DNA of 64,000 bases from an uncultured Planctomycetaceae bacterium (GTDB lineage Bacteria > Planctomycetota > Planctomycetia > Isosphaerales > Isosphaeraceae): positions 2,432,001-2,496,000 of the forward strand of contig CAWIAD010000001.1 of assembly GCA_963833985.1 (NCBI GenBank). The letters are read 5' to 3'. Shown here one piece after another: positions 1 to 64,000 of this stretch; the stretch's first letter is position 1, and the number at the start of each line of letters is the position of its first letter. The notes under the pieces were generated by a model. It did no database searches. It worked only from the letters and a program-made list of their open reading frames with translations, and was not told the origin of the DNA. The translations under genes and the position numbers were made by a program.

Positions 1-450
1 GTCGAAGCAGGCGAGGTAGTGTTGCCGCTCGCCCCGGGAGTCGGGATAGGCCATGTAAATTCGCCCCGCCTCGACGGCCGGCATGCTCATCAGGGGGTCG
101 CCCAGCCACTTTTTCCAAACCGGGGTGCCCTCAACGGTCAGCACCTCCAGTTCGCAACTCTCGGTGTTGAAGACGACATGGCCCTCGGCAACGGCCGCAG
201 CGGTAGGCCCGTCGTCAGAGGTCTGGTACTGCCAGGCGAGGCTGCCGTCGCGGGCGTCGAAGGCATAGAAGTCGTAGCTGCCGAACCCGCCGCCGATGAA
301 GACGCGGCCGTCGACTACCGCCGGCGTCGCCAGGCTGTGACGACCGGGGAGGGTCACTCGCCAGCCGCGGAACCGCCCGTCCGGGCTGAGAAACGGCGAC
401 GGCTCGTCGACCTTCGGGAGATGCCCCTGTTGCTTCGGATCGATCTTCAT
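1..450 (-). CDS. PQQ-like beta-propeller repeat protein (partial, runs off window start)
   Basis: Manual translation, not in the ORF track: MKIDPKQQ...SLATPAVVDGRVFIGGG...YAFDARDGSLAWQY...WKKWLGDPLMSMPAVEAGRIY, typical PQQ/BamB repeats. Confidence 0.8.
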   Translation of the reverse strand, partial: MKIDPKQQGHLPKVDEPSPFLSPDGRFRGWRVTLPGRHSLATPAVVDGRVFIGGGFGSYDFYAFDARDGSLAWQYQTSDDGPTAAAVAEGHVVFNTESCELEVLTVEGTPVWKKWLGDPLMSMPAVEAGRIYMAYPDSRGERQHYLACFD

Positions 451-538
451 CGCTGATGGCTCCGGATGGTTACGCGGATTGAGCACCGCGCCGGATTCCA
501 GGACCCGGTACGCGGATCACGGACGATGTCGCTCGGGC

Positions 539-3500
539 CTACTCAACCTTGATGCGGACGGTGTGGAAGATCTGCTTGCCCGAGACATCGCCGACGGTCA
601 CGATCGCCTCATACTCCTTCGGTTCGGCGCCCAGGGGCACCTGCCAGGTCATGAGGCCGTCGGGGGAGACCGACAGGCCGTCCGGGCCGAGGGACAGGTC
701 GAACGTCGCCCCGCCCGGGCTCGAGCGGACCTGGATCTGGTGCCTGAGCTTCTGCCCGCGCCGCGCCGGCAGGTCGGAGGGTGACGTCACGACGAGCACG
801 GGCGTCGTCGGGCGGGCGATCCCCTCGTCGAGTGACAGCCGGCGGAGCACCAGGCGATCGTTGCTCGGGGGGACCGTGACCAGGAGGCTGGCCGCCGGGA
901 TGAAGTGGAAGCGCCGGTCGAGCGTCATGCCATCGGCGACGCCCGCCGAACCTCCCGCGGCGTCGGCCATCTCGTCCAGGCCGCGGGCGGTCGCCAGCTC
1001 GGCCCCGTTGCTCGTGAGCCGGACCGTGGCCGACACCGAGCCCGAGGTCTGCCCCCCGCCGCGACTGATTCCCGCAACGGCCAGGTAATAATTCGGGTCG
1101 GTGGAGGGGATGAGGCTCTCGGGCGACGGCGACCGCCCATTCACCCTCTCGAAGGGATTGCCGTCGGCGTTCCGTCGCTCGCCTGTGCCGGTGAAGATCG
1201 TCCGGCCGTCGGCCCCGGGGACGACGTGGCCGAGCGCGTTGTGTTCATACCCCAGGCGGACCGTCCGCCCCTCGATTGCGATGGTCTGGAGGCCGGACGG
1301 GCCGTGGCTGACGCACCATGAGCCGAAGAGGGTCCCGCCGGGCGAGGCGCGGAGGTGTATGCGATCCGAGCCGGACTGGCAATACATCCGGAAGCTCCCC
1401 TCAGAGGTCCAGGCACCTCCCATCGGACTCCCTGCCCTGGGCGGCTCGATCTTGAGGACGCGGAAGGTCATCGGATCGATGAAGCTGCACCGGGCGGGCC
1501 CCGACGCGGCGGGCTCATTCCTCTGCGAGGCGCTCCAGAACGCCAGGATCGGTGCTTCGGAGTCGCTCCCCATCACGATGTTGTGGATCCGGCCCGAGAT
1601 CGGCTGTTTTTCTGCCTTGACCTCGAGGGTCATCTTCTTGAGATTCCAGCGCTGAAATACACCCTCTGAGGGGTACAGGAGGATGAGCCTCTCCGCCCCC
1701 GCCGCGATGAGCACTTCGTCCGAAGGGACATCGATTCGCTTGACGATCTCCGCAGAATTCACGTCGAAGATGGCGACCTGCCGGGCCTCCTTCAGGGTCA
1801 TGATCAAGTAGCGGCCCCCGCCGCCGACCACCAGGTCGCTCAATTTAGCGTCGAGTTTCCGGACCAGCGGTTCGGTTTGTTCGCGCTTCTGGCGGTCGAA
1901 CTCGGGCAGGCGGTAGACACGCACGGTCCCGTCGCTCCCTCCCCAGACGGCGTGACGGCCGTCGGGCGTGAAACAACCGCGGGTCGGACTAGCGTTCTCC
2001 CATGCCAATTGACCGACCTGTCTCTGGGACTCGATGTCCCAGAGCCGTAGTTCGGGCGCGTTGTAATCCGAGGAGAGGAGGAGACGGCCATCGGACGAGG
2101 CAGCCACCCAGGTCACCTCTCGAGGGTGACCGACGAAGCGATGAAGCTGCTGACCACTGTTCAAGTCCCAGATCCGGACAGTCCGGTCGTAGCTGGCAGA
2201 GACGGCTCGCAGCCCGTCTGGCAGAAAGACCGCGGCGCTCAACGTTCCATCGTGATTGCCCACGACGCGGATCTGCCGCCTCGTCTCAGCATCCCATAGT
2301 ATCAGTCTGGAGTCTCCACCGGTCAGGACGTGTCGGCCATCGGGCGATACCGCCAGGCCGAAGACCCGTCCCCTGTGTCCCGGTAATTGCCCGACCTCGC
2401 GTCCCGTTTCAAGGTCCCAAACCCGAACGGCCGAATCCGTACCATCTGCCAGGTGACTCGTCCCGCCGCTGGTCGAATAACCAAGCTGGCCGTCCTGGGA
2501 GAAGGCCACCTGGAAGACCACCTCCCTGTGCCCGCGGAGCTCGCGTACCAGGGCGCCCGATTCGAGATCCCAGAGGCGGACCACTCGATCCGAATGGCCC
2601 GAGAGAATGCGGCGGCCGTCCGGGGAGAAGGCGACGGCCGACAGCGGTGCGATGCCGCGGCCGAGGCGCCGGATCAACCGGCCGGTCTCGCGATCCCAGA
2701 GGATCGCCGATCTGTCTCCAGAGCAGGAGAGCAGATGACGACCGTCCGGGGAAACAGCGACGTTCTCCACGCTTCCGGTATGCCCCCGGAGCCGGGCCAC
2801 CTCCGTCAGGGACTCCGGCTTACCGCCCAGCAGCGCGTCTCCCAAGCGAACGTCGGGAGGCCTGATCGAGTTGCCCGCGCCGCGCGGGACGCCGTCGGCC
2901 TGGAGGACGCCCCCGAACACGAGCTTGACATTCTCGGTCGCCGGGTCCGCGCTGCGCATGACCGGCGGTGCTGGCCGCGGGATGATCGCGGCCTCGCCGG
3001 TCATGCGGTTCACGAGCAGCACGGGAGCCCCGGGCAACTCCAGCCGCCTCTTTCGTGTCGCCAGAATCGTCTCTCCCCGCTTCAGATCGACGGTGGCCTC
3101 GATCGCGGCCAGAGGCTTGCGGGCGGCCGCCGGCGCGACCTGGATTACGCTCGCCAGGGACAGGTCGATCGTCCTCGTTTTCCCCTTGGGGCCTACGCGC
3201 ACATTCGCCTTACCCAGGCCCTCGATCGGCCCGACCGCCATCTCCCCCCTCCGGCTTAGGACCCTGGGCGGTTTGTCGTTGAGCTGCTGAACGTCGCTCA
3301 GCAGGAAAGACGCCCTGCCGACTCGGATGAGCCGATCGGGGACGGCCGTCTCAACCCAGGTCCCGGCGATCAGCACACGGAGCTCCACAGGCGGTTCCGC
3401 GTCTTTCGGAACGGGCGTGAATGACACCCGGAAGCTGCCGTTGCCCGCCGGTGTCGCCGTGAAGGTCCGCGGCGGCGTGACGTCGGTCGCAACCTTCAGG

Positions 3501-4312
3501 GAGACGGAGAGCCCGTCTGGGAGCGAGCCGGTGGGGGACGCGGGCTGGACCTTGAGCGTCCACGTCACCCGGTTAAAGCGATCCTTATAGGGCAGCGAGG
3601 GAGGGTCGAACACGAGTGCGGGCGCCTCGAGGAAGGCACGGAGCCTTCCCACGGGGATAGCGAAGTTGGTCGCGGCGCCGGGGATCGTCGCCACCGCGAC
3701 ACCCACGACCTTACCGTCGGGCCCCAGCACCGGGCCGCCCGAATTTCCCGGGTTGAGCTGGTTGTCGAACTGGATAAGCTCCAGGCGGCCCTCGTCCCTC
3801 CGCAAGGAAGTGATCTTGCTTTCCAGGACCGTGATGTCCGGGTAGCCGTCGCGCCGGAAGGCCAGCACGGAGCCGAACGGGAATCCGAACGTCGTCACGG
3901 GCATCGTCAAGGTGAGGTCTTCGTCACGTCCCAACGACAGTGAGTGGAAATCGGCGCCCGGATCCGCCCGCAGCAGCGCGAGGTCGAGACGATCGTCGGC
4001 CCGAAGAACCCTGGCCCGGAGGATAGGCCGCTTTGAGCCGCTACTCGGGTCCAGTACGAGCCGCAAGTCCGCCCGTCCCCCCTCCGCATCACGAACGACG
4101 TGGGCATTGGTGATGAACAAGCCCGACCTGTCGATGCAGAAGGCCGAGCCTGAGCTCCCCTCTTCTCGTCTCGGCGAGTCGACCTGAACCAGAGCCGTCG
4201 CCTGCTTGCCCAGGCTGACGATATCCTTGCCTCGTGGCTCCTCACTCCGCCCCGCGGCGGGCCAGAAGGTCGCCAAGAGCACAATGAAGCAAGCTCCCTG
4301 AAAGTACCTCAT
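539..4312 (-). CDS. Secreted S1C (trypsin-like) serine protease with WD40 repeats and a C-terminal Ig-like domain
   Basis: Signal peptide; TNAHV, DLALL, NPGNSGGP; multiple GH...WD repeats; C-terminal GPDGLSVSPDGLMTW. Confidence 0.9.
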   Translation of the reverse strand: MRYFQGACFIVLLATFWPAAGRSEEPRGKDIVSLGKQATALVQVDSPRREEGSSGSAFCIDRSGLFITNAHVVRDAEGGRADLRLVLDPSSGSKRPILRARVLRADDRLDLALLRADPGADFHSLSLGRDEDLTLTMPVTTFGFPFGSVLAFRRDGYPDITVLESKITSLRRDEGRLELIQFDNQLNPGNSGGPVLGPDGKVVGVAVATIPGAATNFAIPVGRLRAFLEAPALVFDPPSLPYKDRFNRVTWTLKVQPASPTGSLPDGLSVSLKVATDVTPPRTFTATPAGNGSFRVSFTPVPKDAEPPVELRVLIAGTWVETAVPDRLIRVGRASFLLSDVQQLNDKPPRVLSRRGEMAVGPIEGLGKANVRVGPKGKTRTIDLSLASVIQVAPAAARKPLAAIEATVDLKRGETILATRKRRLELPGAPVLLVNRMTGEAAIIPRPAPPVMRSADPATENVKLVFGGVLQADGVPRGAGNSIRPPDVRLGDALLGGKPESLTEVARLRGHTGSVENVAVSPDGRHLLSCSGDRSAILWDRETGRLIRRLGRGIAPLSAVAFSPDGRRILSGHSDRVVRLWDLESGALVRELRGHREVVFQVAFSQDGQLGYSTSGGTSHLADGTDSAVRVWDLETGREVGQLPGHRGRVFGLAVSPDGRHVLTGGDSRLILWDAETRRQIRVVGNHDGTLSAAVFLPDGLRAVSASYDRTVRIWDLNSGQQLHRFVGHPREVTWVAASSDGRLLLSSDYNAPELRLWDIESQRQVGQLAWENASPTRGCFTPDGRHAVWGGSDGTVRVYRLPEFDRQKREQTEPLVRKLDAKLSDLVVGGGGRYLIMTLKEARQVAIFDVNSAEIVKRIDVPSDEVLIAAGAERLILLYPSEGVFQRWNLKKMTLEVKAEKQPISGRIHNIVMGSDSEAPILAFWSASQRNEPAASGPARCSFIDPMTFRVLKIEPPRAGSPMGGAWTSEGSFRMYCQSGSDRIHLRASPGGTLFGSWCVSHGPSGLQTIAIEGRTVRLGYEHNALGHVVPGADGRTIFTGTGERRNADGNPFERVNGRSPSPESLIPSTDPNYYLAVAGISRGGGQTSGSVSATVRLTSNGAELATARGLDEMADAAGGSAGVADGMTLDRRFHFIPAASLLVTVPPSNDRLVLRRLSLDEGIARPTTPVLVVTSPSDLPARRGQKLRHQIQVRSSPGGATFDLSLGPDGLSVSPDGLMTWQVPLGAEPKEYEAIVTVGDVSGKQIFHTVRIKVE

Positions 4313-4610
4313 GGCTTCTCACTTCCCTTCGACATTCGTGACAACGATGCCGACACCATCAGGCCTAGCTCCAGCACTGACTGACGCAGGCCGCCCCGGA
4401 ACCTTACGTTCACGAACTCCTGGATATTGTGGTTTTCTGTGCAATTCCGCCGCAGCGTAGCAAGGCCAGCTGGCTCAGCAGGTCTCGCTCGCCGCGGCGG
4501 GAAAACGCGTCACGAAGCCTCGATTCGACCTTGCCTTCCCACAGTCAGCATGGACGTTAAGTACCGCACCATGATGCTCGGAGGCACCAATTCGGATCCG
4601 GAAATTTCTG

Positions 4611-5387
4611 CTATCGTGAAATGAACGAGCCTGCGAGCCAGGTTGCTCGTCGGGAATACAGGACTAGGAAACAGAGAGGCAGAGCAAGAACCCAGCTCGA
4701 CGGCTCAGGGACGGAAATCAGGGTCCCGAGTCCACCAGTCGGGGCGACTGCGGAGACCGACCAATTGTCTGACTCGAAGAAGGATTCCGTTGAGTAGGAA
4801 TTGCTCAGCACGACCTGCGAAATCGACTCGCCTCCTGTGGCGACGAAACTGATGTAGAAGAATGGCTCCCACCAGTCCTGTCCGTTGTTCGGATTGCCGA
4901 AATACTGGCTGCCGACAGGCAATCGGGACAAGGCCTGTAGTACGTATTGGGTGTCGAAGCTCCCCAGAAGCTTGCCCGCGGGGTCGTACAAGGCCAAATT
5001 GTTATTCGCGTCAGCCGCCGACCACCAGAGGCCGAAATAGGCCTGCGGCCCGTTCAGTGCAAGGCTCACTGGCCCGCTGTACGTGAATCCGCCGAATGTG
5101 AAGTAGTTTCCAGTCCCCCCGGCGCCGCCCCACTGGTTTGCCTGTGTGATCCAGAAGTCGCCGGGCGCGGTGACCTGCCCGACCGCCGTGGCGAGTGACA
5201 TGTTCAGGCCCGTCGGGATGCCGTCAAAACCTTCTGTGGAGATCGTCACGCCCGGACCGGTCGCCTGACTGGTCTGGATCCCTGGTGCCTCCACGTAGAC
5301 CTCGAGTGATCCGGCTCGGGCTTCGAGCGATCCGAGCGACATGAATGCAGTCGCCGTGATGACGATGCCGATCGAGTAAATCTTCAT
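4611..5387 (-). CDS. PEP-CTERM exosortase-sorted surface protein
   Basis: Signal peptide MKIYSIGIV...; C-terminal VPEPSS followed by a hydrophobic helix and RR. Confidence 0.85.
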   Translation of the reverse strand: MKIYSIGIVITATAFMSLGSLEARAGSLEVYVEAPGIQTSQATGPGVTISTEGFDGIPTGLNMSLATAVGQVTAPGDFWITQANQWGGAGGTGNYFTFGGFTYSGPVSLALNGPQAYFGLWWSAADANNNLALYDPAGKLLGSFDTQYVLQALSRLPVGSQYFGNPNNGQDWWEPFFYISFVATGGESISQVVLSNSYSTESFFESDNWSVSAVAPTGGLGTLISVPEPSSWVLALPLCFLVLYSRRATWLAGSFISR

Positions 5388-5481
5388 TGGCGATCTCCTC
5401 ATGATGGTTCCCGGGAACGAACACACAGGGCGTCAAAGGGAAAGGAAACCGATGCGGCGTCACCGATCAAAGATCGATGGG

Positions 5482-5850
5482 TCAGGTGCCGCGTCTCGTG
5501 ACGCAGCTGACCAGGGCAATCACCCAGACCAGGAAGGTTATGTTGGCCTCGGTCAGGAGCAGCTTGCTCATCGTCCCCACAGTGAGCATCGAGCCCGCCG
5601 CGAATCCGGCGGCGAGGAACGACGCTAGCCCGACCCGTGCGGCAATCGCGAGCAAATCCGGCGGACATCCCATACCCGGGACTGAGTTCGTGACCGGATC
5701 GTCTAGCCAGCCGTCCCGAAGTCCCTCCGCCGCGCTGGGGTCGGGCAGACGGACGGGATGCGGATGAATCGGACCCGGATCCGACTGCCGAATTCGGATC
5801 GTTGGTGCAGGAAGTTCGCACGTCTTGTGGACAGTCAATCTGGAAGGCAT
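5482..5850 (-). CDS. Small membrane protein (start uncertain)
   Basis: Two hydrophobic segments in the C-terminal half; co-oriented with neighbours. Confidence 0.4.
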   Translation of the reverse strand: MPSRLTVHKTCELPAPTIRIRQSDPGPIHPHPVRLPDPSAAEGLRDGWLDDPVTNSVPGMGCPPDLLAIAARVGLASFLAAGFAAGSMLTVGTMSKLLLTEANITFLVWVIALVSCVTRRGT

Positions 5851-5931
5851 CCGGTGACTCTCATCGAGAGTAAATGCGCCTCTGTCCTGGACTGGCGATG
5901 CCGAAGCTCGGCGAGGGGACCACGGCTATCG

Positions 5932-7410
5932 CTAGCCGGCCGGCTTGCCGTTCCAGACGGCCTCCAGCTCGGGGGACCCTCGGCGTGGGATGCCGTTCTC
6001 GGACATGACCTCCTTTGTCGCCTCTTCGACTTCCTTGCGACGGAATACCAGTGTCTCGGCCTGGTCCTCGGCGAAGCGGAACGTCACGAACTCGTCGCGT
6101 GTGTCGCGGAGCACTTCCACCAGGTGCCGCAGGTGCGGGATCGCGACGCCGTTGACTGACTCGATCACCTGGCCGATCGGGTCGCCGTAGCCGCGGGCAA
6201 TCTTGTGAGGAAACAAGGGAGAGGTCACAGCCACCAACTCCTCCCCGAGGAATCGCATGCGGTCGGCCGATCGCGTCACCACGGGGCTGTTACGACTCAG
6301 CAGTGACGGATTGAGGCGAAGGTAGGTTTCGACGGTTTCCGAGACGACCGGGGAGAAGACCAGCGGGCCGTAGACGAAGAACGCCGGGGCGCGGCCGTCG
6401 AGGTCGCGGATGAGCACGTTGTCTTCCCGCCAAACCGGAAAGGCCATCTCCACAGTGCGCCCGTCCCGGACTAGGCGCGTCGGTATGGTCCCTTTTCGCT
6501 CCAGCTTCGGCACCAGATAGGGAAAAGGCAGTCGGAGCCCGTCACGCACCTGGATCATCCCCTCGCGGTCGATCGGGCGGTCTCCAATCTGCGTCAGGAC
6601 ATCGAACTCGCGGAGCAGTCCGGTGGCCCTTGGATCGGGGCGGCGGATCATGATCCCGCCAGCATCGCGGTCCAGGCCCAGGCGGGCGCGAAGGCTCTCG
6701 TTCTCGACCACTTGGAATTCCCCCATCATCTGGGGCTTGCCGTCGTATTGGCCGTCCTTGATGTCTTCGAGGAAGGCATCGATCTCCTCGTTGGGCAGGA
6801 TGAAGTTGATGCCCTGGGTCCCGATCAGCCGCGAGACGGCGATCCCGATCATCTTGCCGTCCACCAGCACAGGCCCGCCGCTGTTCCCGGGGTTAATCGC
6901 GGCATCGACCTGGAGGTGAATGCCCGAAGTCCCACCCTCGTAGGGGCCGAAGCCGACCCGGGAGATGATTCCCTTGGTGACCGACACGCCATTGCCGCCA
7001 ATCGGGTAGCCATACACCAGCACTGGCGCCATGACCCGCGGCAACTCGGAGGCCCGCGAGAGAGGCTCCCGCCGCTCGAGAAACGCGGGGTCTTCCGGAG
7101 TAATCAACGCTAGGTCGATCCCCTGGCCGATGGCCTCGATCTTCGCGTCGACCCGGCGGCCGCCGTCGCGCCCCTGGACGGTGATCTGGTGCGAATAGGT
7201 GACGAGGTGGGCGCACGTCAAGATCTTGTTGCCGGGGATCACTACGCCCGAGCCCGACATATCGGTCGGATCCAGCTTTGTCCATGGTCGAATGACATTT
7301 GGCAACCGGCGCGAGACCGTGACCTTGACGACAGCATCCTCAGGCGACCCGGCGCCAAGGCAAGCGACTGCAAGCACTGAGCTCAGGAATCCCAGACAAC
7401 AGGTCCTCAT
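5932..7410 (-). CDS. DegP/Deg2-like S1C serine protease with PDZ domains
   Basis: TCAHLV, DLALI, DAAINPGNSGGP; two PDZ-like C-terminal regions. Confidence 0.9.
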   Translation of the reverse strand: MRTCCLGFLSSVLAVACLGAGSPEDAVVKVTVSRRLPNVIRPWTKLDPTDMSGSGVVIPGNKILTCAHLVTYSHQITVQGRDGGRRVDAKIEAIGQGIDLALITPEDPAFLERREPLSRASELPRVMAPVLVYGYPIGGNGVSVTKGIISRVGFGPYEGGTSGIHLQVDAAINPGNSGGPVLVDGKMIGIAVSRLIGTQGINFILPNEEIDAFLEDIKDGQYDGKPQMMGEFQVVENESLRARLGLDRDAGGIMIRRPDPRATGLLREFDVLTQIGDRPIDREGMIQVRDGLRLPFPYLVPKLERKGTIPTRLVRDGRTVEMAFPVWREDNVLIRDLDGRAPAFFVYGPLVFSPVVSETVETYLRLNPSLLSRNSPVVTRSADRMRFLGEELVAVTSPLFPHKIARGYGDPIGQVIESVNGVAIPHLRHLVEVLRDTRDEFVTFRFAEDQAETLVFRRKEVEEATKEVMSENGIPRRGSPELEAVWNGKPAG

Positions 7411-7420
7411 GGTGAACTCC

Positions 7421-7705
7421 TCACGGCTGAACGGGACGATTCAGGAAGTGACGTGGAACGAAAGCAGGACATCCCCAGCACGGTGCATTGAGCTCGAAGA
7501 GCCTCATGATCCAAGGCGCGATTGCGCTGAAAGCGAAAGGAGCAGCGGCAAGGCATAGTGAGTCCAGAAAGTCCCACCGGCCGGTACGGTCGTGCCATGT
7601 CGCCGCCAGAGTTAGGCCCGGTGTGGTGAGCGCGAGCAGGATTTCCCCAGGATCGACGTCCGACGGATGATCCGTGATCCAGGCCGGTATGAACGGCAGA
7701 GGCAC
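7421..7705 (-). CDS. Small membrane protein
   Basis: Hydrophobic ORF just upstream of the protease on the same strand. Confidence 0.35.
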   Translation of the reverse strand: MPLPFIPAWITDHPSDVDPGEILLALTTPGLTLAATWHDRTGRWDFLDSLCLAAAPFAFSAIAPWIMRLFELNAPCWGCPAFVPRHFLNRPVQP

Positions 7706-7723
7706 GCAAGCGACAAGAGTGTG

Positions 7724-7999
7724 TCATCCGACCTCCCACTGCAGCTCGGGGAACACCCGGGGAAGAACGTAGAGGAGCGGCGTCAGGAAGGCCACGCCGA
7801 CATCAAGCGGCCAGGGCAAGGTCCGCAAACCGATGGCCACCAGTGCAATGATCAACGCGACCTCCTGGAGGTTGACCAGTCTTCCTCCTCCGACTCGCCA
7901 GCGGGCATCCACCACCAGCCCAGATTCAGCTCCGTGTATCCTCTGCATGGTCGATACGCGCACGGCGCAGCAGCGCCCGACACTCCCTGGCCCCCACAT
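7724..7999 (-). CDS. Small membrane protein
   Basis: Hydrophobic hairpin (VALIIALVAIGL...VGVAFLTPLLYVL). Confidence 0.35.
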   Translation of the reverse strand: MWGPGSVGRCCAVRVSTMQRIHGAESGLVVDARWRVGGGRLVNLQEVALIIALVAIGLRTLPWPLDVGVAFLTPLLYVLPRVFPELQWEVG

Positions 8000-8230
8000 T
8001 TTGCGGGCGGGGAGCCATGATGTCTCTTCACCCCGGTCTTACGTCTCTCTCCTCCTGCTCTTACATGGCTCCCGGGAGCTAAACTGTGAAATCGACTTGG
8101 CGTTTGTTCCCCGTGCGAACTCTTGACCCTTCGTCGAGCCCGCTGGTTCCGTCGCCATGGCTGAGGCCAGCGCCTTCGCCTTCAGCCCCATGGCTCGGCG
8201 GATCAATGTGCCCCTGGCTCGCCTCAGCGG

Positions 8231-9382
8231 TCACCACCCCCGGACGATCAAGGATTCGAGGTCTGTCGAGCAATGGGTAAGGCATTCGGCCCCATCTCGG
8301 GTCACCAGGACGGTGTCGGAGTGTCGGAAGCCGCCCAGGCCCTCCAGATAAATCCCCGGCTCGACGCTGACGACCATGTTCTCGGCCAGGACGTCAGAGC
8401 TCCCCTCGGCGATCCAGGGGGCCTCGTGGTTCCCCAGTCCGATCCCGTGCCCCGTGCGATGCAGCCGTCGCTCCTCGCCGGCGTAACCCTCGACTCGCAA
8501 AAACACATTGACTCTCGCATCCAGATCGCAGCATGCGACGCCGGGCCGGATCATCCGCAGCGCGATTCCCCGCGCCTCGTCCATCGCTCGGAACGCCCGC
8601 CGTTCGTCTTCGGAAGGCACGGACGTGAAGAAGGTCCGCTCGCTCTCGGCGGCATAGCCGTTGACTCGCAAGAGTGCCAGGGCAACGTGGGGACCCAACT
8701 GGAGCCTGTCGTTCAGGTCAGGGATCGAGTGGGGCTGGGCGCTCCGCGGGGCGGCCCACGTCACCATCAGGACCCGGGTTGTCAGAAACTCCCAGTCGTC
8801 GAGCCTGCGGAGGACGGTGCGGCCCAGGGGCCCAGCTCGCGCCAGACCCTCCGCGACCGTCGCCCCGAAATAGGCTGCGCCGAGCAGCTCGATGACGCCC
8901 CGGTCGGCATATCGCGAGGACCTCCGGATCATCGCGACCTCACCCGGCGACTTGACGAGGCGGAGCCGCTCGACCAGCGGCAGGGTGACAAGCGACAGGT
9001 CGCTCAATTCATCGGCGATCTCCCGCTGCAGCGAAGGCTCGATGCCGACCCGGCGCGCGTCCCCGATCAGGCTCCGCACGCCATCGACCCACCCGTCTCC
9101 CCCCGGCGCCGGATACTCGCGGTAGGTTCGTCGCTCCGCGACGTTCCGGGCCTTCTTCATGTGCTCGGCGTCGAGCCTGGGCACAAGGAGCGCAGGGCCT
9201 CTAACGCCGCGGGGGAAGACGGCGAGGAAGAACGGCCGCTCCAGAGGCTCGAACCCCGCCCCGGTCAGATAGTAGATGCTGTCGAACGAGGAGACCAGGA
9301 ACACGTCGAGCCCTACCTCGTCAACTGCGGACTCCAGTCGCTCGAGCCGGTCTCGGTACTCCCCGACGGAAATCCTCAGCAT
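8231..9382 (-). CDS. M24 family Xaa-Pro (di)peptidase
   Basis: Creatinase-like N-domain (IYYLTG); HRTGHGIGLGNHEAP, VEPGIY, GFRHSDTV. Confidence 0.92.
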   Translation of the reverse strand: MLRISVGEYRDRLERLESAVDEVGLDVFLVSSFDSIYYLTGAGFEPLERPFFLAVFPRGVRGPALLVPRLDAEHMKKARNVAERRTYREYPAPGGDGWVDGVRSLIGDARRVGIEPSLQREIADELSDLSLVTLPLVERLRLVKSPGEVAMIRRSSRYADRGVIELLGAAYFGATVAEGLARAGPLGRTVLRRLDDWEFLTTRVLMVTWAAPRSAQPHSIPDLNDRLQLGPHVALALLRVNGYAAESERTFFTSVPSEDERRAFRAMDEARGIALRMIRPGVACCDLDARVNVFLRVEGYAGEERRLHRTGHGIGLGNHEAPWIAEGSSDVLAENMVVSVEPGIYLEGLGGFRHSDTVLVTRDGAECLTHCSTDLESLIVRGW

Positions 9383-9617
9383 GTCGTGATCCCCACCACG
9401 CGAATTCGATCCTTCGCCATGCCACACGCTCATTTGATACGCAGTTGAGCCCTGTCTATTACACGTCCCGTGCCGATCCGGATGGATTTTCCTAAATGGT
9501 TATACCGCAATGGGTTACAGTTATTCGACATGGAAGAGCATCGTCGGGGTGCAACATTCCTTGTAGCATGACCTGCATTCCACGCATAAAGGTCCCGAGT
9601 CCGATTAAGGAGGGCCC

Positions 9618-11201
9618 ATGTCACTATTCTCCTCTGAGGAGCGGGGCGATGCCGAGGCGATCGCCGGGATCGCGTTCGGGAACCCCTTCCTGCCCGAGCG
9701 GATCGAGCGGGAGAAAAAGTTACTGGACCGAGAATTCCGAGACACCGGTCCGGTGATCACCTTCCAGCCCGACGCCGGCTACGACGAGCTGTTCCCGAAC
9801 GTCAGGGAGTTGCATCGTCGGGCCGAGAGACTTACCGAGGCATCCCGGCAGCGGCTTGGATCCGGCCAGCATGCGAGCGATGCGGACCTGGCCCTCTACG
9901 AGGATCTCGTCTGCTACGTGCTCTACAATCGCCATGTCAGCCTGGTCCGTGAAGACATCAGGGCGGCGATGGTCAAGGTTGGCTGGAAGGGCCCAGTCGA
10001 GGAGTGGCCGAATTTCCTTGCGAACTTCCGTTACTTCTTCGGACCGTCCGGGGGCTCGCCTCGATCACATCACCAGCCGGAGCATCTTTTCGCGCTCTTG
10101 TTTCAGGTCGCGCGGGCGTTCCATGCGATCTTCGAGTCCATCGTCGGCTCTTCATCGCCCTCGGCCAGGCTCCGCGCAGCCGTCTGGCAATCGATCTTTA
10201 CGCACGACATGCGTCGGTACATGCGGCTGCTTTATCGGCAGATGCCAGACATCCCGACGCTCATCACTGGACCTTCCGGGACCGGCAAGGAGCTTGTCGT
10301 GCGCGCGATCGGGACGTCGGGCTTCATCCCCTTCAAGCCGGGTGAGGAAGGGTTCGGCGCTGACGGATTCAAGAGATACTCCGCGCTGAACCTATCGGCG
10401 CTGTCGCCGGGCCTGATCGAGTCAGAACTCTTCGGGTACGTGCAGGGCTCATTTACCGATGCCCGCAAGGATCGGCCGGGCTGGCTGGAGTCCGGCAGTA
10501 CGCTCGGCGCGATCTTCCTGGACGAGATTGGCGAACTCGACCTGAGCATTCAGGTCAAGCTGCTGCGGGTTCTTCAGAGCAGAGAATTCCATCCAGTCGG
10601 AAGTAAGGAGACGAGGCCCTTCAAGGCCAAGCTGATTGCCGCGACCAATCGCGACCTCGCCACCGAGATGCGCGCCGGCCGCTTCCGCCAGGACTTCTAC
10701 TACCGCCTCTGCGCCGACGCCATCATCACGCCAGGTCTGAGAGAACAGCTCTTGGACAGGCCCGATGACTTGCCTGCCATCGTTCGTTACGTGGTCCGGC
10801 TTCGCGTGTTGCGGTCCGAGGGCGGCAGCGAGATGCCTCCTGCCGACGAGGATGTCAAGACGCTGGTCGAGGAGGTGACCGCGTGGATCAAACGACATCT
10901 CGGCACCTCCTACGCCTGGCCGGGTAATTCTCGCGAGCTCGAGCAGTGCGTGCGCAGCCTGATGATCCGCAGTGAGTATCAGCGCTTAGACGCCACCACG
11001 CAGGCCGATCCGATCGAGTCGTTCCTCCGCGAGGTCCGGGAGGGCTCCCTGTCCCAGTCGGCCCTGCTCGGCAAGTACTACGCCATCGTCCTGGCCCGCA
11101 CCGAGAGCTACGCCGCTGCGGCCCGGCGGCTGGGAAAAAACTACCGGACGGTGCCCGCCCACATCGATCGCGAATTCTACTCGCGGCTCACGCGTCACTG
11201 A
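9618..11201 (+). CDS. Sigma-54 interaction domain (AAA+) transcriptional regulator
   Basis: GPSGTGKE, ESELFG, GSFTDA (GAFTGA variant), FLDEIGE, ATNRDL, WPGNSREL, C-terminal HTH. Confidence 0.9.
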   Translation: MSLFSSEERGDAEAIAGIAFGNPFLPERIEREKKLLDREFRDTGPVITFQPDAGYDELFPNVRELHRRAERLTEASRQRLGSGQHASDADLALYEDLVCYVLYNRHVSLVREDIRAAMVKVGWKGPVEEWPNFLANFRYFFGPSGGSPRSHHQPEHLFALLFQVARAFHAIFESIVGSSSPSARLRAAVWQSIFTHDMRRYMRLLYRQMPDIPTLITGPSGTGKELVVRAIGTSGFIPFKPGEEGFGADGFKRYSALNLSALSPGLIESELFGYVQGSFTDARKDRPGWLESGSTLGAIFLDEIGELDLSIQVKLLRVLQSREFHPVGSKETRPFKAKLIAATNRDLATEMRAGRFRQDFYYRLCADAIITPGLREQLLDRPDDLPAIVRYVVRLRVLRSEGGSEMPPADEDVKTLVEEVTAWIKRHLGTSYAWPGNSRELEQCVRSLMIRSEYQRLDATTQADPIESFLREVREGSLSQSALLGKYYAIVLARTESYAAAARRLGKNYRTVPAHIDREFYSRLTRH

Positions 11202-11336
11202 TCCGCAGACGAGCTCGGTGCAACCCGCGATAGATGCCTATCGCGATCTGGAGCCTTCACACCTTGCGATCGACCGGATACGCGTTAGAATCGGCTGACA
11301 GCTTCATCTCACCATCTCTTCTGCCTTGAGGTACAC

Positions 11337-11951
11337 ATGTCGATGTCAACCGCAGGTTCCGTCACGATCATCATCCGTGCCATCCGTTCGGGTGACCAGT
11401 CCGCAGCGACCCCGCTCTGGGCGCGCTACTTTGAGCGGCTCGCGCGACATGCGAATAAGTTCCTGTGCTGGAATACTCGGCTCATCGACATGGACGAGGA
11501 TGTCGCGCTGCTCGCCCTCAACGACTTCTGCAACGGGCTGTCGGCAGGCAAGTTCGAGGACGTCGATAGCCGCGAGCAACTTTGGAGGTTGCTGGCGAAG
11601 ATCATCGAGCGGAAGGCTTACCGACTTATCAACGAACGCCGCTGGAAACGCGAGCGCCTCTTCACCGACCTTGAGCCTACCGGGTCGCAGGCCGGCGACA
11701 GCCGCACGCCGGTTGTGGTCTTCGAACCTGTCGATCGTTACAAGGAGATTGTCGGCATAGAACTGAACGAGTTGATCGATAGCCTTCCCAATCCCCTCTG
11801 GCGTGAAGCCGTCCGGATGACCCTTGAAGGAGATACGGTGCGAGAGATCGCCGAGAAGCTCCAATACAGTTCCAGCTACGTTCACGTCTGGCTTCGGACC
11901 ATCCGCGCCCTCTGGGAAGAGCAGTACGGGCGGGACAATTTCTTCGGTTGA
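11337..11951 (+). CDS. ECF-type sigma factor (planctomycete, kinase-associated type)
   Basis: GSVT...GDQSAATPLWARYFERL, DEDVAL, REQLWRLL; region 4 EGDTVREIAEKL. Confidence 0.88.
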   Translation: MSMSTAGSVTIIIRAIRSGDQSAATPLWARYFERLARHANKFLCWNTRLIDMDEDVALLALNDFCNGLSAGKFEDVDSREQLWRLLAKIIERKAYRLINERRWKRERLFTDLEPTGSQAGDSRTPVVVFEPVDRYKEIVGIELNELIDSLPNPLWREAVRMTLEGDTVREIAEKLQYSSSYVHVWLRTIRALWEEQYGRDNFFG

Positions 11952-12046
11952 TGTCATTTCACAAAATGCCGCTTTCCCGACATACAGAAGAAGGGAGCCC
12001 GTCGGGGCCCTCGATCATCCTTCTTACGGTTTTCGGATCCTGGACC

Positions 12047-14785
12047 ATGACGTCAGAGCAAGCGATCCGGCTTTGCGAGGCGTGTGAGCGATTCGAATGG
12101 GAGACGATCAGAGGCGGGTTACCTCGGATCGAAAAGTATCTGGAAAGAGCCCCCGCCGAGGACCGGCCGCAGCTCCTGGAGGATCTGCTCGGCATTGAGC
12201 TGGAGCGGCGAATCGGCGCGCGGGAAACACCCCATCCGGAAGACTACGCCGCGCGGTTTCCGGACCATCGGGATCTGATCGAGCTTCTCATTCATAAGGC
12301 GAGGGCGGAAGTGCCGGAACCACGTCAGTCTGTCGGGCCCTACGTCCTCCTCGAGGAGATCGGCCGGGGGCGTCAAGGAGTTGTCTACCGAGCTCGCAAG
12401 GCGGGGCCAGCCAACCACGATGTGGCACTCAAGGTCATGACCGCGGGGATGATCGGCAGCCGCGACGCCGCCGTCCGCTTCGTCAATTCAATCCAGCGTC
12501 ACGCTGGCGTCCACCACCCCCATATCGTCCCTTACCTCGATTCGGGAGACGACTGCGGCCGCCTCTACTACGTCATGCGGCTTATGCCCTTAACGCTGGC
12601 GAAACGCGCGGGGCCGATGGACCCAGTCGAGGCCGTCGAGCTGATGATCAAGCTCGTCGAGGCCGTCCATCACCTGCACTCCGAGCCGGTCCCGATACTT
12701 CACAACGACCTGAAACCAGGGAACATCCTGCTTGATGACAAAGGAGAGCCCTACATCGCCGATTTCGGCTTGGCCGTGCTGCTCGACGGCGAGGGTGAGC
12801 TCGACGGGGTCGTCGGGACGGTGCCCTACATCGCGCCCGAGAAGCTGGACCACAGGTTCGGCGAGGTCGGCCCGGCCAGCGATATCTACAGCCTCGGCGT
12901 GATCTTCTACGAGCTACTTACAGGCCGGTTGCCCTTCCCGCATGCTCACGGATCAATCCTCGCAACCATCGAGCGCGAGCCCATCCCGCCCGGCCGAATC
13001 CAGAAGGGAATCCCTACCAACCTCGAGAGTGTCTGCCTCCGGTGCCTCTGCAAGAAAACAGAGACGCGGTACGCGTCGGCCGACGAGTTGCTGATGCATC
13101 TCCGCGCCTGCAGATTAGGAGAAGGTCCAATTCCACCCGAACGCTTCCTCCCCCGCCTCTTGGACTGGGCCCGCCGCGAGCCCGCTCTCGCGGCGCGAGT
13201 CATCGTGATCATCCTCGCCTCTGGCATCATCTGGGGCGGCCGGCTGATCATGGGAAGATACGCGGTGCTGGCGCCGGACCATTGGGCTCAGGATCCCGTG
13301 ACCCGGTGGCTGCTGAGTCCGTTCGGTTCTGCCGAGCGTGCCCTCGTCTGGTTGACTCAACTGACGCTGGTCGCCTGGGCCCTCGCGTCCTGGGGGTTCC
13401 AGCGTCAGCTCAATCGGTGGCACAACGAGGGCGGCCTTCAGCTTGGCTGGCGCGCCGTGGACGTCACGGCCATCTCGCTCATCATCCTGTTCGACGACGC
13501 GCTCATGAGCCCCCTGACAATTGCCTTCGCGGTCCTCATCGCCGCGTCCGCCCTCTGGGCGTGGCCGGAACAGATCGTCCAGACGACACTCATTTCCATG
13601 GGAGGGTTCAGCATGCTCGCGTTCCTTTATCACTTCAGCCATCCTGACGATCGTCCATATCGGCATTTCCACTACCTGGTGTGTCTGGCCTCGCTGGGCC
13701 TGATCTTGGTCCACCAGGCCAGGCGTACCAGAGCCCTCCTGCGAATCTGCGGAGCGAAAAAGCCTGGTGGACCGGAATTCAATCCCGGATCGCTCAGAGC
13801 GGGGGTCGAGGCGGCGTCGAGCGGTCGCCCCCGCTGCGTCCGCGGGCTGACTTCATGGCTAAGGACCCTGTGGACAAGGGAGATTGGAACGGCTATTCTC
13901 CTTTCGGTGTTGGCTTTCGTTGGCATCTCAGCCCTGGCCGCGCATCTTGCGACCACTCCCATACGCTTTCCTCTGGACAAAGAGAAGTCACCCGGAAACC
14001 TTGGACTCGATTTCGAGAAGGTCACACTGAAAGCGCGAGGCGATGGTCTCGAGATCGCCGGCTGGTTCATTCCCTCCAGCACCAAGCGCAGGGCCATCAT
14101 CCTGGTTCATGGCAAGGATGCAAATCGCACCCGTGAATTCGATCGAGATCTGAACGACAAGCACCCGGGGGAGTTTCCCGACCTCGCAGTGTCGCTCTGT
14201 CGCGGAGGATTCTCGGTCCTGATGATCGACCTAAGGGGGCATGGGGAGAGTGGTCCCTCTCGCTTTGGCTTCGGACTGACGGAGCGGCGAGACGTGCTTG
14301 GTGCTGTGGACTGGCTGGTCGACCGCGGTTTCTCCGCTGGCCGAATCGGAGTACTGGGAGTGTCGATGGGAGCGGCGGCGGTCATCGGAGCGGCCGCGGA
14401 AGACAATCGCATTGGCGCCGCGGTTGCAGACAGCAGCTACGCTGAAATCACTTCGATCATTGAAACACAATGGTCCTCCACGACTCATCTGCCGTCAATC
14501 CTGTTGCTGCCAACAAAGTGGTTCGCGAAGCAAGTGTTCGACTGCGACCTTGACTCAGTCCGGCCCGTGGACGAGATCGGGTCGATTCGACGGCCCATCC
14601 TGCTGATCCACGGAGAAACGGACCCATTAACGCCACCGGAACACGCCAGGCGGCTCGAAGAGGCGGCAAAGCCTTGGGCGGAACTCTGGTTGGTGCGTTC
14701 CGAACGACATGCCGGTGTGTATCTCGACGATCCGCGAGCTTACGTTGAGAAGGTGAGCGACTTCTTCAATCGTTCCATGAAGTGA
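12047..14785 (+). CDS. Ser/Thr protein kinase with multi-TM region fused to a C-terminal alpha/beta hydrolase
   Basis: IGRGRQGVVY, VALK, HNDLKPGN, DFG, APE, SDIYSLG; TM helices; hydrolase HG, GVSMG, HGETD, ERH. Confidence 0.88.
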   Translation: MTSEQAIRLCEACERFEWETIRGGLPRIEKYLERAPAEDRPQLLEDLLGIELERRIGARETPHPEDYAARFPDHRDLIELLIHKARAEVPEPRQSVGPYVLLEEIGRGRQGVVYRARKAGPANHDVALKVMTAGMIGSRDAAVRFVNSIQRHAGVHHPHIVPYLDSGDDCGRLYYVMRLMPLTLAKRAGPMDPVEAVELMIKLVEAVHHLHSEPVPILHNDLKPGNILLDDKGEPYIADFGLAVLLDGEGELDGVVGTVPYIAPEKLDHRFGEVGPASDIYSLGVIFYELLTGRLPFPHAHGSILATIEREPIPPGRIQKGIPTNLESVCLRCLCKKTETRYASADELLMHLRACRLGEGPIPPERFLPRLLDWARREPALAARVIVIILASGIIWGGRLIMGRYAVLAPDHWAQDPVTRWLLSPFGSAERALVWLTQLTLVAWALASWGFQRQLNRWHNEGGLQLGWRAVDVTAISLIILFDDALMSPLTIAFAVLIAASALWAWPEQIVQTTLISMGGFSMLAFLYHFSHPDDRPYRHFHYLVCLASLGLILVHQARRTRALLRICGAKKPGGPEFNPGSLRAGVEAASSGRPRCVRGLTSWLRTLWTREIGTAILLSVLAFVGISALAAHLATTPIRFPLDKEKSPGNLGLDFEKVTLKARGDGLEIAGWFIPSSTKRRAIILVHGKDANRTREFDRDLNDKHPGEFPDLAVSLCRGGFSVLMIDLRGHGESGPSRFGFGLTERRDVLGAVDWLVDRGFSAGRIGVLGVSMGAAAVIGAAAEDNRIGAAVADSSYAEITSIIETQWSSTTHLPSILLLPTKWFAKQVFDCDLDSVRPVDEIGSIRRPILLIHGETDPLTPPEHARRLEEAAKPWAELWLVRSERHAGVYLDDPRAYVEKVSDFFNRSMK

Positions 14786-14809
14786 CCGTTCCTCCCTTTT
14801 GGAGTACGG

Positions 14810-15256
14810 TCATTCCCTATGCCGACCGGAACGCGATGCTTCGAAGCCGAGCGCGGCCCCGGCGAGCGCATACTGCGTGAGACCCTGGAGCAACCAGCAA
14901 GCGATGATCGAGCGGGGAATCGCGATTGACGCGAAGCATAGCAAGTAAACAGGAAAGGCGCCGACGATGAAGAGCACGGCCCCGAAGCGAGCACCTGCGA
15001 GGGGCGATCGCGTTCGCGGTTCGAGAACGGAGAGAAGCCACGAGAAGACCAGACCGAACCAAAACGGGTGGACGATCATGTAGAGGAGGGTCCAGCCGCC
15101 CCATGGACGGAACACAGGCGGGGCAAACAGGTCGGCAATCCACGGGGCGAGGATCGGAAGCAGTGCGTGGAATCCGGCACCGACCGCGAACATGATTGTA
15201 CCGGCCATAAGACCGCGGGCGAGGATCCGGTCGGGGCGGGGCGCGTTGTCTGCCAT
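14810..15256 (-). CDS. Four-helix membrane protein
   Basis: Four hydrophobic segments; AAGGAG RBS upstream. Confidence 0.65.
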   Translation of the reverse strand: MADNAPRPDRILARGLMAGTIMFAVGAGFHALLPILAPWIADLFAPPVFRPWGGWTLLYMIVHPFWFGLVFSWLLSVLEPRTRSPLAGARFGAVLFIVGAFPVYLLCFASIAIPRSIIACWLLQGLTQYALAGAALGFEASRSGRHRE

Positions 15257-15322
15257 CGAAGGGTCTCCTTGTCGGGGCTTTTACCGTTCGCGGGTCTCAC
15301 GACCTCGCGAGCATAATGGGGC

Positions 15323-16009
15323 TTATTCCCCGGGCTTCAGGACCAGCGTCGCCACAGCCGAACCGGGAAGCAAGGGCGAGGACTGGCCGAGAACCCACTC
15401 GGCGTGTCCCTCGCGATAGAACGGCGAGAGCGGGTGGCCCGACTGGCCGCCGGGCATGTGAAAGATCCCTCGCTCCTCGAGTCCCGGCGAGACGACCATC
15501 CTTTCGGATGCACCGAAATCCGGCCCCTGGATCCGGGGCATGTCAGACCATCCGCCGGGAAGTTTGTCGGCTGGCATGTCCAGCCAACGGGCCAACCACG
15601 GGACACCTTCACTGAGAGGGTGCCTGATCCTCGCCGTATTGGTCAGTCCCCACGCTCTTCCGGCCAAGGTCGAACCATCGGCCGATTCCTGAAGCAGCAT
15701 CGCGTCGACCACAGCCCGCAGAAGTTCGTCCCAGGACCGATACCTCGGGTCGAGCAGATGAGCGGGACGCCCGCTCACCAAAGCCCAGGCGGGGCCCTCC
15801 AGTGTGTGAAGGTCGCGGAGGCGGAATTCCTTGTCGGCGGCCCGACATCGGGCCGTCAAGGGAGCGAGCACCTCACGGACCGTCCTCAATCGGAACTCCC
15901 AGACCATCCGGTAACCGATCGAATTCACTGACGCCCTTCCGCCCCAGTTCACGACTCGGTCGCGCAGAGCCCGCCGCCTCGGGTCTGCCGCGACGAATTG
16001 CGGAGTCAA
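15323..16009 (-). pseudogene. C-terminal fragment of a penicillin acylase family (Ntn hydrolase) protein
   Basis: GASERMVVSPG and HMPGGQSGHPLSPFY motifs, but only 228 aa; the N-terminal part is absent and the tandem repeat begins there. Confidence 0.8.
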
Positions 16010-16021
16010 GGTGCCGAGAAA

Positions 16022-16147
16022 AGAAAACGGTGTCAGTTCATTTAAAAAGAAAACGGTGTCAGTTCATTTAAGAAAACGGTGTCAGTTCATTTAAAAAAGA
16101 AAACGGTGTCAGTTCATTTAAAAAAGAAAACGGTGTCAGTTCATTTA
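16022..16147. repeat. Five tandem copies of AGAAAACGGTGTCAGTTCATTTA separated by 0-4 extra A's, plus a degenerate copy near 16173-16187
   Basis: Read directly: copies at 16022, 16048, 16071, 16098, 16125. Confidence 0.95.
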
Positions 16148-16460
16148 AAGCGGGAAGTCTGAGGCGGAATCAGGGTCAGTTCATTTGAAGTGCCAATAAA
16201 TTAAATAACAAAAGTTTCCCATCTTATAAATGAAATGACAAAAGTATCGAACAGGTTTCCCATCAGGCTGAAATCACGAGAAACAAAGCTTGACACCGAG
16301 CGCCCACGCCCACGAAGCGCCCAAAGCCTTGCCACCGCGAAGCGCCCATTGCTCCGCCAACGGCTACCAGCCTAGAATCAAAGGTAGTCGCAAAACGGGG
16401 CGGCATGGCGATTGTGTCGCTTTCGTTCCAGAGACTTTGATCGGCTCGGGAGGATGACCC

Positions 16461-16721
16461 ATGACCACGGCGACCGGAAGGATTTTCAAGCAAGCTGATC
16501 GTCAGGGCGGCGACGCCTGCGTCCATGGCACGCGCATTCCGGTTTGGGTTCTGGACAATTGTCGCCGTCTGGGTATGCCCGATGCCCAAATCCTGTCGAC
16601 CTACCCTTCGCTGACTCCCCCCGACCTAGAAGCCGCCTGGGATTACGTCGCAGCCAACCGGGAAGAGATCGAGCAGGCCATCCGCGAAAACGAAGAGGGC
16701 GACAACGGCCCCGTGGAGTAA
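16461..16721 (+). CDS. DUF433 family antitoxin
   Basis: GGDACVHGTRIPV...ILSTYPSLTPPDLEAAWDY. Confidence 0.9.
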   Translation: MTTATGRIFKQADRQGGDACVHGTRIPVWVLDNCRRLGMPDAQILSTYPSLTPPDLEAAWDYVAANREEIEQAIRENEEGDNGPVE

Positions 16722-16727
16722 CAGCGG

Positions 16728-17054
16728 ATGCTGCTCTACGCGGACGAGGACTTCGCTTTTCCTGCGGTCGAGGAACTTCGAGTACGGGGTCACGACGTGC
16801 TAACGGCCCAGGAAGACGGTCAAACGGCTATGCCGGATGCTGTCATTCTGGCCCGCGCCTATACGCTAGGACGTGTCGTCTTGACTCACAATCGACGCCA
16901 CTACGTGCACCTGCATCATCGAGGGGCGGCGCACGTCGGTATCCTGACCGCATCGCAGGATTCCGATCACCTGGCCCTGGCCAGTCGGATCGACGGAACG
17001 CTTGCGAGCCTATCTCCTGGCCGATGGTGCTACCGTGTGAATCGACGGCCGTGA
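16728..17054 (+). CDS. DUF5615 PIN-like toxin
   Basis: LYADEDF...GHDV...D...RVVLTHNRRHY; directly follows DUF433. Confidence 0.88.
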   Translation: MLLYADEDFAFPAVEELRVRGHDVLTAQEDGQTAMPDAVILARAYTLGRVVLTHNRRHYVHLHHRGAAHVGILTASQDSDHLALASRIDGTLASLSPGRWCYRVNRRP

Positions 17055-17060
17055 GTTTGA

Positions 17061-17131
17061 AGTACCGAAGGTGGGACTTGAACCCACACGGGTGTTACCC
17101 CACCGGATTTTGAGTCCGGTGCTTCTGCCAT
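17061..17131. repeat. att site: duplicate of the 3' part of tRNA-Leu (left boundary of the element)
   Basis: 17061-17119 is identical to 63232-63290 (59 bp); extends to 71 bp with 2 mismatches. Confidence 0.96.
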
Positions 17132-17246
17132 ATAGTTAGTACTGGAAACACGTTGCTGTGATGCTTAAAGTCTTTGATTGCAAGGCAGTTACGATACTGC
17201 CCTGACTCGGGCAGATTGTAGCCGCATTGAGCTGATGTCGCCAGTC

Positions 17247-17266
17247 CTGTTCCCATTTTGTTCCCA
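17247..17266. promoter_or_regulatory. Putative integrase arm-type sites (TGTTCCCA x2)
   Basis: CTGTTCCCATTTTGTTCCCA, matching 63171-63190 at the other end at 19/20. Confidence 0.7.
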
Positions 17267-17781
17267 AAATGCCCTCGCGGCCAGGCGTAGCGTACGGGTA
17301 AGATCTCTTCGGTCCAGGGATGCGGCAGTCCGCCACTCTGCTTGCTTGAGATGATCAAAATGAACTATATTCATTAATTTGCATCGTGCGACGAGTGCCC
17401 CCGCGTGGGCGGCGGGAATTGCACCAGTGGCCTTGTTTCCACAACTCATTGTCCGAATTGCGGTTACGACATTACACCTGGTGGCTGGCCGGAACATGGC
17501 CGGGAGGAAGAGGCACTCCGAGAGCTTGTCTCAAACTGGCACCGTCTGACTCCTTCGCTCCGGACCGCCATCCTGAATCTGTCGCGGGGCGATTGATAAT
17601 CCATCCCTTTTCTCGGCGGAGTCCGAAGCCGGGTTGCTGGGTTGCGGAGGATGTTGCGAGACGGAATGCCTATTTTGCTATGATCTTGTCCTGCACGCCC
17701 TCGATGTCACACGATTACAAAAGAGCTCGTCGGCTTGTTTGAATTCTTTCGTCAACGCCGAGGATACGGGCGTTTGAGGTG

Positions 17782-18468
17782 TCAGTAGTCATAGCTAATA
17801 GGAACACGCGGCCTTAACCGGTCCTCGGCGAGTTGTCGTACTTCGTCTTCCATGTGTGCGCACAATCCAAGTTCATCAAGTCGATCGAGTAACTCCGCTT
17901 GTTCCAGGAGAAGAATGTCTTCGATTGTGAATTTCGGCAGTTCGTCATCGTCTGGATCGAACGAGCTCTCTGGAAAGATTCTAAGGATATCGACAAAGCG
18001 CATGAGGGGGTGCTTTAGCCATTCCTCGAGGAGTGTGGTACGTAACGAAAGTCGAAACCGCGCTAGAGGAGAAAGTTCGGGGTATAGAGAATCGACAGTT
18101 ATCCCGACGTTAGCATCGATTTGTTCATCTTCGTAACAGGGCAAACCGCGAATTACCTGTTCAAAAAGCTGCGTCAAGGGAAAGTGATCGCTGTTGTAGA
18201 GCGGCTTAAGCAACTCGATGGCCCGGTTCGCACGGGTGGGGTCGTCATATTCGATCCAGTAGGTTTCTGTGTCAACGCGAGGGGCTGGCCCCATTGTGAG
18301 TACGAAATACGGTTCACTGCACTGTATGCGGATGAATTCAGCGAACCCCGGCAACCCGTTTGCTTCTAACCAATCGGAATAGTCGAGCCGCAGGCGGTCG
18401 TTGCGAGGATCGTCGTGGATGGCATGCAGAAGAGCGAGCTCCTCTGTTGAGAATGGTTGCTTCGGCAC
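17782..18468 (-). CDS. TIGR02996 repeat-companion domain protein
   Basis: LLHAIHDDPRNDRLRLDYSDWLEANG...AEFIRIQC. Confidence 0.85.
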   Translation of the reverse strand: MPKQPFSTEELALLHAIHDDPRNDRLRLDYSDWLEANGLPGFAEFIRIQCSEPYFVLTMGPAPRVDTETYWIEYDDPTRANRAIELLKPLYNSDHFPLTQLFEQVIRGLPCYEDEQIDANVGITVDSLYPELSPLARFRLSLRTTLLEEWLKHPLMRFVDILRIFPESSFDPDDDELPKFTIEDILLLEQAELLDRLDELGLCAHMEDEVRQLAEDRLRPRVPISYDY

Positions 18469-18713
18469 GACAGCCTCCTCATCGAACGAACACCAAGCAC
18501 CGCAGTACGTTTACGCTTCCGATGCGCCACCTTCGCATTTGACGGTGTCCACATTCAGGCCTACGTCGTCGGCGATGACTTCGATGCACGCGTTAGTTCG
18601 CAAAACAGGAAGTCAAGGGGGCAGCCATTTGAAAACCAATGGCCTAGACCGTAGACTGACGGCCAGGGTCATTCTGCGAGCCGATTTGGGTCGCACTGGG
18701 CAAGGAGCTTCGC

Positions 18714-19124
18714 TTGTCGAGCGTAGGCGAGAGAATCAAGCAAAGGCGACAGGAACTCGGCTGGACGCAAGATCAAGTCTGCTCGAAAGCCGGGTTGTCC
18801 ACAAGCTTTTTGTCTGAACTTGAAAGCGGCAAGCGGAGCGTCAGCGCCACGAACCTGCTAAACATCGCCCGTACTCTGAGCGTGTCCCTTGATTACCTGA
18901 TGACTGGCAAGGCAAGCGAGGAAAAGGCTGCCGAGGTTCCCGTACCGGCGTCCTTGGCGAGGTTCGCTACCGAGGAACGGTTGTCGTTCAGCCAGACGTT
19001 AATCCTACTCGACATGCAGAAGCAGATTCTCTCCCGCCGCAGCGTCAAGAAGAAGGATGACCTGGAGTCGGTGGACTGGCGGAAGTTCTATGAAGGCGTG
19101 AAAGAATTCGTTGAAAACGAATGA
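18714..19124 (+). CDS. XRE-family HTH regulator at the head of the BREX operon
   Basis: VGERIKQRRQELGWTQDQV...STSFLSELESGKR; TTG start with AAGGAG RBS. Confidence 0.88.
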   Translation: MSSVGERIKQRRQELGWTQDQVCSKAGLSTSFLSELESGKRSVSATNLLNIARTLSVSLDYLMTGKASEEKAAEVPVPASLARFATEERLSFSQTLILLDMQKQILSRRSVKKKDDLESVDWRKFYEGVKEFVENE

Positions 19125-19133
19125 ATCGAGATC

Positions 19134-19613
19134 ATGACCGAGGCCACGACAAAACTTGAGGAGGCGATCCAGCAGGCAACGAGCCAGTATTACCGGCTCG
19201 TCGTCCTGGCCGGCGTGCCGGGCTCCGGTAAGACCGCCGCCTTGCAGGCCGTGGCGCAAAAGCTCGGTTGCCCGCTGGTTAACGTCAACCTGGAATTGAG
19301 CAAGTCGATGCTCGAACTGACTCGGACGCAACGGTCTCGTCAGGTCGAGCGGCTGCTCAAGGAAGTAATCGCCGCCGCATCCGGCGACGTGGTCCTCCTG
19401 GACAATCTGGAGATTCTGTTCGACACCTCCCTCGAAGTGGAACCACTTCGCCTGCTCCAGCTCATCAGTCGCAATCGCACGATCGTCGCCTCGTGGAACG
19501 GCAACTTTCAGGTCGGGACATTGACCTACGCCGAACCTGGTCATCCCGAGTTCATCCAGTTCAAGCAGACAGACGCCGTCGTCATCCCGATCGGCACGAG
19601 CGCCAACCACTGA
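19134..19613 (+). CDS. brxF: BREX type 3 P-loop protein BrxF
   Basis: Walker A GVPGSGKT, LLDNLEILFD, LTYAEPGHPE; sits before brxC. Confidence 0.88.
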   Translation: MTEATTKLEEAIQQATSQYYRLVVLAGVPGSGKTAALQAVAQKLGCPLVNVNLELSKSMLELTRTQRSRQVERLLKEVIAAASGDVVLLDNLEILFDTSLEVEPLRLLQLISRNRTIVASWNGNFQVGTLTYAEPGHPEFIQFKQTDAVVIPIGTSANH

Positions 19614-19629
19614 GAGGGTTCACTTCGCC

Positions 19630-22600
19630 ATGAAATACAGCGATCTGGTCAAGTTCGAGCCTATCGAGACCGTCATCGAGCTTGAGCAGGCGAACTCGCT
19701 CGCGGCCGTCCGGCAACTTGTCGGGATATTTGTGATTTCAAAGCACATGGCTGAAGACCTGTGCAATCTGGTGATCCCCAACCTGCAATTCGATACGCCC
19801 GCCGACAACAAGGGCTTCCTGATCGTTGGCAATTACGGCACGGGTAAGAGCCACTTGCTCTCACTCATCTCCGGGCTGGCCGAACACTCCGAGATGGCGA
19901 AGGTCGTCAAAGACAAGGACGTGGCGAAGGCGGCGAGGGCGATCTCCGGCAAATTCAAGGTCGTTCGCCTGGAAATCCCCGCCACTAAGAAGAGTCTCCG
20001 CAATATCATCTGCGGCAGGCTCGAAGATTTCATGTCGAACGAAGGACTGTCCTTCAATTTCCCTGCCGAGGACCAAGTTGATAGCAACAAGGACGACCTG
20101 TCGGCCATGATGGCTCAGTTCAACGAGAAGTACCCTGACCACGGGCTACTCCTGGTCGTCGACGAGCTGCTCGATTACCTGAAGTCTCGCAAACAGCATG
20201 ATCTCGTACTGGACTTGGGGTTCCTGCGGGAGATCGGCGAGGTCTGCAAACGCATCCGCTTCCGCTTCATTGCGGGCTTGCAGGAGAGTCTGTTCGACAA
20301 CCCGAAGTTCCAGTTCGTCGCCGAGAGCCTGCGACGGGTCAAGGCTCGCTTCGAGCAACTTCGCATCGTCCGGGAAGACGTGGCCTACGTCGTCTCCGAG
20401 CGGTTGCTGACCAAGAATGACGAGCAGCGGGCCAAGATTCGGGAACACCTTCAGAAGTTCACACCGCTCTACGGAGGCATGGCCGAACGGCTCGAAGAGT
20501 TCGTGCGACTGTTTCCCGTCCACCCGGCCTACCTGGAAGTCTTCGAGCGCGTTTTTGTCGCCGAAAAGCGGGAAGTGCTGAAGACGTTGAGCGCCGAGAT
20601 CAAGCGCTGCCTGAATCTCGACGTGCCCACGGATCAGCCGGGCCTCATCAGCTACGACACGTACTGGGCGTTTCTCCAGGGCGACGCCGTGCTGCGAGCC
20701 GACGCGACGATCCGAGAAGTGATCGACGTGAGCACGGTGGTCGAGAACCGCATCCAGCAAGCCTTCACCCGGAAGGCCCTTCAGCCGATGGCCGAGCGGA
20801 TCATCCACGGCCTGTCGATCCAACGGCTGACGACCGACGATATCAGGGCCAAGATCGGCCCGACCGCCGAAGAGCTTCAAAACGGCCTCTGCCTGATGGC
20901 CCCGATCCCGGAGAAGACCAGCGACTTCCTGCGAACCACGGTGGAAGCTTGCCTGAAGGAGATCATGAAGACGGTCAGCGGGCAGTTCATCACGCACAAC
21001 ACCGAGAACGACCAGTATTACCTCGACCTGCAAAAGACCATCGATCACGACGCCAAGATCCAGGACAAGGCCGATACGCTCTCCGACTCCCAACTGGACC
21101 AATACTACTTCGACGCCCTCACCCGGGTTCTGGAACTCACCGATCAGCCGCCTTACGTCCGGGGCTACCAGATTTGGGAACACGAGATCGAGTGGCGAGA
21201 GCACAAGATCACACGCCGAGGCTACCTCTTCTTCGGCGCACCCAATGAGCGATCGACGGCCCAGCCGCCGCGTGACTTCTACATCTACTTCCTTCAGCCG
21301 TTCGAGCCACCGCATTTCGACGATCAGAAGCTCGCCGACGAGGTTTTCTTCAAGCTGACGCACCGGGACAAACAGTTTCAGGAAGCGCTTCGCCTCTACG
21401 CGGGCGCTCGTGAAATGGCGGCCTCGGCTAGTAGCGGCACGAAGAAGGTCTACGACGACAAAGCGGACGGGTTGCTCAAGACGCTGGTGGCGTGGCTACG
21501 CTCTAACATGCTGACCTCGTTCGAGGTCGTTCACCAGGGCGTCCCCAAGAAAATGGTTGAGTGGCTCAAAGGCCACCGCACGGGCAACGCTGCCGTGCGT
21601 GATCTTCTCGAACTCACCGGGTCCGTTTGCCTGGCGACCTCGTTCGAGGATCGTTATCCGGAGTACCCGACTTTCACGGTCAAGCTCGTTGCGAGCAACC
21701 TCAAGCAACCAACGGAGGACGTCATCCGCTGGCTGGCGGGAGGGGTTAAGAATCAACTCGCCTCCTCCGTGTTGGACGGGCTGGAACTGCTCGACGGCGA
21801 TAAGCTGAAGCCGCAAAAGTCTTGTTACGCCAAGGTCGTCCTTGAGAAGCTGGAAGCCAAACCTCCCGGACAGGTCGTCAATCGCAAGGAGCTCATCACC
21901 GTCAAGAATGGCGTGGAGTTGGAGTCTCGTTATCAACTTGAGCCCGAGTTTTTGCTGATCGTCCTGGCTTCGCTCGTTCAGAACGGCAACCTCACCCTGA
22001 GCGTGGCCGGAAAGAAGCTCGATGCCGCCAACCTGGGCGAAGCGACGAAGACTCCCCTGGATCAACTGGTGGCGTTCAAACATGTGGAGAAGCCAAAGGG
22101 CTTGCCTTTGGCCGAGTTGGTCGCCCTGTTCGAGTTGCTTGGGTTGGCCGAAGGGCTGATCCGCAACGAGAACACGCACGACGAGGCGGTGAAGCAACTT
22201 CGATCCAAGGCCAACGAACTGACTGAGAAGGTCGTCACGGTCGCCCAGCATGTTCAGACCGGCCTCCCTTGCTGGGGCAGCGAACTAATTCCCGCCGAGG
22301 ATCGCGAGAATCAGCGGCAGAAGCTCGATGACCTCAAGAGTTTCCTTGAAGGTTTGCAAGCGTTCAACACGCCTGGCAAGCTCAAGAACTTCTCCAAGAG
22401 CGTGCTGGAGATTCAGGGGCATGTCGCCACCCTCGATCTCATCAAGCAAATCGAAGACCTGAACACGCTCGTGCAAGAGTTGACGGCACTGACCAGTTAC
22501 CTGGGAACCGCTGCTGCCGTGCTTCCGTCATCAGACCCGTGGCGGACGCAAATGGAGTGCATGCGAAGCGAGTGGCGTGCCAAGCTGATGGACCCCAGCG

Positions 22601-23340
22601 TTCGCAACGCCGCCGATTTCCGCCAGAAGATCAACCGTGCTTTGCAGAATGTGAAGGACGATTACCGCACGGCCTATTTCAATCTGCACAAGAAGGCCCG
22701 CCTCGGGGCCAACGAAGACGGGAAGAAGAAGGAACTCCTCAAGGACGCCCGGCTCGAAAGCCTGAAGAAACTGGCCGGGGTATCACTCCTCTCGCATTCG
22801 ACATTGACCGATCTTCAGTCAAAGCTGGCCAAGGTGCTGACTTGCTTCACTCTGGTCAAGGATGACCTCGATTCCTCGGCCATCTGCCCGCATTGCAACT
22901 TCCGACCGCAGGAGGAGAGCCTCGGTGCGAGCGGTGTCGCGGTCCTCGACCACATCGACCAGCAGCTTGACGCCCTCATCGAGAACTGGACGAAAACGCT
23001 GCTCGACAACCTGGATGATCCCACCGCCAGGAAGAGCATTGATCTGTTGCCGGAGGCTCAGAAGCGAGCCGTCGATGCCTTCCTCAAGAGCAAGAAGCTC
23101 CCAGAGAAGATCAGCAACGATCTTGTTCAGGGGATGCAGACGGCGTTGTCTGGATTGACCGCCATTTCCGTGAAGACGACCGACTTGCTCGAAGCTCTTA
23201 GCGCTGGCGGTGCTCCCTGCACGGTCGAGCAGATTCATGATCGCTTCGGGGATTTCGTTGGGAAGATCACTCGCGGCAAGGAACCGGCCAAGGTTCGTCT
23301 TCTCATCGATCGCGGCGAGACTCCAGGAGCGAAGGCGTGA
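19630..23340 (+). CDS. brxC: BREX type 3 ATPase BrxC/PglY (DUF6079-like)
   Basis: 1236 aa; GNYGTGKSHL, VVDELLDYL, FPVHP; C-terminal CPHC. Confidence 0.88.
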   Translation: MKYSDLVKFEPIETVIELEQANSLAAVRQLVGIFVISKHMAEDLCNLVIPNLQFDTPADNKGFLIVGNYGTGKSHLLSLISGLAEHSEMAKVVKDKDVAKAARAISGKFKVVRLEIPATKKSLRNIICGRLEDFMSNEGLSFNFPAEDQVDSNKDDLSAMMAQFNEKYPDHGLLLVVDELLDYLKSRKQHDLVLDLGFLREIGEVCKRIRFRFIAGLQESLFDNPKFQFVAESLRRVKARFEQLRIVREDVAYVVSERLLTKNDEQRAKIREHLQKFTPLYGGMAERLEEFVRLFPVHPAYLEVFERVFVAEKREVLKTLSAEIKRCLNLDVPTDQPGLISYDTYWAFLQGDAVLRADATIREVIDVSTVVENRIQQAFTRKALQPMAERIIHGLSIQRLTTDDIRAKIGPTAEELQNGLCLMAPIPEKTSDFLRTTVEACLKEIMKTVSGQFITHNTENDQYYLDLQKTIDHDAKIQDKADTLSDSQLDQYYFDALTRVLELTDQPPYVRGYQIWEHEIEWREHKITRRGYLFFGAPNERSTAQPPRDFYIYFLQPFEPPHFDDQKLADEVFFKLTHRDKQFQEALRLYAGAREMAASASSGTKKVYDDKADGLLKTLVAWLRSNMLTSFEVVHQGVPKKMVEWLKGHRTGNAAVRDLLELTGSVCLATSFEDRYPEYPTFTVKLVASNLKQPTEDVIRWLAGGVKNQLASSVLDGLELLDGDKLKPQKSCYAKVVLEKLEAKPPGQVVNRKELITVKNGVELESRYQLEPEFLLIVLASLVQNGNLTLSVAGKKLDAANLGEATKTPLDQLVAFKHVEKPKGLPLAELVALFELLGLAEGLIRNENTHDEAVKQLRSKANELTEKVVTVAQHVQTGLPCWGSELIPAEDRENQRQKLDDLKSFLEGLQAFNTPGKLKNFSKSVLEIQGHVATLDLIKQIEDLNTLVQELTALTSYLGTAAAVLPSSDPWRTQMECMRSEWRAKLMDPSVRNAADFRQKINRALQNVKDDYRTAYFNLHKKARLGANEDGKKKELLKDARLESLKKLAGVSLLSHSTLTDLQSKLAKVLTCFTLVKDDLDSSAICPHCNFRPQEESLGASGVAVLDHIDQQLDALIENWTKTLLDNLDDPTARKSIDLLPEAQKRAVDAFLKSKKLPEKISNDLVQGMQTALSGLTAISVKTTDLLEALSAGGAPCTVEQIHDRFGDFVGKITRGKEPAKVRLLIDRGETPGAKA

Positions 23341-23372
23341 TGACTTCGCTCATTCTGAACCCCAAGCTGAGC

Positions 23373-23423
23373 TTGGTCACTGACCAACCTCCAAGCCGTC
23401 CAATCCACTTGGTCACTGACCAA
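23373..23423. promoter_or_regulatory. Two copies of the palindrome TTGGTCA-C-TGACCAA upstream of pglXI (putative operators)
   Basis: Identical 15-mers at 23373-23387 and 23409-23423. Confidence 0.5.
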
Positions 23424-23566
23424 GTTGGTCGATCGTCCTCGAACATGAACATCACCGCGAGTATGGGCGTCGCATCTGACGATGGCCCTGACGGCGGCAT
23501 CGACGCCGCCGAGATCGAGCGGATCGCTCGCAAGAAGATTCTCCTGGAAGGATAAAGGCAAGAATC

Positions 23567-26272
23567 ATGGCGAAGAAGTCCCACAAACCGCAATCAGAGC
23601 GGCTGTTTGAAGAGCACCTGGTTCCTGCCGAGCCAGGGTCGGGAAGGCTGTTCGACGTCAGCTACTCGGTCGATCGGTCAAAGCCTGTCGAATGCCTGGG
23701 GATGACGTTTGCCAATGACGAGGCTCGACGGGATTATTTCACGGCGAAGTTGCGCGAGAAGTTGAAGGACCCGGTCTTTCGCAAGATCGAGGGCTTTCCA
23801 GTTGGAGACGATGAGGACATCCTTGAGTTATCCGACCCGCCCTTTTATACCGCTTGCCCAAATCCGTTCCTTGCACAATTCATTGCCCATTACGGTAAGC
23901 GATATGACCCTACATTGGAGTACAAGCGGGAACCAATTGCCGCTGACGTGAGTGAAGCTCGTACGGAAATACTCTACACGGCACACTCGTACCACACCAA
24001 AGTGCCGCCACGCGCGATCGCACGGTATATCCTTCACTTCACTTCGCCCGGCGAGCTCGTGCTCGATGCTTTTTCCGGCTCGGGGATGTCTGGAGTCGCA
24101 TGCGGTCTATGCGCCGAGAGCGAACTGGCCAAGGAGTGCGGCGCAGAGGCAGGAATTCGGTATCCAGTGCTCTGCGACCTGTCGGCTGCGGCTACATTCA
24201 TAGCGTCTGTGTATCTGAATCCTCCCAATGTAGAACGCTTCGCAACTGCTTCGCAGGCACTCATCGTCAACGCGGAGAAAGATCTTGGCACCCTCTGGAA
24301 GACCGATTCTGGCGATCCCGTCGAGTTTCAGATCTGGACAGAGGTCTTCGCATGCCCACATTGCCAGCAGCCGGTCATCACGGAGCGCGTGGTGGACGCC
24401 ACCGAAGACATCGGAACTGCCAAAGAATTTCCCTGCCCTCACTGCAATGGCATCGTTAGCAAAGCTCCGTCGAAGGGCAGCAATTCGACTCGTCTCGAAC
24501 GACGCCTGCTAAATCGCTTTGATCATGGGTTGAAAACCGCCACGACGTACCTGCCTCGGTCGCCGATTTTCTGTCAGGCTCTCGTGAAAGGGGAACGAAC
24601 AAAGCTGCCGACCATGAAGCCTCAACAGGCAAGACTTGAGTCATTGGAGCACGACTCACCGTTCTGGTATCCCGTAGATCCGCTGATTAAAGGCGAGCGA
24701 TACGAATTGAAGGACTACTGCCGAGCATATGGGATCACACACATTCATCACTTTTACCTTCCAAGGCAACTGCGCACATATAGCTATCTATGGAATGCTG
24801 CTTCTTCGGAACCAAACCGCGACTTGCGCAACGGTCTTCGGTTCTTCATCCAGTCAAATGCTCTCGGCATGACTGTCATGAACCGATTTGGCCCAACTCA
24901 CTTCTCTCAGGTAAGCAGAATCTTTTCTGGAACGCTCTACGTTCCATCCGTCGTGGCTGAGACTTCTCCCACATATACTTACCTCAACAAACGGGAGCGG
25001 CTCCTTAAGGCGTTCGCGCGGCTGAGTAATCCATCGCTCAAGTACGCGATCACAACACAAAGTTCCACGAACCTTAAGGCCATACCTGACGACAGCATTG
25101 ATTACGCGTTTGTCGATCCGCCGTTCGGTAGGAATTTGCAGTACTCAGAATTGAACCAAATTTGGGAGTCGTGGCTACGCGTTAAGACGAACCGACAACC
25201 AGAAGCCGTAATGGACGCAACTCGGCAACGGGAGATTCCAGAGTACACCGATCTGATGCGGAGCGCGTTCCGCGAATTGTTCAGGGTCTTGAAGCCCGGG
25301 CGTTGGCTCACGGTTGTATTTCATAACGCGTCAAATTCCGTCTGGTTTGCCATTCAGGAATCTTTAATGTCTGCGGGGTTTGTAATCGCAGATGTCCGCA
25401 CCCTCGACCGCGAAAGCGATACCTACAAGCAATCACGCCAAGGCCTCGTGAAACAAGACTTGGTGATTTCGACTTATAAGCCGACAAAGGAATTCGAGGA
25501 GCGATTTAGGGTCGGTGCGTCAACCGAGCAAGGCGCATGGCAATTTGTCGAACTGCATTTGAGTAACATCCCAGTGGCGGTCATGAGCGGTAACAAGTTG
25601 GAGGTTGTTCCAGAGCGCCAGAACTATCTTTTATTTGACCGTATGGTGGCGTTCCACGTTCAGAGAGGGATCGGCGTGCCTCTTTCCGCCTCCGATTTCT
25701 TTCAAGGCTTGAAGCAGCGTTTTCCAGAGCGAGACGAAATGTACTTTCTGCCAAGTCAGGTGTCTGAGTATGAGCAAAATCGAATGCATGCAAGCGTTCT
25801 GGAGCAGCCTGAGCTTTTCGTTTCGGACGAGAAGAGCGCGATTCAATGGGTGCGCCGCCAGTTGGCGACCATCCCCGCTAGTTACCAGGACCTCCAACCG
25901 ACATATATGCGAGAAGCCCAACGGGTCTGGGAAAAACACGAGCAGCCCATCGAACTCCTCCGCATCCTGGAGGAGAATTTCGTTCAGGACTCAAGTGGTG
26001 CGTGGCATATCGCTGACTCCAACAACGAAGTTCACTTGGAACAGCTTCGACATAGATCGCTGATGAAGGAGTTCCAGCAATACCTCGACACCAAGAGCAA
26101 ACTCAAGGTCGTTCGCACCGAGGCGCTTCGTGCTGGCTTTAAGGACTGCTGGCAGAAGAAGGACTATGCGACCATCGTGCATACGGCAAGACGGGTCCCT
26201 GAATTGGTGATTCAAGAAGACCAATCTTTGCTGATGTACTTCGATAACGCTTCGTTGTTGCTGGGCGAGTAA
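23567..26272 (+). CDS. pglXI: BREX type 3 DNA methyltransferase PglXI
   Basis: ACPNPF, HSYHTKVP, LDAFSGSGMSG (SAM), CPHC x2, catalytic DPPF, RVLKPGRW. Confidence 0.88.
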   Translation: MAKKSHKPQSERLFEEHLVPAEPGSGRLFDVSYSVDRSKPVECLGMTFANDEARRDYFTAKLREKLKDPVFRKIEGFPVGDDEDILELSDPPFYTACPNPFLAQFIAHYGKRYDPTLEYKREPIAADVSEARTEILYTAHSYHTKVPPRAIARYILHFTSPGELVLDAFSGSGMSGVACGLCAESELAKECGAEAGIRYPVLCDLSAAATFIASVYLNPPNVERFATASQALIVNAEKDLGTLWKTDSGDPVEFQIWTEVFACPHCQQPVITERVVDATEDIGTAKEFPCPHCNGIVSKAPSKGSNSTRLERRLLNRFDHGLKTATTYLPRSPIFCQALVKGERTKLPTMKPQQARLESLEHDSPFWYPVDPLIKGERYELKDYCRAYGITHIHHFYLPRQLRTYSYLWNAASSEPNRDLRNGLRFFIQSNALGMTVMNRFGPTHFSQVSRIFSGTLYVPSVVAETSPTYTYLNKRERLLKAFARLSNPSLKYAITTQSSTNLKAIPDDSIDYAFVDPPFGRNLQYSELNQIWESWLRVKTNRQPEAVMDATRQREIPEYTDLMRSAFRELFRVLKPGRWLTVVFHNASNSVWFAIQESLMSAGFVIADVRTLDRESDTYKQSRQGLVKQDLVISTYKPTKEFEERFRVGASTEQGAWQFVELHLSNIPVAVMSGNKLEVVPERQNYLLFDRMVAFHVQRGIGVPLSASDFFQGLKQRFPERDEMYFLPSQVSEYEQNRMHASVLEQPELFVSDEKSAIQWVRRQLATIPASYQDLQPTYMREAQRVWEKHEQPIELLRILEENFVQDSSGAWHIADSNNEVHLEQLRHRSLMKEFQQYLDTKSKLKVVRTEALRAGFKDCWQKKDYATIVHTARRVPELVIQEDQSLLMYFDNASLLLGE

Positions 26273-26279
26273 GTTAACC

Positions 26280-26528
26280 ATGACCACCCTGGCGAGTTTT
26301 GCAATCGGTAGCTCGGCCCTTCGTGCGGCCCACGCGGTGTGGGTGCGTACGCTCGATGCCGAGTCGGTCTGGAAACACACCGACTATCAGGTCCGGATTC
26401 CGCGATTGGTCATGGTCGAACAAGTTCGCGCCGTATCGCTTTCGCCGGCTCAACCGACGAATGCGACCTACCTCGGATATACCTCGACCAAGTCCCTCGG
26501 ACGGGAGAACAAGGCTGAACCCGCATGA
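26280..26528 (+). pseudogene. Degenerate duplicate of the brxHII 5' end
   Basis: AAHAVWVRTLDAESVWKHTDYQVRIPRL...SLSPAQPTNAT aligns with BrxHII AAHGESVRILDVETVWSHTVYQVWIPRL...SLSPDQPTKAT. Confidence 0.75.
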
Positions 26529-27943
26529 CGAGTCCCGAAACAATGACCCTGGTCGAACTCCACAAGCTCGTTGCCGAGAGCAAGGGTGAATGGGAGCACC
26601 TGGAGTTCAAGAAGACCACTGGCGAGTTGCACGGGGGAATGGAGACGCTGTGCGCCTTCCTCAACGGCGTGGGCGGGAAAGTCCTGTTCGGGGTGACCAA
26701 TGCGGGCAAAATTCAGGGGCAGGACATGGCTGACGCCACATACCAGGAAGTGGCGAACGCCATTCGCAAGTTGGAACCTCCCGCATGGATCGAGCAAATC
26801 CGCGTCCCCGTCGCGGGCACCAAGGAAGTCCTGATCCTGGAGACGACTCAGCAGACGGACGGCCCATACACCTTTGACGGCCGACCTTACCAGCGTATCG
26901 GCAACACGACCTCCCGGATGCCGCAGGCGGAGTATCAGCGGCGTCTGCTGGCGCGAGTCTACCTCAAGCATCGTTGGGAGAATCACCCCGCTGAAAGGTA
27001 CTCGGTCGCGGATTTGGATCTTGCCGAGGTGGAGCGAACGCACCGAATCGCCATCGATGTGCGGCGCTTGGAGACACCTTTTACGTCACCGTTGGATACC
27101 CTGGACCGGTTGCAATTGCGCCGGGATGGGCTTTTGCTCCAGGCGGCGGTCGTGCTTTTCGGCAAAAAGCAAATGCCCGATTACCCCCAGTGTGCCCTGC
27201 GGATGGCCCGGTTTCGAGGCACAACCAAGGATGAATTTATCGACCAACGGCAAATCCACGGTCATGCGTTCAACATCTTGGAAGAAGCCGCTCTGTTCTT
27301 GCGGCGTCACGTCGCCGTGGCAGGCTGGTTCGAGGAAGGCAAGCTGGAGCGGCAGGAGAAACCAGGATTTCCCTTCCTTGCACTCCGCGAAGCAGTCGTC
27401 AATGCGATATGCCATCGCGATTATTCGATACCCGGCGGAGCGGTCCACGTCGCCGTGTACGACGACCGGCTAGAGATCATAAGCACGGGCCTGCTGCCAC
27501 CGGGCATTACCGTGGCCGACCTCAAGCAAGACCATGCCTCACGGCCGCGCAATCCGCTGATCGCCGAACCGTTTTATCTGCGTTCCCTGATCGAGAAGTG
27601 GGGCCGCGGAACGCAAAGAATTGTGACGCTGTGCCGGGACGGTGGCTACCCTGACCCCGAGTTCTTGGAAGCGGCAGGCGCGGTCACCGTGCGATTCCCG
27701 GCAGCCGGCTACCAAGCGGCGACAAAAGCTCGGTCTCACTTGACGGAACGCCAGCGGAGCATTGTGTCGATCCTGAGCGACGGGAGAGAGCGGTCTTTCC
27801 CCGATTTATTCGAGGCGATGGAGAGCCCACCGAGCGCACGGACAGTTCAGGCTGAAATGCGCGCGTTGCGCGATCTCGGATTGATCGGTTCTCGGGGACG
27901 CGGGAAATCCGCAAGGTGGTGGCTCAAGGAGGGCGAGTCATAA
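26525..27943 (+). CDS. Schlafen/AlbA_2 domain plus HATPase-like domain plus winged-HTH protein
   Basis: EWEHLEFK, CAFLNGVGGKVLFGV, LREAVVNAICHRDY, RNPLIA, EKWGRG, C-terminal wHTH. Confidence 0.88.
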   Translation: MTSPETMTLVELHKLVAESKGEWEHLEFKKTTGELHGGMETLCAFLNGVGGKVLFGVTNAGKIQGQDMADATYQEVANAIRKLEPPAWIEQIRVPVAGTKEVLILETTQQTDGPYTFDGRPYQRIGNTTSRMPQAEYQRRLLARVYLKHRWENHPAERYSVADLDLAEVERTHRIAIDVRRLETPFTSPLDTLDRLQLRRDGLLLQAAVVLFGKKQMPDYPQCALRMARFRGTTKDEFIDQRQIHGHAFNILEEAALFLRRHVAVAGWFEEGKLERQEKPGFPFLALREAVVNAICHRDYSIPGGAVHVAVYDDRLEIISTGLLPPGITVADLKQDHASRPRNPLIAEPFYLRSLIEKWGRGTQRIVTLCRDGGYPDPEFLEAAGAVTVRFPAAGYQAATKARSHLTERQRSIVSILSDGRERSFPDLFEAMESPPSARTVQAEMRALRDLGLIGSRGRGKSARWWLKEGES

Positions 27944-27950
27944 TGCCGTC

Positions 27951-28010
27951 GAGTGCAGTCGAGCGCAGCCCAGCGCAATCGGGCGCAGCCCAGTGCAATC
28001 GAGCGCGGTC
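27951..28010. repeat. Six imperfect 10-bp tandem units
   Basis: GAGTGCAGTC/GAGCGCAGCC/CAGCGCAATC/GGGCGCAGCC/CAGTGCAATC/GAGCGCGGTC. Confidence 0.7.
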
Positions 28011-28121
28011 CACGACTGTCGTCGGAAGTCGTGCGCCGTCGCGCGGAACTACCTGGAATGGTGCGACGCTGCCACGAGAAAGGCGTCGGGAACCATGAAA
28101 TCAGCGGGCATCCCCAATTCG

Positions 28122-30917
28122 ATGATCCTGTCCGTCGGCTCCTGGGCCTTCAGTGCCGCCCACGGGGAGTCCGTGCGCATTCTCGATGTCGAGACGGTTT
28201 GGAGCCACACCGTCTATCAGGTCTGGATTCCCCGTCTGGCCACGGTCGAACGAGTTCCCGCCGAATCACTGTCCCCGGATCAACCGACGAAGGCGACCAG
28301 CCTCGATCGGATCACCTACGCCGTGGCCGCCGCAAGGATCGCCGACGCTTTGACCCAGGACGTCTTGCTGGCCCCGCTCGAAGCCGGCGTGATCCCCCTG
28401 CCGCATCAGTTGCACGCGCTCACTCGTGCCGTCACCGGCGACCGGGTTCGTTACCTCCTGGCCGATGAGGTCGGCCTGGGCAAGACGATCGAAGCCGGGC
28501 TGATCTTCCGGGAACTCAAGCTGCGCGGGCTCGTGAAGCGGGTTCTGGTCGTCGCCCCCAAGGGCCTCGTGCCCCAATGGGTCCAGGAGATGCAGACCCA
28601 TTTCGGCGAGGAGTTCCGGCTCCTCATTCCCAGCGAGTTCTCCGCGTGGCGGAATCTCACGGGAGCCGAGAACGTCTGGCGGCAGTTCGATCAGGTCGTC
28701 TGCCCCGCCGATTCCATCAAGCCGATCGAACGACGACGAGGCTGGTCCCGCGAGAAGCTCGAAGCGTACAACCAGGAACGCCTCGGCGACTTGATCGACG
28801 CCGGTTGGGATCTGATCATCTGCGACGAAGCCCACCGGCTCGGCGGCAGCACGGAACAGGTCGCCCGCTATCGCCTGGGCAGGGCTCTCGCCGAGGCCGC
28901 CCCGTATTTGCTCTTGCTCTCGGCCACGCCGCACCAGGGGAAGACGGCGGGATTTCAGCGGCTCATGGCTCTTCTGGACCGAGATGAGTTCATCGCCGCC
29001 GGTTCCATTCGCCGCGAAAAAGTCGTCCCGTTCGTAATCCGTACCGAGAAGCGGCGGGCCATCAACGACCGTGGCGATCCGTTGTTCATGCCTCGGGTGA
29101 CCAAACTCATGCCCGTGCGTTGGGACGACGAGAAGCACAGGCTCCAGAAGCACCTGTACGAGTCGGTCACGGAGTACGTTCGCCTCGGCTACAACCAGGC
29201 GATGCGGCAGAACCGCCAGTACCTCGGCTTCCTAATGATCCTGATGCAGCGGCTCGTCACAAGCAGCACGCAAGCGATCGCCACGGCAATGGAGCGGCGG
29301 CTCGAAACGCTGCACGCGACCAACATCACGGCCATCGACGAGGAAGAGCCCGAAGCCAACCTGGACGAACAGGACGGCCAGGAGCAGTTGGAAGAACTGC
29401 TGGCGATCCGGCTGGCTGGCCTTCAAAACGAGAAGGAAGAGGTCAAACTCCTCCTCGACCTAGCTCGCCGTTGTCAGGCCCAGGGTCCCGACGCACGGGC
29501 TGAGACGCTCCTCGACATCCTTTACGAGAACCAGCGGGACGAGAACAACCCGGAGTTGAAGTACCTGATCTTCACCGAGTTCGTGCCGACGCAGAACATG
29601 CTCCGCGATTTCTTAGAGCAGCACGGCTTCTCGGTCGCTTGCCTCAACGGCTCGATGGACCTAGAGGACCGACGTCGCGTCCAACGTCAGTTCGCCGAGA
29701 AGGCTCGCATCCTCGTCTCAACCGATGCCGGTGGCGAAGGTCTGAACCTACAATTCGCTCACATCATCATTAACTACGACTTACCCTGGAACCCCATGCG
29801 GATCGAGCAGCGCATCGGGCGTGTCGATCGTATCGGCCAGAAACTCCCGGTGAAAGCGTTCAACCTGATCTTCGAGAACAGCGTCGAACTTCGTGTCCAG
29901 GAAGTCCTCGAAGACAAGCTGGCGACGATTCTCGATGAGTTCGGCGTGGACAAGACGCAGGACGTTCTCGATTCTGCCGAGAGCGGGGCCGTCTTCGAGC
30001 GGCTCTATGCCCAGGCCATCCTCAACCCCGGTGACATTGAAAAAAACATCGACCTGCTGATCGACGAAGTCCGCGAGCAGGCCAAGGAAGAGATCGCCGG
30101 TCGGTCATACTATGGCGAGACGGTGCTCGATCCGACTCTGGCCCAGAAGCTGAGTAGCCATCCGTTGCCGTTTTGGGTTGAGCGCATGGCGACGGCTTAC
30201 CTGCGCTCCGAAGGCGGCAAGGTGGAGCGAGACTTGTTCGGCTACACCCTGGAGTGGCCCGATGGCACTCGAATGGACCGTGTGTCGTTTCAAAGCCGAG
30301 ACGCCCAGGACAAGGGCCTGCAACATGTCAGCCTGGAAGACCCCCGAATCCGTCGGCTCGTCCAGCAGTTGCCCCGAGTGGTCGCCACCGAGCCGATCCC
30401 TTGCGTTCGTCTTGCCAGCCTGCCCTCCGAGGTCGTCGGCTACTGGTCGTTGTGGCGAATCGCGATCGACAACCGGTCCCTCCGGGACGTGAAGATCATC
30501 CCGATCTTTCACCACGACGACGGCCGCAATCTCGTGCCCACGGCCCGCCACATTTGGGACGTCTTGATGGAGGATCGTCCCGATGTTGAACAGGTTGGAA
30601 CCAAGGCAGGGAGCGAAGTGGAGGCAGTATTCCGAACGCTACGAGCGGAAGCCGAGCGACAGGGTGAAGACGCATTTCACGAACTCTATGCTCGCCACCA
30701 ACAGCGATTAAAGCGAGAGCACGAAAAAGGCCAGTACGCCTTCCAGGCTCGCCGGGAAGCCCTCGATCGTCTTGGGCTCCCGGAAGTGCGACGACATCGT
30801 CTCAAGCGCTTGGGCGAGGAGGAACTTGCCTGGGCTGCCGAGCTACGCAAACGCGAGCAAATTTTGCCAGAGCTTCAGCCGGTCGTTCTCTTGCGAGTGG
30901 AGGCAGGGAATGGCTAA
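28122..30917 (+). CDS. brxHII: BREX type 3 SNF2-like helicase BrxHII (start may be 28094)
   Basis: LADEVGLGKT, DEAH, SATP, STDAGGEGLNLQ, PWNPMRIEQRIGRVDR. Confidence 0.9.
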   Translation: MILSVGSWAFSAAHGESVRILDVETVWSHTVYQVWIPRLATVERVPAESLSPDQPTKATSLDRITYAVAAARIADALTQDVLLAPLEAGVIPLPHQLHALTRAVTGDRVRYLLADEVGLGKTIEAGLIFRELKLRGLVKRVLVVAPKGLVPQWVQEMQTHFGEEFRLLIPSEFSAWRNLTGAENVWRQFDQVVCPADSIKPIERRRGWSREKLEAYNQERLGDLIDAGWDLIICDEAHRLGGSTEQVARYRLGRALAEAAPYLLLLSATPHQGKTAGFQRLMALLDRDEFIAAGSIRREKVVPFVIRTEKRRAINDRGDPLFMPRVTKLMPVRWDDEKHRLQKHLYESVTEYVRLGYNQAMRQNRQYLGFLMILMQRLVTSSTQAIATAMERRLETLHATNITAIDEEEPEANLDEQDGQEQLEELLAIRLAGLQNEKEEVKLLLDLARRCQAQGPDARAETLLDILYENQRDENNPELKYLIFTEFVPTQNMLRDFLEQHGFSVACLNGSMDLEDRRRVQRQFAEKARILVSTDAGGEGLNLQFAHIIINYDLPWNPMRIEQRIGRVDRIGQKLPVKAFNLIFENSVELRVQEVLEDKLATILDEFGVDKTQDVLDSAESGAVFERLYAQAILNPGDIEKNIDLLIDEVREQAKEEIAGRSYYGETVLDPTLAQKLSSHPLPFWVERMATAYLRSEGGKVERDLFGYTLEWPDGTRMDRVSFQSRDAQDKGLQHVSLEDPRIRRLVQQLPRVVATEPIPCVRLASLPSEVVGYWSLWRIAIDNRSLRDVKIIPIFHHDDGRNLVPTARHIWDVLMEDRPDVEQVGTKAGSEVEAVFRTLRAEAERQGEDAFHELYARHQQRLKREHEKGQYAFQARREALDRLGLPEVRRHRLKRLGEEELAWAAELRKREQILPELQPVVLLRVEAGNG

Positions 30918-32868
30918 CTGGCGCGACTCGATCCTCAAGAACTTCAAGCCGAAGATTTCGCGACTGACGCTCGTCGCCGACCCCGACGGGTTGCTCACCG
31001 AGGAAGGAATGCTCTCGGCTATCCGGGAACGAGGCTTCGATCTGATCCCGTTTGATGACCCGATAGCGTTCCGCTTTGCGTACGAGTCGCAATATCGCAG
31101 CCAGTGGGACAAGGGCCAGAACACGGACCTAGTGGTAGTCTTGCGTTCCACTGAGCCGCAGTTGAACAAGCTCCCCTTCGATCTGTTGAAGGCGGGTCGG
31201 CATCTGACTTTTGCGTTGCACCAGTTGTTCCCGAAGCTGAACTATCCGGTGATCGCCGGGTTGGATCGTGTGTACCTTGATGCCGTAGAGGAGGCTTACC
31301 AGAAGCACGATGGCAACCAGCTGACCGAACGCGAAACCAAAGAGTTCGTGTTGATGCATTGCTTCAGCATCGTGCCCCAACTCATCAAGAAGCCAGTCGA
31401 GTTGATGAAAGTTCTATTATCCCTTCACTCTCGCAAGGTGCGTCTGCCCGATTTCCTGATTGAGTATCTGCTGGAAAACCTATCGAAAGACGCCACTTTC
31501 AAGAAGTGGCCTCTCGCGGACATTCTCCCCAGCCGGGAGAGTTTTCTGCGCTTTCTACAGGACGAGTGGAGAGGGTTCCTCGGCGTAAGGGCTGAGCCGT
31601 CACGAACCTGCCGAGTCCCATTCAGCCACGAAGATGTGCGAGCCTACATCGACACCTTCTTTCTCGACGGCTCGCTTACGCCTATCGAACTGGAGAGCGA
31701 GACCACATTGCCCGCCTGGGCGCAGACAGGGGTCGTCCGCGATCCCAAGGCCGACGCCATCCGTCGGTTCCGAGCTCTATGGCGAAAGTTCGAGGCGGAA
31801 ATCCCCACCTCAGGTGTATCGCATCGGGAATGGCAGCAAGCGGCAGAACGGTGGGCGGAACTGGTCGTGATGCGTTGGGAATGGGACGAGTCGCTTGAGG
31901 CGACTGACCGGACTGCCTGGATCGAATTACAGAAAACCGTTGAGGACTCCTTCGCTCTTTGGATGATGCAGCGTTACGGCTCTTTGCACAACCTGCCCTA
32001 CCACCAACAACCGGTTATGGTTCACCAGATTCCCCGCTTCATGGCGGTGGAGAAAAAAGCCAAGAAGTTTAGCAAGATCGCTCTGCTGGTACTCGACGGC
32101 CTTGCCTTTGATCAATGGCTTCTACTCAGGAAGAATCTCGAAGTCGGCGACAAAGCATGGCGGTTCCGCGAATCGACGGCGTTCGCCTGGGTTCCGACTC
32201 TCACGTCAGTCACCCGTCAGTCAATCTTTGCCGGAGAACCGCCGCTCTACTTCCCGGATTCTCTCGCGACGACCGCAAAGGAGAAGGCCCACTGGCTGAG
32301 GTTCTGGGAGGACCAAGGCGTTCCTCGTGCCAGCATCGATCTGGTTACGAGCCTCGATGGTCCGAACGATTCGAAGCTGGAGACGGCTCTCGGCAACCCA
32401 CGACTCTCGGTCCTGGGCATCGTATGGAACAAGGTCGATGACATCATGCACGGAATGCAGATGCAGACGGCCGGGATGCACAACCAGGTGCGTCTGTGGG
32501 CTAGTCAGGGCCATTTGCAACAACTGCTCGCCCGTCTTCACGAGGAGGGCTTCGTCGTCTATCTGACCGCCGACCACGGAAACGTCACAGCCACCGGCGT
32601 TGGCAATCCGAAGGAAGGCGTTCTGGTGGAAACCAAAGGCAAGAGGGTCCGTGTTTACGATCGTGTCCAGTTCCTTGAGGAAGTTGCAGTCAAGTTTCCC
32701 GATTCGGTGCGATGGACGAATCAGGGGCTACCCCCGGCTCGGTACGTTCTCCTGGCGGGCGACCTGAAGGCATTCACGGACGAAGGCGAGGAAGTTGTGT
32801 CCCACGGCGGGATCGCCCTGGAAGAAGTCATGGTGCCGTTCGTGGCGATCACCAGGGAGAGGACATGA
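30910..32868 (+). CDS. pglZ: BREX type 3 phosphatase/nuclease PglZ
   Basis: LVADPDGLL, LLVLDGL, PTLTSVTRQSIFAG, TADHG, SHGGIALEEVMVP; overlaps brxHII stop. Confidence 0.92.
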   Translation: MANWRDSILKNFKPKISRLTLVADPDGLLTEEGMLSAIRERGFDLIPFDDPIAFRFAYESQYRSQWDKGQNTDLVVVLRSTEPQLNKLPFDLLKAGRHLTFALHQLFPKLNYPVIAGLDRVYLDAVEEAYQKHDGNQLTERETKEFVLMHCFSIVPQLIKKPVELMKVLLSLHSRKVRLPDFLIEYLLENLSKDATFKKWPLADILPSRESFLRFLQDEWRGFLGVRAEPSRTCRVPFSHEDVRAYIDTFFLDGSLTPIELESETTLPAWAQTGVVRDPKADAIRRFRALWRKFEAEIPTSGVSHREWQQAAERWAELVVMRWEWDESLEATDRTAWIELQKTVEDSFALWMMQRYGSLHNLPYHQQPVMVHQIPRFMAVEKKAKKFSKIALLVLDGLAFDQWLLLRKNLEVGDKAWRFRESTAFAWVPTLTSVTRQSIFAGEPPLYFPDSLATTAKEKAHWLRFWEDQGVPRASIDLVTSLDGPNDSKLETALGNPRLSVLGIVWNKVDDIMHGMQMQTAGMHNQVRLWASQGHLQQLLARLHEEGFVVYLTADHGNVTATGVGNPKEGVLVETKGKRVRVYDRVQFLEEVAVKFPDSVRWTNQGLPPARYVLLAGDLKAFTDEGEEVVSHGGIALEEVMVPFVAITRERT

Positions 32869-34343
32869 GGAAGGTCCTCGGAATCGACAGGAAGATCAAA
32901 AGGGCGTGGGTCGATGCGGTGCTGGACCGGCTGACGCAAACGACGGACGAGACGGAACTGCGCGCCTTCTTGGATGAGCTCCTGAAGGACGAAGTCTCCG
33001 GTAAGGAGTCGAGGGCCAAGACGACCGGGATCATCCTGCGAATCTGGAGCGGAATCCCATCAGCAAGAATCCCGCTGCGTGACCGGGCCGTGGCGATGCT
33101 GCCTCGCATCTCGGGGCAGGAACGAATCTGGCTGCATTGGGGTATGATGGTACTGGCGTACCCGTTCTTTCGAGACATTGCCGAAGTCGTCGGTCGCCTC
33201 TTGTCGCTCCAGGACGATTTCACCACGGCTCAGGTACAGGGCCGAATACTCACGACCTGGGGAGACCGGGCCACGAGCAAGGTAGCGGTGCCGAAGCTCA
33301 TAACGACCCTCGTGGATTGGGAGGTCCTTCGCTCGACGAAGACGAAGGGTCACTTTCTCCTGGCCCGGAAGATGACCGCCAGTACCCCAGACCTGCAACT
33401 CTGGCTGCTCGAAGCGCTTCTGGGGGCCAGCGCGGCCGATGAAATTGAGGCCCAGCAGTTCTTGCGTCTGCCCGAGTCGTTTCCGTTCAACCTGAGCATT
33501 GGGCTTGCTGATCTTCGACGACATGAAGGCTTTAACATCCATCGTCAAGGACTCGACATGGATATGGTCTCGCTACGGCCGGTGAAGAAGACCATCCCAG
33601 TGAAGTCTCCGAAGAAGCCTGTTAAGAAGCCCAAGCAGGCAGCGCCCAGCGTGTTTGATGCGATTTCTGTCGAGACACCGAAGTACCCCGTCGCTCAACA
33701 GATCGTCCAAGAGGTTGTCGAGGTCGCTCCTGTCCCCACGGCGGAACTTCATCCGAACCTCGAACCGTTCATCGCCTCCAAGATGGTTCCGCCCATTGAA
33801 TTGGCAATGTCCGAGCCAGACCGGACCGAGTCGCGGGCAGATTTCGTTACGACAGAGAGGTTGACGATCGTCAGGGATCTGGACCTCTCGGTCAACGTAC
33901 CGTTCTCGGCTCCGATCGGCGAATGTGTGAGACTCTTCCATGAAAGTCTCGACTTCGCGTGTATCGCCTTGGCTCACGACACGATCGACGCTATTCTGCG
34001 GCTTGTTTGCAAAGTGAAACTCGGCGCAAGGCAGGCCAAGTGTGCCGACATACGCAACCAATTCGGAGGTCTGACAGCGATCGGCGTGCTGCCGATTCCC
34101 ATGAAGACCAGACTCGAAAAGCTCTGGTACGAGCGAGTCGATTACCTGGAACTGAACATGGCCGAGCCTTCCGATCAATCGGCGATCGAGGAAGTGGCAT
34201 CGAGCCACATCTCGGTTCTGGTCGAACTCGTTCGTCACTTCCTTGGGCAATCGTCGGTTCAAGGCAAAGTTCTACCCGATCACCCGGAGTACTGGAACCA
34301 AGTCAAGAAAAGGCTCACATTCAAAGCCGAAACGGCAGGGTGA
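32865..34343 (+). CDS. brxA: BrxA-like protein with a long C-terminal extension
   Basis: ATGA overlap with pglZ; GIDRKI...LHWGMMVLAYPFFRD...WGDR...LVDWEVL; then a Lys/Pro linker and an extra helical domain. Confidence 0.75.
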   Translation: MRKVLGIDRKIKRAWVDAVLDRLTQTTDETELRAFLDELLKDEVSGKESRAKTTGIILRIWSGIPSARIPLRDRAVAMLPRISGQERIWLHWGMMVLAYPFFRDIAEVVGRLLSLQDDFTTAQVQGRILTTWGDRATSKVAVPKLITTLVDWEVLRSTKTKGHFLLARKMTASTPDLQLWLLEALLGASAADEIEAQQFLRLPESFPFNLSIGLADLRRHEGFNIHRQGLDMDMVSLRPVKKTIPVKSPKKPVKKPKQAAPSVFDAISVETPKYPVAQQIVQEVVEVAPVPTAELHPNLEPFIASKMVPPIELAMSEPDRTESRADFVTTERLTIVRDLDLSVNVPFSAPIGECVRLFHESLDFACIALAHDTIDAILRLVCKVKLGARQAKCADIRNQFGGLTAIGVLPIPMKTRLEKLWYERVDYLELNMAEPSDQSAIEEVASSHISVLVELVRHFLGQSSVQGKVLPDHPEYWNQVKKRLTFKAETAG

Positions 34344-34642
34344 CCGAAGGAGCCGAGTGGGTCTGGGCGAGTTCCTTGATGTAGGCCGAGACGTGGAAGC
34401 TCTTGATGTCCTTGAGGGCGAGCCGTCGGGCCTCGGACCACTCGAAGAACCGCCGGGCGTTCCGGTAATAGGCCGCCCGCGTGTTCTTGTTGCGGATCGT
34501 GTCCGTGAAGAACGTGAAGAACCGCTCGGACGCCTTCGGCCCCTCGTCGGCGATGACGGCGGGGATGGTCGTCGTGGCGGCCCGTTCGATGGTCGCCGGG
34601 AGCGGAGCGTCGTCGGTCGTCAGGTTCCGGTTCTTGAGCATT
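34340..34642 (-). pseudogene. N-terminal fragment of a tyrosine recombinase
   Basis: ASERFFTFFTDTIRNKNTRAAYYRNARRFFEW...HVSAYIKEL (SAM-like domain); no catalytic domain; truncated at the brxA 3' end. Confidence 0.78.
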
Positions 34643-34683
34643 TCGGTCCTCGGCCTGGGTCCCCTGCCCGGTCCCCATTTTAG

Positions 34684-34705
34684 TCGCATAACGCCCTTTA
34701 TGCGA
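34684..34705. promoter_or_regulatory. dif-like tyrosine recombinase core site
   Basis: TCGCATAA-cgccct-TTATGCGA: perfect 8-bp inverted repeat with 6-bp spacer, upstream of the recombinase remnant. Confidence 0.7.
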
Positions 34706-34952
34706 GCCATATCGGACCAGGGAAGGGGGCGGCAAGAGTGGATTTTTTGCAGCGTCCCTCGGCCAGAGAATCCACCCCAGAAACGCGAAACCCACCGGCG
34801 GTCGAGCCGATTTACAGACATCGCATGCGGGCATGCATTTTGTCCGTGGATGTTGACAGACCAATGACCCATTGACACGGCCCTCGGGACCGTAGATTTT
34901 GAGGCATGTTTCCCTGGTTTGCGATACGCACCGTGTTTAGAGGAGTCCGCCG

Positions 34953-35339
34953 ATGTCGGATGCCGCGTCGAAAGGGAGGCCTAACTCGTCTGCCGAACTC
35001 ACGCTGAACGAGCTTCAAGCGGTCGACCCTGAAATCTTGAAGGAGCTGCAGGAGAAGTATGGACTTGAGATCCAGGTCCGGTCAAACAGCGAAGCCATCA
35101 ACCAACTCTTGCAGGGAGTTGGGCGCACGGCCGCCCTCAGCCCCCAGGAGTTCACCCGCGGCTTTGATCGGACCAACCCCGGGTACGACAAATTCTATGA
35201 CCGCGACGGACCTGGTGGTGGTGGTTCCCGAGAGCAAGTGACTAAGCCAATCGAGAACCTGCTTGCCGTCTCACTGCAGGAGGCGATTAAGTCGTTGTCG
35301 GCAGAACAACTGGCCACAATCAAGAAGCTACACGGCTAA
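34953..35339 (+). CDS. Putative RiPP precursor with internal aromatic-x-Arg/Lys core
   Basis: GAGGAG RBS; FTRGFDRTNPGYDKFYDR at aa 67-84; directly upstream of the rSAM gene. Confidence 0.78.
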   Translation: MSDAASKGRPNSSAELTLNELQAVDPEILKELQEKYGLEIQVRSNSEAINQLLQGVGRTAALSPQEFTRGFDRTNPGYDKFYDRDGPGGGGSREQVTKPIENLLAVSLQEAIKSLSAEQLATIKKLHG

Positions 35340-35562
35340 CAGCTCGGTCCGTCCACAATCGGGACGCCCTCTCAAGCGCCCTACGACCGTGAAATGTTAC
35401 CCGTTCCATAGACTCGTTTCGGCTGAATGCCAGCTCTCGAATTGGGTAGAGTCAGGCGTTCCAGGGGCGCTATAGCCTACTTGCGACAGCGGTGAGGCAA
35501 TCCCTGCGCCGTTACGTCAAAGCGTGTTGTTCCCGCAATCATGAGATAGGGATGGCCCCCTA

Positions 35563-36777
35563 ATGGTTTCGCTTGCTCCACAGTTGCTCCACCTCAGTAC
35601 AGAGGCTGCAGCTTATGTACGGCCGGCCAACTACCTCCTGGTTAAGCTGGCGGCGAGGTGTAACCTCAAGTGTTCTTACTGCTACTGGTTCCGCGACCCG
35701 AGCGTCTATGGGCGACCCAAGGTCATGACTGAGGAGGTCGAGGCGGCGCTCTTGGAAAAGCTACAGCGACACCTCGTTAACTATGGCCTAGACCGATTCT
35801 ATTTGCTGTTTCACGGGGGTGAGCCGACTCTTTTCGGTCGAGATCGCTTCGAGCAGCTCACCGGCCGTTTGCGGGCACTGGAGGCACGTCTTGGGGTGCA
35901 GTTACGTCTGGCGATGACGACTAACGGCTTGCTGCTCGACGACGATTGGATAGACGTCCTGAAACGCCACCAAGTCTCGGTGACACTGAGCTTCGATGGT
36001 CCGCCGCAAGTTAACGACACGCGGCGGATCGACTTCGTCGGTCGGGGCTCGCTCCAACAGAGCGTGGCCGCCCTTCAGCGTCTTCGTGCTGCGGACCTCG
36101 AGCCGGGTGTACTAGCCGTCTGCGATCCGACCCAGGAACCCAGGCTCGTTACCGATTACTTCGTCCAGGAGTTGCACATCCAGGAGTTCGACATCTTGGT
36201 TCCCGATGCTACGCATGAAGACCATACCGTCTCGATCGCCGATTACTATAAGCGGCTCTTCGACATCTGGTTGGACGAACTGGCCCCGCGCGGGGTGCGC
36301 ATCCGCTATCTCGATAGCCTCATCGCAGGTCTGGCCGGCTACGAGAGTCACTCGGAGTCAATCGGCTACGGTCCCAACCTGCACTTTACGATGCTCACCG
36401 ACGGCAGCCTCGAGGCGCTCGACACGGTGCGAATTGCCGGACCGGGGATTACAAACAGTTGTCTAAACATCCTCACCGATGAGATCCAGGACTTGGTCCG
36501 TGACCCGTTCTGGCGGGAGCTGCTCGAGGCCTCAGTCCATCTGCACAGGCAATGCGAGCAGTGTGTGTACCGCTCTGCTTGCGGTGGAGGGCACATCGCG
36601 TCGCGCTGGTCGAGGGCGAATCGCTTTGACAACCCGAGCGTTTACTGCCGGGATCTCATCGAGATCCTCCGCCACATTTGGCAGAGGATGGCACCAGACC
36701 TTTACTTGGTCGGCATTCCTCCGGACGCGGCGTGCAACTCGGGGTCACCGCAGAATCCTGCCAAGAGCATACACTAA
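35563..36777 (+). CDS. Radical SAM/SPASM peptide maturase, cyclophane-forming (FxsB/YhhB-like)
   Basis: CNLKCSYC, FHGGEP, TTNG, SFDG; SPASM CEQCVYRSACGGGH...FDNPSVYC. Confidence 0.9.
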   Translation: MVSLAPQLLHLSTEAAAYVRPANYLLVKLAARCNLKCSYCYWFRDPSVYGRPKVMTEEVEAALLEKLQRHLVNYGLDRFYLLFHGGEPTLFGRDRFEQLTGRLRALEARLGVQLRLAMTTNGLLLDDDWIDVLKRHQVSVTLSFDGPPQVNDTRRIDFVGRGSLQQSVAALQRLRAADLEPGVLAVCDPTQEPRLVTDYFVQELHIQEFDILVPDATHEDHTVSIADYYKRLFDIWLDELAPRGVRIRYLDSLIAGLAGYESHSESIGYGPNLHFTMLTDGSLEALDTVRIAGPGITNSCLNILTDEIQDLVRDPFWRELLEASVHLHRQCEQCVYRSACGGGHIASRWSRANRFDNPSVYCRDLIEILRHIWQRMAPDLYLVGIPPDAACNSGSPQNPAKSIH

Positions 36778-36829
36778 GTTCAAGTTTCGCGAATTCTGAG
36801 GCGGTTCGCGCGTGCCGAGGAGCAAGCCT

Positions 36830-37990
36830 ATGGCCAGTCCCTACGTTTTGGTTCCCCCACCTGTATCGTTCGAGCCCTTCCCTTACTTCCAAGCTGCGCC
36901 GGTGATTCAGAAATATAATTGTGACGAACTGTTTACGTGGCTGAGTGCGGAGGCTCCCTGGCGATACCACCAGGAGTGTTTCTACCAGCAGATGGAATGC
37001 GATCTTCTGACGACGGAGCTTACTGGTCTCGCATCGCGGCTGTTCGACCCCGAGGCTCTGGCCGAACTCGTAGCCATCATGGAGGCGAGCTTCGGCGAGG
37101 TGCTCGACCAGCGGTTGAGTGTCGTCGCACACAAGCTACTGCCGGGCTACCAGATAAACATCCACAACGACGCGCCCGATCCGGGCATGGAGACACACCG
37201 CCTCGTTTTACAGCTAAATCCCCACGGTGTCCGGCCAGTCGGCGGAGACCTGGTGCTTTTCCGTAGCCGGTCGGAGCAGGACGTCCACGCCACGTTCGCT
37301 CCGGACTACAACACTGCGGTCGCCTTTGCCCTTTCGGACCGCTCCTACCACGCCGTGACTCCCGTCGAGACAGGGGTTCGCTATACGGTCGTCTACTCAT
37401 TCTGGACGAAGGACAGCGCGGAGGAAGCACGCCGGCGGGATGCCTCACTCGATGGCGAGGCCATCAAGACACTGGTCAGCATCCTCCAAGCCATCGGCGC
37501 GAACCGCGTTGCCCACAGCGACCGGACGCTGCTTGACCACCTACTAGGTACCTGCGAGCTTCTCCGCGCGTGGGGGTGCCGCCAGGCCGTGTGTGTGGCT
37601 GGGCTGTTCCACAGCGTGTACGGCACCGAGAGCTTAACTACTACCCTCGTCCGGCCCGAAGAGCGCGGCTTGCTCTGCGGGCTGATTGGCCCGGAAGCCG
37701 AAGAGCTGGTGCATCTGTTCGGAACTACTGCGCGGTTGACCCTCTTCGAGCGGTCAGAGGAAGGATGCGTGTTGCAGCTCCGCTCCACACGGGCTGACGA
37801 CTGGCTCACGGTTACACCCCAGCAGGCGCAGGACCTCCTCGCGATCAGCGCGGCTAACTTCGTCGAACAGGCGGCACGCGCTGAGCCCCCATTCTATCCG
37901 AACGACCCGAGTGTTACTGGCTACCAACGATTAGCAGGGCTCCTGCCCGAGCGGGCACGTGGTACTTTGGCACGCTTGGGAGCCTTGTGA
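36830..37990 (+). CDS. 2OG-Fe(II) oxygenase (YhhC-like) fused to a DUF6817/HD-like domain
   Basis: AHKLLPGYQINIHND (HxD), GGDL, YHAV, RYTVVY; then HSDRTLLDHLLGT...GLFHSVYGT...IGPEAEELV. Confidence 0.85.
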   Translation: MASPYVLVPPPVSFEPFPYFQAAPVIQKYNCDELFTWLSAEAPWRYHQECFYQQMECDLLTTELTGLASRLFDPEALAELVAIMEASFGEVLDQRLSVVAHKLLPGYQINIHNDAPDPGMETHRLVLQLNPHGVRPVGGDLVLFRSRSEQDVHATFAPDYNTAVAFALSDRSYHAVTPVETGVRYTVVYSFWTKDSAEEARRRDASLDGEAIKTLVSILQAIGANRVAHSDRTLLDHLLGTCELLRAWGCRQAVCVAGLFHSVYGTESLTTTLVRPEERGLLCGLIGPEAEELVHLFGTTARLTLFERSEEGCVLQLRSTRADDWLTVTPQQAQDLLAISAANFVEQAARAEPPFYPNDPSVTGYQRLAGLLPERARGTLARLGAL

Positions 37991-37997
37991 GGGTTCC

Positions 37998-39154
37998 ATG
38001 CCCTGGCCTGCGATCGAACTCCATGCATATGAGCAATGCAGCCAGATGGTGCTTGACCAACTCGCTGCGGCCGGCGCAGGTGACACCGCACACGCTGGCG
38101 CCAGCCTGCTCGTGCACCTTCGCAATACCCAGAAGATCCTGGAACGCTGGCAATGCCCACCCGGGCTCTGCCTGGCCGGTCTGTGCCACAGCGTCTATGG
38201 TGCCGTGTTCCCCCTCCGTCAAGCCGCCCGCCGGCGTGTGGCTGACTGGATCGGGGCCGAGGCTGAGCGCGTTGTCTGGTTCATCGCTACCGTGCACGCT
38301 GATGAGGTCGCGCGTCGGCTACTGGTCGTACCGACCGGTGACGCTAACATGATTTTGGCTCGTGCTGCCCTCGTGCTAGTGGCCAGCGACTTCGAGCAAC
38401 TCGGTCGCGTGCTGTTGTCCCCACGTCAGATCGAGCAACAACGACACCTCGCCATCCAGTGTCTACACTGGCTGCCCGAAGACGCCCGTGCCGACCTAGT
38501 GCGGCTCTACGCGGTTAGCCCCGACTCTACCGACACCGACTGGTCTCGCAGTACCGCCGAGGTCTATGACGCTGAAGCACGTAGGTACAATGCCCTCCGC
38601 GAGCTCACCTCCGACGACGTTCAATTGCTCCAACTGGTCGAGAAGCTGCTGCCGCCCGGGCGCGGGTGCTCGATCTGGGTTGCGGCAGCGGCGAGCCGAT
38701 CATGCGCCGCCTAACCGGCCGTTTCACCGTTGTAGGTCTGGACATCTCCAGCGAGCAACTAGCCCTAGCGCAACGCGCCCGAATAACAGCGCGGCTTGTG
38801 CGAGCCGACATGCTGCACCTGCCCTTCCCCGACTCGGCGTTCGATGGCGTGTGCTCCTACTATGCCATCGTTCATGTACCGCGCGTGAGACACGCACTGA
38901 TTCTTCGCGAGCTGCGCCGCGTGTTACGGCCAGGTGGCTGGGCACTCATTTGCCTTGGGGCCAAAGACGTCCCGGCCTGGCAAGACGTAGCCTTGCTCGG
39001 CCGCCCGATCTTGTTCAGCCATTACGACGTTAATGAGAACCTCGAGATGCTCGCGGAGCAGGGTCTGGCTATCCGTTGGTCATATATCGTGGGCGCAGAC
39101 ACTGCAGCGGCATTTCTCTTCGCTCTGGTTCAGGCTGAGGAGGACCCTGCGTGA
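37998..39154 (+). pseudogene. DUF6817 domain plus class I SAM methyltransferase, split by a 1-nt frameshift near 38660
   Basis: HAGASLLVHL...GLCHSVYG...IGAEAE; adding one G at CCC GGG (38655-38660) gives LPPGARVLDLGCGSGEP and joins ORF 38666-39154 (GLDIS, ADML, RVLRPGG). Confidence 0.78.
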
Positions 39155-40164
39155 TACCCGATAGACTGGTCCTGGAACGGCGATGCTTCCCGACCCGGAT
39201 TGCAGCCGAGCGCGCTTTACGTGGGCTCTACCGTGATCGGTGGCCCGTGCTGGTCGGCGAGACCGCCCACGAGCGGCTTTATTGCATTGAAGACGCGTTA
39301 GTCGGCCGCCCAGCTCGCGATCCGAATCTCGCCTGCAACCTTCGAGAAATCCTAGGGATTAGCCCGGAAGAGGCGGCCCACTTCCGCAGTTTTCGGGCCA
39401 GACATGGCGGTTGCAGGCTCACTACATTGCAGCACACGTGGGCACTAGAGGCCCTGAGCAAATGGGCCACGAGGCGTCACCCCGGCGATCCACCGCCTCT
39501 GTTACTGCACGTGGACGCGCACGACGACCTTCAGCCGCCCAGTCTCGTTGCAACTACTGATCCATGGATCTACCAAGCACCTGTAGGTGGGGACGTACTC
39601 GACCTCCACGACCCAGCTACGGTATCTCCGTTCGTAGAGCGTGGACTCATCGGCATTGGGGGCTTCCTGGTTCCAATCCTGCACGCCTTGGTAGCCGCTC
39701 AGGTCGTGTGGTTGCACCCACTTGAGGTTCGGCCCGCAAATACTCAGGCCAGCCTGCGGTCCGCCACCGAGCCATTTCTATTTTTTGGAGGGTGCTTCCA
39801 ACGGCCGATCATTGAGGTCGAGCCATGTGACGTAGAATCGGCCCATCCTTTACGCCTGCTCGCGACGGATAACTTGTCGTCCCTAGTATCGTGGCTCACG
39901 CCAGGCCCCGTGCTCGTTGACATCGACTTCGATTACTTCTGCAACCTCTATGACGATAGCCAGGTTCGGCCCCAAGAGCCACCGTCCCACAATGAGGTAT
40001 TAGACCACATCGATCGGTTCGCCAGCGAGTTGGGTCGCATCCTGAGGAACCACCGCGTCGAGCTTGTCACACTAGCGTTGTCGCCAGAATTCTTCCCGTC
40101 TGCCTACTGGCCCAGGTGCCTTGAGAGGCTCGAGGAACTCGGCGATTGTTTACTCGAAGCGTAG
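39151..40164 (+). CDS. UPF0489 / arginase-fold metalloenzyme (candidate peptide arginase)
   Basis: QH, LHVDAHDDL (DxHxD), VDIDFDYF (DxD), LSPEF; GTGA overlap with the methyltransferase. Confidence 0.75.
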   Translation: MIPDRLVLERRCFPTRIAAERALRGLYRDRWPVLVGETAHERLYCIEDALVGRPARDPNLACNLREILGISPEEAAHFRSFRARHGGCRLTTLQHTWALEALSKWATRRHPGDPPPLLLHVDAHDDLQPPSLVATTDPWIYQAPVGGDVLDLHDPATVSPFVERGLIGIGGFLVPILHALVAAQVVWLHPLEVRPANTQASLRSATEPFLFFGGCFQRPIIEVEPCDVESAHPLRLLATDNLSSLVSWLTPGPVLVDIDFDYFCNLYDDSQVRPQEPPSHNEVLDHIDRFASELGRILRNHRVELVTLALSPEFFPSAYWPRCLERLEELGDCLLEA

Positions 40165-40572
40165 TACGTTAGCCCGGTATTCCGCCGCGATGTCCAGCGG
40201 GCTGCGCAAGGACACAGGCTGTCGTCGCGGCGGAATACCGGGCCGTTGGACGAAACCGGCCGCGGCATCCCCATTCCGCGATGTCGCATCGAATTTCAAT
40301 TTGCCACCCGGGAGCCAACTTGGGGAATTGTATCCCGGCTCAACTGATGTCACCAGCTTGGACTCGAGATCGAGGCTGGCAACCTGAGCCAGTCACCAGG
40401 GATTGAGGCAAAGTATCGCCGGCTAATATGAGGATCGCCGGAATTGATCCGATCGTGACGAGCGTCAAGGGGGGACCAATCGCGGACCATGCTCGGCGCG
40501 GAGAATGAGCGACCGGTCCCAGCCGAAGCAAGTGGCGATGGAACCGGGAGATGCGTTTCAGGTGCATTCGAG

Positions 40573-41970
40573 TCATGAGCTATCGAGAATGGGAATGCGT
40601 TGACGTTCTTCGTGCCCGGGTCGGGCGGCTCGCCAGATCGTTTGCAGGTAACCCACGCCACAGCCGGGGCAGCGGTCCTCGACCAGAACCGCGGCTGGCG
40701 GCGCAGCGGGGGACGAGGCGAGCGAGGCCGTGTCAGCCGATGCGACAATGAGCGAAACCAGGACCACCAGTATGGAAATGCCCATGCGTGACGGCGATGC
40801 CGACTCGAACTCGACCAGAGACGGCGCTGGTCCCGCCCCAGTTGGCGACTGGTCGCTGTCCGTCGAACCACGACTGTCGCCCGATGGCGGCGACTTGGTC
40901 TCTGGGGCCGCCAGCGCGCGGCACAACGCCAAGCGCTCACCGCGATCTCGGTGGGCCAAGATTCCATATTGCCGAATCCGCACCAACCCCTTGGGAATAA
41001 TGTGCATCGCGAACCGGCGCACGAATTCCACCGCGTCCAGCGTCATCTCCTTGCGTCGGCAACCGTCGGCATAGTCCTTCCAGGTGAAGGTGACCCGATC
41101 GTTCTGGAGCTTCACCAGGCGGCGATTGCTCAAGGCGACTCGGTGCGTGTACCCAGTTAAGTACTTAAGCACCTGTTCAGGTCCGCCGAAGGGTTCCTTG
41201 GCAAAGACGATCCATTCCTTCTGGTACAACGCTCGTATCAATGCCCCCCAGGCCGCCGGGCTCTTCAGGGGCAAGGTGCTCCCCGCGAACTGGAGTTGGC
41301 CGGCTTGGTAAGCCGCGCGCAAGGCCGCCAGGTACTTGCCGCGGAAAACCGGGCTGAGAACCTTGACCGACAAGAACCAGTTGGGCCGGCACGACACCCA
41401 GCGTGGTGCCTGGTCGCCAGGGTCAGTCGCGGCGTTTCCCGAGGTTTTGGCGGGGACCGCCAACCCGCCGCCGGGCACCACACAGTGAACGTGGGGATGA
41501 TGCTCGAGCTGCTGCCCCCACGTGTGCAAGACCATCAGCACCCCGATCCGTGCTCCCAGGTGCTTGGGGTCGGCCGCCACCTCCATGAGAGTCTCCTTGG
41601 CGGCGTCGAAGAGCAGCCGATACAAGAACTGGCGGTTGCCCAAGGCCAGCGCGCTGAGCTCGTGGGGCAAGGTGAAGACGACGTGGAAGTAGGGCACGGG
41701 CAGGAGGTCGGCCTGACATTTGGCCAGCCAGGCTGCCCGCTTGCTCCCACCGCACTGGGGACAGCTTCGGTTGCCGCAGGAATGATAGTGGTACCGTACC
41801 TCGCTGCAGTGATCGCACTGGGTGACGTGACCGCCCAGGGCGGCCGTGCGGCAGAGCGCCAGGTCGTGTAGCGTCTGCCGCACATGGGGGCACTGGGGCC
41901 AACGGTTCAGGAACTCGGCTCCATACCGCCGCACGAGTTGACCGAAGGTCAGGGGCTGGTCGATGGACCC
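40573..41970 (-). CDS. IS91-family Y2 transposase with zinc-binding domain (start uncertain)
   Basis: CRTAALGG...CDHC...SCGNRSCPQC, YFHVVFTLP, LHTWG...HPHVH, YLTGYTHR, RIRQYG. Confidence 0.92.
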   Translation of the reverse strand, partial: GSIDQPLTFGQLVRRYGAEFLNRWPQCPHVRQTLHDLALCRTAALGGHVTQCDHCSEVRYHYHSCGNRSCPQCGGSKRAAWLAKCQADLLPVPYFHVVFTLPHELSALALGNRQFLYRLLFDAAKETLMEVAADPKHLGARIGVLMVLHTWGQQLEHHPHVHCVVPGGGLAVPAKTSGNAATDPGDQAPRWVSCRPNWFLSVKVLSPVFRGKYLAALRAAYQAGQLQFAGSTLPLKSPAAWGALIRALYQKEWIVFAKEPFGGPEQVLKYLTGYTHRVALSNRRLVKLQNDRVTFTWKDYADGCRRKEMTLDAVEFVRRFAMHIIPKGLVRIRQYGILAHRDRGERLALCRALAAPETKSPPSGDSRGSTDSDQSPTGAGPAPSLVEFESASPSRMGISILVVLVSLIVASADTASLASSPAAPPAAVLVEDRCPGCGVGYLQTIWRAARPGHEERQRIPILDSS

Positions 41971-42803
41971 TGCGGCGGGGGCAGACGGTCGAGCGGGCTG
42001 ACCACCTGTCGCAGTCCCGCCAAGGTGACGTGCGTGTATAGAGCCGTGGTCCCGATCCGATGATGGCCCAGCAAAGCTTGAATCGTGCGGGTGTCGACTC
42101 CCGCTTCCAGGAGATGGGTGGCATGGCAGTGGCGCAGAGTGTGCGGTGTGATCCGCGGCAGGCCCGCGTCGCGGCAGGCCCGCTTGCAGGCTTTCTGCGC
42201 CGTCGCGGCGTTCAGGGGTCGATGGCGATCCTTGCCCGGAAACATCCATTCTGTCGGCCTCGTTGCACGCCAGTAGGCACGCAGTTCTTCCAGGAGTCGA
42301 GGGGAGAGTGGCACCAGCCGTTCCTTCTGTCCCTTGCCCACCACCCGCACCACCATTCGGCTGCTGTCGATCTGTGCGGCGGTCAGGTGCAAGGCTTCGC
42401 TGATCCGTAACCCGGTGGCGTAGATGGTCCGCAGTACCATCCGGACGGTCCGGTCGCGCACGGTGTCGAGGAAGAGGGCCACCTGTTGGGGTGAGCGGAC
42501 CGCCGGCAACAGTTTGGGCCGCTTGCCGTAGGGGAGCCGTGTGACCACCGTGTCACTGGGATAGGTTACCCGATAAAAGAAGCGGAGGGCGGCCACGGCC
42601 TGATTGTAGGACGACCACGAGACCTTTCTGTGGTGGAGAAGATGCAGCAGATAGCGATGGACCTGCTCGTTGTCGAGTTGATCGGGGGATTGGTTGAAGT
42701 GGCGTGCCAGCTCGCGGAGGTGGAAGACGTAAGCCTCGATGGTCTTGGGCGAGCGGTTGCGTAGCTGAAGGTCTTCGATCAAGTGTTGCCGGAGCGGAGT
42801 CAT
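41949..42803 (-). CDS. Tyrosine recombinase associated with the IS91-like transposase
   Basis: MTPLRQHLIEDLQLRN, TGLRISE, GKGQKER, HTLRH, LLGH, TALYTH. Confidence 0.93.
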   Translation of the reverse strand: MTPLRQHLIEDLQLRNRSPKTIEAYVFHLRELARHFNQSPDQLDNEQVHRYLLHLLHHRKVSWSSYNQAVAALRFFYRVTYPSDTVVTRLPYGKRPKLLPAVRSPQQVALFLDTVRDRTVRMVLRTIYATGLRISEALHLTAAQIDSSRMVVRVVGKGQKERLVPLSPRLLEELRAYWRATRPTEWMFPGKDRHRPLNAATAQKACKRACRDAGLPRITPHTLRHCHATHLLEAGVDTRTIQALLGHHRIGTTALYTHVTLAGLRQVVSPLDRLPPPQGPSTSP

Positions 42804-42974
42804 GGTGAGGATTCCCGTGGAAAGCAAGAAAATCGCGTGGTCAGACCGCCGCGACAAACATGCCACAGGAAGGGCTCTGGCGCAAATCGTCATAACCGGA
42901 ATGATCGGCACAACCGGTATCAGGTGGGGAGAGGAGGAAAAAGCGCCCCGCGAGCGAGGAAAGGGCAAGGGTCG

Positions 42975-43122
42975 GTAAGGTCTACCGTAAGGTTTCGTTC
43001 AACTATAGGTTTTACGGGGGGGTGATTCAGCGCACTTCTTAACCAACTCGGGGGGGCGATTCAGCGCACCAGGGGGGGGGATTCAGCGTGGATAACTTCG
43101 TTAACGGACCGACTTATCCACA
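42975..43122. other. Putative plasmid oriV: three iterons and two inverted DnaA boxes
   Basis: G-run + GATTCAGCG at ~43016, ~43050, ~43072; CGTGGATAA 43087-43095 and TTATCCACA 43114-43122; next to repA. Confidence 0.75.
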
Positions 43123-43164
43123 GGGGGTGACCGCACGCCCAATCCTGCCAGACTGAAGGTTGCC

Positions 43165-44097
43165 TTACTGATCGGGGGGGGGTGACTCGCGGAGGAGGAT
43201 GCCACCGGGAACGTCTTCGATCCTGGCGTCTGGATAAACGAGCCAGACCTTCCGTAGGACATCGCGGAACTCCCGTTTGAAGTCCTTGGAGTTTTTGTAT
43301 TCCTGGCCGAATTGCTCTCGCAGGTTCTCCCAACTCAGCATGACTCCGCCTGGCTGTCTGATCCGGCAGAGCCGGTGGGCCAGCCACGTGTAAACGTCGA
43401 GAGCAAGGGCCGAATGCTTGAGGGCCGAGAGTGCCCGATAATCGAGGGGCACCGCGTGCTGGGCCAGTGTCTCGTAGAAATCGGTCGAGAGTTCCAGGAC
43501 GCCGGGCCACAAAGTCTGCTGTTGCCCGTCGTGTTGAAACCAAGCCTCGAATCGCTTGATCGGCTTGGCATCGACCGTGACGACCTTTCCCTGGGAACTC
43601 ATCCCGATGGTTAGGCGGCAAGCGGCCAGAGCTTCCATCTGCTTCCGAAACGTAGTGTATCCGCCGCGTTCGCCGCCGTTGGTCTGAATGCCCAGTGTCT
43701 GCAAGAATTGCCGCATGCTGTCGCCCAGTTCGACGCGACGGTCTTGCGTGCGGATCGCTTCGGAACTGAGGTGGACCATGACGAGGCGGGGCGTAGTCCC
43801 GTAGGGCAACGGTTGCGGCTTCCATTCCTTGCCGGTCCACAGTTTACCGGCTTCGAGCAGGATGCTGAACGGGCCATTATGCCGCTCGAAGACGCGAGCC
43901 TCAGTTGCTCGTCGCGGCATTCCGACCTGGCACATCACGGTGTGCAGGAAGTCGGTTCGATCGGGTGGCTCGCTGAGGATTCGGTCGTAGGCTTCGACGA
44001 TTCGATCGGCCACGGGACGACGTGAACGCTTCGGGGCTTCCCTCGTCGTGAGCGAATCTTGGCTTTGGAATTGTGCTTCAGGTTCCTGTGTGGTCAC
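43165..44097 (-). CDS. repA: Plasmid replication initiator (RepA_C / IncW-like)
   Basis: FLHTVMCQVGMP, LPYGTTPRL, LWPGVLELS, HAVPLD, SALALDVYTWLAHRL, LREQFG. Confidence 0.88.
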   Translation of the reverse strand: MTTQEPEAQFQSQDSLTTREAPKRSRRPVADRIVEAYDRILSEPPDRTDFLHTVMCQVGMPRRATEARVFERHNGPFSILLEAGKLWTGKEWKPQPLPYGTTPRLVMVHLSSEAIRTQDRRVELGDSMRQFLQTLGIQTNGGERGGYTTFRKQMEALAACRLTIGMSSQGKVVTVDAKPIKRFEAWFQHDGQQQTLWPGVLELSTDFYETLAQHAVPLDYRALSALKHSALALDVYTWLAHRLCRIRQPGGVMLSWENLREQFGQEYKNSKDFKREFRDVLRKVWLVYPDARIEDVPGGILLRESPPPDQ

Positions 44098-44419
44098 TAT
44101 CGCAATTACGGGTTGTTACAAAATCGTCTTTCTGCATTTCCGTGATGGGCGCACTTGCGGTCACCACGGGTTCACTTGCTCGCTCGACTGCTGGACTCTC
44201 CGGTTTGAATCGCTTTTCAAGAAGTGCTCGAACCACGTCCGCCATCTGGTCGCCGTTCAAGGCACACTGGCTCTTGACCCGCTGGTGAAGTGACTTGGGT
44301 ATGTCGATCGTGAGCCGCTTCATCGGTTCATTTGAACGCGATCGGTCGGAGATCCAGTCGTCGGGCGAGGTTGGTCCAGACGTCGATGTTGGTTTGCGGC
44401 CGATGGTGATCTTCTTCAT
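44078..44419 (-). CDS. Ribbon-helix-helix partition protein (ParG-like)
   Basis: MKRLTIDIPKSLHQRVKSQCA...MADVVRALL; coupled to parA. Confidence 0.8.
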   Translation of the reverse strand: MKKITIGRKPTSTSGPTSPDDWISDRSRSNEPMKRLTIDIPKSLHQRVKSQCALNGDQMADVVRALLEKRFKPESPAVERASEPVVTASAPITEMQKDDFVTTRNCDSDHTGT

Positions 44420-45045
44420 GCGGCGAAAACCACGATTTCATCTACCAAGGCGAGCAGTTCCTTTCCTGCCGGGTGGTTTGGGGCCGTCTCGAAGACGGTC
44501 TGTCCCTGGGCGGCCGACTCCGCCAGGGCGACCCGCTGGCAGATCGCGGTATTCATCACCGGGATCGGATAATCGGCCAGAGCATCGACCACGTCACACC
44601 CGAGAGCCGTATTCACGATTTTGCGATTAATCGCAAAGGCGGATTTCAGGTCCGGTTTGAAGACCGTGGCCTCTTGCATGAGGTCGATAATCTCCTTCGC
44701 GGCCCAAACGTCGTAGGGCGAAGGTTGCACGGGCACCACCACCAGGTCGCTCGCCATGATCGCGGATCGGGCCACGTCGTAAACACGGGGCGGGCCGTCG
44801 ATGATCACGACGTCGTAACCTCGGGCTAGAGTTGGCAGCTCTTTGTGGAGAGATGCCCTGGGCAGTCCGGCGACGGGGAACAACGATTCACCCCGGCGAG
44901 CGGCTGCCCAATCGAGGGCCGAGCCTTGAGGGTCGGCGTCGACGAGCAGGACGCGCTGATGGCAACGGGCGAGTGCTTCGGCGACATGGATCGCGAGGGT
45001 CGTCTTACCCACGCCGCCTTTTTGGTTGAGAAAACTAACGATCAT
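44416..45045 (-). CDS. parA: Type Ib ParA partition ATPase
   Basis: NQKGGVGKTT, DADPQGS, IIDGPP, PVQPSPYD. Confidence 0.93.
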   Translation of the reverse strand: MIVSFLNQKGGVGKTTLAIHVAEALARCHQRVLLVDADPQGSALDWAAARRGESLFPVAGLPRASLHKELPTLARGYDVVIIDGPPRVYDVARSAIMASDLVVVPVQPSPYDVWAAKEIIDLMQEATVFKPDLKSAFAINRKIVNTALGCDVVDALADYPIPVMNTAICQRVALAESAAQGQTVFETAPNHPAGKELLALVDEIVVFAA

Positions 45046-45143
45046 TGATGCCTCTCTGAAATACGATTTTGCGGAATTGCGATTCACCGAGTAGCACGAT
45101 TTTTCGAGATGGTCAAACACGAAGTTGAAGGCAGGCGTCTTCT

Positions 45144-45951
45144 CCGAGTAGAGAGGGGACGCACAGCAAACCACCGAAGCTGGATTATCCCAATGTCCAT
45201 GAAGCGTCTGGGATAGACGCGCTCCGGGTTCCTGTGTTTTCCCCTCCCCCTCTGAAATTCCGTACGGCGGGTTTTCCCCAGTACGGCTTCAAACAGGAAT
45301 TCGACCGCGACCTTCGCCGCCCAGCGGTTAAGCAGAGCAACTTATACGCGGCCAAAGTCTCGCTCGTCTTCCACCTAAAATGGACCTTGCGGTCAAGACC
45401 TCCCCGCGAGGGGAAGCTAAGAAGGAAAATCCCCAAGACAATCCTGTCCAGAGGTCCTTGGCTCGCCAGCGGGTTATCCTGTCCCGCCGGGTCATCGCTT
45501 ACTATGACCTCATCAGCGCCTCTCCCTCCCACTCGGCAACTTATGAATTTGCTGTCGAGTCCTCCAACCCAGATGGGCGGGGAGGGAGAGGGTCCCCATT
45601 TTACTTGGCGTGTCGGTTCATGCGTGCCATCCCCAGAACCCCGGTGGACCGGTCGGCTGCACGTGGCTGTTGCTTCACCGACCGTAGTAGCCTTCGCCAT
45701 TTCCGCCGAGGCTCGGCATCCACAGCGCCACGGAAGTTGGTTCACCCGTGGACAGTGTAACGGGGCGGACAGGTTCGCTTTCGCTACGGCCCGCATGATT
45801 GCTAGCCCCTCACCAACAAAGGACGTTTACGATCAAGCTTTCGCTGGGCGAGTCACCCCAACCCAACGTCGATTATGACTACGCGGGCAAACAGCCTATT
45901 CCCGCGGCCGGACTCACACCGGCAAGACACACCACCTTATGGGCTGCAAAC
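45144..45951 (-). ncRNA. Group II intron without an RT ORF (~810 nt)
   Basis: Minus strand: 5' GTTTGCAGCCC; domain V GAAGCCGTACTGGGGAAAACCCGCCGTACGGAATTTC (45290-45254); domain VI ending GCGTCCCCTCTCTACTC. Confidence 0.82.
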
Positions 45952-47011
45952 GGAAACACAGAGGTGCGGAAACACGATTTTCCGCACTCCGTTCCAGTCC
46001 ATCGCGGGCCTCGACGCCCGCTGGAACGGTTCCAGTGGGCCTATGCAGTGCATAGGGAAGACGCCTGAACCTTGAAGGGGTCTTGTCGGAGATCAAAACG
46101 CGGAAGCTCTGGCTTCCTCGACGGTAGCGATTGATCGAGGTCTTTGGGCTTGTAAAGGGACCAGGATTTCGACCGGGAGGCGGACGAATTGAACTCGCGT
46201 CTGACTGATGTCATGAGGGACCACGAAACAGCGACGATGACGAGCAGCCGAGGATGGCTGCCACCACAGCCGACGGATCGAAGTCCGATCAAAGAAAACG
46301 GGGCTGACCAAGATCGCCACGGACAACGCCGAGATCGGTTCATCCGGCACGAAACATCTAATCGTAGGGTCCGGGTATTGTCGGCCTGGAGGCATGGTGC
46401 AAAGGCCGATCGGCTGTGCCGTTGAGCGACCGACGGGAGCGACCCTGAACCGGCGAACCCTTCTTGCCTTTCTCCCTCGTATCCCCGGCGGGGACGGAAG
46501 GGGGAACAGCACGAAGCGCCGCGTACTCGCGGCCACCGCTCAAGCAAACCGGCCGGTTTCGCCCCCCATGAGACATGGGGCGAAACTGAGACGGAACAAA
46601 CATCGGCCGGAGCCCAGCGACCCACCGCCAGGCGACGAACGCGCGGCCCGGATGAACGACATGGAAGTTGGGCGTCCGGGTCGCCCGTCGCCGATCGCAC
46701 CAGTGGGATAAGCGAGGACATAGGGCAACGCGGCTCGAAGACCCCGCCTTGACTTTGGCAGCGTCCTGAGCGCGGGTCTTGAAAGCGAGAAGACGCAAGT
46801 ACGCCCGCAAGCCTTGGGTTCCGGTTAGTCAATCTCCTCCGTCTGCGGCGTTACAGACTGACGGTTGATCCCACCTGGAACCGGTAGATTCTCGAACTCT
46901 CAAGAGACTTGGCGTTTGGGGCTTGATCGAAATCGGACGGTGTGATGCGGATGTCGGCGAGAGTGAGGGCGCTGAGCATGGCACGGGCGGCACGATGGGT
47001 CGTTTGGGCCA

Positions 47012-47197
47012 TCACTCGCCTGAGGTTGGCCTACTGTTCTCACCGAGGTTCTTCGTTTTGAGTGCCTCCTCGAAGTAGGCGTATGCACGCTGGCGAGTGG
47101 CCTCGCTGTCGGGCCAGTTTTGCTGAATCTGTGCCTGCTGCAAATACGCAGTGAGCGAACACGCGTGAAAAAGATCGTCCAGGATGTCGTCGGTCAT
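47012..47197 (-). CDS. Hypothetical leading-region protein
   Basis: ATGA-coupled to the upstream gene; GGAGG RBS. Confidence 0.65.
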   Translation of the reverse strand: MTDDILDDLFHACSLTAYLQQAQIQQNWPDSEATRQRAYAYFEEALKTKNLGENSRPTSGE

Positions 47198-47523
47198 GTT
47201 GGCCTCCCGGTTGCCTCCGTAACGGCCTCCAGCGCCTTGCGGTACGCTTCGCCCTCCGGCCCATCAGATTCGTCGTAGTCGGCGAGCAGGTTGGCACAGA
47301 TCACGAGAGCGGCCAATAGTCTTGGGGCAGATGAAGCCAAGCGAGCGTTCGCCCCCTGGAGATCGGGCGGCGTATCCTCGTTCGTGTCGAAGATCTTGTT
47401 GCCGTCGGCATCGACGATTTCAAAGGCAGCCAGTTCTGATTCGATGCCGTCCTCACCCCGACGGATTCGGTACGGGCTGTACTCATGGCTCCAGGGTGCT
47501 GGAGAAAACTCCGGGGCCGTCAT
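47194..47523 (-). CDS. Hypothetical phage/ICE-type protein
   Basis: SPAPW...ANARLASSAPRLLAAL motif; coupled. Confidence 0.7.
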   Translation of the reverse strand: MTAPEFSPAPWSHEYSPYRIRRGEDGIESELAAFEIVDADGNKIFDTNEDTPPDLQGANARLASSAPRLLAALVICANLLADYDESDGPEGEAYRKALEAVTEATGRPT

Positions 47524-47822
47524 GCTGCCCTCCCGGTCGCTGCGGCGATCGCCTGCTTGACTTGGGCCTGTATCTCGCAGCGGGGCTTGCCGAGTTGAGC
47601 GTCGATCCAGTCGGAGGCGGCGATCAGGGCCTCCAGCAACATCGGAGCAGCGTTCTTGTCGGCGGACCTCCTGCCAGCATCGAAGGCTGCTTTCAGTGCC
47701 TCTTCAACTTGCCAAACGGCCACATTGTAAAAGTCGAGGCTGTCCGAACGGCGGGTTGCGAGGGTCGTAATGTTGAGGTGCTCGCGAGCTATAACGGCAA
47801 GGATGGGGTCGGGTTGTGTCAT
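47520..47822 (-). CDS. DUF6900-like protein
   Basis: IAREHLNITTLATRRSDSLDFYNVAVWQVEEALKAAFDAG. Confidence 0.75.
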   Translation of the reverse strand: MTQPDPILAVIAREHLNITTLATRRSDSLDFYNVAVWQVEEALKAAFDAGRRSADKNAAPMLLEALIAASDWIDAQLGKPRCEIQAQVKQAIAAATGRAA

Positions 47823-47844
47823 GGTTAGTCCTTTCTGTTGGCGG

Positions 47845-48603
47845 TTAAGATTGTTTCTCGAAGACCATGCAGGTGTCGTGCAGGCCGGGGATGAAACCGC
47901 TGCGGTAAACTTTCCGTGAACTGCTGGCACCGTGGCTGAATCGAATGATGTCGGTGCAGCACTGCCGGAGTCCGGAGTCGAAGGCGAGACGTTTCGTGTG
48001 CCAGGTGAGAGGGACAAAGCCTTCTTCGCGGTCGCAGTAGTCACCCATCAGGATCGCCAGCTTCCCGCCACGTTTCAGGGCACGGGCGCTATTGCGGATG
48101 AACTGGCGGTATCGCGTGAGGAAATGCTCCAAAGTCGGCGAGCGCGACAGGTCGCGGGGATCGTCGGCGTAGAGCTTCTGTCGCCAGTAAGCGGGATGGG
48201 ACCAAATGAAGTCGAAGGTCTCCTCGGCGGAGAAGTCATTCGGATCGCAGGCGTCAAAGCCCTGATGGATGTCCCAGGAGAAACAGGCAAGGCCAAGTTC
48301 ATTGCAGACATCGCGGCAGGTGCCCGATCCGGCCATTGGGTCCAGAATCAAGGACGGCCGGAAATACAGCAGGAGATCCTTGATGAGGTTTCCGCCGCAG
48401 TTTCCGGGCCAACTCCGGTCTCCGTACTCACCGGCCCGGTGGAAGTGATAGAGGCTGGTCAGGTGTGGCACCGGTGATGCGTTTCGTGGTGCTTGTGGCA
48501 GCCGAGCATAGAGGGGTCGGTCACGCTCCTCAGTTCTTCTGGGCGCGACCCGTTTCAGGCGGCCGGCATAGAAGGGATTAGCGGTGTGTGTTGCGTAGCT
48601 CAT
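47845..48603 (-). CDS. Orphan amino DNA methyltransferase
   Basis: WPGNCGG, LDPMAGSGT, SHPAY (variant catalytic motif), ALKRGGKL. Confidence 0.8.
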   Translation of the reverse strand: MSYATHTANPFYAGRLKRVAPRRTEERDRPLYARLPQAPRNASPVPHLTSLYHFHRAGEYGDRSWPGNCGGNLIKDLLLYFRPSLILDPMAGSGTCRDVCNELGLACFSWDIHQGFDACDPNDFSAEETFDFIWSHPAYWRQKLYADDPRDLSRSPTLEHFLTRYRQFIRNSARALKRGGKLAILMGDYCDREEGFVPLTWHTKRLAFDSGLRQCCTDIIRFSHGASSSRKVYRSGFIPGLHDTCMVFEKQS

Positions 48604-48821
48604 GGGTTCATTCTCCTTTCGTCTTGTTGTTCGTCATTGAGTTCGTTGATGTAGTGGCGGCAAGCCTGGGCAAGAGCGAGATGAAAGTCCTCGCCATTGG
48701 CGTCGGCCCAGTGCATCGCATCGGTGAGAAAATCGACGAGGTTCGAGTGATCGTCGTCATCGGAGTACGCAGTGATCGCCTTCTGGCAGCGATCCGCCCG
48801 TTGCTGGTTACTCGGCGTCAT
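48600..48821 (-). CDS. Hypothetical leading-region protein
   Basis: Acidic 73-aa ORF, coupled on both sides (DFLTDAMHW). Confidence 0.7.
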   Translation of the reverse strand: MTPSNQQRADRCQKAITAYSDDDDHSNLVDFLTDAMHWADANGEDFHLALAQACRHYINELNDEQQDERRMNP

Positions 48822-49174
48822 GGCTGCCTCCTATCCGCAAGGTAGCCGCCGTACGCTTTCCAGGTGAAATCGTTGGTATCGACGGCAACTATGCCCGCAT
48901 TTCCTGGGCTGTGATCTTCCATTCGGTTCGTGTTCCGAACGTCGGCCAGCGAGAAGTCGTTCGACGATATCCCGAGGCTCAGATTGCCAGCGATGTTGGT
49001 GTGACAGATGCCGACGAACCGTGCGGCGGCATAGAGCGCGTCCGAGAACCGTCCATGCATAAGAACCTTGAGCTGGTCCAGCCAGGACGGCAGTGCCTCG
49101 CCGTGCCAATGAAGGTAGACCGTTGGGGACACGCGGGTCTGGTCGTAAAAGACGATACAAGCTCGATTGCCCAT
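48818..49174 (-). CDS. Hypothetical mobile-element protein
   Basis: MGNRACI...VYLHWHG; GGAGG RBS. Confidence 0.7.
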   Translation of the reverse strand: MGNRACIVFYDQTRVSPTVYLHWHGEALPSWLDQLKVLMHGRFSDALYAAARFVGICHTNIAGNLSLGISSNDFSLADVRNTNRMEDHSPGNAGIVAVDTNDFTWKAYGGYLADRRQP

Positions 49175-49175
49175 G

Positions 49176-49460
49176 TCACGCCTCCGTTCCATCGGAACTC
49201 TCAGCGTCGAGGGTTTGTTCGTGCTCGGCGATGGCCTCTCGAAGATAGGGCTCGTACTGATCGCCTCGCCACGAGTTCTCGCCAAAGGTGATGTTGCCAA
49301 GAGCGAGCTTGTCGAGGTTGAAGACGGCAACGTGTCGTCTCTCGTCGAAGACGATGCCGAGCATTCGTCCGGCTTCCGGGTCGCGAAAGATCATGACATG
49401 GAACGGTGCGCCGGAGATGCCATTGCGATGAAGGTGGATATTCTCGATTCGAAGTCTCAT
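49176..49460 (-). CDS. Hypothetical leading-region protein
   Basis: MRLRIENIHLHRNGISGAPFHV...NSWRGD; AAGGGG RBS. Confidence 0.65.
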   Translation of the reverse strand: MRLRIENIHLHRNGISGAPFHVMIFRDPEAGRMLGIVFDERRHVAVFNLDKLALGNITFGENSWRGDQYEPYLREAIAEHEQTLDAESSDGTEA

Positions 49461-49470
49461 GGTTGCCCCC

Positions 49471-49626
49471 TTAGTCATGGTTGCCAAGCTGGAGGCGGAG
49501 TTCCTGAAACTCGCGATCGAGGTCGTCGTAGGCCACGTCGAAGTCTGAATCGCAGCCGGCGGAAAGTTCGTCGGACAATTGATGAAAGCGGGAGGTGATG
49601 GCGACATAGTCGGAAATGGTTTGCAT
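49471..49626 (-). CDS. Small acidic hypothetical protein
   Basis: MQTISDY...DSDFDVAYDDLDREF; AAGGA RBS. Confidence 0.5.
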   Translation of the reverse strand: MQTISDYVAITSRFHQLSDELSAGCDSDFDVAYDDLDREFQELRLQLGNHD

Positions 49627-49680
49627 GATCTGAATCCTTTCAAGTGGTGGGGCGGGCACCGTAGCACCCGCCCCGTTGCG

Positions 49681-49893
49681 TTAGTCTTTCTTTTCAGTGG
49701 CGACGCGGAGGGTGATCCGGCCGTCGAGCGGTACACAATCGAGCTGGATGTTGAATCCCTTTCCGTCGGCGTGTGGCCATACGCTTCCGATTCGCGTCCA
49801 GAACCCCTTCTGTCCGTCGCGGTCGCGTACCTGGTAGGCGATGTGGGTTGGGGATTTCGAGTTGGTGCCTTCGGTTGGTTTGGTGTCAGACAT
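49681..49893 (-). CDS. Small DUF736-like / OB-type protein
   Basis: KGFWTRIGSVWPHADGKGFNIQLD.VPLDGRITLR; AAGGAG RBS. Confidence 0.7.
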   Translation of the reverse strand: MSDTKPTEGTNSKSPTHIAYQVRDRDGQKGFWTRIGSVWPHADGKGFNIQLDCVPLDGRITLRVATEKKD

Positions 49894-49920
49894 GGTTGGT
49901 CTCCTTCTTTGTTTTACCGG

Positions 49921-50090
49921 CCACGCCCATCGCGGCCTGATGGCACAGCGAATAAAGCCGCCGAATGCCGGGGCACTCGCGCATCGCGACAAGCGAAAGA
50001 CGGAGGTTCCGCATCGCGGAAACCGTCTTGGCAGCTTGCGCGACCCGGTGGCGGCTTTAGCTTGCCCATCAGAAAGGCCGTGGGGAGTGC
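49921..50090. promoter_or_regulatory. Long imperfect hairpin upstream of the leading-region operon (candidate ssDNA promoter)
   Basis: Nested pairs CTGATGG/CCATCAG, TAAAGCCGCC/GGCGGCTTTA, TCGCGCA/TGCGCGA, AAGACGG/CCGTCTT, TTCCGC/GCGGAA. Confidence 0.7.
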
Positions 50091-50881
50091 TGGCAAATAC
50101 GTGGGAGAACAGCCGATTCATACCGAACCTCGAATGGCCCTCTTGATCTGCTGCTCAGGAAGTGCCTTCCCGGCGTTTACCGACGACGCGGGAAGGATCA
50201 ACGCGGGAGGATAATGCGATGCTGTGCCAGCAAGAGGATGCTCCAGCATGCCGATGGATCGCGGCGGCGGCTCACAAAAGCACAGCCGCGAATGGAATCA
50301 GCTTCGGTGGCGAGGAGCGAACGACGACCGTGGCAAATAAGGTTCGACGGATCAAAACGGTTGAAGGCAACGCAGAGAACCGAGCGGATCGGGCTTCGAG
50401 TCGGTTTCAGCTTCGCCAGCCGAGCGCCGATGTTCCAACCTCGAACGGTGTCAGCCGGTTTGGGTTGGAGGTCGCTGAGAAGACCAGGCATCGATCAACC
50501 GTCGAGACCGATCATGCCGAACTTCTGGAAAGGAATCTGGGTTCCTCTTGCGCCACCGTATCGAATGACGTCGGCACGAATGCACGTCGCACCTCTAGGC
50601 GTTTTCTCGCTCGACACCTCATCGCGTCGGGAGGTGACAGACTGTTCGCGGGAGGTCGAGGAGCCCGTGTCCAGAATACTAGGTGTCCAGGTCGAGAGTT
50701 ATTCGGACACGCCGTTTTTGCCAGCCTCAGAAGCGGCAGCGAGTGACGTATTGTCGTGATGTTTGAGTCATCCACCATCCATATCGAAGTCCGAAGACGA
50801 CGCTGAAGTGTTAGCGACATTCCAAAAGGTTAACACTTATTAACGGTTCTTTAAGCGAGTGGTGGTAGACTAAAATGAGGC

Positions 50882-53557
50882 ATGATACGCATCTCTCAAC
50901 AAGACAGTGCCGCCGCCGCCAAGGGCTATTACTCGAAATCCGATTATTATTCGGAAGGCCAAGAACTGGTCGGCATGTGGGGCGGCAAGGGCGCAAATCA
51001 CTTGGGACTGTCGGGGACGGTCGACAAGGAATCGTTCGATCGCCTTTCCGATAACCTTCATCCGCTGACCGGTGAGCAATTGACGGTTCGTACTCGGGCT
51101 GAGCGTACCGTCGGATACGACTTCACATTCTCGGTCCCCAAGAGCGTCTCGCTGCTTTACGGGCGCACCGGTAACTCGCAAATCCTCGATGCCTTTCGTT
51201 CGTCAGTCGATGAGACGATGCACGAGATGGAAGGCGAGATGCAGACCCGGGTCCGAACAGGAAAGCAGGACAGTAACCGCGTTACGGGAAATATGGTCTG
51301 GGCTGAGTTCATCCACACGACCTCTCGGCCGGTGGACGGTATTCCCGACCCGCAACTTCACGCCCACGTCTTCGTGTTCAATTCGACCTGGGATCGAGAG
51401 GAGGACCGCTGGAAAGCGGGCCAGTTTCGCGAACTGAAGCGAGACGCCCCCTATTTTCAGGCGGCGTTCCGCGTGCGGCTCGCGAACAAGCTGCAAGATC
51501 TCGGATTCGGAGTCGAACGCAAACGCGACGATTTCGAGGTCCAGGGAATTCCCGCCGACATCTTGAAACGCTTCTCGCGGCGGACGGAACTCATCGAGAA
51601 GGTGGCCGAGGAAAAGGGCATTACCAGCCCGGACCGCAAGGCCGAACTCGGGGCCGAGACGAGGGAGACGAAAGACCGCGAACTGAGCTTGCCGCAACTT
51701 CGCGATGCGTGGAATGACCGTCTCACGCTGCAGGAACGCCATCTGCTCGACGGCGTCTCCAACCGTGACACGCAATATGCACGACCCGAGTTCGGCGAGG
51801 CGAGGGCCGTGGATCACGCAATTGCCCATAGCTTCGTACGGGACGCCGTTCTGCCTGAACGAAAGCTCGTAACTGAAGCTTTGAAGCGGGGCTTGGGCTC
51901 GGTGACGGTGGAAGGCGTTTCCCAGGAGATGAAGAAGAGACCGTTGATCCGGAGCGCCTTTGGCGGGCGGGACATGGCCACGACCAAGGAAATGGTGTCG
52001 CTGGAAGCCAAGGCGATCGCTTTCGCTCGCGACGGTCGTGGACGTTTCCGGCCTCTGGGCGATCCGAAGCGGGAATGTTCGCGGGAGTGGTTCAACGATG
52101 GCCAGAAGGCGGCCGTACGGCATGTGCTTGGATCACGAGACCGCGTGATGATCATCCGGGGCGTCGCTGGAACGGGGAAAACGACCCTTGAACAGGAGAT
52201 CGGCGAGGCATTGTCTGAAGCGGGCAAGCCGGTCGTCGCCATCGCCCAGTCGGTGAAGGCCAGCCGTGAGATCCTCCGCCAGGAAGCAGGCTTTGAATCG
52301 GCTGATACCGTGGCGATGTTTCTGAAGGACAAGCAGATGCAAGAGGCGGCTAGGAACGGCGTCATCCTCGTCGATGAGGCATCCCAGCTCGGCACCGTGG
52401 ACATGATGAAGGTCTTTGAAGTCGCCGAGCAAACCAACGCTCGCGTGGTCCTGGTCGGCGATCGACGCCAGCACCGATCGGTTACGGCGGGCGAGCCCTT
52501 GCGGCTCCTGGAGGAGAAGGCGGGCGTTCGCGTGGCGGAAGTCAGCGAGATCCTGCGCCAGAAGGGCGACTACAAGAAAGCCGCCAAGGCCCTCAGTGAA
52601 GGGAATACCGAAGACGCCTTCAAGGTACTCGACAAGCTTGGCTGGATCAGGGAGATGGGTGACAAGGAGCGTTACCAGGTTCTGGCCGATGCCTATCTCA
52701 CAGCGGCGTCTGAGACGAAAGCTGGCGGCGGGCACAAGTCGGCACTCGTCGTTTCTCCGACCCACGCTGAGGCGGGCAGCATCACTGCGGCCATCCGTGC
52801 CGGGCTGAAGTCTGATGGCCGCATCAGCGGCGAGCAGGTGCTCACCACCTGGGTGCCCACGCACCCGACCGATGCCCAGAAGCGGGACGCGACGCAGTAC
52901 GATCCGGGATACATGCTTCAGTTCCACCAGAATGCCAAGGGCTTCAAGAAAGGGGCACGGCTGGTGATGGGCGAAGAGACAAAGCCCCCCGTAACAATGG
53001 CAGGCTCGTTTGAAGTCTACCGTCCCTTGCCGTTGTCCGTCGGCGTCGGTGATCGAATCCGACTCACCGCTGGTGGCAAGACCAAAGACGGCGAGCACCG
53101 CTTGAGCAATGGCTCGATGTTTACCGTCCAGGGTTTCACGAAACGAGGCGACCTGATCGTGGATCACGGCTGGGTAATCGAGAGGGAATTCGGGCACCTC
53201 TCGCACGGCTACGTCGTGACCAGCCATGCGAGTCAGGGGGCGACTGTGGACAAAGTCATCATCGGCCTTTCGAGCGAGTCCTTCCCGGCAACGTATCAGC
53301 GGACCGCCTACGTTGCGCTCACGCGGGGCAAGGAGCAGGCGTTGATTTTCACTGACGACAAAGATGGTTTGCTCAAGGCGATGAGCAGGCCGGACGATCC
53401 GCTGTCAGCGACGGAGGTCGCTGAGTCGGAGAAACAGGCCACTCCGGTCAAGGCCCGCCGTCCCATGTCACAGCCGTTGCTGGGGCACGACCTTGGCAAT
53501 TATCGCGATGTCAGGCAACTGTCCCAACCGATGCAGGAAATGAGCCATGAGCGATGA
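50882..53557 (+). CDS. MOBF (TrwC-like) relaxase-helicase
   Basis: GYY...DYY, YDFTFSVPKSVS, H.TSR...DPQLHAH, FSRR; GVAGTGKTT, VDEAS, GYVVTSHASQG, YVALTR. Confidence 0.95.
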   Translation: MIRISQQDSAAAAKGYYSKSDYYSEGQELVGMWGGKGANHLGLSGTVDKESFDRLSDNLHPLTGEQLTVRTRAERTVGYDFTFSVPKSVSLLYGRTGNSQILDAFRSSVDETMHEMEGEMQTRVRTGKQDSNRVTGNMVWAEFIHTTSRPVDGIPDPQLHAHVFVFNSTWDREEDRWKAGQFRELKRDAPYFQAAFRVRLANKLQDLGFGVERKRDDFEVQGIPADILKRFSRRTELIEKVAEEKGITSPDRKAELGAETRETKDRELSLPQLRDAWNDRLTLQERHLLDGVSNRDTQYARPEFGEARAVDHAIAHSFVRDAVLPERKLVTEALKRGLGSVTVEGVSQEMKKRPLIRSAFGGRDMATTKEMVSLEAKAIAFARDGRGRFRPLGDPKRECSREWFNDGQKAAVRHVLGSRDRVMIIRGVAGTGKTTLEQEIGEALSEAGKPVVAIAQSVKASREILRQEAGFESADTVAMFLKDKQMQEAARNGVILVDEASQLGTVDMMKVFEVAEQTNARVVLVGDRRQHRSVTAGEPLRLLEEKAGVRVAEVSEILRQKGDYKKAAKALSEGNTEDAFKVLDKLGWIREMGDKERYQVLADAYLTAASETKAGGGHKSALVVSPTHAEAGSITAAIRAGLKSDGRISGEQVLTTWVPTHPTDAQKRDATQYDPGYMLQFHQNAKGFKKGARLVMGEETKPPVTMAGSFEVYRPLPLSVGVGDRIRLTAGGKTKDGEHRLSNGSMFTVQGFTKRGDLIVDHGWVIEREFGHLSHGYVVTSHASQGATVDKVIIGLSSESFPATYQRTAYVALTRGKEQALIFTDDKDGLLKAMSRPDDPLSATEVAESEKQATPVKARRPMSQPLLGHDLGNYRDVRQLSQPMQEMSHER

Positions 53558-54065
53558 CCGAACACATCAAGATCGCCTGCGAGGCGCATTATTCTCCGAC
53601 GGCAAGGCTCCGGAGCCGCTCAAGAAGGACGATGACGGAGGGAATGAAGGATCGTGCGCGGCCTTCGGGTACCTTCGGGGCATCCGTGATTCTTCGACGT
53701 CGGTAGAGTTCCGTTTTCGCTCTGGCAACAGCATGTGGTTTCCGTACTCGTGGCTTGGTCCCTGGCGGTATGATCCCAGTGAAGGACTATTGCTCAAATT
53801 CTCAGGCGATGTAGTGTATCTGATTCTGATCAAGGGAAGCAATCTTGCCAAGCCCCTCGCAGACAGCTCGATCAACCTAACACATGCTGGTTTGCAGCGC
53901 TCGCGTGTGCTCTGGGTTCGGGAAATGACCGGCGACGAGATCGAGCGTGTTGGGGACACTGCGCCTACGATCGACAGTATCCTGATCGGCGAATTTACCG
54001 ACCAAGAGTCACGCCGCGAGTGGCTCCAGACGCACGCTCCAGCGTTCTTCGACAATCCTGCCTGA
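53547..54065 (+). CDS. Hypothetical protein coupled to the relaxase
   Basis: Overlaps the relaxase stop; globular composition (WFPYSWL). Confidence 0.7.
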   Translation: MSDDRTHQDRLRGALFSDGKAPEPLKKDDDGGNEGSCAAFGYLRGIRDSSTSVEFRFRSGNSMWFPYSWLGPWRYDPSEGLLLKFSGDVVYLILIKGSNLAKPLADSSINLTHAGLQRSRVLWVREMTGDEIERVGDTAPTIDSILIGEFTDQESRREWLQTHAPAFFDNPA

Positions 54066-54441
54066 GACAACTCACCCCGGCTGAAAACCGTTGCCCTATT
54101 TACCTCTTCTGTCGGGGGCTGCTTCGCCCATCGCGGAGTTTAATTGCTGGGCTTGTCATAAAATTTCCTTTCTGTTGTCAGGTCGCATCATCGCGTCCAT
54201 ATCAAATCGACCGCACGGGTCATGGGCGTGGCGCAGCGCACCGGTCAACCGAAGACCGGAAGGCTTCCTCGGGAGAGCCGGTCTGGCAGGTTTACCGGCA
54301 CGACGACTCGTGCAGATTGCGTGTAAGAACGCCTTGCGAAATGAATTAGCGGGAAAGGATGTCGATATGAAAAGCCAGCACGTACGCCGTCGGAAAGGTA
54401 AGCGCTAGTCGATCTGGATAGGAAACACCGCTCAGAGGTGA

Positions 54442-54654
54442 CTACTCGCCTTCCGTGAAGCAATCCTCGACCGGCGGGGCCGACGGATCGGACTGGAAAT
54501 GATCGCCCTCAAGCTCTGGGCCTATGCCGTGCCGCGCCATGAGCTTCAGCAGCTCACTGACTCTGTCCAGGTCTAGGGCGTCCATCGCCTCGTATTTGTC
54601 GATCTTCCCGCTCCGGTAGTCCAAGAGAACCTGACGGATGGCGTCGTTTTCCAT
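54442..54654 (-). CDS. Small UPF0175-like protein
   Basis: LLDYRSGKIDKYEAMDALDL...LLKLMARHGI; AGGAG RBS. Confidence 0.5.
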   Translation of the reverse strand: MENDAIRQVLLDYRSGKIDKYEAMDALDLDRVSELLKLMARHGIGPELEGDHFQSDPSAPPVEDCFTEGE

Positions 54655-55264
54655 GTGGCGATACTCCTGGGCGCCCTTCTCCCGGCAGGATCGAATCCTC
54701 GCGCCGTTCATCTTTGAGGGTGAGTTTTAGGGCTTGGAAATGGTCTTCTTCAAGCACCTGATCATTTTAGTGTGAAATTAATAGGCACGAATCCGAGGTT
54801 TTCCAGCTAACAGTGGCTGGAATTAAGCGATAGTAAGCCATCTTCGCATTGTCTCCTCGAAGTTTTTCGAAAGGATGCGTGCTCGCTCTTCGGCTCTGCA
54901 TTGCGCTATCTAGAATTCTTTTAGAGGCCGAGCAGACCAAGTGACGGGAGCAAGTGACCTCGGGGCGAACTTCGCGCTTGGCTGTTTGCGTTTCCATCGG
55001 TCAGCCGCCCAAGCCCGCACAAATTCTACGTTCTTTGTGACCCGCCCCAATCGCGCCGGGGTTGTCTAGCTTCAAGTGTTTGTCCTTGAAGTATTTAGGG
55101 ACCATTCGTGCGCGGTCTTCGTGAGGTATTCCGCAAGGCTTTGGATTGGTTTCGGGGCTCTGCAACGGACGACCTCGATAATTTGTGCAGTGGTCCGAGC
55201 AGAACGAGTGAAGTGAGCATGAGACGGCCGCGGCAAACGACATTTTTTGAGGGAGATTCCCACG

Positions 55265-56059
55265 ATGGAAGGCAAGCGAACCAGAGTCAAGATCGCCGAC
55301 CTGAAACGTCGGCCCATGCGTCAGCATAGCGGGACAAAGGAGGAGCTGAAAGCGCTTGCCCTATCATGGCTTGAGCGCCCGGTTCACGACATCATCGTAA
55401 CTCCTAGCATGAGGCTTGTAGACGGCCACCGCCGCACTGATGGGCTGGAGATGATTGGCGAAACCGAGATCGAAGTCTTCATGACCGATGAGGAGCTTGA
55501 CGACAAGGCCGTCCTTGAGGTGGGGCTGACGACCGCCATCCACCGTGCCGACTTGTCGGGATTCGATAAGTTCCAGGCGTGCGAGAAGCTGATGGATATC
55601 CATCCAGAATGGCAAAATCAGGACCTAGCGCAGTGCTTGAAAGTCGATCCATCGACGGTGACCCGGTTCCGCTCTCCCTCGAAGTGCGTCGCTGAAGTGG
55701 TGGAGGCACTCCGAGAGAACAAGATCGCGATCAGCGATGCGTACGAAATCAGTAAAGCCGTCGACCGCGAGGACCAGCTCCGGCTGCTGAGCCTTAAGTG
55801 CGCGGGAGCCAACCGGGAAGCTCTGGCGGCGCAAGGTCGCAAGCAGCGAGCGGCGGCAACGCCTGCCGTTCGTGTCAGCAAGATCAAGTGCCCCTTGCCT
55901 TCGGGGCAGGTCATTACCGTCTCAGGGCAGGAACTGAGCCTCGATGAAGCGATTGACTCGCTGAAAGAGGCGATTAAGGCGATGAGCAAAGCGCGGGATA
56001 CTGGCCTCGATGCAAAGACGGCCATGGCGGTGTGGAAGGACATGGCTAAGGCCGGTTAG
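55265..56059 (+). CDS. ParB/Spo0J-like protein
   Basis: LVDGHRR, HRADLS, HTH QDLAQCLKVDPSTVTR. Confidence 0.85.
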   Translation: MEGKRTRVKIADLKRRPMRQHSGTKEELKALALSWLERPVHDIIVTPSMRLVDGHRRTDGLEMIGETEIEVFMTDEELDDKAVLEVGLTTAIHRADLSGFDKFQACEKLMDIHPEWQNQDLAQCLKVDPSTVTRFRSPSKCVAEVVEALRENKIAISDAYEISKAVDREDQLRLLSLKCAGANREALAAQGRKQRAAATPAVRVSKIKCPLPSGQVITVSGQELSLDEAIDSLKEAIKAMSKARDTGLDAKTAMAVWKDMAKAG

Positions 56060-56185
56060 GCCGATGGCGCTCTAAGATGTGAGCAATCTATCGCAACAGT
56101 ATACGTCAGCCTGCCGGAATCGTTTTCGGCGGGGACGTGAAAAGTGCGCCCCCAGCTAGGGGGATTTCAAGAACAGAGGTTCGAG

Positions 56186-56350
56186 ATGTTATTTCTCTTG
56201 CACGGGTTCGTCTGGATGATGATTTTGCTCGCCGGGTTGATCGTGTTGGCGAGGAAGATGTTCGCGAACGCGAACCCAGAAATTAAGGCTGCCACGAGGA
56301 AGGCGGCTGCTGAGAAGGCGACTCAACTGATCAATCGCTTCTTGAATTAA
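56186..56350 (+). CDS. Small single-TM protein
   Basis: GAGG RBS; N-terminal TM followed by a basic helix. Confidence 0.6.
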   Translation: MLFLLHGFVWMMILLAGLIVLARKMFANANPEIKAATRKAAAEKATQLINRFLN

Positions 56351-56401
56351 CCATGACGGGCGGCGGAAACGTCGCCCCTCTAACAACAACGGAGAATTCC
56401 C

Positions 56402-58144
56402 ATGTATGCGTTATCTCGGCTCATGTTGATCCTCACCGTTATTGGCTGCTGCGGCTGCCTGGTGGCTTTTGCATCGGTCGGTGGTGGGGTTGCCCTTATC
56501 GCCGTTCCCATCGCTCTCATCGCGGTCGCTGTCCGGCGTCGATCTGGAGTGTTCACCGCCCATGGTACCGCTAGATGGGCAACGCTCAAAGATTTGCAGT
56601 ACGCCGGAATGGTTGGCGCTAAGAGCGGGCCGATCATCGGCAGAATGGCGAATAACGCCAAGACTCCGCTCCTGAAAGCCCTGAATGATCTATTCAGGTT
56701 CAGGGTTTCGTCCAAGGCGGCTTGCGAGCAGTTCTTCGATGCGATCCGGTACTTCAATCGACCGCAGCGGCAGTCAGAGCTGATAAGGCTCCCGAACGCC
56801 GTGCATACGGCAGTGTTCGCACCCACGGGGGTTGGCAAGGGCGTTTCGTGCGTGATCCCGTTCCTCATGACATCTCGTGAGTCAGCCGTCGTCGTGGACC
56901 CAAAGGGTGAAAACTATCAACTAACAGCCGGGCATCGGCAGAAGGTGTTTGGCCACCAGATCGTAGCGCTCGACCCGTTCAAATTAGTTACGCAGACGCC
57001 GAATTCGTTCAACGTATTGGACTTCATCGACAAGGATTCGCCGACGGCTATCGATGAATGTCGTGACCTGGCCGAAGCTCTGGTGATTCGCACCGGCCAG
57101 GAGCGTGATCCACATTGGGTGGACTCAGCCGAGGCGTGGATCGCCGCCCTGACTGCCCTCGTTGTGCACTACGGCGAGCCGAATGACCGGTCGCTGCAAA
57201 CAGTGCGTACTCTGCTGGCGAGTCCAGAGAAGCTGGAGATGGCGATCAAGCTTATGAGTGCCTCTGAGGCATGGGACGGAATGCTGGCACGCATGGGCAA
57301 CCAGCTCACGCACTTTAAGGACAAGGAGCTGAACTCGGTGATGACCACGACGGGCCGCTTCCTTCGGTTCCTCGATACCTTGGCCGTCGCTGATAGCACA
57401 AAGACCAGCAGCTTTAATCCTGCCGATTTGCGGAAGGGAAAGATGACGGTGTACCTGATCCTTCCGCCTGAGCATATGCGGGCGCAGTCACCCTTGCTTC
57501 GGATGTGGATCGGCTCCTTACTTCGGGCTGTCGTTCGCGGCGGATTGCAGGAAGAAAACCTCGTCACCTACCTATTAGACGAGGCCGCATCCCTTGGCCA
57601 CATGGATGCCCTGGACGACGCGTTGACTGTCTACCGGGGGTATGGCGTCAGGCTCCAGTTCTTTTATCAGTCGGTTTCGCAGTTGAGGAAGTCTTTCCCT
57701 GACGGGCAAGACCAAGTGGTGCTCGGAAACGTTAGTCAAGTGTTCTTCGGAACTATGGAGCTTTCGACTGCGGAGTACGTCAGCAACCGGCTGGGTGAGC
57801 AGACCATCGTGGTGAGCAGCGGTGGGACGAGCACAGGTACGTCGCATCAGATGTCCGGCGAGGGGGATGGCAGCACAACCCACTCAAGGAATGCTTCTGA
57901 CAATTGGGCACAGCTCGGACGAAAGCTGCTGAAGACGGAAGAAGTGCTGGCTTTGGATAAGCGGATTGCCATCACCTTCACTCCGGGAGTGCCGCCGATC
58001 TGGACGACGCTGGTGCGGTACTACGAAGAATCGCTTTGCGGAGGCGGAGCCGGGTACTTGGAACGGTTCAAGGCGGCGGCTGGGGTGCTGTTCAAGTCAG
58101 CCGCCCTGCTGGCCATGGTGTGTGCGCTGATCTATTCGCTCTAG
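56402..58144 (+). CDS. VirD4/TraG-like type IV coupling protein
   Basis: N-terminal TMs, HGTARWA, APTGVGKG, VVDPKGE, LLDEAASLG, QSVSQL. Confidence 0.92.
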   Translation: MYALSRLMLILTVIGCCGCLVAFASVGGGVALIAVPIALIAVAVRRRSGVFTAHGTARWATLKDLQYAGMVGAKSGPIIGRMANNAKTPLLKALNDLFRFRVSSKAACEQFFDAIRYFNRPQRQSELIRLPNAVHTAVFAPTGVGKGVSCVIPFLMTSRESAVVVDPKGENYQLTAGHRQKVFGHQIVALDPFKLVTQTPNSFNVLDFIDKDSPTAIDECRDLAEALVIRTGQERDPHWVDSAEAWIAALTALVVHYGEPNDRSLQTVRTLLASPEKLEMAIKLMSASEAWDGMLARMGNQLTHFKDKELNSVMTTTGRFLRFLDTLAVADSTKTSSFNPADLRKGKMTVYLILPPEHMRAQSPLLRMWIGSLLRAVVRGGLQEENLVTYLLDEAASLGHMDALDDALTVYRGYGVRLQFFYQSVSQLRKSFPDGQDQVVLGNVSQVFFGTMELSTAEYVSNRLGEQTIVVSSGGTSTGTSHQMSGEGDGSTTHSRNASDNWAQLGRKLLKTEEVLALDKRIAITFTPGVPPIWTTLVRYYEESLCGGGAGYLERFKAAAGVLFKSAALLAMVCALIYSL

Positions 58145-58163
58145 AAAAGAAAGGGGGTGAGCG

Positions 58164-58439
58164 ATGGCAGGAGAAGTGGAGGAAAGAGGTTTCGCCGATG
58201 TCATGGTTGATGCGATCGGAGCGATGTTTCCCGAAAAGGGAGGCACGATGGATCGAGTGATAACGCAAGGATCGGCGGAGCTTGCCTCGGCACTGTTCGG
58301 CGGTAGCGATGCCTACGTCGCCTACGGCGAAGGCCAGAAACCGATTGAGGTTGAGGCTCCGCAGATTCAACCAGAGCAGCCCGTGCAGGCTGTGGAAGCC
58401 CCGCAGGTTCAACAGGAACGCGGCGGGATGGAGATGTAA
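58164..58439 (+). CDS. Hypothetical protein
   Basis: RBS; ends QQERGGMEM. Confidence 0.65.
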   Translation: MAGEVEERGFADVMVDAIGAMFPEKGGTMDRVITQGSAELASALFGGSDAYVAYGEGQKPIEVEAPQIQPEQPVQAVEAPQVQQERGGMEM

Positions 58440-58488
58440 CGACCGAAGCGTGTTTTATCAACGGCATCAACAAAGAAAGGACAGTGCA

Positions 58489-58677
58489 ATGCAATTCGTG
58501 AGTCAGGTGCTTTTCTTCGGAATCATCGTCTGGGTGTTCTGGATGATGACCTTCAGGCCAAAGCAGTTCATGGAACTGAACGAGCACGCGAAGCAAAACC
58601 AGAGGGACGCGCTGCGTGGCGCAGGAAAGGCCGCTGGCGTCGGGTTGAAAGTGCTCGGGATGTTCCTGAAGAAGTAA
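58489..58677 (+). CDS. Small single-TM protein
   Basis: AAGGA RBS; MQFVSQVLFFGIIVWVFW. Confidence 0.6.
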   Translation: MQFVSQVLFFGIIVWVFWMMTFRPKQFMELNEHAKQNQRDALRGAGKAAGVGLKVLGMFLKK

Positions 58678-58684
58678 CGAACCG

Positions 58685-58706
58685 GGCGGGGGCTTCGGCT
58701 CCCGCC
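58685..58706 (+). terminator. GC-rich hairpin with C(UUCG)G loop after the coupling-protein operon
   Basis: GGCGGGGGC-TTCG-GCTCCCGCC; no U-tract. Confidence 0.4.
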
Positions 58707-58874
58707 GTCACTCAGTCGTCGGCGTGGCAGTTTCAGATACTCATGACAAAGAGAGGTGATAGCAATGCTTAGTCGCGTGATTCAGGAGATCGACTCGTAT
58801 CTGGCGTCCCCCATGAGGGACGCAACGGACAGTTGGGAAATCGAGGAACGCAGGTTTTTGCGTTACCTGCTCTC

Positions 58875-60158
58875 CAGGGCCAGCGCGCACTTTAGGCAGG
58901 CTTGGTAGGATGTAGGGGTTGCGCTTTGTGCCGTTTATTTGTATACCTCTCCGTGTGTGACATCGCTCCCGGCACACGGAGAATCCGCCATGGCAGATCA
59001 TCGACGTGTCTCTTTGGATGAGGTTGTGGCCCACTTTCAGCAATTGGAGGATCCACGCTCGACCATCAATCAGCGACATCCCCTGGTCAGTGTACTGGTT
59101 ATCGCCTTGCTGGCGGTGCTCGCCGGTGCCGCCGGGCCAACCGCGATCGGCGCTGGGCATCCCTGAAGCAGGAGCTTCTCCTTCAGGTGCTCGAGTTGCC
59201 CAACGGCGTGCCGCGCAAGGATGTCTTCCGCCGCGTCCTCATGATGCTGAAGCCGGCCGCCTTCCAGGCCTGCTTTGCCAGTTGGTTGCAGTCGTTGCGT
59301 ACGGCGGCGATCGCGGCGACCGGCGTGGAGCAACCCATCCTGGCTGTGGACGGCAAGACGGTGCGACGCAGCCACGACCACAAGAACGGTCTGGGTGCCC
59401 TGCATTCGGTCACCGTCTGGGCCAGCGAGTTCGGCCTCTCGCTGGGTCAGGTGGCCTGCGACGAAAAATCGAACGAAATCACGGCCATTCCCGAGCTTTT
59501 GAGGCTGGTGGACATCAAAGGGGCGATCATCACCATCGACGCGATGGGCACTCAGAAGGCAATCGCAGCGGAGATCATCAAGGGCAAGGCCGACTTTGTG
59601 CTGGCGCTGAAGGGGAACCAAGAGACGCTGCATCAGGCGGTCATCGATTACATCGACAAGCAACTCGATGGAGACATCTCCGATGCGCAAGAACATGTAA
59701 CGAATGAGCGTGGACATGGGCGTGAGGAGATGCGAACCTATCTCCAGCTCCCGGCCCCCAAGGAGCTGCCCGGCTTCGATCTGTGGGCGGGACTGAAGTC
59801 GATCGGGGTGGTGACGTCGCGCTGCCTTCGGGACGGGAAGGAATCTGTCGAAGTCCGCTACTACATCAGCAGTCTGGCCCTGGATGTGAAAACCTTCGCC
59901 CGAGCCGTTCGTGGGCACTGGGGTATCGAGAACAGCTGTCACTGGACGCTGGACATGAGCTTTCGCGAGGACGAATCGCGGCTCCGCGAGCGGCGGTTGA
60001 GAGAGAATTTCGCGTGGCTGAACCGCTTCGCGTTGTCGCTCTGCAAACAGCATCCTGGACGCCAAAGCGTCGTGATGAAGCGCCGGAGTTGCGGTTGGAG
60101 CGATACCTTCTTGATGGAAGTCGTTACTGGATCTACATGTTAGTGTGCGCTGGCCCTG
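58875..60158 (+). mobile_element. ISAs1-family insertion sequence
   Basis: 17-bp TIRs CAGGGCCAGCGC(G/A)CACT; 10-bp TSD ACCTGCTCTC at 58865-58874 and 60159-60168. Confidence 0.95.
58990..60143 (+). pseudogene. ISAs1 transposase with a 1-nt frameshift near 59150
   Basis: LEDPR...HPL in one frame; VDGKTVR, KSNEITAIP, TIDAMG, LKGNQ, HWGIEN in another. Confidence 0.88.
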
Positions 60159-60288
60159 ACCTGCTCTCGCAGCTTCAAACGCAGTTGGCCGTGATGAGCG
60201 TGGACAGGTGATCGTGGGGCGGGAGGTCGTTCTTCCCGCCTATCCCCTCGCTTTCAAAACAGAGTGAAGAAACGCAGAGGAGTCCAGC

Positions 60289-60657
60289 ATGAAGAAGATG
60301 CTTTTCGGGCCGGTTGGGAAGACGGTTGGTATGTTCATCTTCGGGCTAATCGCCTTGGGGCCGGCAGGGATCGCGGTTATTGCCGTGGTTTCGTTCTTGA
60401 TCGGAGTTCCGGTCGCCGTCATAGCTCGGTGCAGAAGGGGCAGCGGCTCATCGGCAGTAGCCGCCGAGTCCGAGCAGGCCGCCTCGGGCGACGATAACTC
60501 GTTCCGCAGCAGGTATGAGGCGATGAAACCAAAGGTTCTACGCGCGATGGTGTGCTTCTGGTTGGCAATCGTCGCGCTCATCGGGTGGAAGATGTATGAA
60601 GAGTATCGGTTTCAGCAGAACTGGCCGAGGGTCATGGAGCAGTTGGGAGAGCGATAG
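60289..60657 (+). CDS. Membrane protein
   Basis: GAGGAG RBS; three hydrophobic segments. Confidence 0.65.
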   Translation: MKKMLFGPVGKTVGMFIFGLIALGPAGIAVIAVVSFLIGVPVAVIARCRRGSGSSAVAAESEQAASGDDNSFRSRYEAMKPKVLRAMVCFWLAIVALIGWKMYEEYRFQQNWPRVMEQLGER

Positions 60658-60716
60658 AGGGGCGTCGTGATCGACTGGGCCGGGACCTCCACCGGCCATT
60701 TCTTCAGGGGGGGACC

Positions 60717-60899
60717 ATGTTCATCGAATCGCAAAGTGCCGATCCGGCCATTCACGCTCTGTGCATCAAGATCGCCAGAAGGTGCGTGTGGGTCATACAG
60801 GCCGTTCTGCGGGAAGAAGAGAGAGGATTGGCGGTCAACGAGTTTTACCGCGTGTGCCGCGAGGAATTGGACAAGCCTCGCGCGACGCCGGAGGTATAG
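60717..60899 (+). CDS. Hypothetical protein
   Basis: GGGGGA RBS; operonic spacing. Confidence 0.55.
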   Translation: MFIESQSADPAIHALCIKIARRCVWVIQAVLREEERGLAVNEFYRVCREELDKPRATPEV

Positions 60900-60901
60900 C
60901 G

Positions 60902-61075
60902 ATGGCCGACGAAACATCACTGAAAGAACAGTTCAAGGCAATTCTAGCAGAGCAGAAAACCGACTACCAAGCCGCACGTTTACGCGACACCGGGCAAGAT
61001 TACGAGAAGTTCATCAAAGAACGCACAGAGCGGGCGCTGGCTCGCATGCAGGGGAAGGAAGGGCGTGATTTATGA
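60902..61075 (+). CDS. Hypothetical protein
   Basis: GGAGGT RBS; ATGA-coupled to the next gene; ends KEGRDL. Confidence 0.6.
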   Translation: MADETSLKEQFKAILAEQKTDYQAARLRDTGQDYEKFIKERTERALARMQGKEGRDL

Positions 61076-61479
61076 CCGACAAGCCACCCCGAGTCGATTG
61101 GCGCGGTGCTGATCTTCGAGGCGTCAACATGGCGGGCATGAATCTGGAGGGTGTTGACCTGCGAGCCGCAGATATGAGCGGGGCGAATTTCACCGGCAGC
61201 AATCTTCGGTATGCCGACTTTCGCGGTGCGGTGATTCACGGCACGAACTTTCAGAACGCCTCGCTCTATGGAGCGAAGATGCAGGGCGTGGAGGCGAAGC
61301 ACGCAGATTTCAGGGGAGCCGATTTGCGGCAAGTGAATTTCGGCGGCGCGTATCTTGAGGGGGCTGTCATGCCTGCGATAGACGCCCAGAGGGTGGCTTT
61401 CCAACAGCTGCTCGCTCAGGAACGGAAAGAAGCTAAGGCAATGCAGCCAGCAAAAGAAAATGAAGGGCGTGAGATATGA
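61072..61479 (+). CDS. Pentapeptide repeat protein
   Basis: ADLRG/VNMAG/MNLEG/VDLRA/ADMSG/ANFTG... repeats. Confidence 0.92.
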   Translation: MTDKPPRVDWRGADLRGVNMAGMNLEGVDLRAADMSGANFTGSNLRYADFRGAVIHGTNFQNASLYGAKMQGVEAKHADFRGADLRQVNFGGAYLEGAVMPAIDAQRVAFQQLLAQERKEAKAMQPAKENEGREI

Positions 61480-61542
61480 CCATCGAAGAGGCGGAAAGAC
61501 AGGACCGGAGATAAAGGCGGCCCTGAAAGGTGGGGTAGGACA

Positions 61543-61833
61543 ATGACGCTTGAGGAGCGGCTTGAACATATCGAGGCCATGCTGGCGCAACTGGTCGAGC
61601 GGCAGGCGGTCAAGGATTTTTACACACCGGAGGAGTTCGCCCGTCTGGTCGGGCGGGAAGCCTTCACCTGCCGCGAGTATTGCCGCCTAGGTCGCATCCG
61701 GGCGCTGAAGAAAGCAAGCGGACGCGGCAAATATGCGTCGTGGGTCATCCCGCACGATGAATTGCTCAGGTTTCAGCGTGAGGGGCTCTTGCCGGACCGG
61801 CGTCGTCAGCCAAACACTGCCAGCACTGCCTGA
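61543..61833 (+). CDS. Excisionase-like HTH protein
   Basis: FYTPEEFARLVGREAFTCREYCRLGRIRA...WVIPHDEL; convergent with the integrase. Confidence 0.75.
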   Translation: MTLEERLEHIEAMLAQLVERQAVKDFYTPEEFARLVGREAFTCREYCRLGRIRALKKASGRGKYASWVIPHDELLRFQREGLLPDRRRQPNTASTA

Positions 61834-63143
61834 CTCTTTACCTGCGGGGTAAGGTGCCGGTAGCGACGCTGCATTTCGAGTGATTGATGGCCCAGGATGT
61901 CGTCGATGATCCGCTGATCGACCCCTGCCGCCGCGAGGCACGACGCAACCGAGTGCCGCAGTACATGCAAGCCCCGGACCACCTCCCACTTTGAACCGGC
62001 CAGAGTTCGTTTGAAATGGTCGTGGCATTCGCTGGGTGTGAGCGGACCTATTTCCGGCCGGTCCTGCCGCTCATGCACCGTCGCGAGACGCTCAGCCAGG
62101 GTCTTTGCCCTGGCTGTCCCGCTTTGGTGACCGGTGGTGCGGCTGCGTTTGCGGCTTCTCTCAACTGGCCCGGCGTGGCAAAAGAGCGTGTTGCCGCCGG
62201 GATGGACGGATAGCCATGCCTGGAGAGCTTCCTTCAGCACTGTCGTCAGTGGTGCCCTGCGGGTCGAATCCTTGCCTCTGACACGTTTTTTCTCGCGGAT
62301 GGTGACGCTGCCGCCGTCGAAATCCACATCGGTTACCAGCATCCGCGTCAATTCGCTCCGCCTTGCCCCGGTGTGAGCGGCCATGCAGATCATCGGGAAA
62401 ATCCACGGATGGGCGGCGTGCTCTTTGGCATAGGCCAGCAATTCTGCGATTTCCGGTGTCCGTAGATAGAGGCTCTCCCACAGCTCCTTACGCTGGGCGG
62501 TCGTGATTCCGCCCGCCTTGAGCCGACGCTCGATCTCGTCGATGGTCTGAAACGGCGGCTTTTCGCTGGACTTCGGGTAACGCAACCCGTGATAGGGAAA
62601 GCGGCCGGTGACCATCCCCATTTTCTCAGCCCAGTTCCACGCCGTCCGTAGAGTGATGATTTCTTTCCTGATGGTGGCCGGACTGAGCCGCCTGCCCCCC
62701 ATGCCCTTGGCTTTGGCACGCCGGTCCACATAGCCTTGCAGGTCGGCAAGCTTCAGTTCACGGATGGGGAACCGCTCGCCGAGGGCGGCGGTCAGGTGCT
62801 TGAAGTGCAGCCCGATCCCTTCGATTGTTCGGGCTTCGAGAGAATCCCGATGCGTCGCCAGGTAGCGGTCGCGGAAACCGGTGAGCGTGAGTTCCCGCGA
62901 TTCGGCGGATACTTCCTGCACGTCGGCCGGTGGCTTGCCGTCGAACTGGACGAACTCGACGATATCAACGTCGGGCGGCAATTCGATCAGCCGTTGCTTA
63001 AGTCGCATCAACAGGTAATCAACCTGTGCTGCTTTGTTCGCGGCTTCCTCAGCCGACACCTTGCCGAGTGCGAGCTTTTCTTGTTTGCCGTGCCAACGGA
63101 AATGGATGCGGTATCGCCCGCTTCGCTCTTCGATTGCAGCCAT
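61806..63143 (-). CDS. Tyrosine integrase of the element
   Basis: TGARRSE, HVLRHS, ILGH, RRY; adjacent to the tRNA/att. Confidence 0.93.
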   Translation of the reverse strand: MAAIEERSGRYRIHFRWHGKQEKLALGKVSAEEAANKAAQVDYLLMRLKQRLIELPPDVDIVEFVQFDGKPPADVQEVSAESRELTLTGFRDRYLATHRDSLEARTIEGIGLHFKHLTAALGERFPIRELKLADLQGYVDRRAKAKGMGGRRLSPATIRKEIITLRTAWNWAEKMGMVTGRFPYHGLRYPKSSEKPPFQTIDEIERRLKAGGITTAQRKELWESLYLRTPEIAELLAYAKEHAAHPWIFPMICMAAHTGARRSELTRMLVTDVDFDGGSVTIREKKRVRGKDSTRRAPLTTVLKEALQAWLSVHPGGNTLFCHAGPVERSRKRSRTTGHQSGTARAKTLAERLATVHERQDRPEIGPLTPSECHDHFKRTLAGSKWEVVRGLHVLRHSVASCLAAAGVDQRIIDDILGHQSLEMQRRYRHLTPQVKSQAVLAVFG

Positions 63144-63170
63144 CGTTGCGGCTCCAATATCACCGCAACG

Positions 63171-63190
63171 CTGTTCCCAATTTGTTCCCA
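63171..63190. promoter_or_regulatory. Putative integrase arm-type sites (TGTTCCCA x2)
   Basis: CTGTTCCCAATTTGTTCCCA; counterpart at 17247. Confidence 0.7.
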
Positions 63191-63233
63191 CTGAGGGCAA
63201 ACCGACACGTTGCGATTTGCCGTAAGTATATAG

Positions 63234-63316
63234 TACCGAAGGTGGGACTTGAACCCACACGGGTGTTACCCCACCGGATTTTGAGTCCGGCGCGTCTGCC
63301 ATTCCGCCACTTCGGC
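63234..63316 (-). tRNA. tRNA-Leu (CAA); CCA not encoded
   Basis: Acceptor GCCGAAG/CTTCGGT, anticodon arm CCGGA-CTCAAAA-TCCGG, long variable arm, GTTCAAGTC T-loop. Confidence 0.97.
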
Positions 63317-63398
63317 ATGCATCAGTATCAAGCATGTTCCGAAGCCTGGCGGCTGTCAACCCCCGTATCACCGGGACGGCTGGGACCTGCGTGGGCGC

Positions 63399-63740
63399 TC
63401 AGCGACGCAACAGAAGCATGGCCAGCACCATGATCACCGAGGCCGCGGGGACGACGATCTTGGGGTCCCAGGGCATGGAACGGAAGAACGGAGTGACCTC
63501 TCCCCAGAAGCAATCGGTCAGCTCGTGCATCTCGTCCTGGACGCCGTCGAGAACAGGCGTTCTGACATCGGCCGCAACGCCGAGGACCTCCTTCCACATG
63601 CCGACGCAGAGACACGTCCCCTCCAGCACCAGGGGACCAAGACCAACCACCAGAATGAGCGCCATGATCGCGAGCGGCCACCTCGATCGGCGATGCTCGA
63701 CGTCCATCTCACTTCCAAGCTGGCCGGCGAGCTTGCGCAT
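63399..63740 (-). CDS. Hypothetical membrane protein
   Basis: N- and C-terminal TM helices; follows the TadC-like gene. Confidence 0.65.
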   Translation of the reverse strand: MRKLAGQLGSEMDVEHRRSRWPLAIMALILVVGLGPLVLEGTCLCVGMWKEVLGVAADVRTPVLDGVQDEMHELTDCFWGEVTPFFRSMPWDPKIVVPAASVIMVLAMLLLRR

Positions 63741-63758
63741 CGCCCGTTCCTTTCTCGG

Positions 63759-64000
63759 CTACTTCGCCATGATCGTGTTCGCGATCTGGATGCCGGCAGG
63801 ACCTACCAGGACCACGAAAACACCAGGGAAGATGAAGAGGATCAGCGGGATCATGATCTTCACGGCCGTCTTCGCCGCCCGCTCCTCGGCGTACTGCCGC
63901 CGGCGCAGTCGCATGGCATCGGACTGGACACGCAAGGCCGAGCCGATGCTCGAGCCGAACTTTTCCGCCTGGATGATCACCGCGGCCAGCGACCGCATGT
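63759..64000 (-). CDS. T2SS F family / TadC-like protein (3' part only)
   Basis: QAEKFGSSIGSALRVQSD...AEERAAKTAVKIMIPLILFIFP. Confidence 0.9.
   Translation of the reverse strand, partial: MRSLAAVIIQAEKFGSSIGSALRVQSDAMRLRRRQYAEERAAKTAVKIMIPLILFIFPGVFVVLVGPAGIQIANTIMAK

Follow-up and report, generated by a model that had tools for sequence, protein, structure and literature searches.

A predicted triceptide-type precursor with an internal double core, encoded with putative tailoring enzymes on a planctomycete mobile element

Introduction

Triceptide cores are usually located at the C-terminal end of their precursors. In the closest described systems, the excerpted accounts report that the radical SAM (rSAM) enzyme YhhB joins Tyr to the C-beta of Arg (PMC11002830) and that ChlB, whose native motif is YDR, cyclizes FDR as well (PMC11499958). 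Further tailoring is known from YhhC, which yields beta-hydroxy-Asp, and from SmaX, which turns beta-hydroxy-Asp into aminomalonate (PMC12186529). Peptide arginases, according to the accessible portions of two reports, convert Arg to ornithine (PMC12703449, PMC12257519), and the precursor types associated with PF12640 arginases in the portion of PMC12703449 at hand do not include triceptides. Kim et al. 2025 (PMC12186529, supplementary 'RiPPs' sheet) listed 16 YhhC-SmaX fusion enzymes as putative triceptide clusters; that study tested a graspetide cluster only, and its triceptide clusters are a bioinformatic list.

Here we describe a cassette in a 64,000-nucleotide stretch of DNA from an uncultured Planctomycetaceae bacterium (hereafter the window). 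Judged from its sequence and that of its relatives, the first gene of the cassette genuinely encodes a conserved precursor. The triceptide subfamily to which it belongs is uncharacterised; its layout is unusual, and many tailoring functions are predicted to accompany it (Table 1).

Table 1. Features of the cassette and its surroundings, in window positions
Feature	Position	Strand	Basis or remark
BREX type 3-like system: BrxC, PglX, BrxHI, PglZ, BrxA	19630-34343		adjoins cassette
Truncated integrase N-terminal SAM-like fragment	34321-34700	-	oriented away from precursor
Ribosome-binding site GAGGAG	34940..34945	+	from sequence; 7 nt upstream of precursor ATG
Precursor peptide gene, 128 aa	34953..35339	+	translation and homologues; heads five-gene cassette
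Leader, aa 1-66 (66 aa)	34953..35150	+	conserved section is aa 16-56
Core, aa 67-84: FTR, FDR, spacer TNPG, YDK, YDR	35151..35204	+	predicted three-residue cyclophane motifs
Gly-rich linker, aa 86-92	35208..35228	+	particular to window copy
Short follower motif V-T-K-P (family consensus V-I-N-P), aa 96-99	35238..35249	+	
C-terminal helix pair, aa 107-128	35271..35336	+	like leader helix pair aa 16-37
Radical SAM/SPASM cyclophane synthase, ChlB/YhhB-like (predicted)	35563..36777	+	curated models and solved relative
YhhC-type Fe(II)/2OG Asp hydroxylase fused to SmaX-type DUF6817 (HD-like) domain (predicted)	36830..37990	+	
Degenerate second DUF6817 and class I methyltransferase	37959..39154	+	Pfam; split by apparent frame change near 38660
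Divergent peptide arginase-like protein (UPF0489/PF12640-like)	39151..40164	+	sequence and fold match
IS91-family transposase and upstream tyrosine recombinase	40573-42968	-	right boundary of cassette
RepA, ParA/ParG-like pair, TrwC relaxase, coupling protein, integrase	43168-63371		integrated mobilisable element

Results

The precursor carries an internal double core

A sequence-only reading of the window had placed five of the six Phe/Tyr residues of this protein within aa 67-82, and the residue positions agree: the 128-aa precursor contains Y36, F67, F71, Y78, F81, and Y82. The nucleotide range quoted for that segment, 35151-35204, actually encodes aa 67-84. The proposed FxRxFxR and YxKxYxR motifs around TNPG match the translation exactly. 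The proposed layout was right in its leader of about 65 aa and its tail of about 35 aa (36 aa after the linker) and wrong in having the Gly-rich linker follow the core directly, as a single Asp (D85) intervenes.

The full double core pattern appeared in none of 100,000 shuffles of the precursor protein, and at least four aromatic-x-R/K motifs anywhere in 333 of the 100,000. Across 140,299 six-frame ORFs of the precursor's own genome, the triple [FY]D[RK] pattern is found a single time, in the precursor itself. When His and Trp were also allowed, a looser double pattern had 10 occurrences, and the 8 displayed are Arg/Gly/His-rich repeats; this motif control also exposed frames with repeated H/Y-G-R-R-like units (G000:C1, ~1059100-1063500 and 2241600-2243200) that are probably repeat shadow frames. 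The cassette is present in a single copy in its own genome, and a phylum-wide search of 401 genomes matched the family there and in none of the other 400. In a promoter and terminator scan, promoter matches did not rise above shuffles (1 versus 1.6). No RiPP precursor model among the curated NCBIfam/Pfam models was passed by the window precursor. CCRG-2 and KH, from the same collections, were rejected as its identity, with matches below cut-off.

Conservation is concentrated in the core

A single-sequence search returned 7 homologues and a profile search 62 proteins with E <= 0.001 (50%-representative library); once fragments and N-terminally extended calls were omitted, the alignment comprised 57 sequences. 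Scanning genome contigs with a single sequence retrieved no relative, an 8-sequence alignment used as query did retrieve relatives, and the 57-row alignment was too variable to serve as query for such a scan. Mean majority identity over the 57 homologues was 0.71 for the core (aa 67-85), 0.43 for the leader (aa 16-56), 0.27 for aa 86-99, and 0.13 for aa 100-128. The core is thus, by alignment, the best-conserved region of the precursor.

Motifs 1 to 4 are kept in 40, 56, 57, and 56 of the 57 homologues, with motif 1 missing from 17. A scripted count, with a few miscalls (P0015, P0029, P0051, P0063), found four motifs in 38 of 57 homologues and three in 16. Phe or Tyr is the rule as the aromatic residue (His in 5 of the 209 motifs called), and Arg/Lys at the third position in 209/209 is so by definition of the motif search. 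Asp holds the middle position in 177 of the 209. The sequence-only reading did not consider that this Asp and the Arg residues are probable targets of the YhhC/SmaX-type and arginase-type enzymes encoded next door. Gly77 of the core is kept in 53 of 57 homologues, and a GGG after the core, as in the Gly-rich linker, in 1 of 57.

The leader is predicted to be helical and the follower is optional

The conserved section of the leader follows a layout of helix-kink-helix, Gly, an extended stretch ending in RS, and a further helix. A structure model built with 57 sequences (pTM 0.33; core pLDDT 53-60) consists of separate helices in the leader (18-23, 26-36, 47-55) and follower (108-114, 117-127), with the core predicted to be disordered. 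Foldseek found no PDB match to this model, and an ESM Atlas search with the precursor gave no usable match. The low pTM, the separate helices, and the lack of a fold match give, for the single chain, a precursor-like rather than a globular picture, which does not support a folded small protein; a full-length product that is never released may still be compatible with this picture.

Measured from the R84 alignment column, the follower is at least 15 aa long in 44 of 57 homologues and does not exceed 5 aa in 11. Some of the short followers are possibly contig-end truncations; the follower-less precursors nonetheless look real, since three of them end identically in Y-D-R-G. A V-I-N-P-like motif is found in 31 of the 44 followers of at least 15 aa, and its Pro in 42 of the 45 rows with a residue at that column. 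Because it is absent from 11 homologues, the follower is not a family-wide requirement and is best described as an accessory element.

A profile of the leader (aa 19-37) scored 10.8 bits on the end of the window follower, a value that 21 of 81,064 background segments, drawn from long ORFs of the same genome, also attain; with the clade left out, the score was 9.6 bits, reached by 45 of 81,064. The follower of a close homologue, P0002, scored 21.4 bits, reached by none of the 81,064. Likeness at p < 0.001 was seen in 4 of the 43 followers long enough to test, all of them close kin, and none was seen at the DNA level (26/66 nt). A designed helical repeat protein (9zem, E 0.0037) is matched by the leader profile as well, so the shared helix motif partly reflects generic helix capping. 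We lean towards a true duplication of the leader helix pair at the follower end of this clade, a likeness that would fit a second docking site. Leader-plus-follower recognition, as the sequence-only reading had proposed, is partly supported: across the family the follower is common yet variable and in places missing, and in the window clade its end is leader-like.

The precursor is linked to a radical SAM gene across five phyla

The best curated models for the rSAM protein are YhhB, FxsB, and XyeB, all below cut-off (269.2 bits against the YhhB model NF041707, cut-off 445). Its nearest solved relative is ChlB (9gm3, E 5e-51), and its CxxxCxxC motif and C331/C334/C340/C362 are invariant in 10/10 sequences.

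When loci were collected by precursor, an rSAM gene lay directly downstream in 6 of 8. Of the remaining two, the contig of L008 stops within the precursor, and in L007 (L007:177-1307) the precursor frame continues into an unrelated protein on a 1.6-kb contig without an rSAM gene, probably an assembly chimera or gene capture. When loci were collected by rSAM gene, 14 of 80 carried a precursor of the window family. Precursor and rSAM gene occur together in 17 distinct loci, of which 14 encode a 2OG domain, 12 a DUF6817 domain, and 7 an arginase-like gene; the gene-content profiles behind these counts were built partly from the same loci, and Pfam independently confirms the domains in several. 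L014 and L041 have Asp-rich precursors and no 2OG/DUF6817 gene. The loci are spread over Chloroflexota, Actinomycetota, Pseudomonadota, Myxococcota, and Thermomicrobiota, so that the precursor-rSAM linkage spans five phyla; a quick rSAM tree (L034 and three duplicate loci omitted) served for phylum labels and nearest neighbours and not for clades.

The sequence-only reading was to be dropped if the aromatic-x-Arg motifs proved unconserved in homologues or the gene proved unlinked to the rSAM in other genomes. With the core conserved and the linkage kept across five phyla, neither is the case, and its central proposal of a triceptide-type precursor with an internal core stands.

In the other 66 rSAM loci, 2OG and DUF6817 domains occur together only in L009 and L010, whose F/Y-D-R precursors (L009:5553-5825, L010:5349-5627) have a different leader. 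The last 29-33 residues of the 2OG-DUF6817 enzymes of these two loci (L009:7166-8491, L010:7156-8469) match the leader of their own precursor, with 52-55% identity and pairwise E values of 1e-6 and 8e-8; at the sequence level, this tail resembles a natural leader-enzyme fusion. With the leader profile of the window family, neither the enzymes encoded in the window cluster (best 0.6 bits) nor the L009/L010 tails gave a match. Elsewhere in this set, a large alphaproteobacterial sister group (L019, L023, L024, L037, L040, L047, L058, L071) has Tyr/Arg-rich C-terminal repeat precursors upstream of the rSAM gene and no 2OG/DUF6817 gene. Highly repetitive precursors with at least six Y-D-R, seven H-D-K, or four F-D-R/F-N-K units precede the rSAM gene in L030, L079, and L086.

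Prediction of the precursor-rSAM complex, which the sequence-only reading had put forward as a check, gave a score of 0.53 against 0.01 for the best control, with no interface given. Among solved pairs, 116 of 157 attain the mark used, as do 2 of 215 mismatched pairs; scores up to 0.60 account for 18 of the 157 and for both of the mismatched pairs. Between runs, at least 29% of contacts are shared, with a partner pLDDT of at least 44. The score may mirror likeness to the solved ChlB entries, and we take it as weak support for the pairing.

Four genes are predicted to tailor the precursor

The 2OG domain of the next gene passes the YhhC model NF041706 (164.9 bits, cut-off 150) and has H112/D114/H174/R184. 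The DUF6817 domain fused to it (Pfam E 1e-24) has H229, H237, H261, T266, R302, N343, and Q347, which correspond to SmaX H31, H39, H63, T68, R104, N143, and Q147; this mapping uses the spacing in PMC12186529 rather than a SmaX alignment, with identical spacing for five residues and a shift of two for the last two. The second DUF6817 domain keeps three His, has Ala in place of Thr, and has no recognisable equivalents of the Arg and Asn. It is probably non-catalytic, as several SmaX residues are missing, and is degenerate in L001, L003, and L005 too. In L001, the DUF6817-methyltransferase is an intact 383-aa fusion, whereas the window copy is recovered as two tblastn pieces in different frames. 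The rSAM (L001:8589-9762) and arginase (L001:12018-13113) genes of L001 are, in turn, each broken by a frame change.

For the arginase-like protein, the sole sequence match among solved structures is OspR (8brp, E 3.9e-6), which is also the top Foldseek match to its model (pTM 0.89; E 3.7e-8, TM ~0.5). H95, D122, H124, D126, D259, and D261 are invariant in 9/9 sequences and occupy the six metal-ligand positions in three motifs; of the EEH motif, as motifs are given in the available part of PMC12703449, His alone is retained. The protein falls below the Pfam cut-off (19.1 against 27 bits) and the FlmR/OhkR NCBIfam cut-off (14.3 against 350).

Two further loci (L017:7116-8795, L025:7125-8906) encode a 2OG oxygenase fused to an arginase-like domain, without DUF6817 and followed by a Methyltransf_24 gene, and these fusions tie the arginase and methyltransferase enzymes to the pathway. 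In L012, L070, L074, and L077, which have three-motif precursors, one or two unnamed genes of 300-390 aa without a Pfam match replace the arginase downstream of the 2OG-DUF6817 gene; L077 also has a PhyH oxygenase there.

The cassette is cargo of a mobile element

From about 16 kb of the window onward, the GC content is about 0.58, against 0.65 for the genome. The presence of RepA, ParA, relaxase, coupling protein, and integrase genes in this region indicates that the cassette is mobile-element cargo. In the adjoining BREX system, a Schlafen/AlbA_2 ATPase gene is inserted at 26525-27943, and BrxA is extended at its C-terminus by about 250 aa that match no family. A PADLOC search in the flanks of 13 other loci revealed no family-wide association with defence islands: the 55 flanking ORFs gave 4 matches (AbiEi-like, kinase, group II intron RT, and PDC-S02), none common to loci. 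The lack of an exporter and the proximity to BREX hint at an intracellular, possibly anti-phage role; the other loci give it no support.

Discussion

Proposed pathway

The precursor gene lies beside four putative tailoring genes and is conserved together with them, and we think it likely that it encodes a triceptide-type ribosomal peptide precursor with an internal core on which their products act. By analogy with the described enzymes, the rSAM protein would bind the conserved leader and link each aromatic ring to the C-beta of the Arg/Lys two residues on. Three or four rings would be expected, with FDR, YDK, and YDR the firmest candidates and FTR the most variable. The YhhC-type domain would then beta-hydroxylate one or more middle Asp residues, the fused SmaX-type domain would cleave hydroxy-Asp to aminomalonate, and the arginase would turn one or more core Arg into ornithine. 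The methyltransferase, if intact, would methylate an ornithine amine or a carboxylate, its target being a guess. The follower would be accessory: absent in some precursors, a carrier of the V-I-N-P motif in most, and a second leader-type docking helix in the window clade. The weakest step, also a guess, is that leader and follower would be trimmed by proteases encoded elsewhere; release of the product is assumed here, since no conserved protease or transporter/exporter was found among 94 selected neighbouring ORFs of 17 loci, some of which are shadow frames. We count against the pathway the gene absences in L007, L014, and L041, the split methyltransferase, the arginase-like score below the Pfam cut-off, and the failure of the rSAM protein and the precursor to pass the YhhB and YhhA models.

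We also considered a portable docking module in the helix pair L-x-x-L-[DST]-P-E-x-L. This pair opens the leader and would recur as a duplicate at the follower end of the window clade, and in L009 and L010 a leader copy is fused to the 2OG-DUF6817 tail. A double-handled precursor would then hold two enzymes at once, and a product with rings, aminomalonate, and (methyl)ornithine would act intracellularly, possibly never excised. We regard this extension as doubtful.

Alternative explanations

Given the lack of a conserved protease or exporter in the neighbourhoods, the product might never be released at all, and a full-length modified 128-aa protein could act in the cell, the matching helices at its two ends presenting a rigidified acidic/aromatic loop, possibly in phage defence. 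The long follower in 44 of 57 homologues and the position of the window cassette beside BREX, on an element that carries a relaxase, a coupling protein, and an integrase, would suit such a role. So would two parallels: all 17 YhhC-SmaX triceptide rows of Kim 2025 are marked as without an HlyD/C39 exporter, and anti-phage lanthipeptide clusters are mostly without ABC transporters, according to an excerpt of a preprint (bioRxiv 10.1101/2024.06.26.600839). However, the model has a pTM of 0.33 and no fold match, the follower is unconserved as well as missing from 11 homologues, and the few PADLOC matches in the flanks of the other loci do not recur. Missing proteases are also common, in that RiPP proteases are often located outside the cluster (portions of PMC10885120 and PMC12636437). 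We consider an unreleased product unlikely. Its release with another ring pattern or fate, in which two or three motifs are cyclised or a sacrificial part of the core is oxidatively removed with the follower, is quite unlikely in our view. Motif 1 is indeed missing from 17 homologues, and 16 have three motifs, but the motifs flanking the spacer are equally kept (56, 57, and 56 of 57). For oxidative removal there is a precedent in minviopeptin, where MicC cuts off a C-terminal ring-bearing heptapeptide at Gly (excerpt of PMC12912966); Gly77 is conserved, and the cluster has a predicted oxidative C-C cleaving domain and no protease. Against this, the 2OG domain passes the YhhC model, while the same excerpt describes MicC as unrelated to known RiPP 2OG enzymes.

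It is extremely improbable that the gene encodes some unrelated small protein, or represents a chance frame, beside the rSAM gene and that its product is not the rSAM substrate. The precursor passes no curated RiPP model, and L007 carries the sequence without an rSAM gene, yet the motif pattern never arose by shuffling, conservation is focused on the motifs, and the gene keeps its place before the rSAM in loci from five phyla. The preferred reading remains a tailored triceptide precursor with an internal core.

If so, the cassette predicts a triceptide in which aminomalonate and ornithine accompany three or four strained rings; the literature examined does not describe these features together. 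It would provide a test of the SmaX cascade on a ring-internal Asp and of a peptide arginase on a cross-linked Arg. The internal core and optional follower would allow leader and follower recognition by a cyclophane synthase to be told apart, which is relevant to rings placed inside proteins. Cultured carriers of the family include Microbispora, Blastococcus mobilis, Microbacterium, Sorangium, and Asticcacaulis.

Comparison with known systems

The window system resembles YhhA/YhhB/YhhC (NF041705, NF041707, NF041706) in its top rSAM model, in a 2OG domain that passes the YhhC cut-off, in its aromatic-x-Arg motifs, and in the Asp hydroxylation to be expected. It differs in that its rSAM protein fails the cut-off and that the YhhA model picks up a single precursor out of 57 (E 0.076), with no match for the window precursor (P0001). 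The window family also uses Phe/Tyr rather than His motifs, has a long leader and follower, and adds DUF6817, an arginase, and a methyltransferase. By the curated sequence models, the window system is not a YhhA/B member.

ChlA/ChlB (PDB 9gm3, 9gmc) provides the closest solved rSAM, and its YDR motif and acceptance of FDR, known from the available portion of PMC11499958, recall the window core. An excerpt of PMC12636437 has the rings formed first and Asp hydroxylated after, the same order as proposed for the window system. ChlB, however, is fused to an HEXXH hydroxylase, whereas the window hydroxylase is a YhhC-type 2OG domain; a search of the PDB with the precursor profile found no ChlA-like chain.

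With OspR, FlmR, OhkR, and PbsE (PF12640), the arginase-like protein has in common the fold and the six metal-ligand positions, and the known enzymes act on precursor Arg. It is very divergent from OspR, with 19% identity and an additional N-terminal region. Minviopeptin (MicA-D), as described in the accessible part of PMC12912966, is likewise a multi-motif triceptide with a removable C-terminal 'follower'; there it consists of 7 core residues that MicC cuts off, whereas the window follower is 44 residues long and helical. No MicC or ADP-ribosyltransferase is evident in the window cluster.

A literature search returned no paper on the window precursor family, which Sugiyama 2022, Ruel 2025, or Figure 5C of Kim 2025 may cover. 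The portion of the Kim 2025 text at hand does not describe an internal core, follower, arginase, or methyltransferase, and Figure 5C may show such a precursor. The SmaO/SmaX cascade of that study (PMC12186529) is matched here by a 2OG domain joined to a DUF6817 domain with the seven key residues. Moreover, 3 of the 16 fusion enzymes in its list, together with their rSAMs, fall in 90% clusters of the Microbispora locus L002. The precursor family is therefore not wholly new: its Microbispora enzymes were already listed as uncharacterised triceptide clusters by Kim et al. 2025 (PMC12186529).
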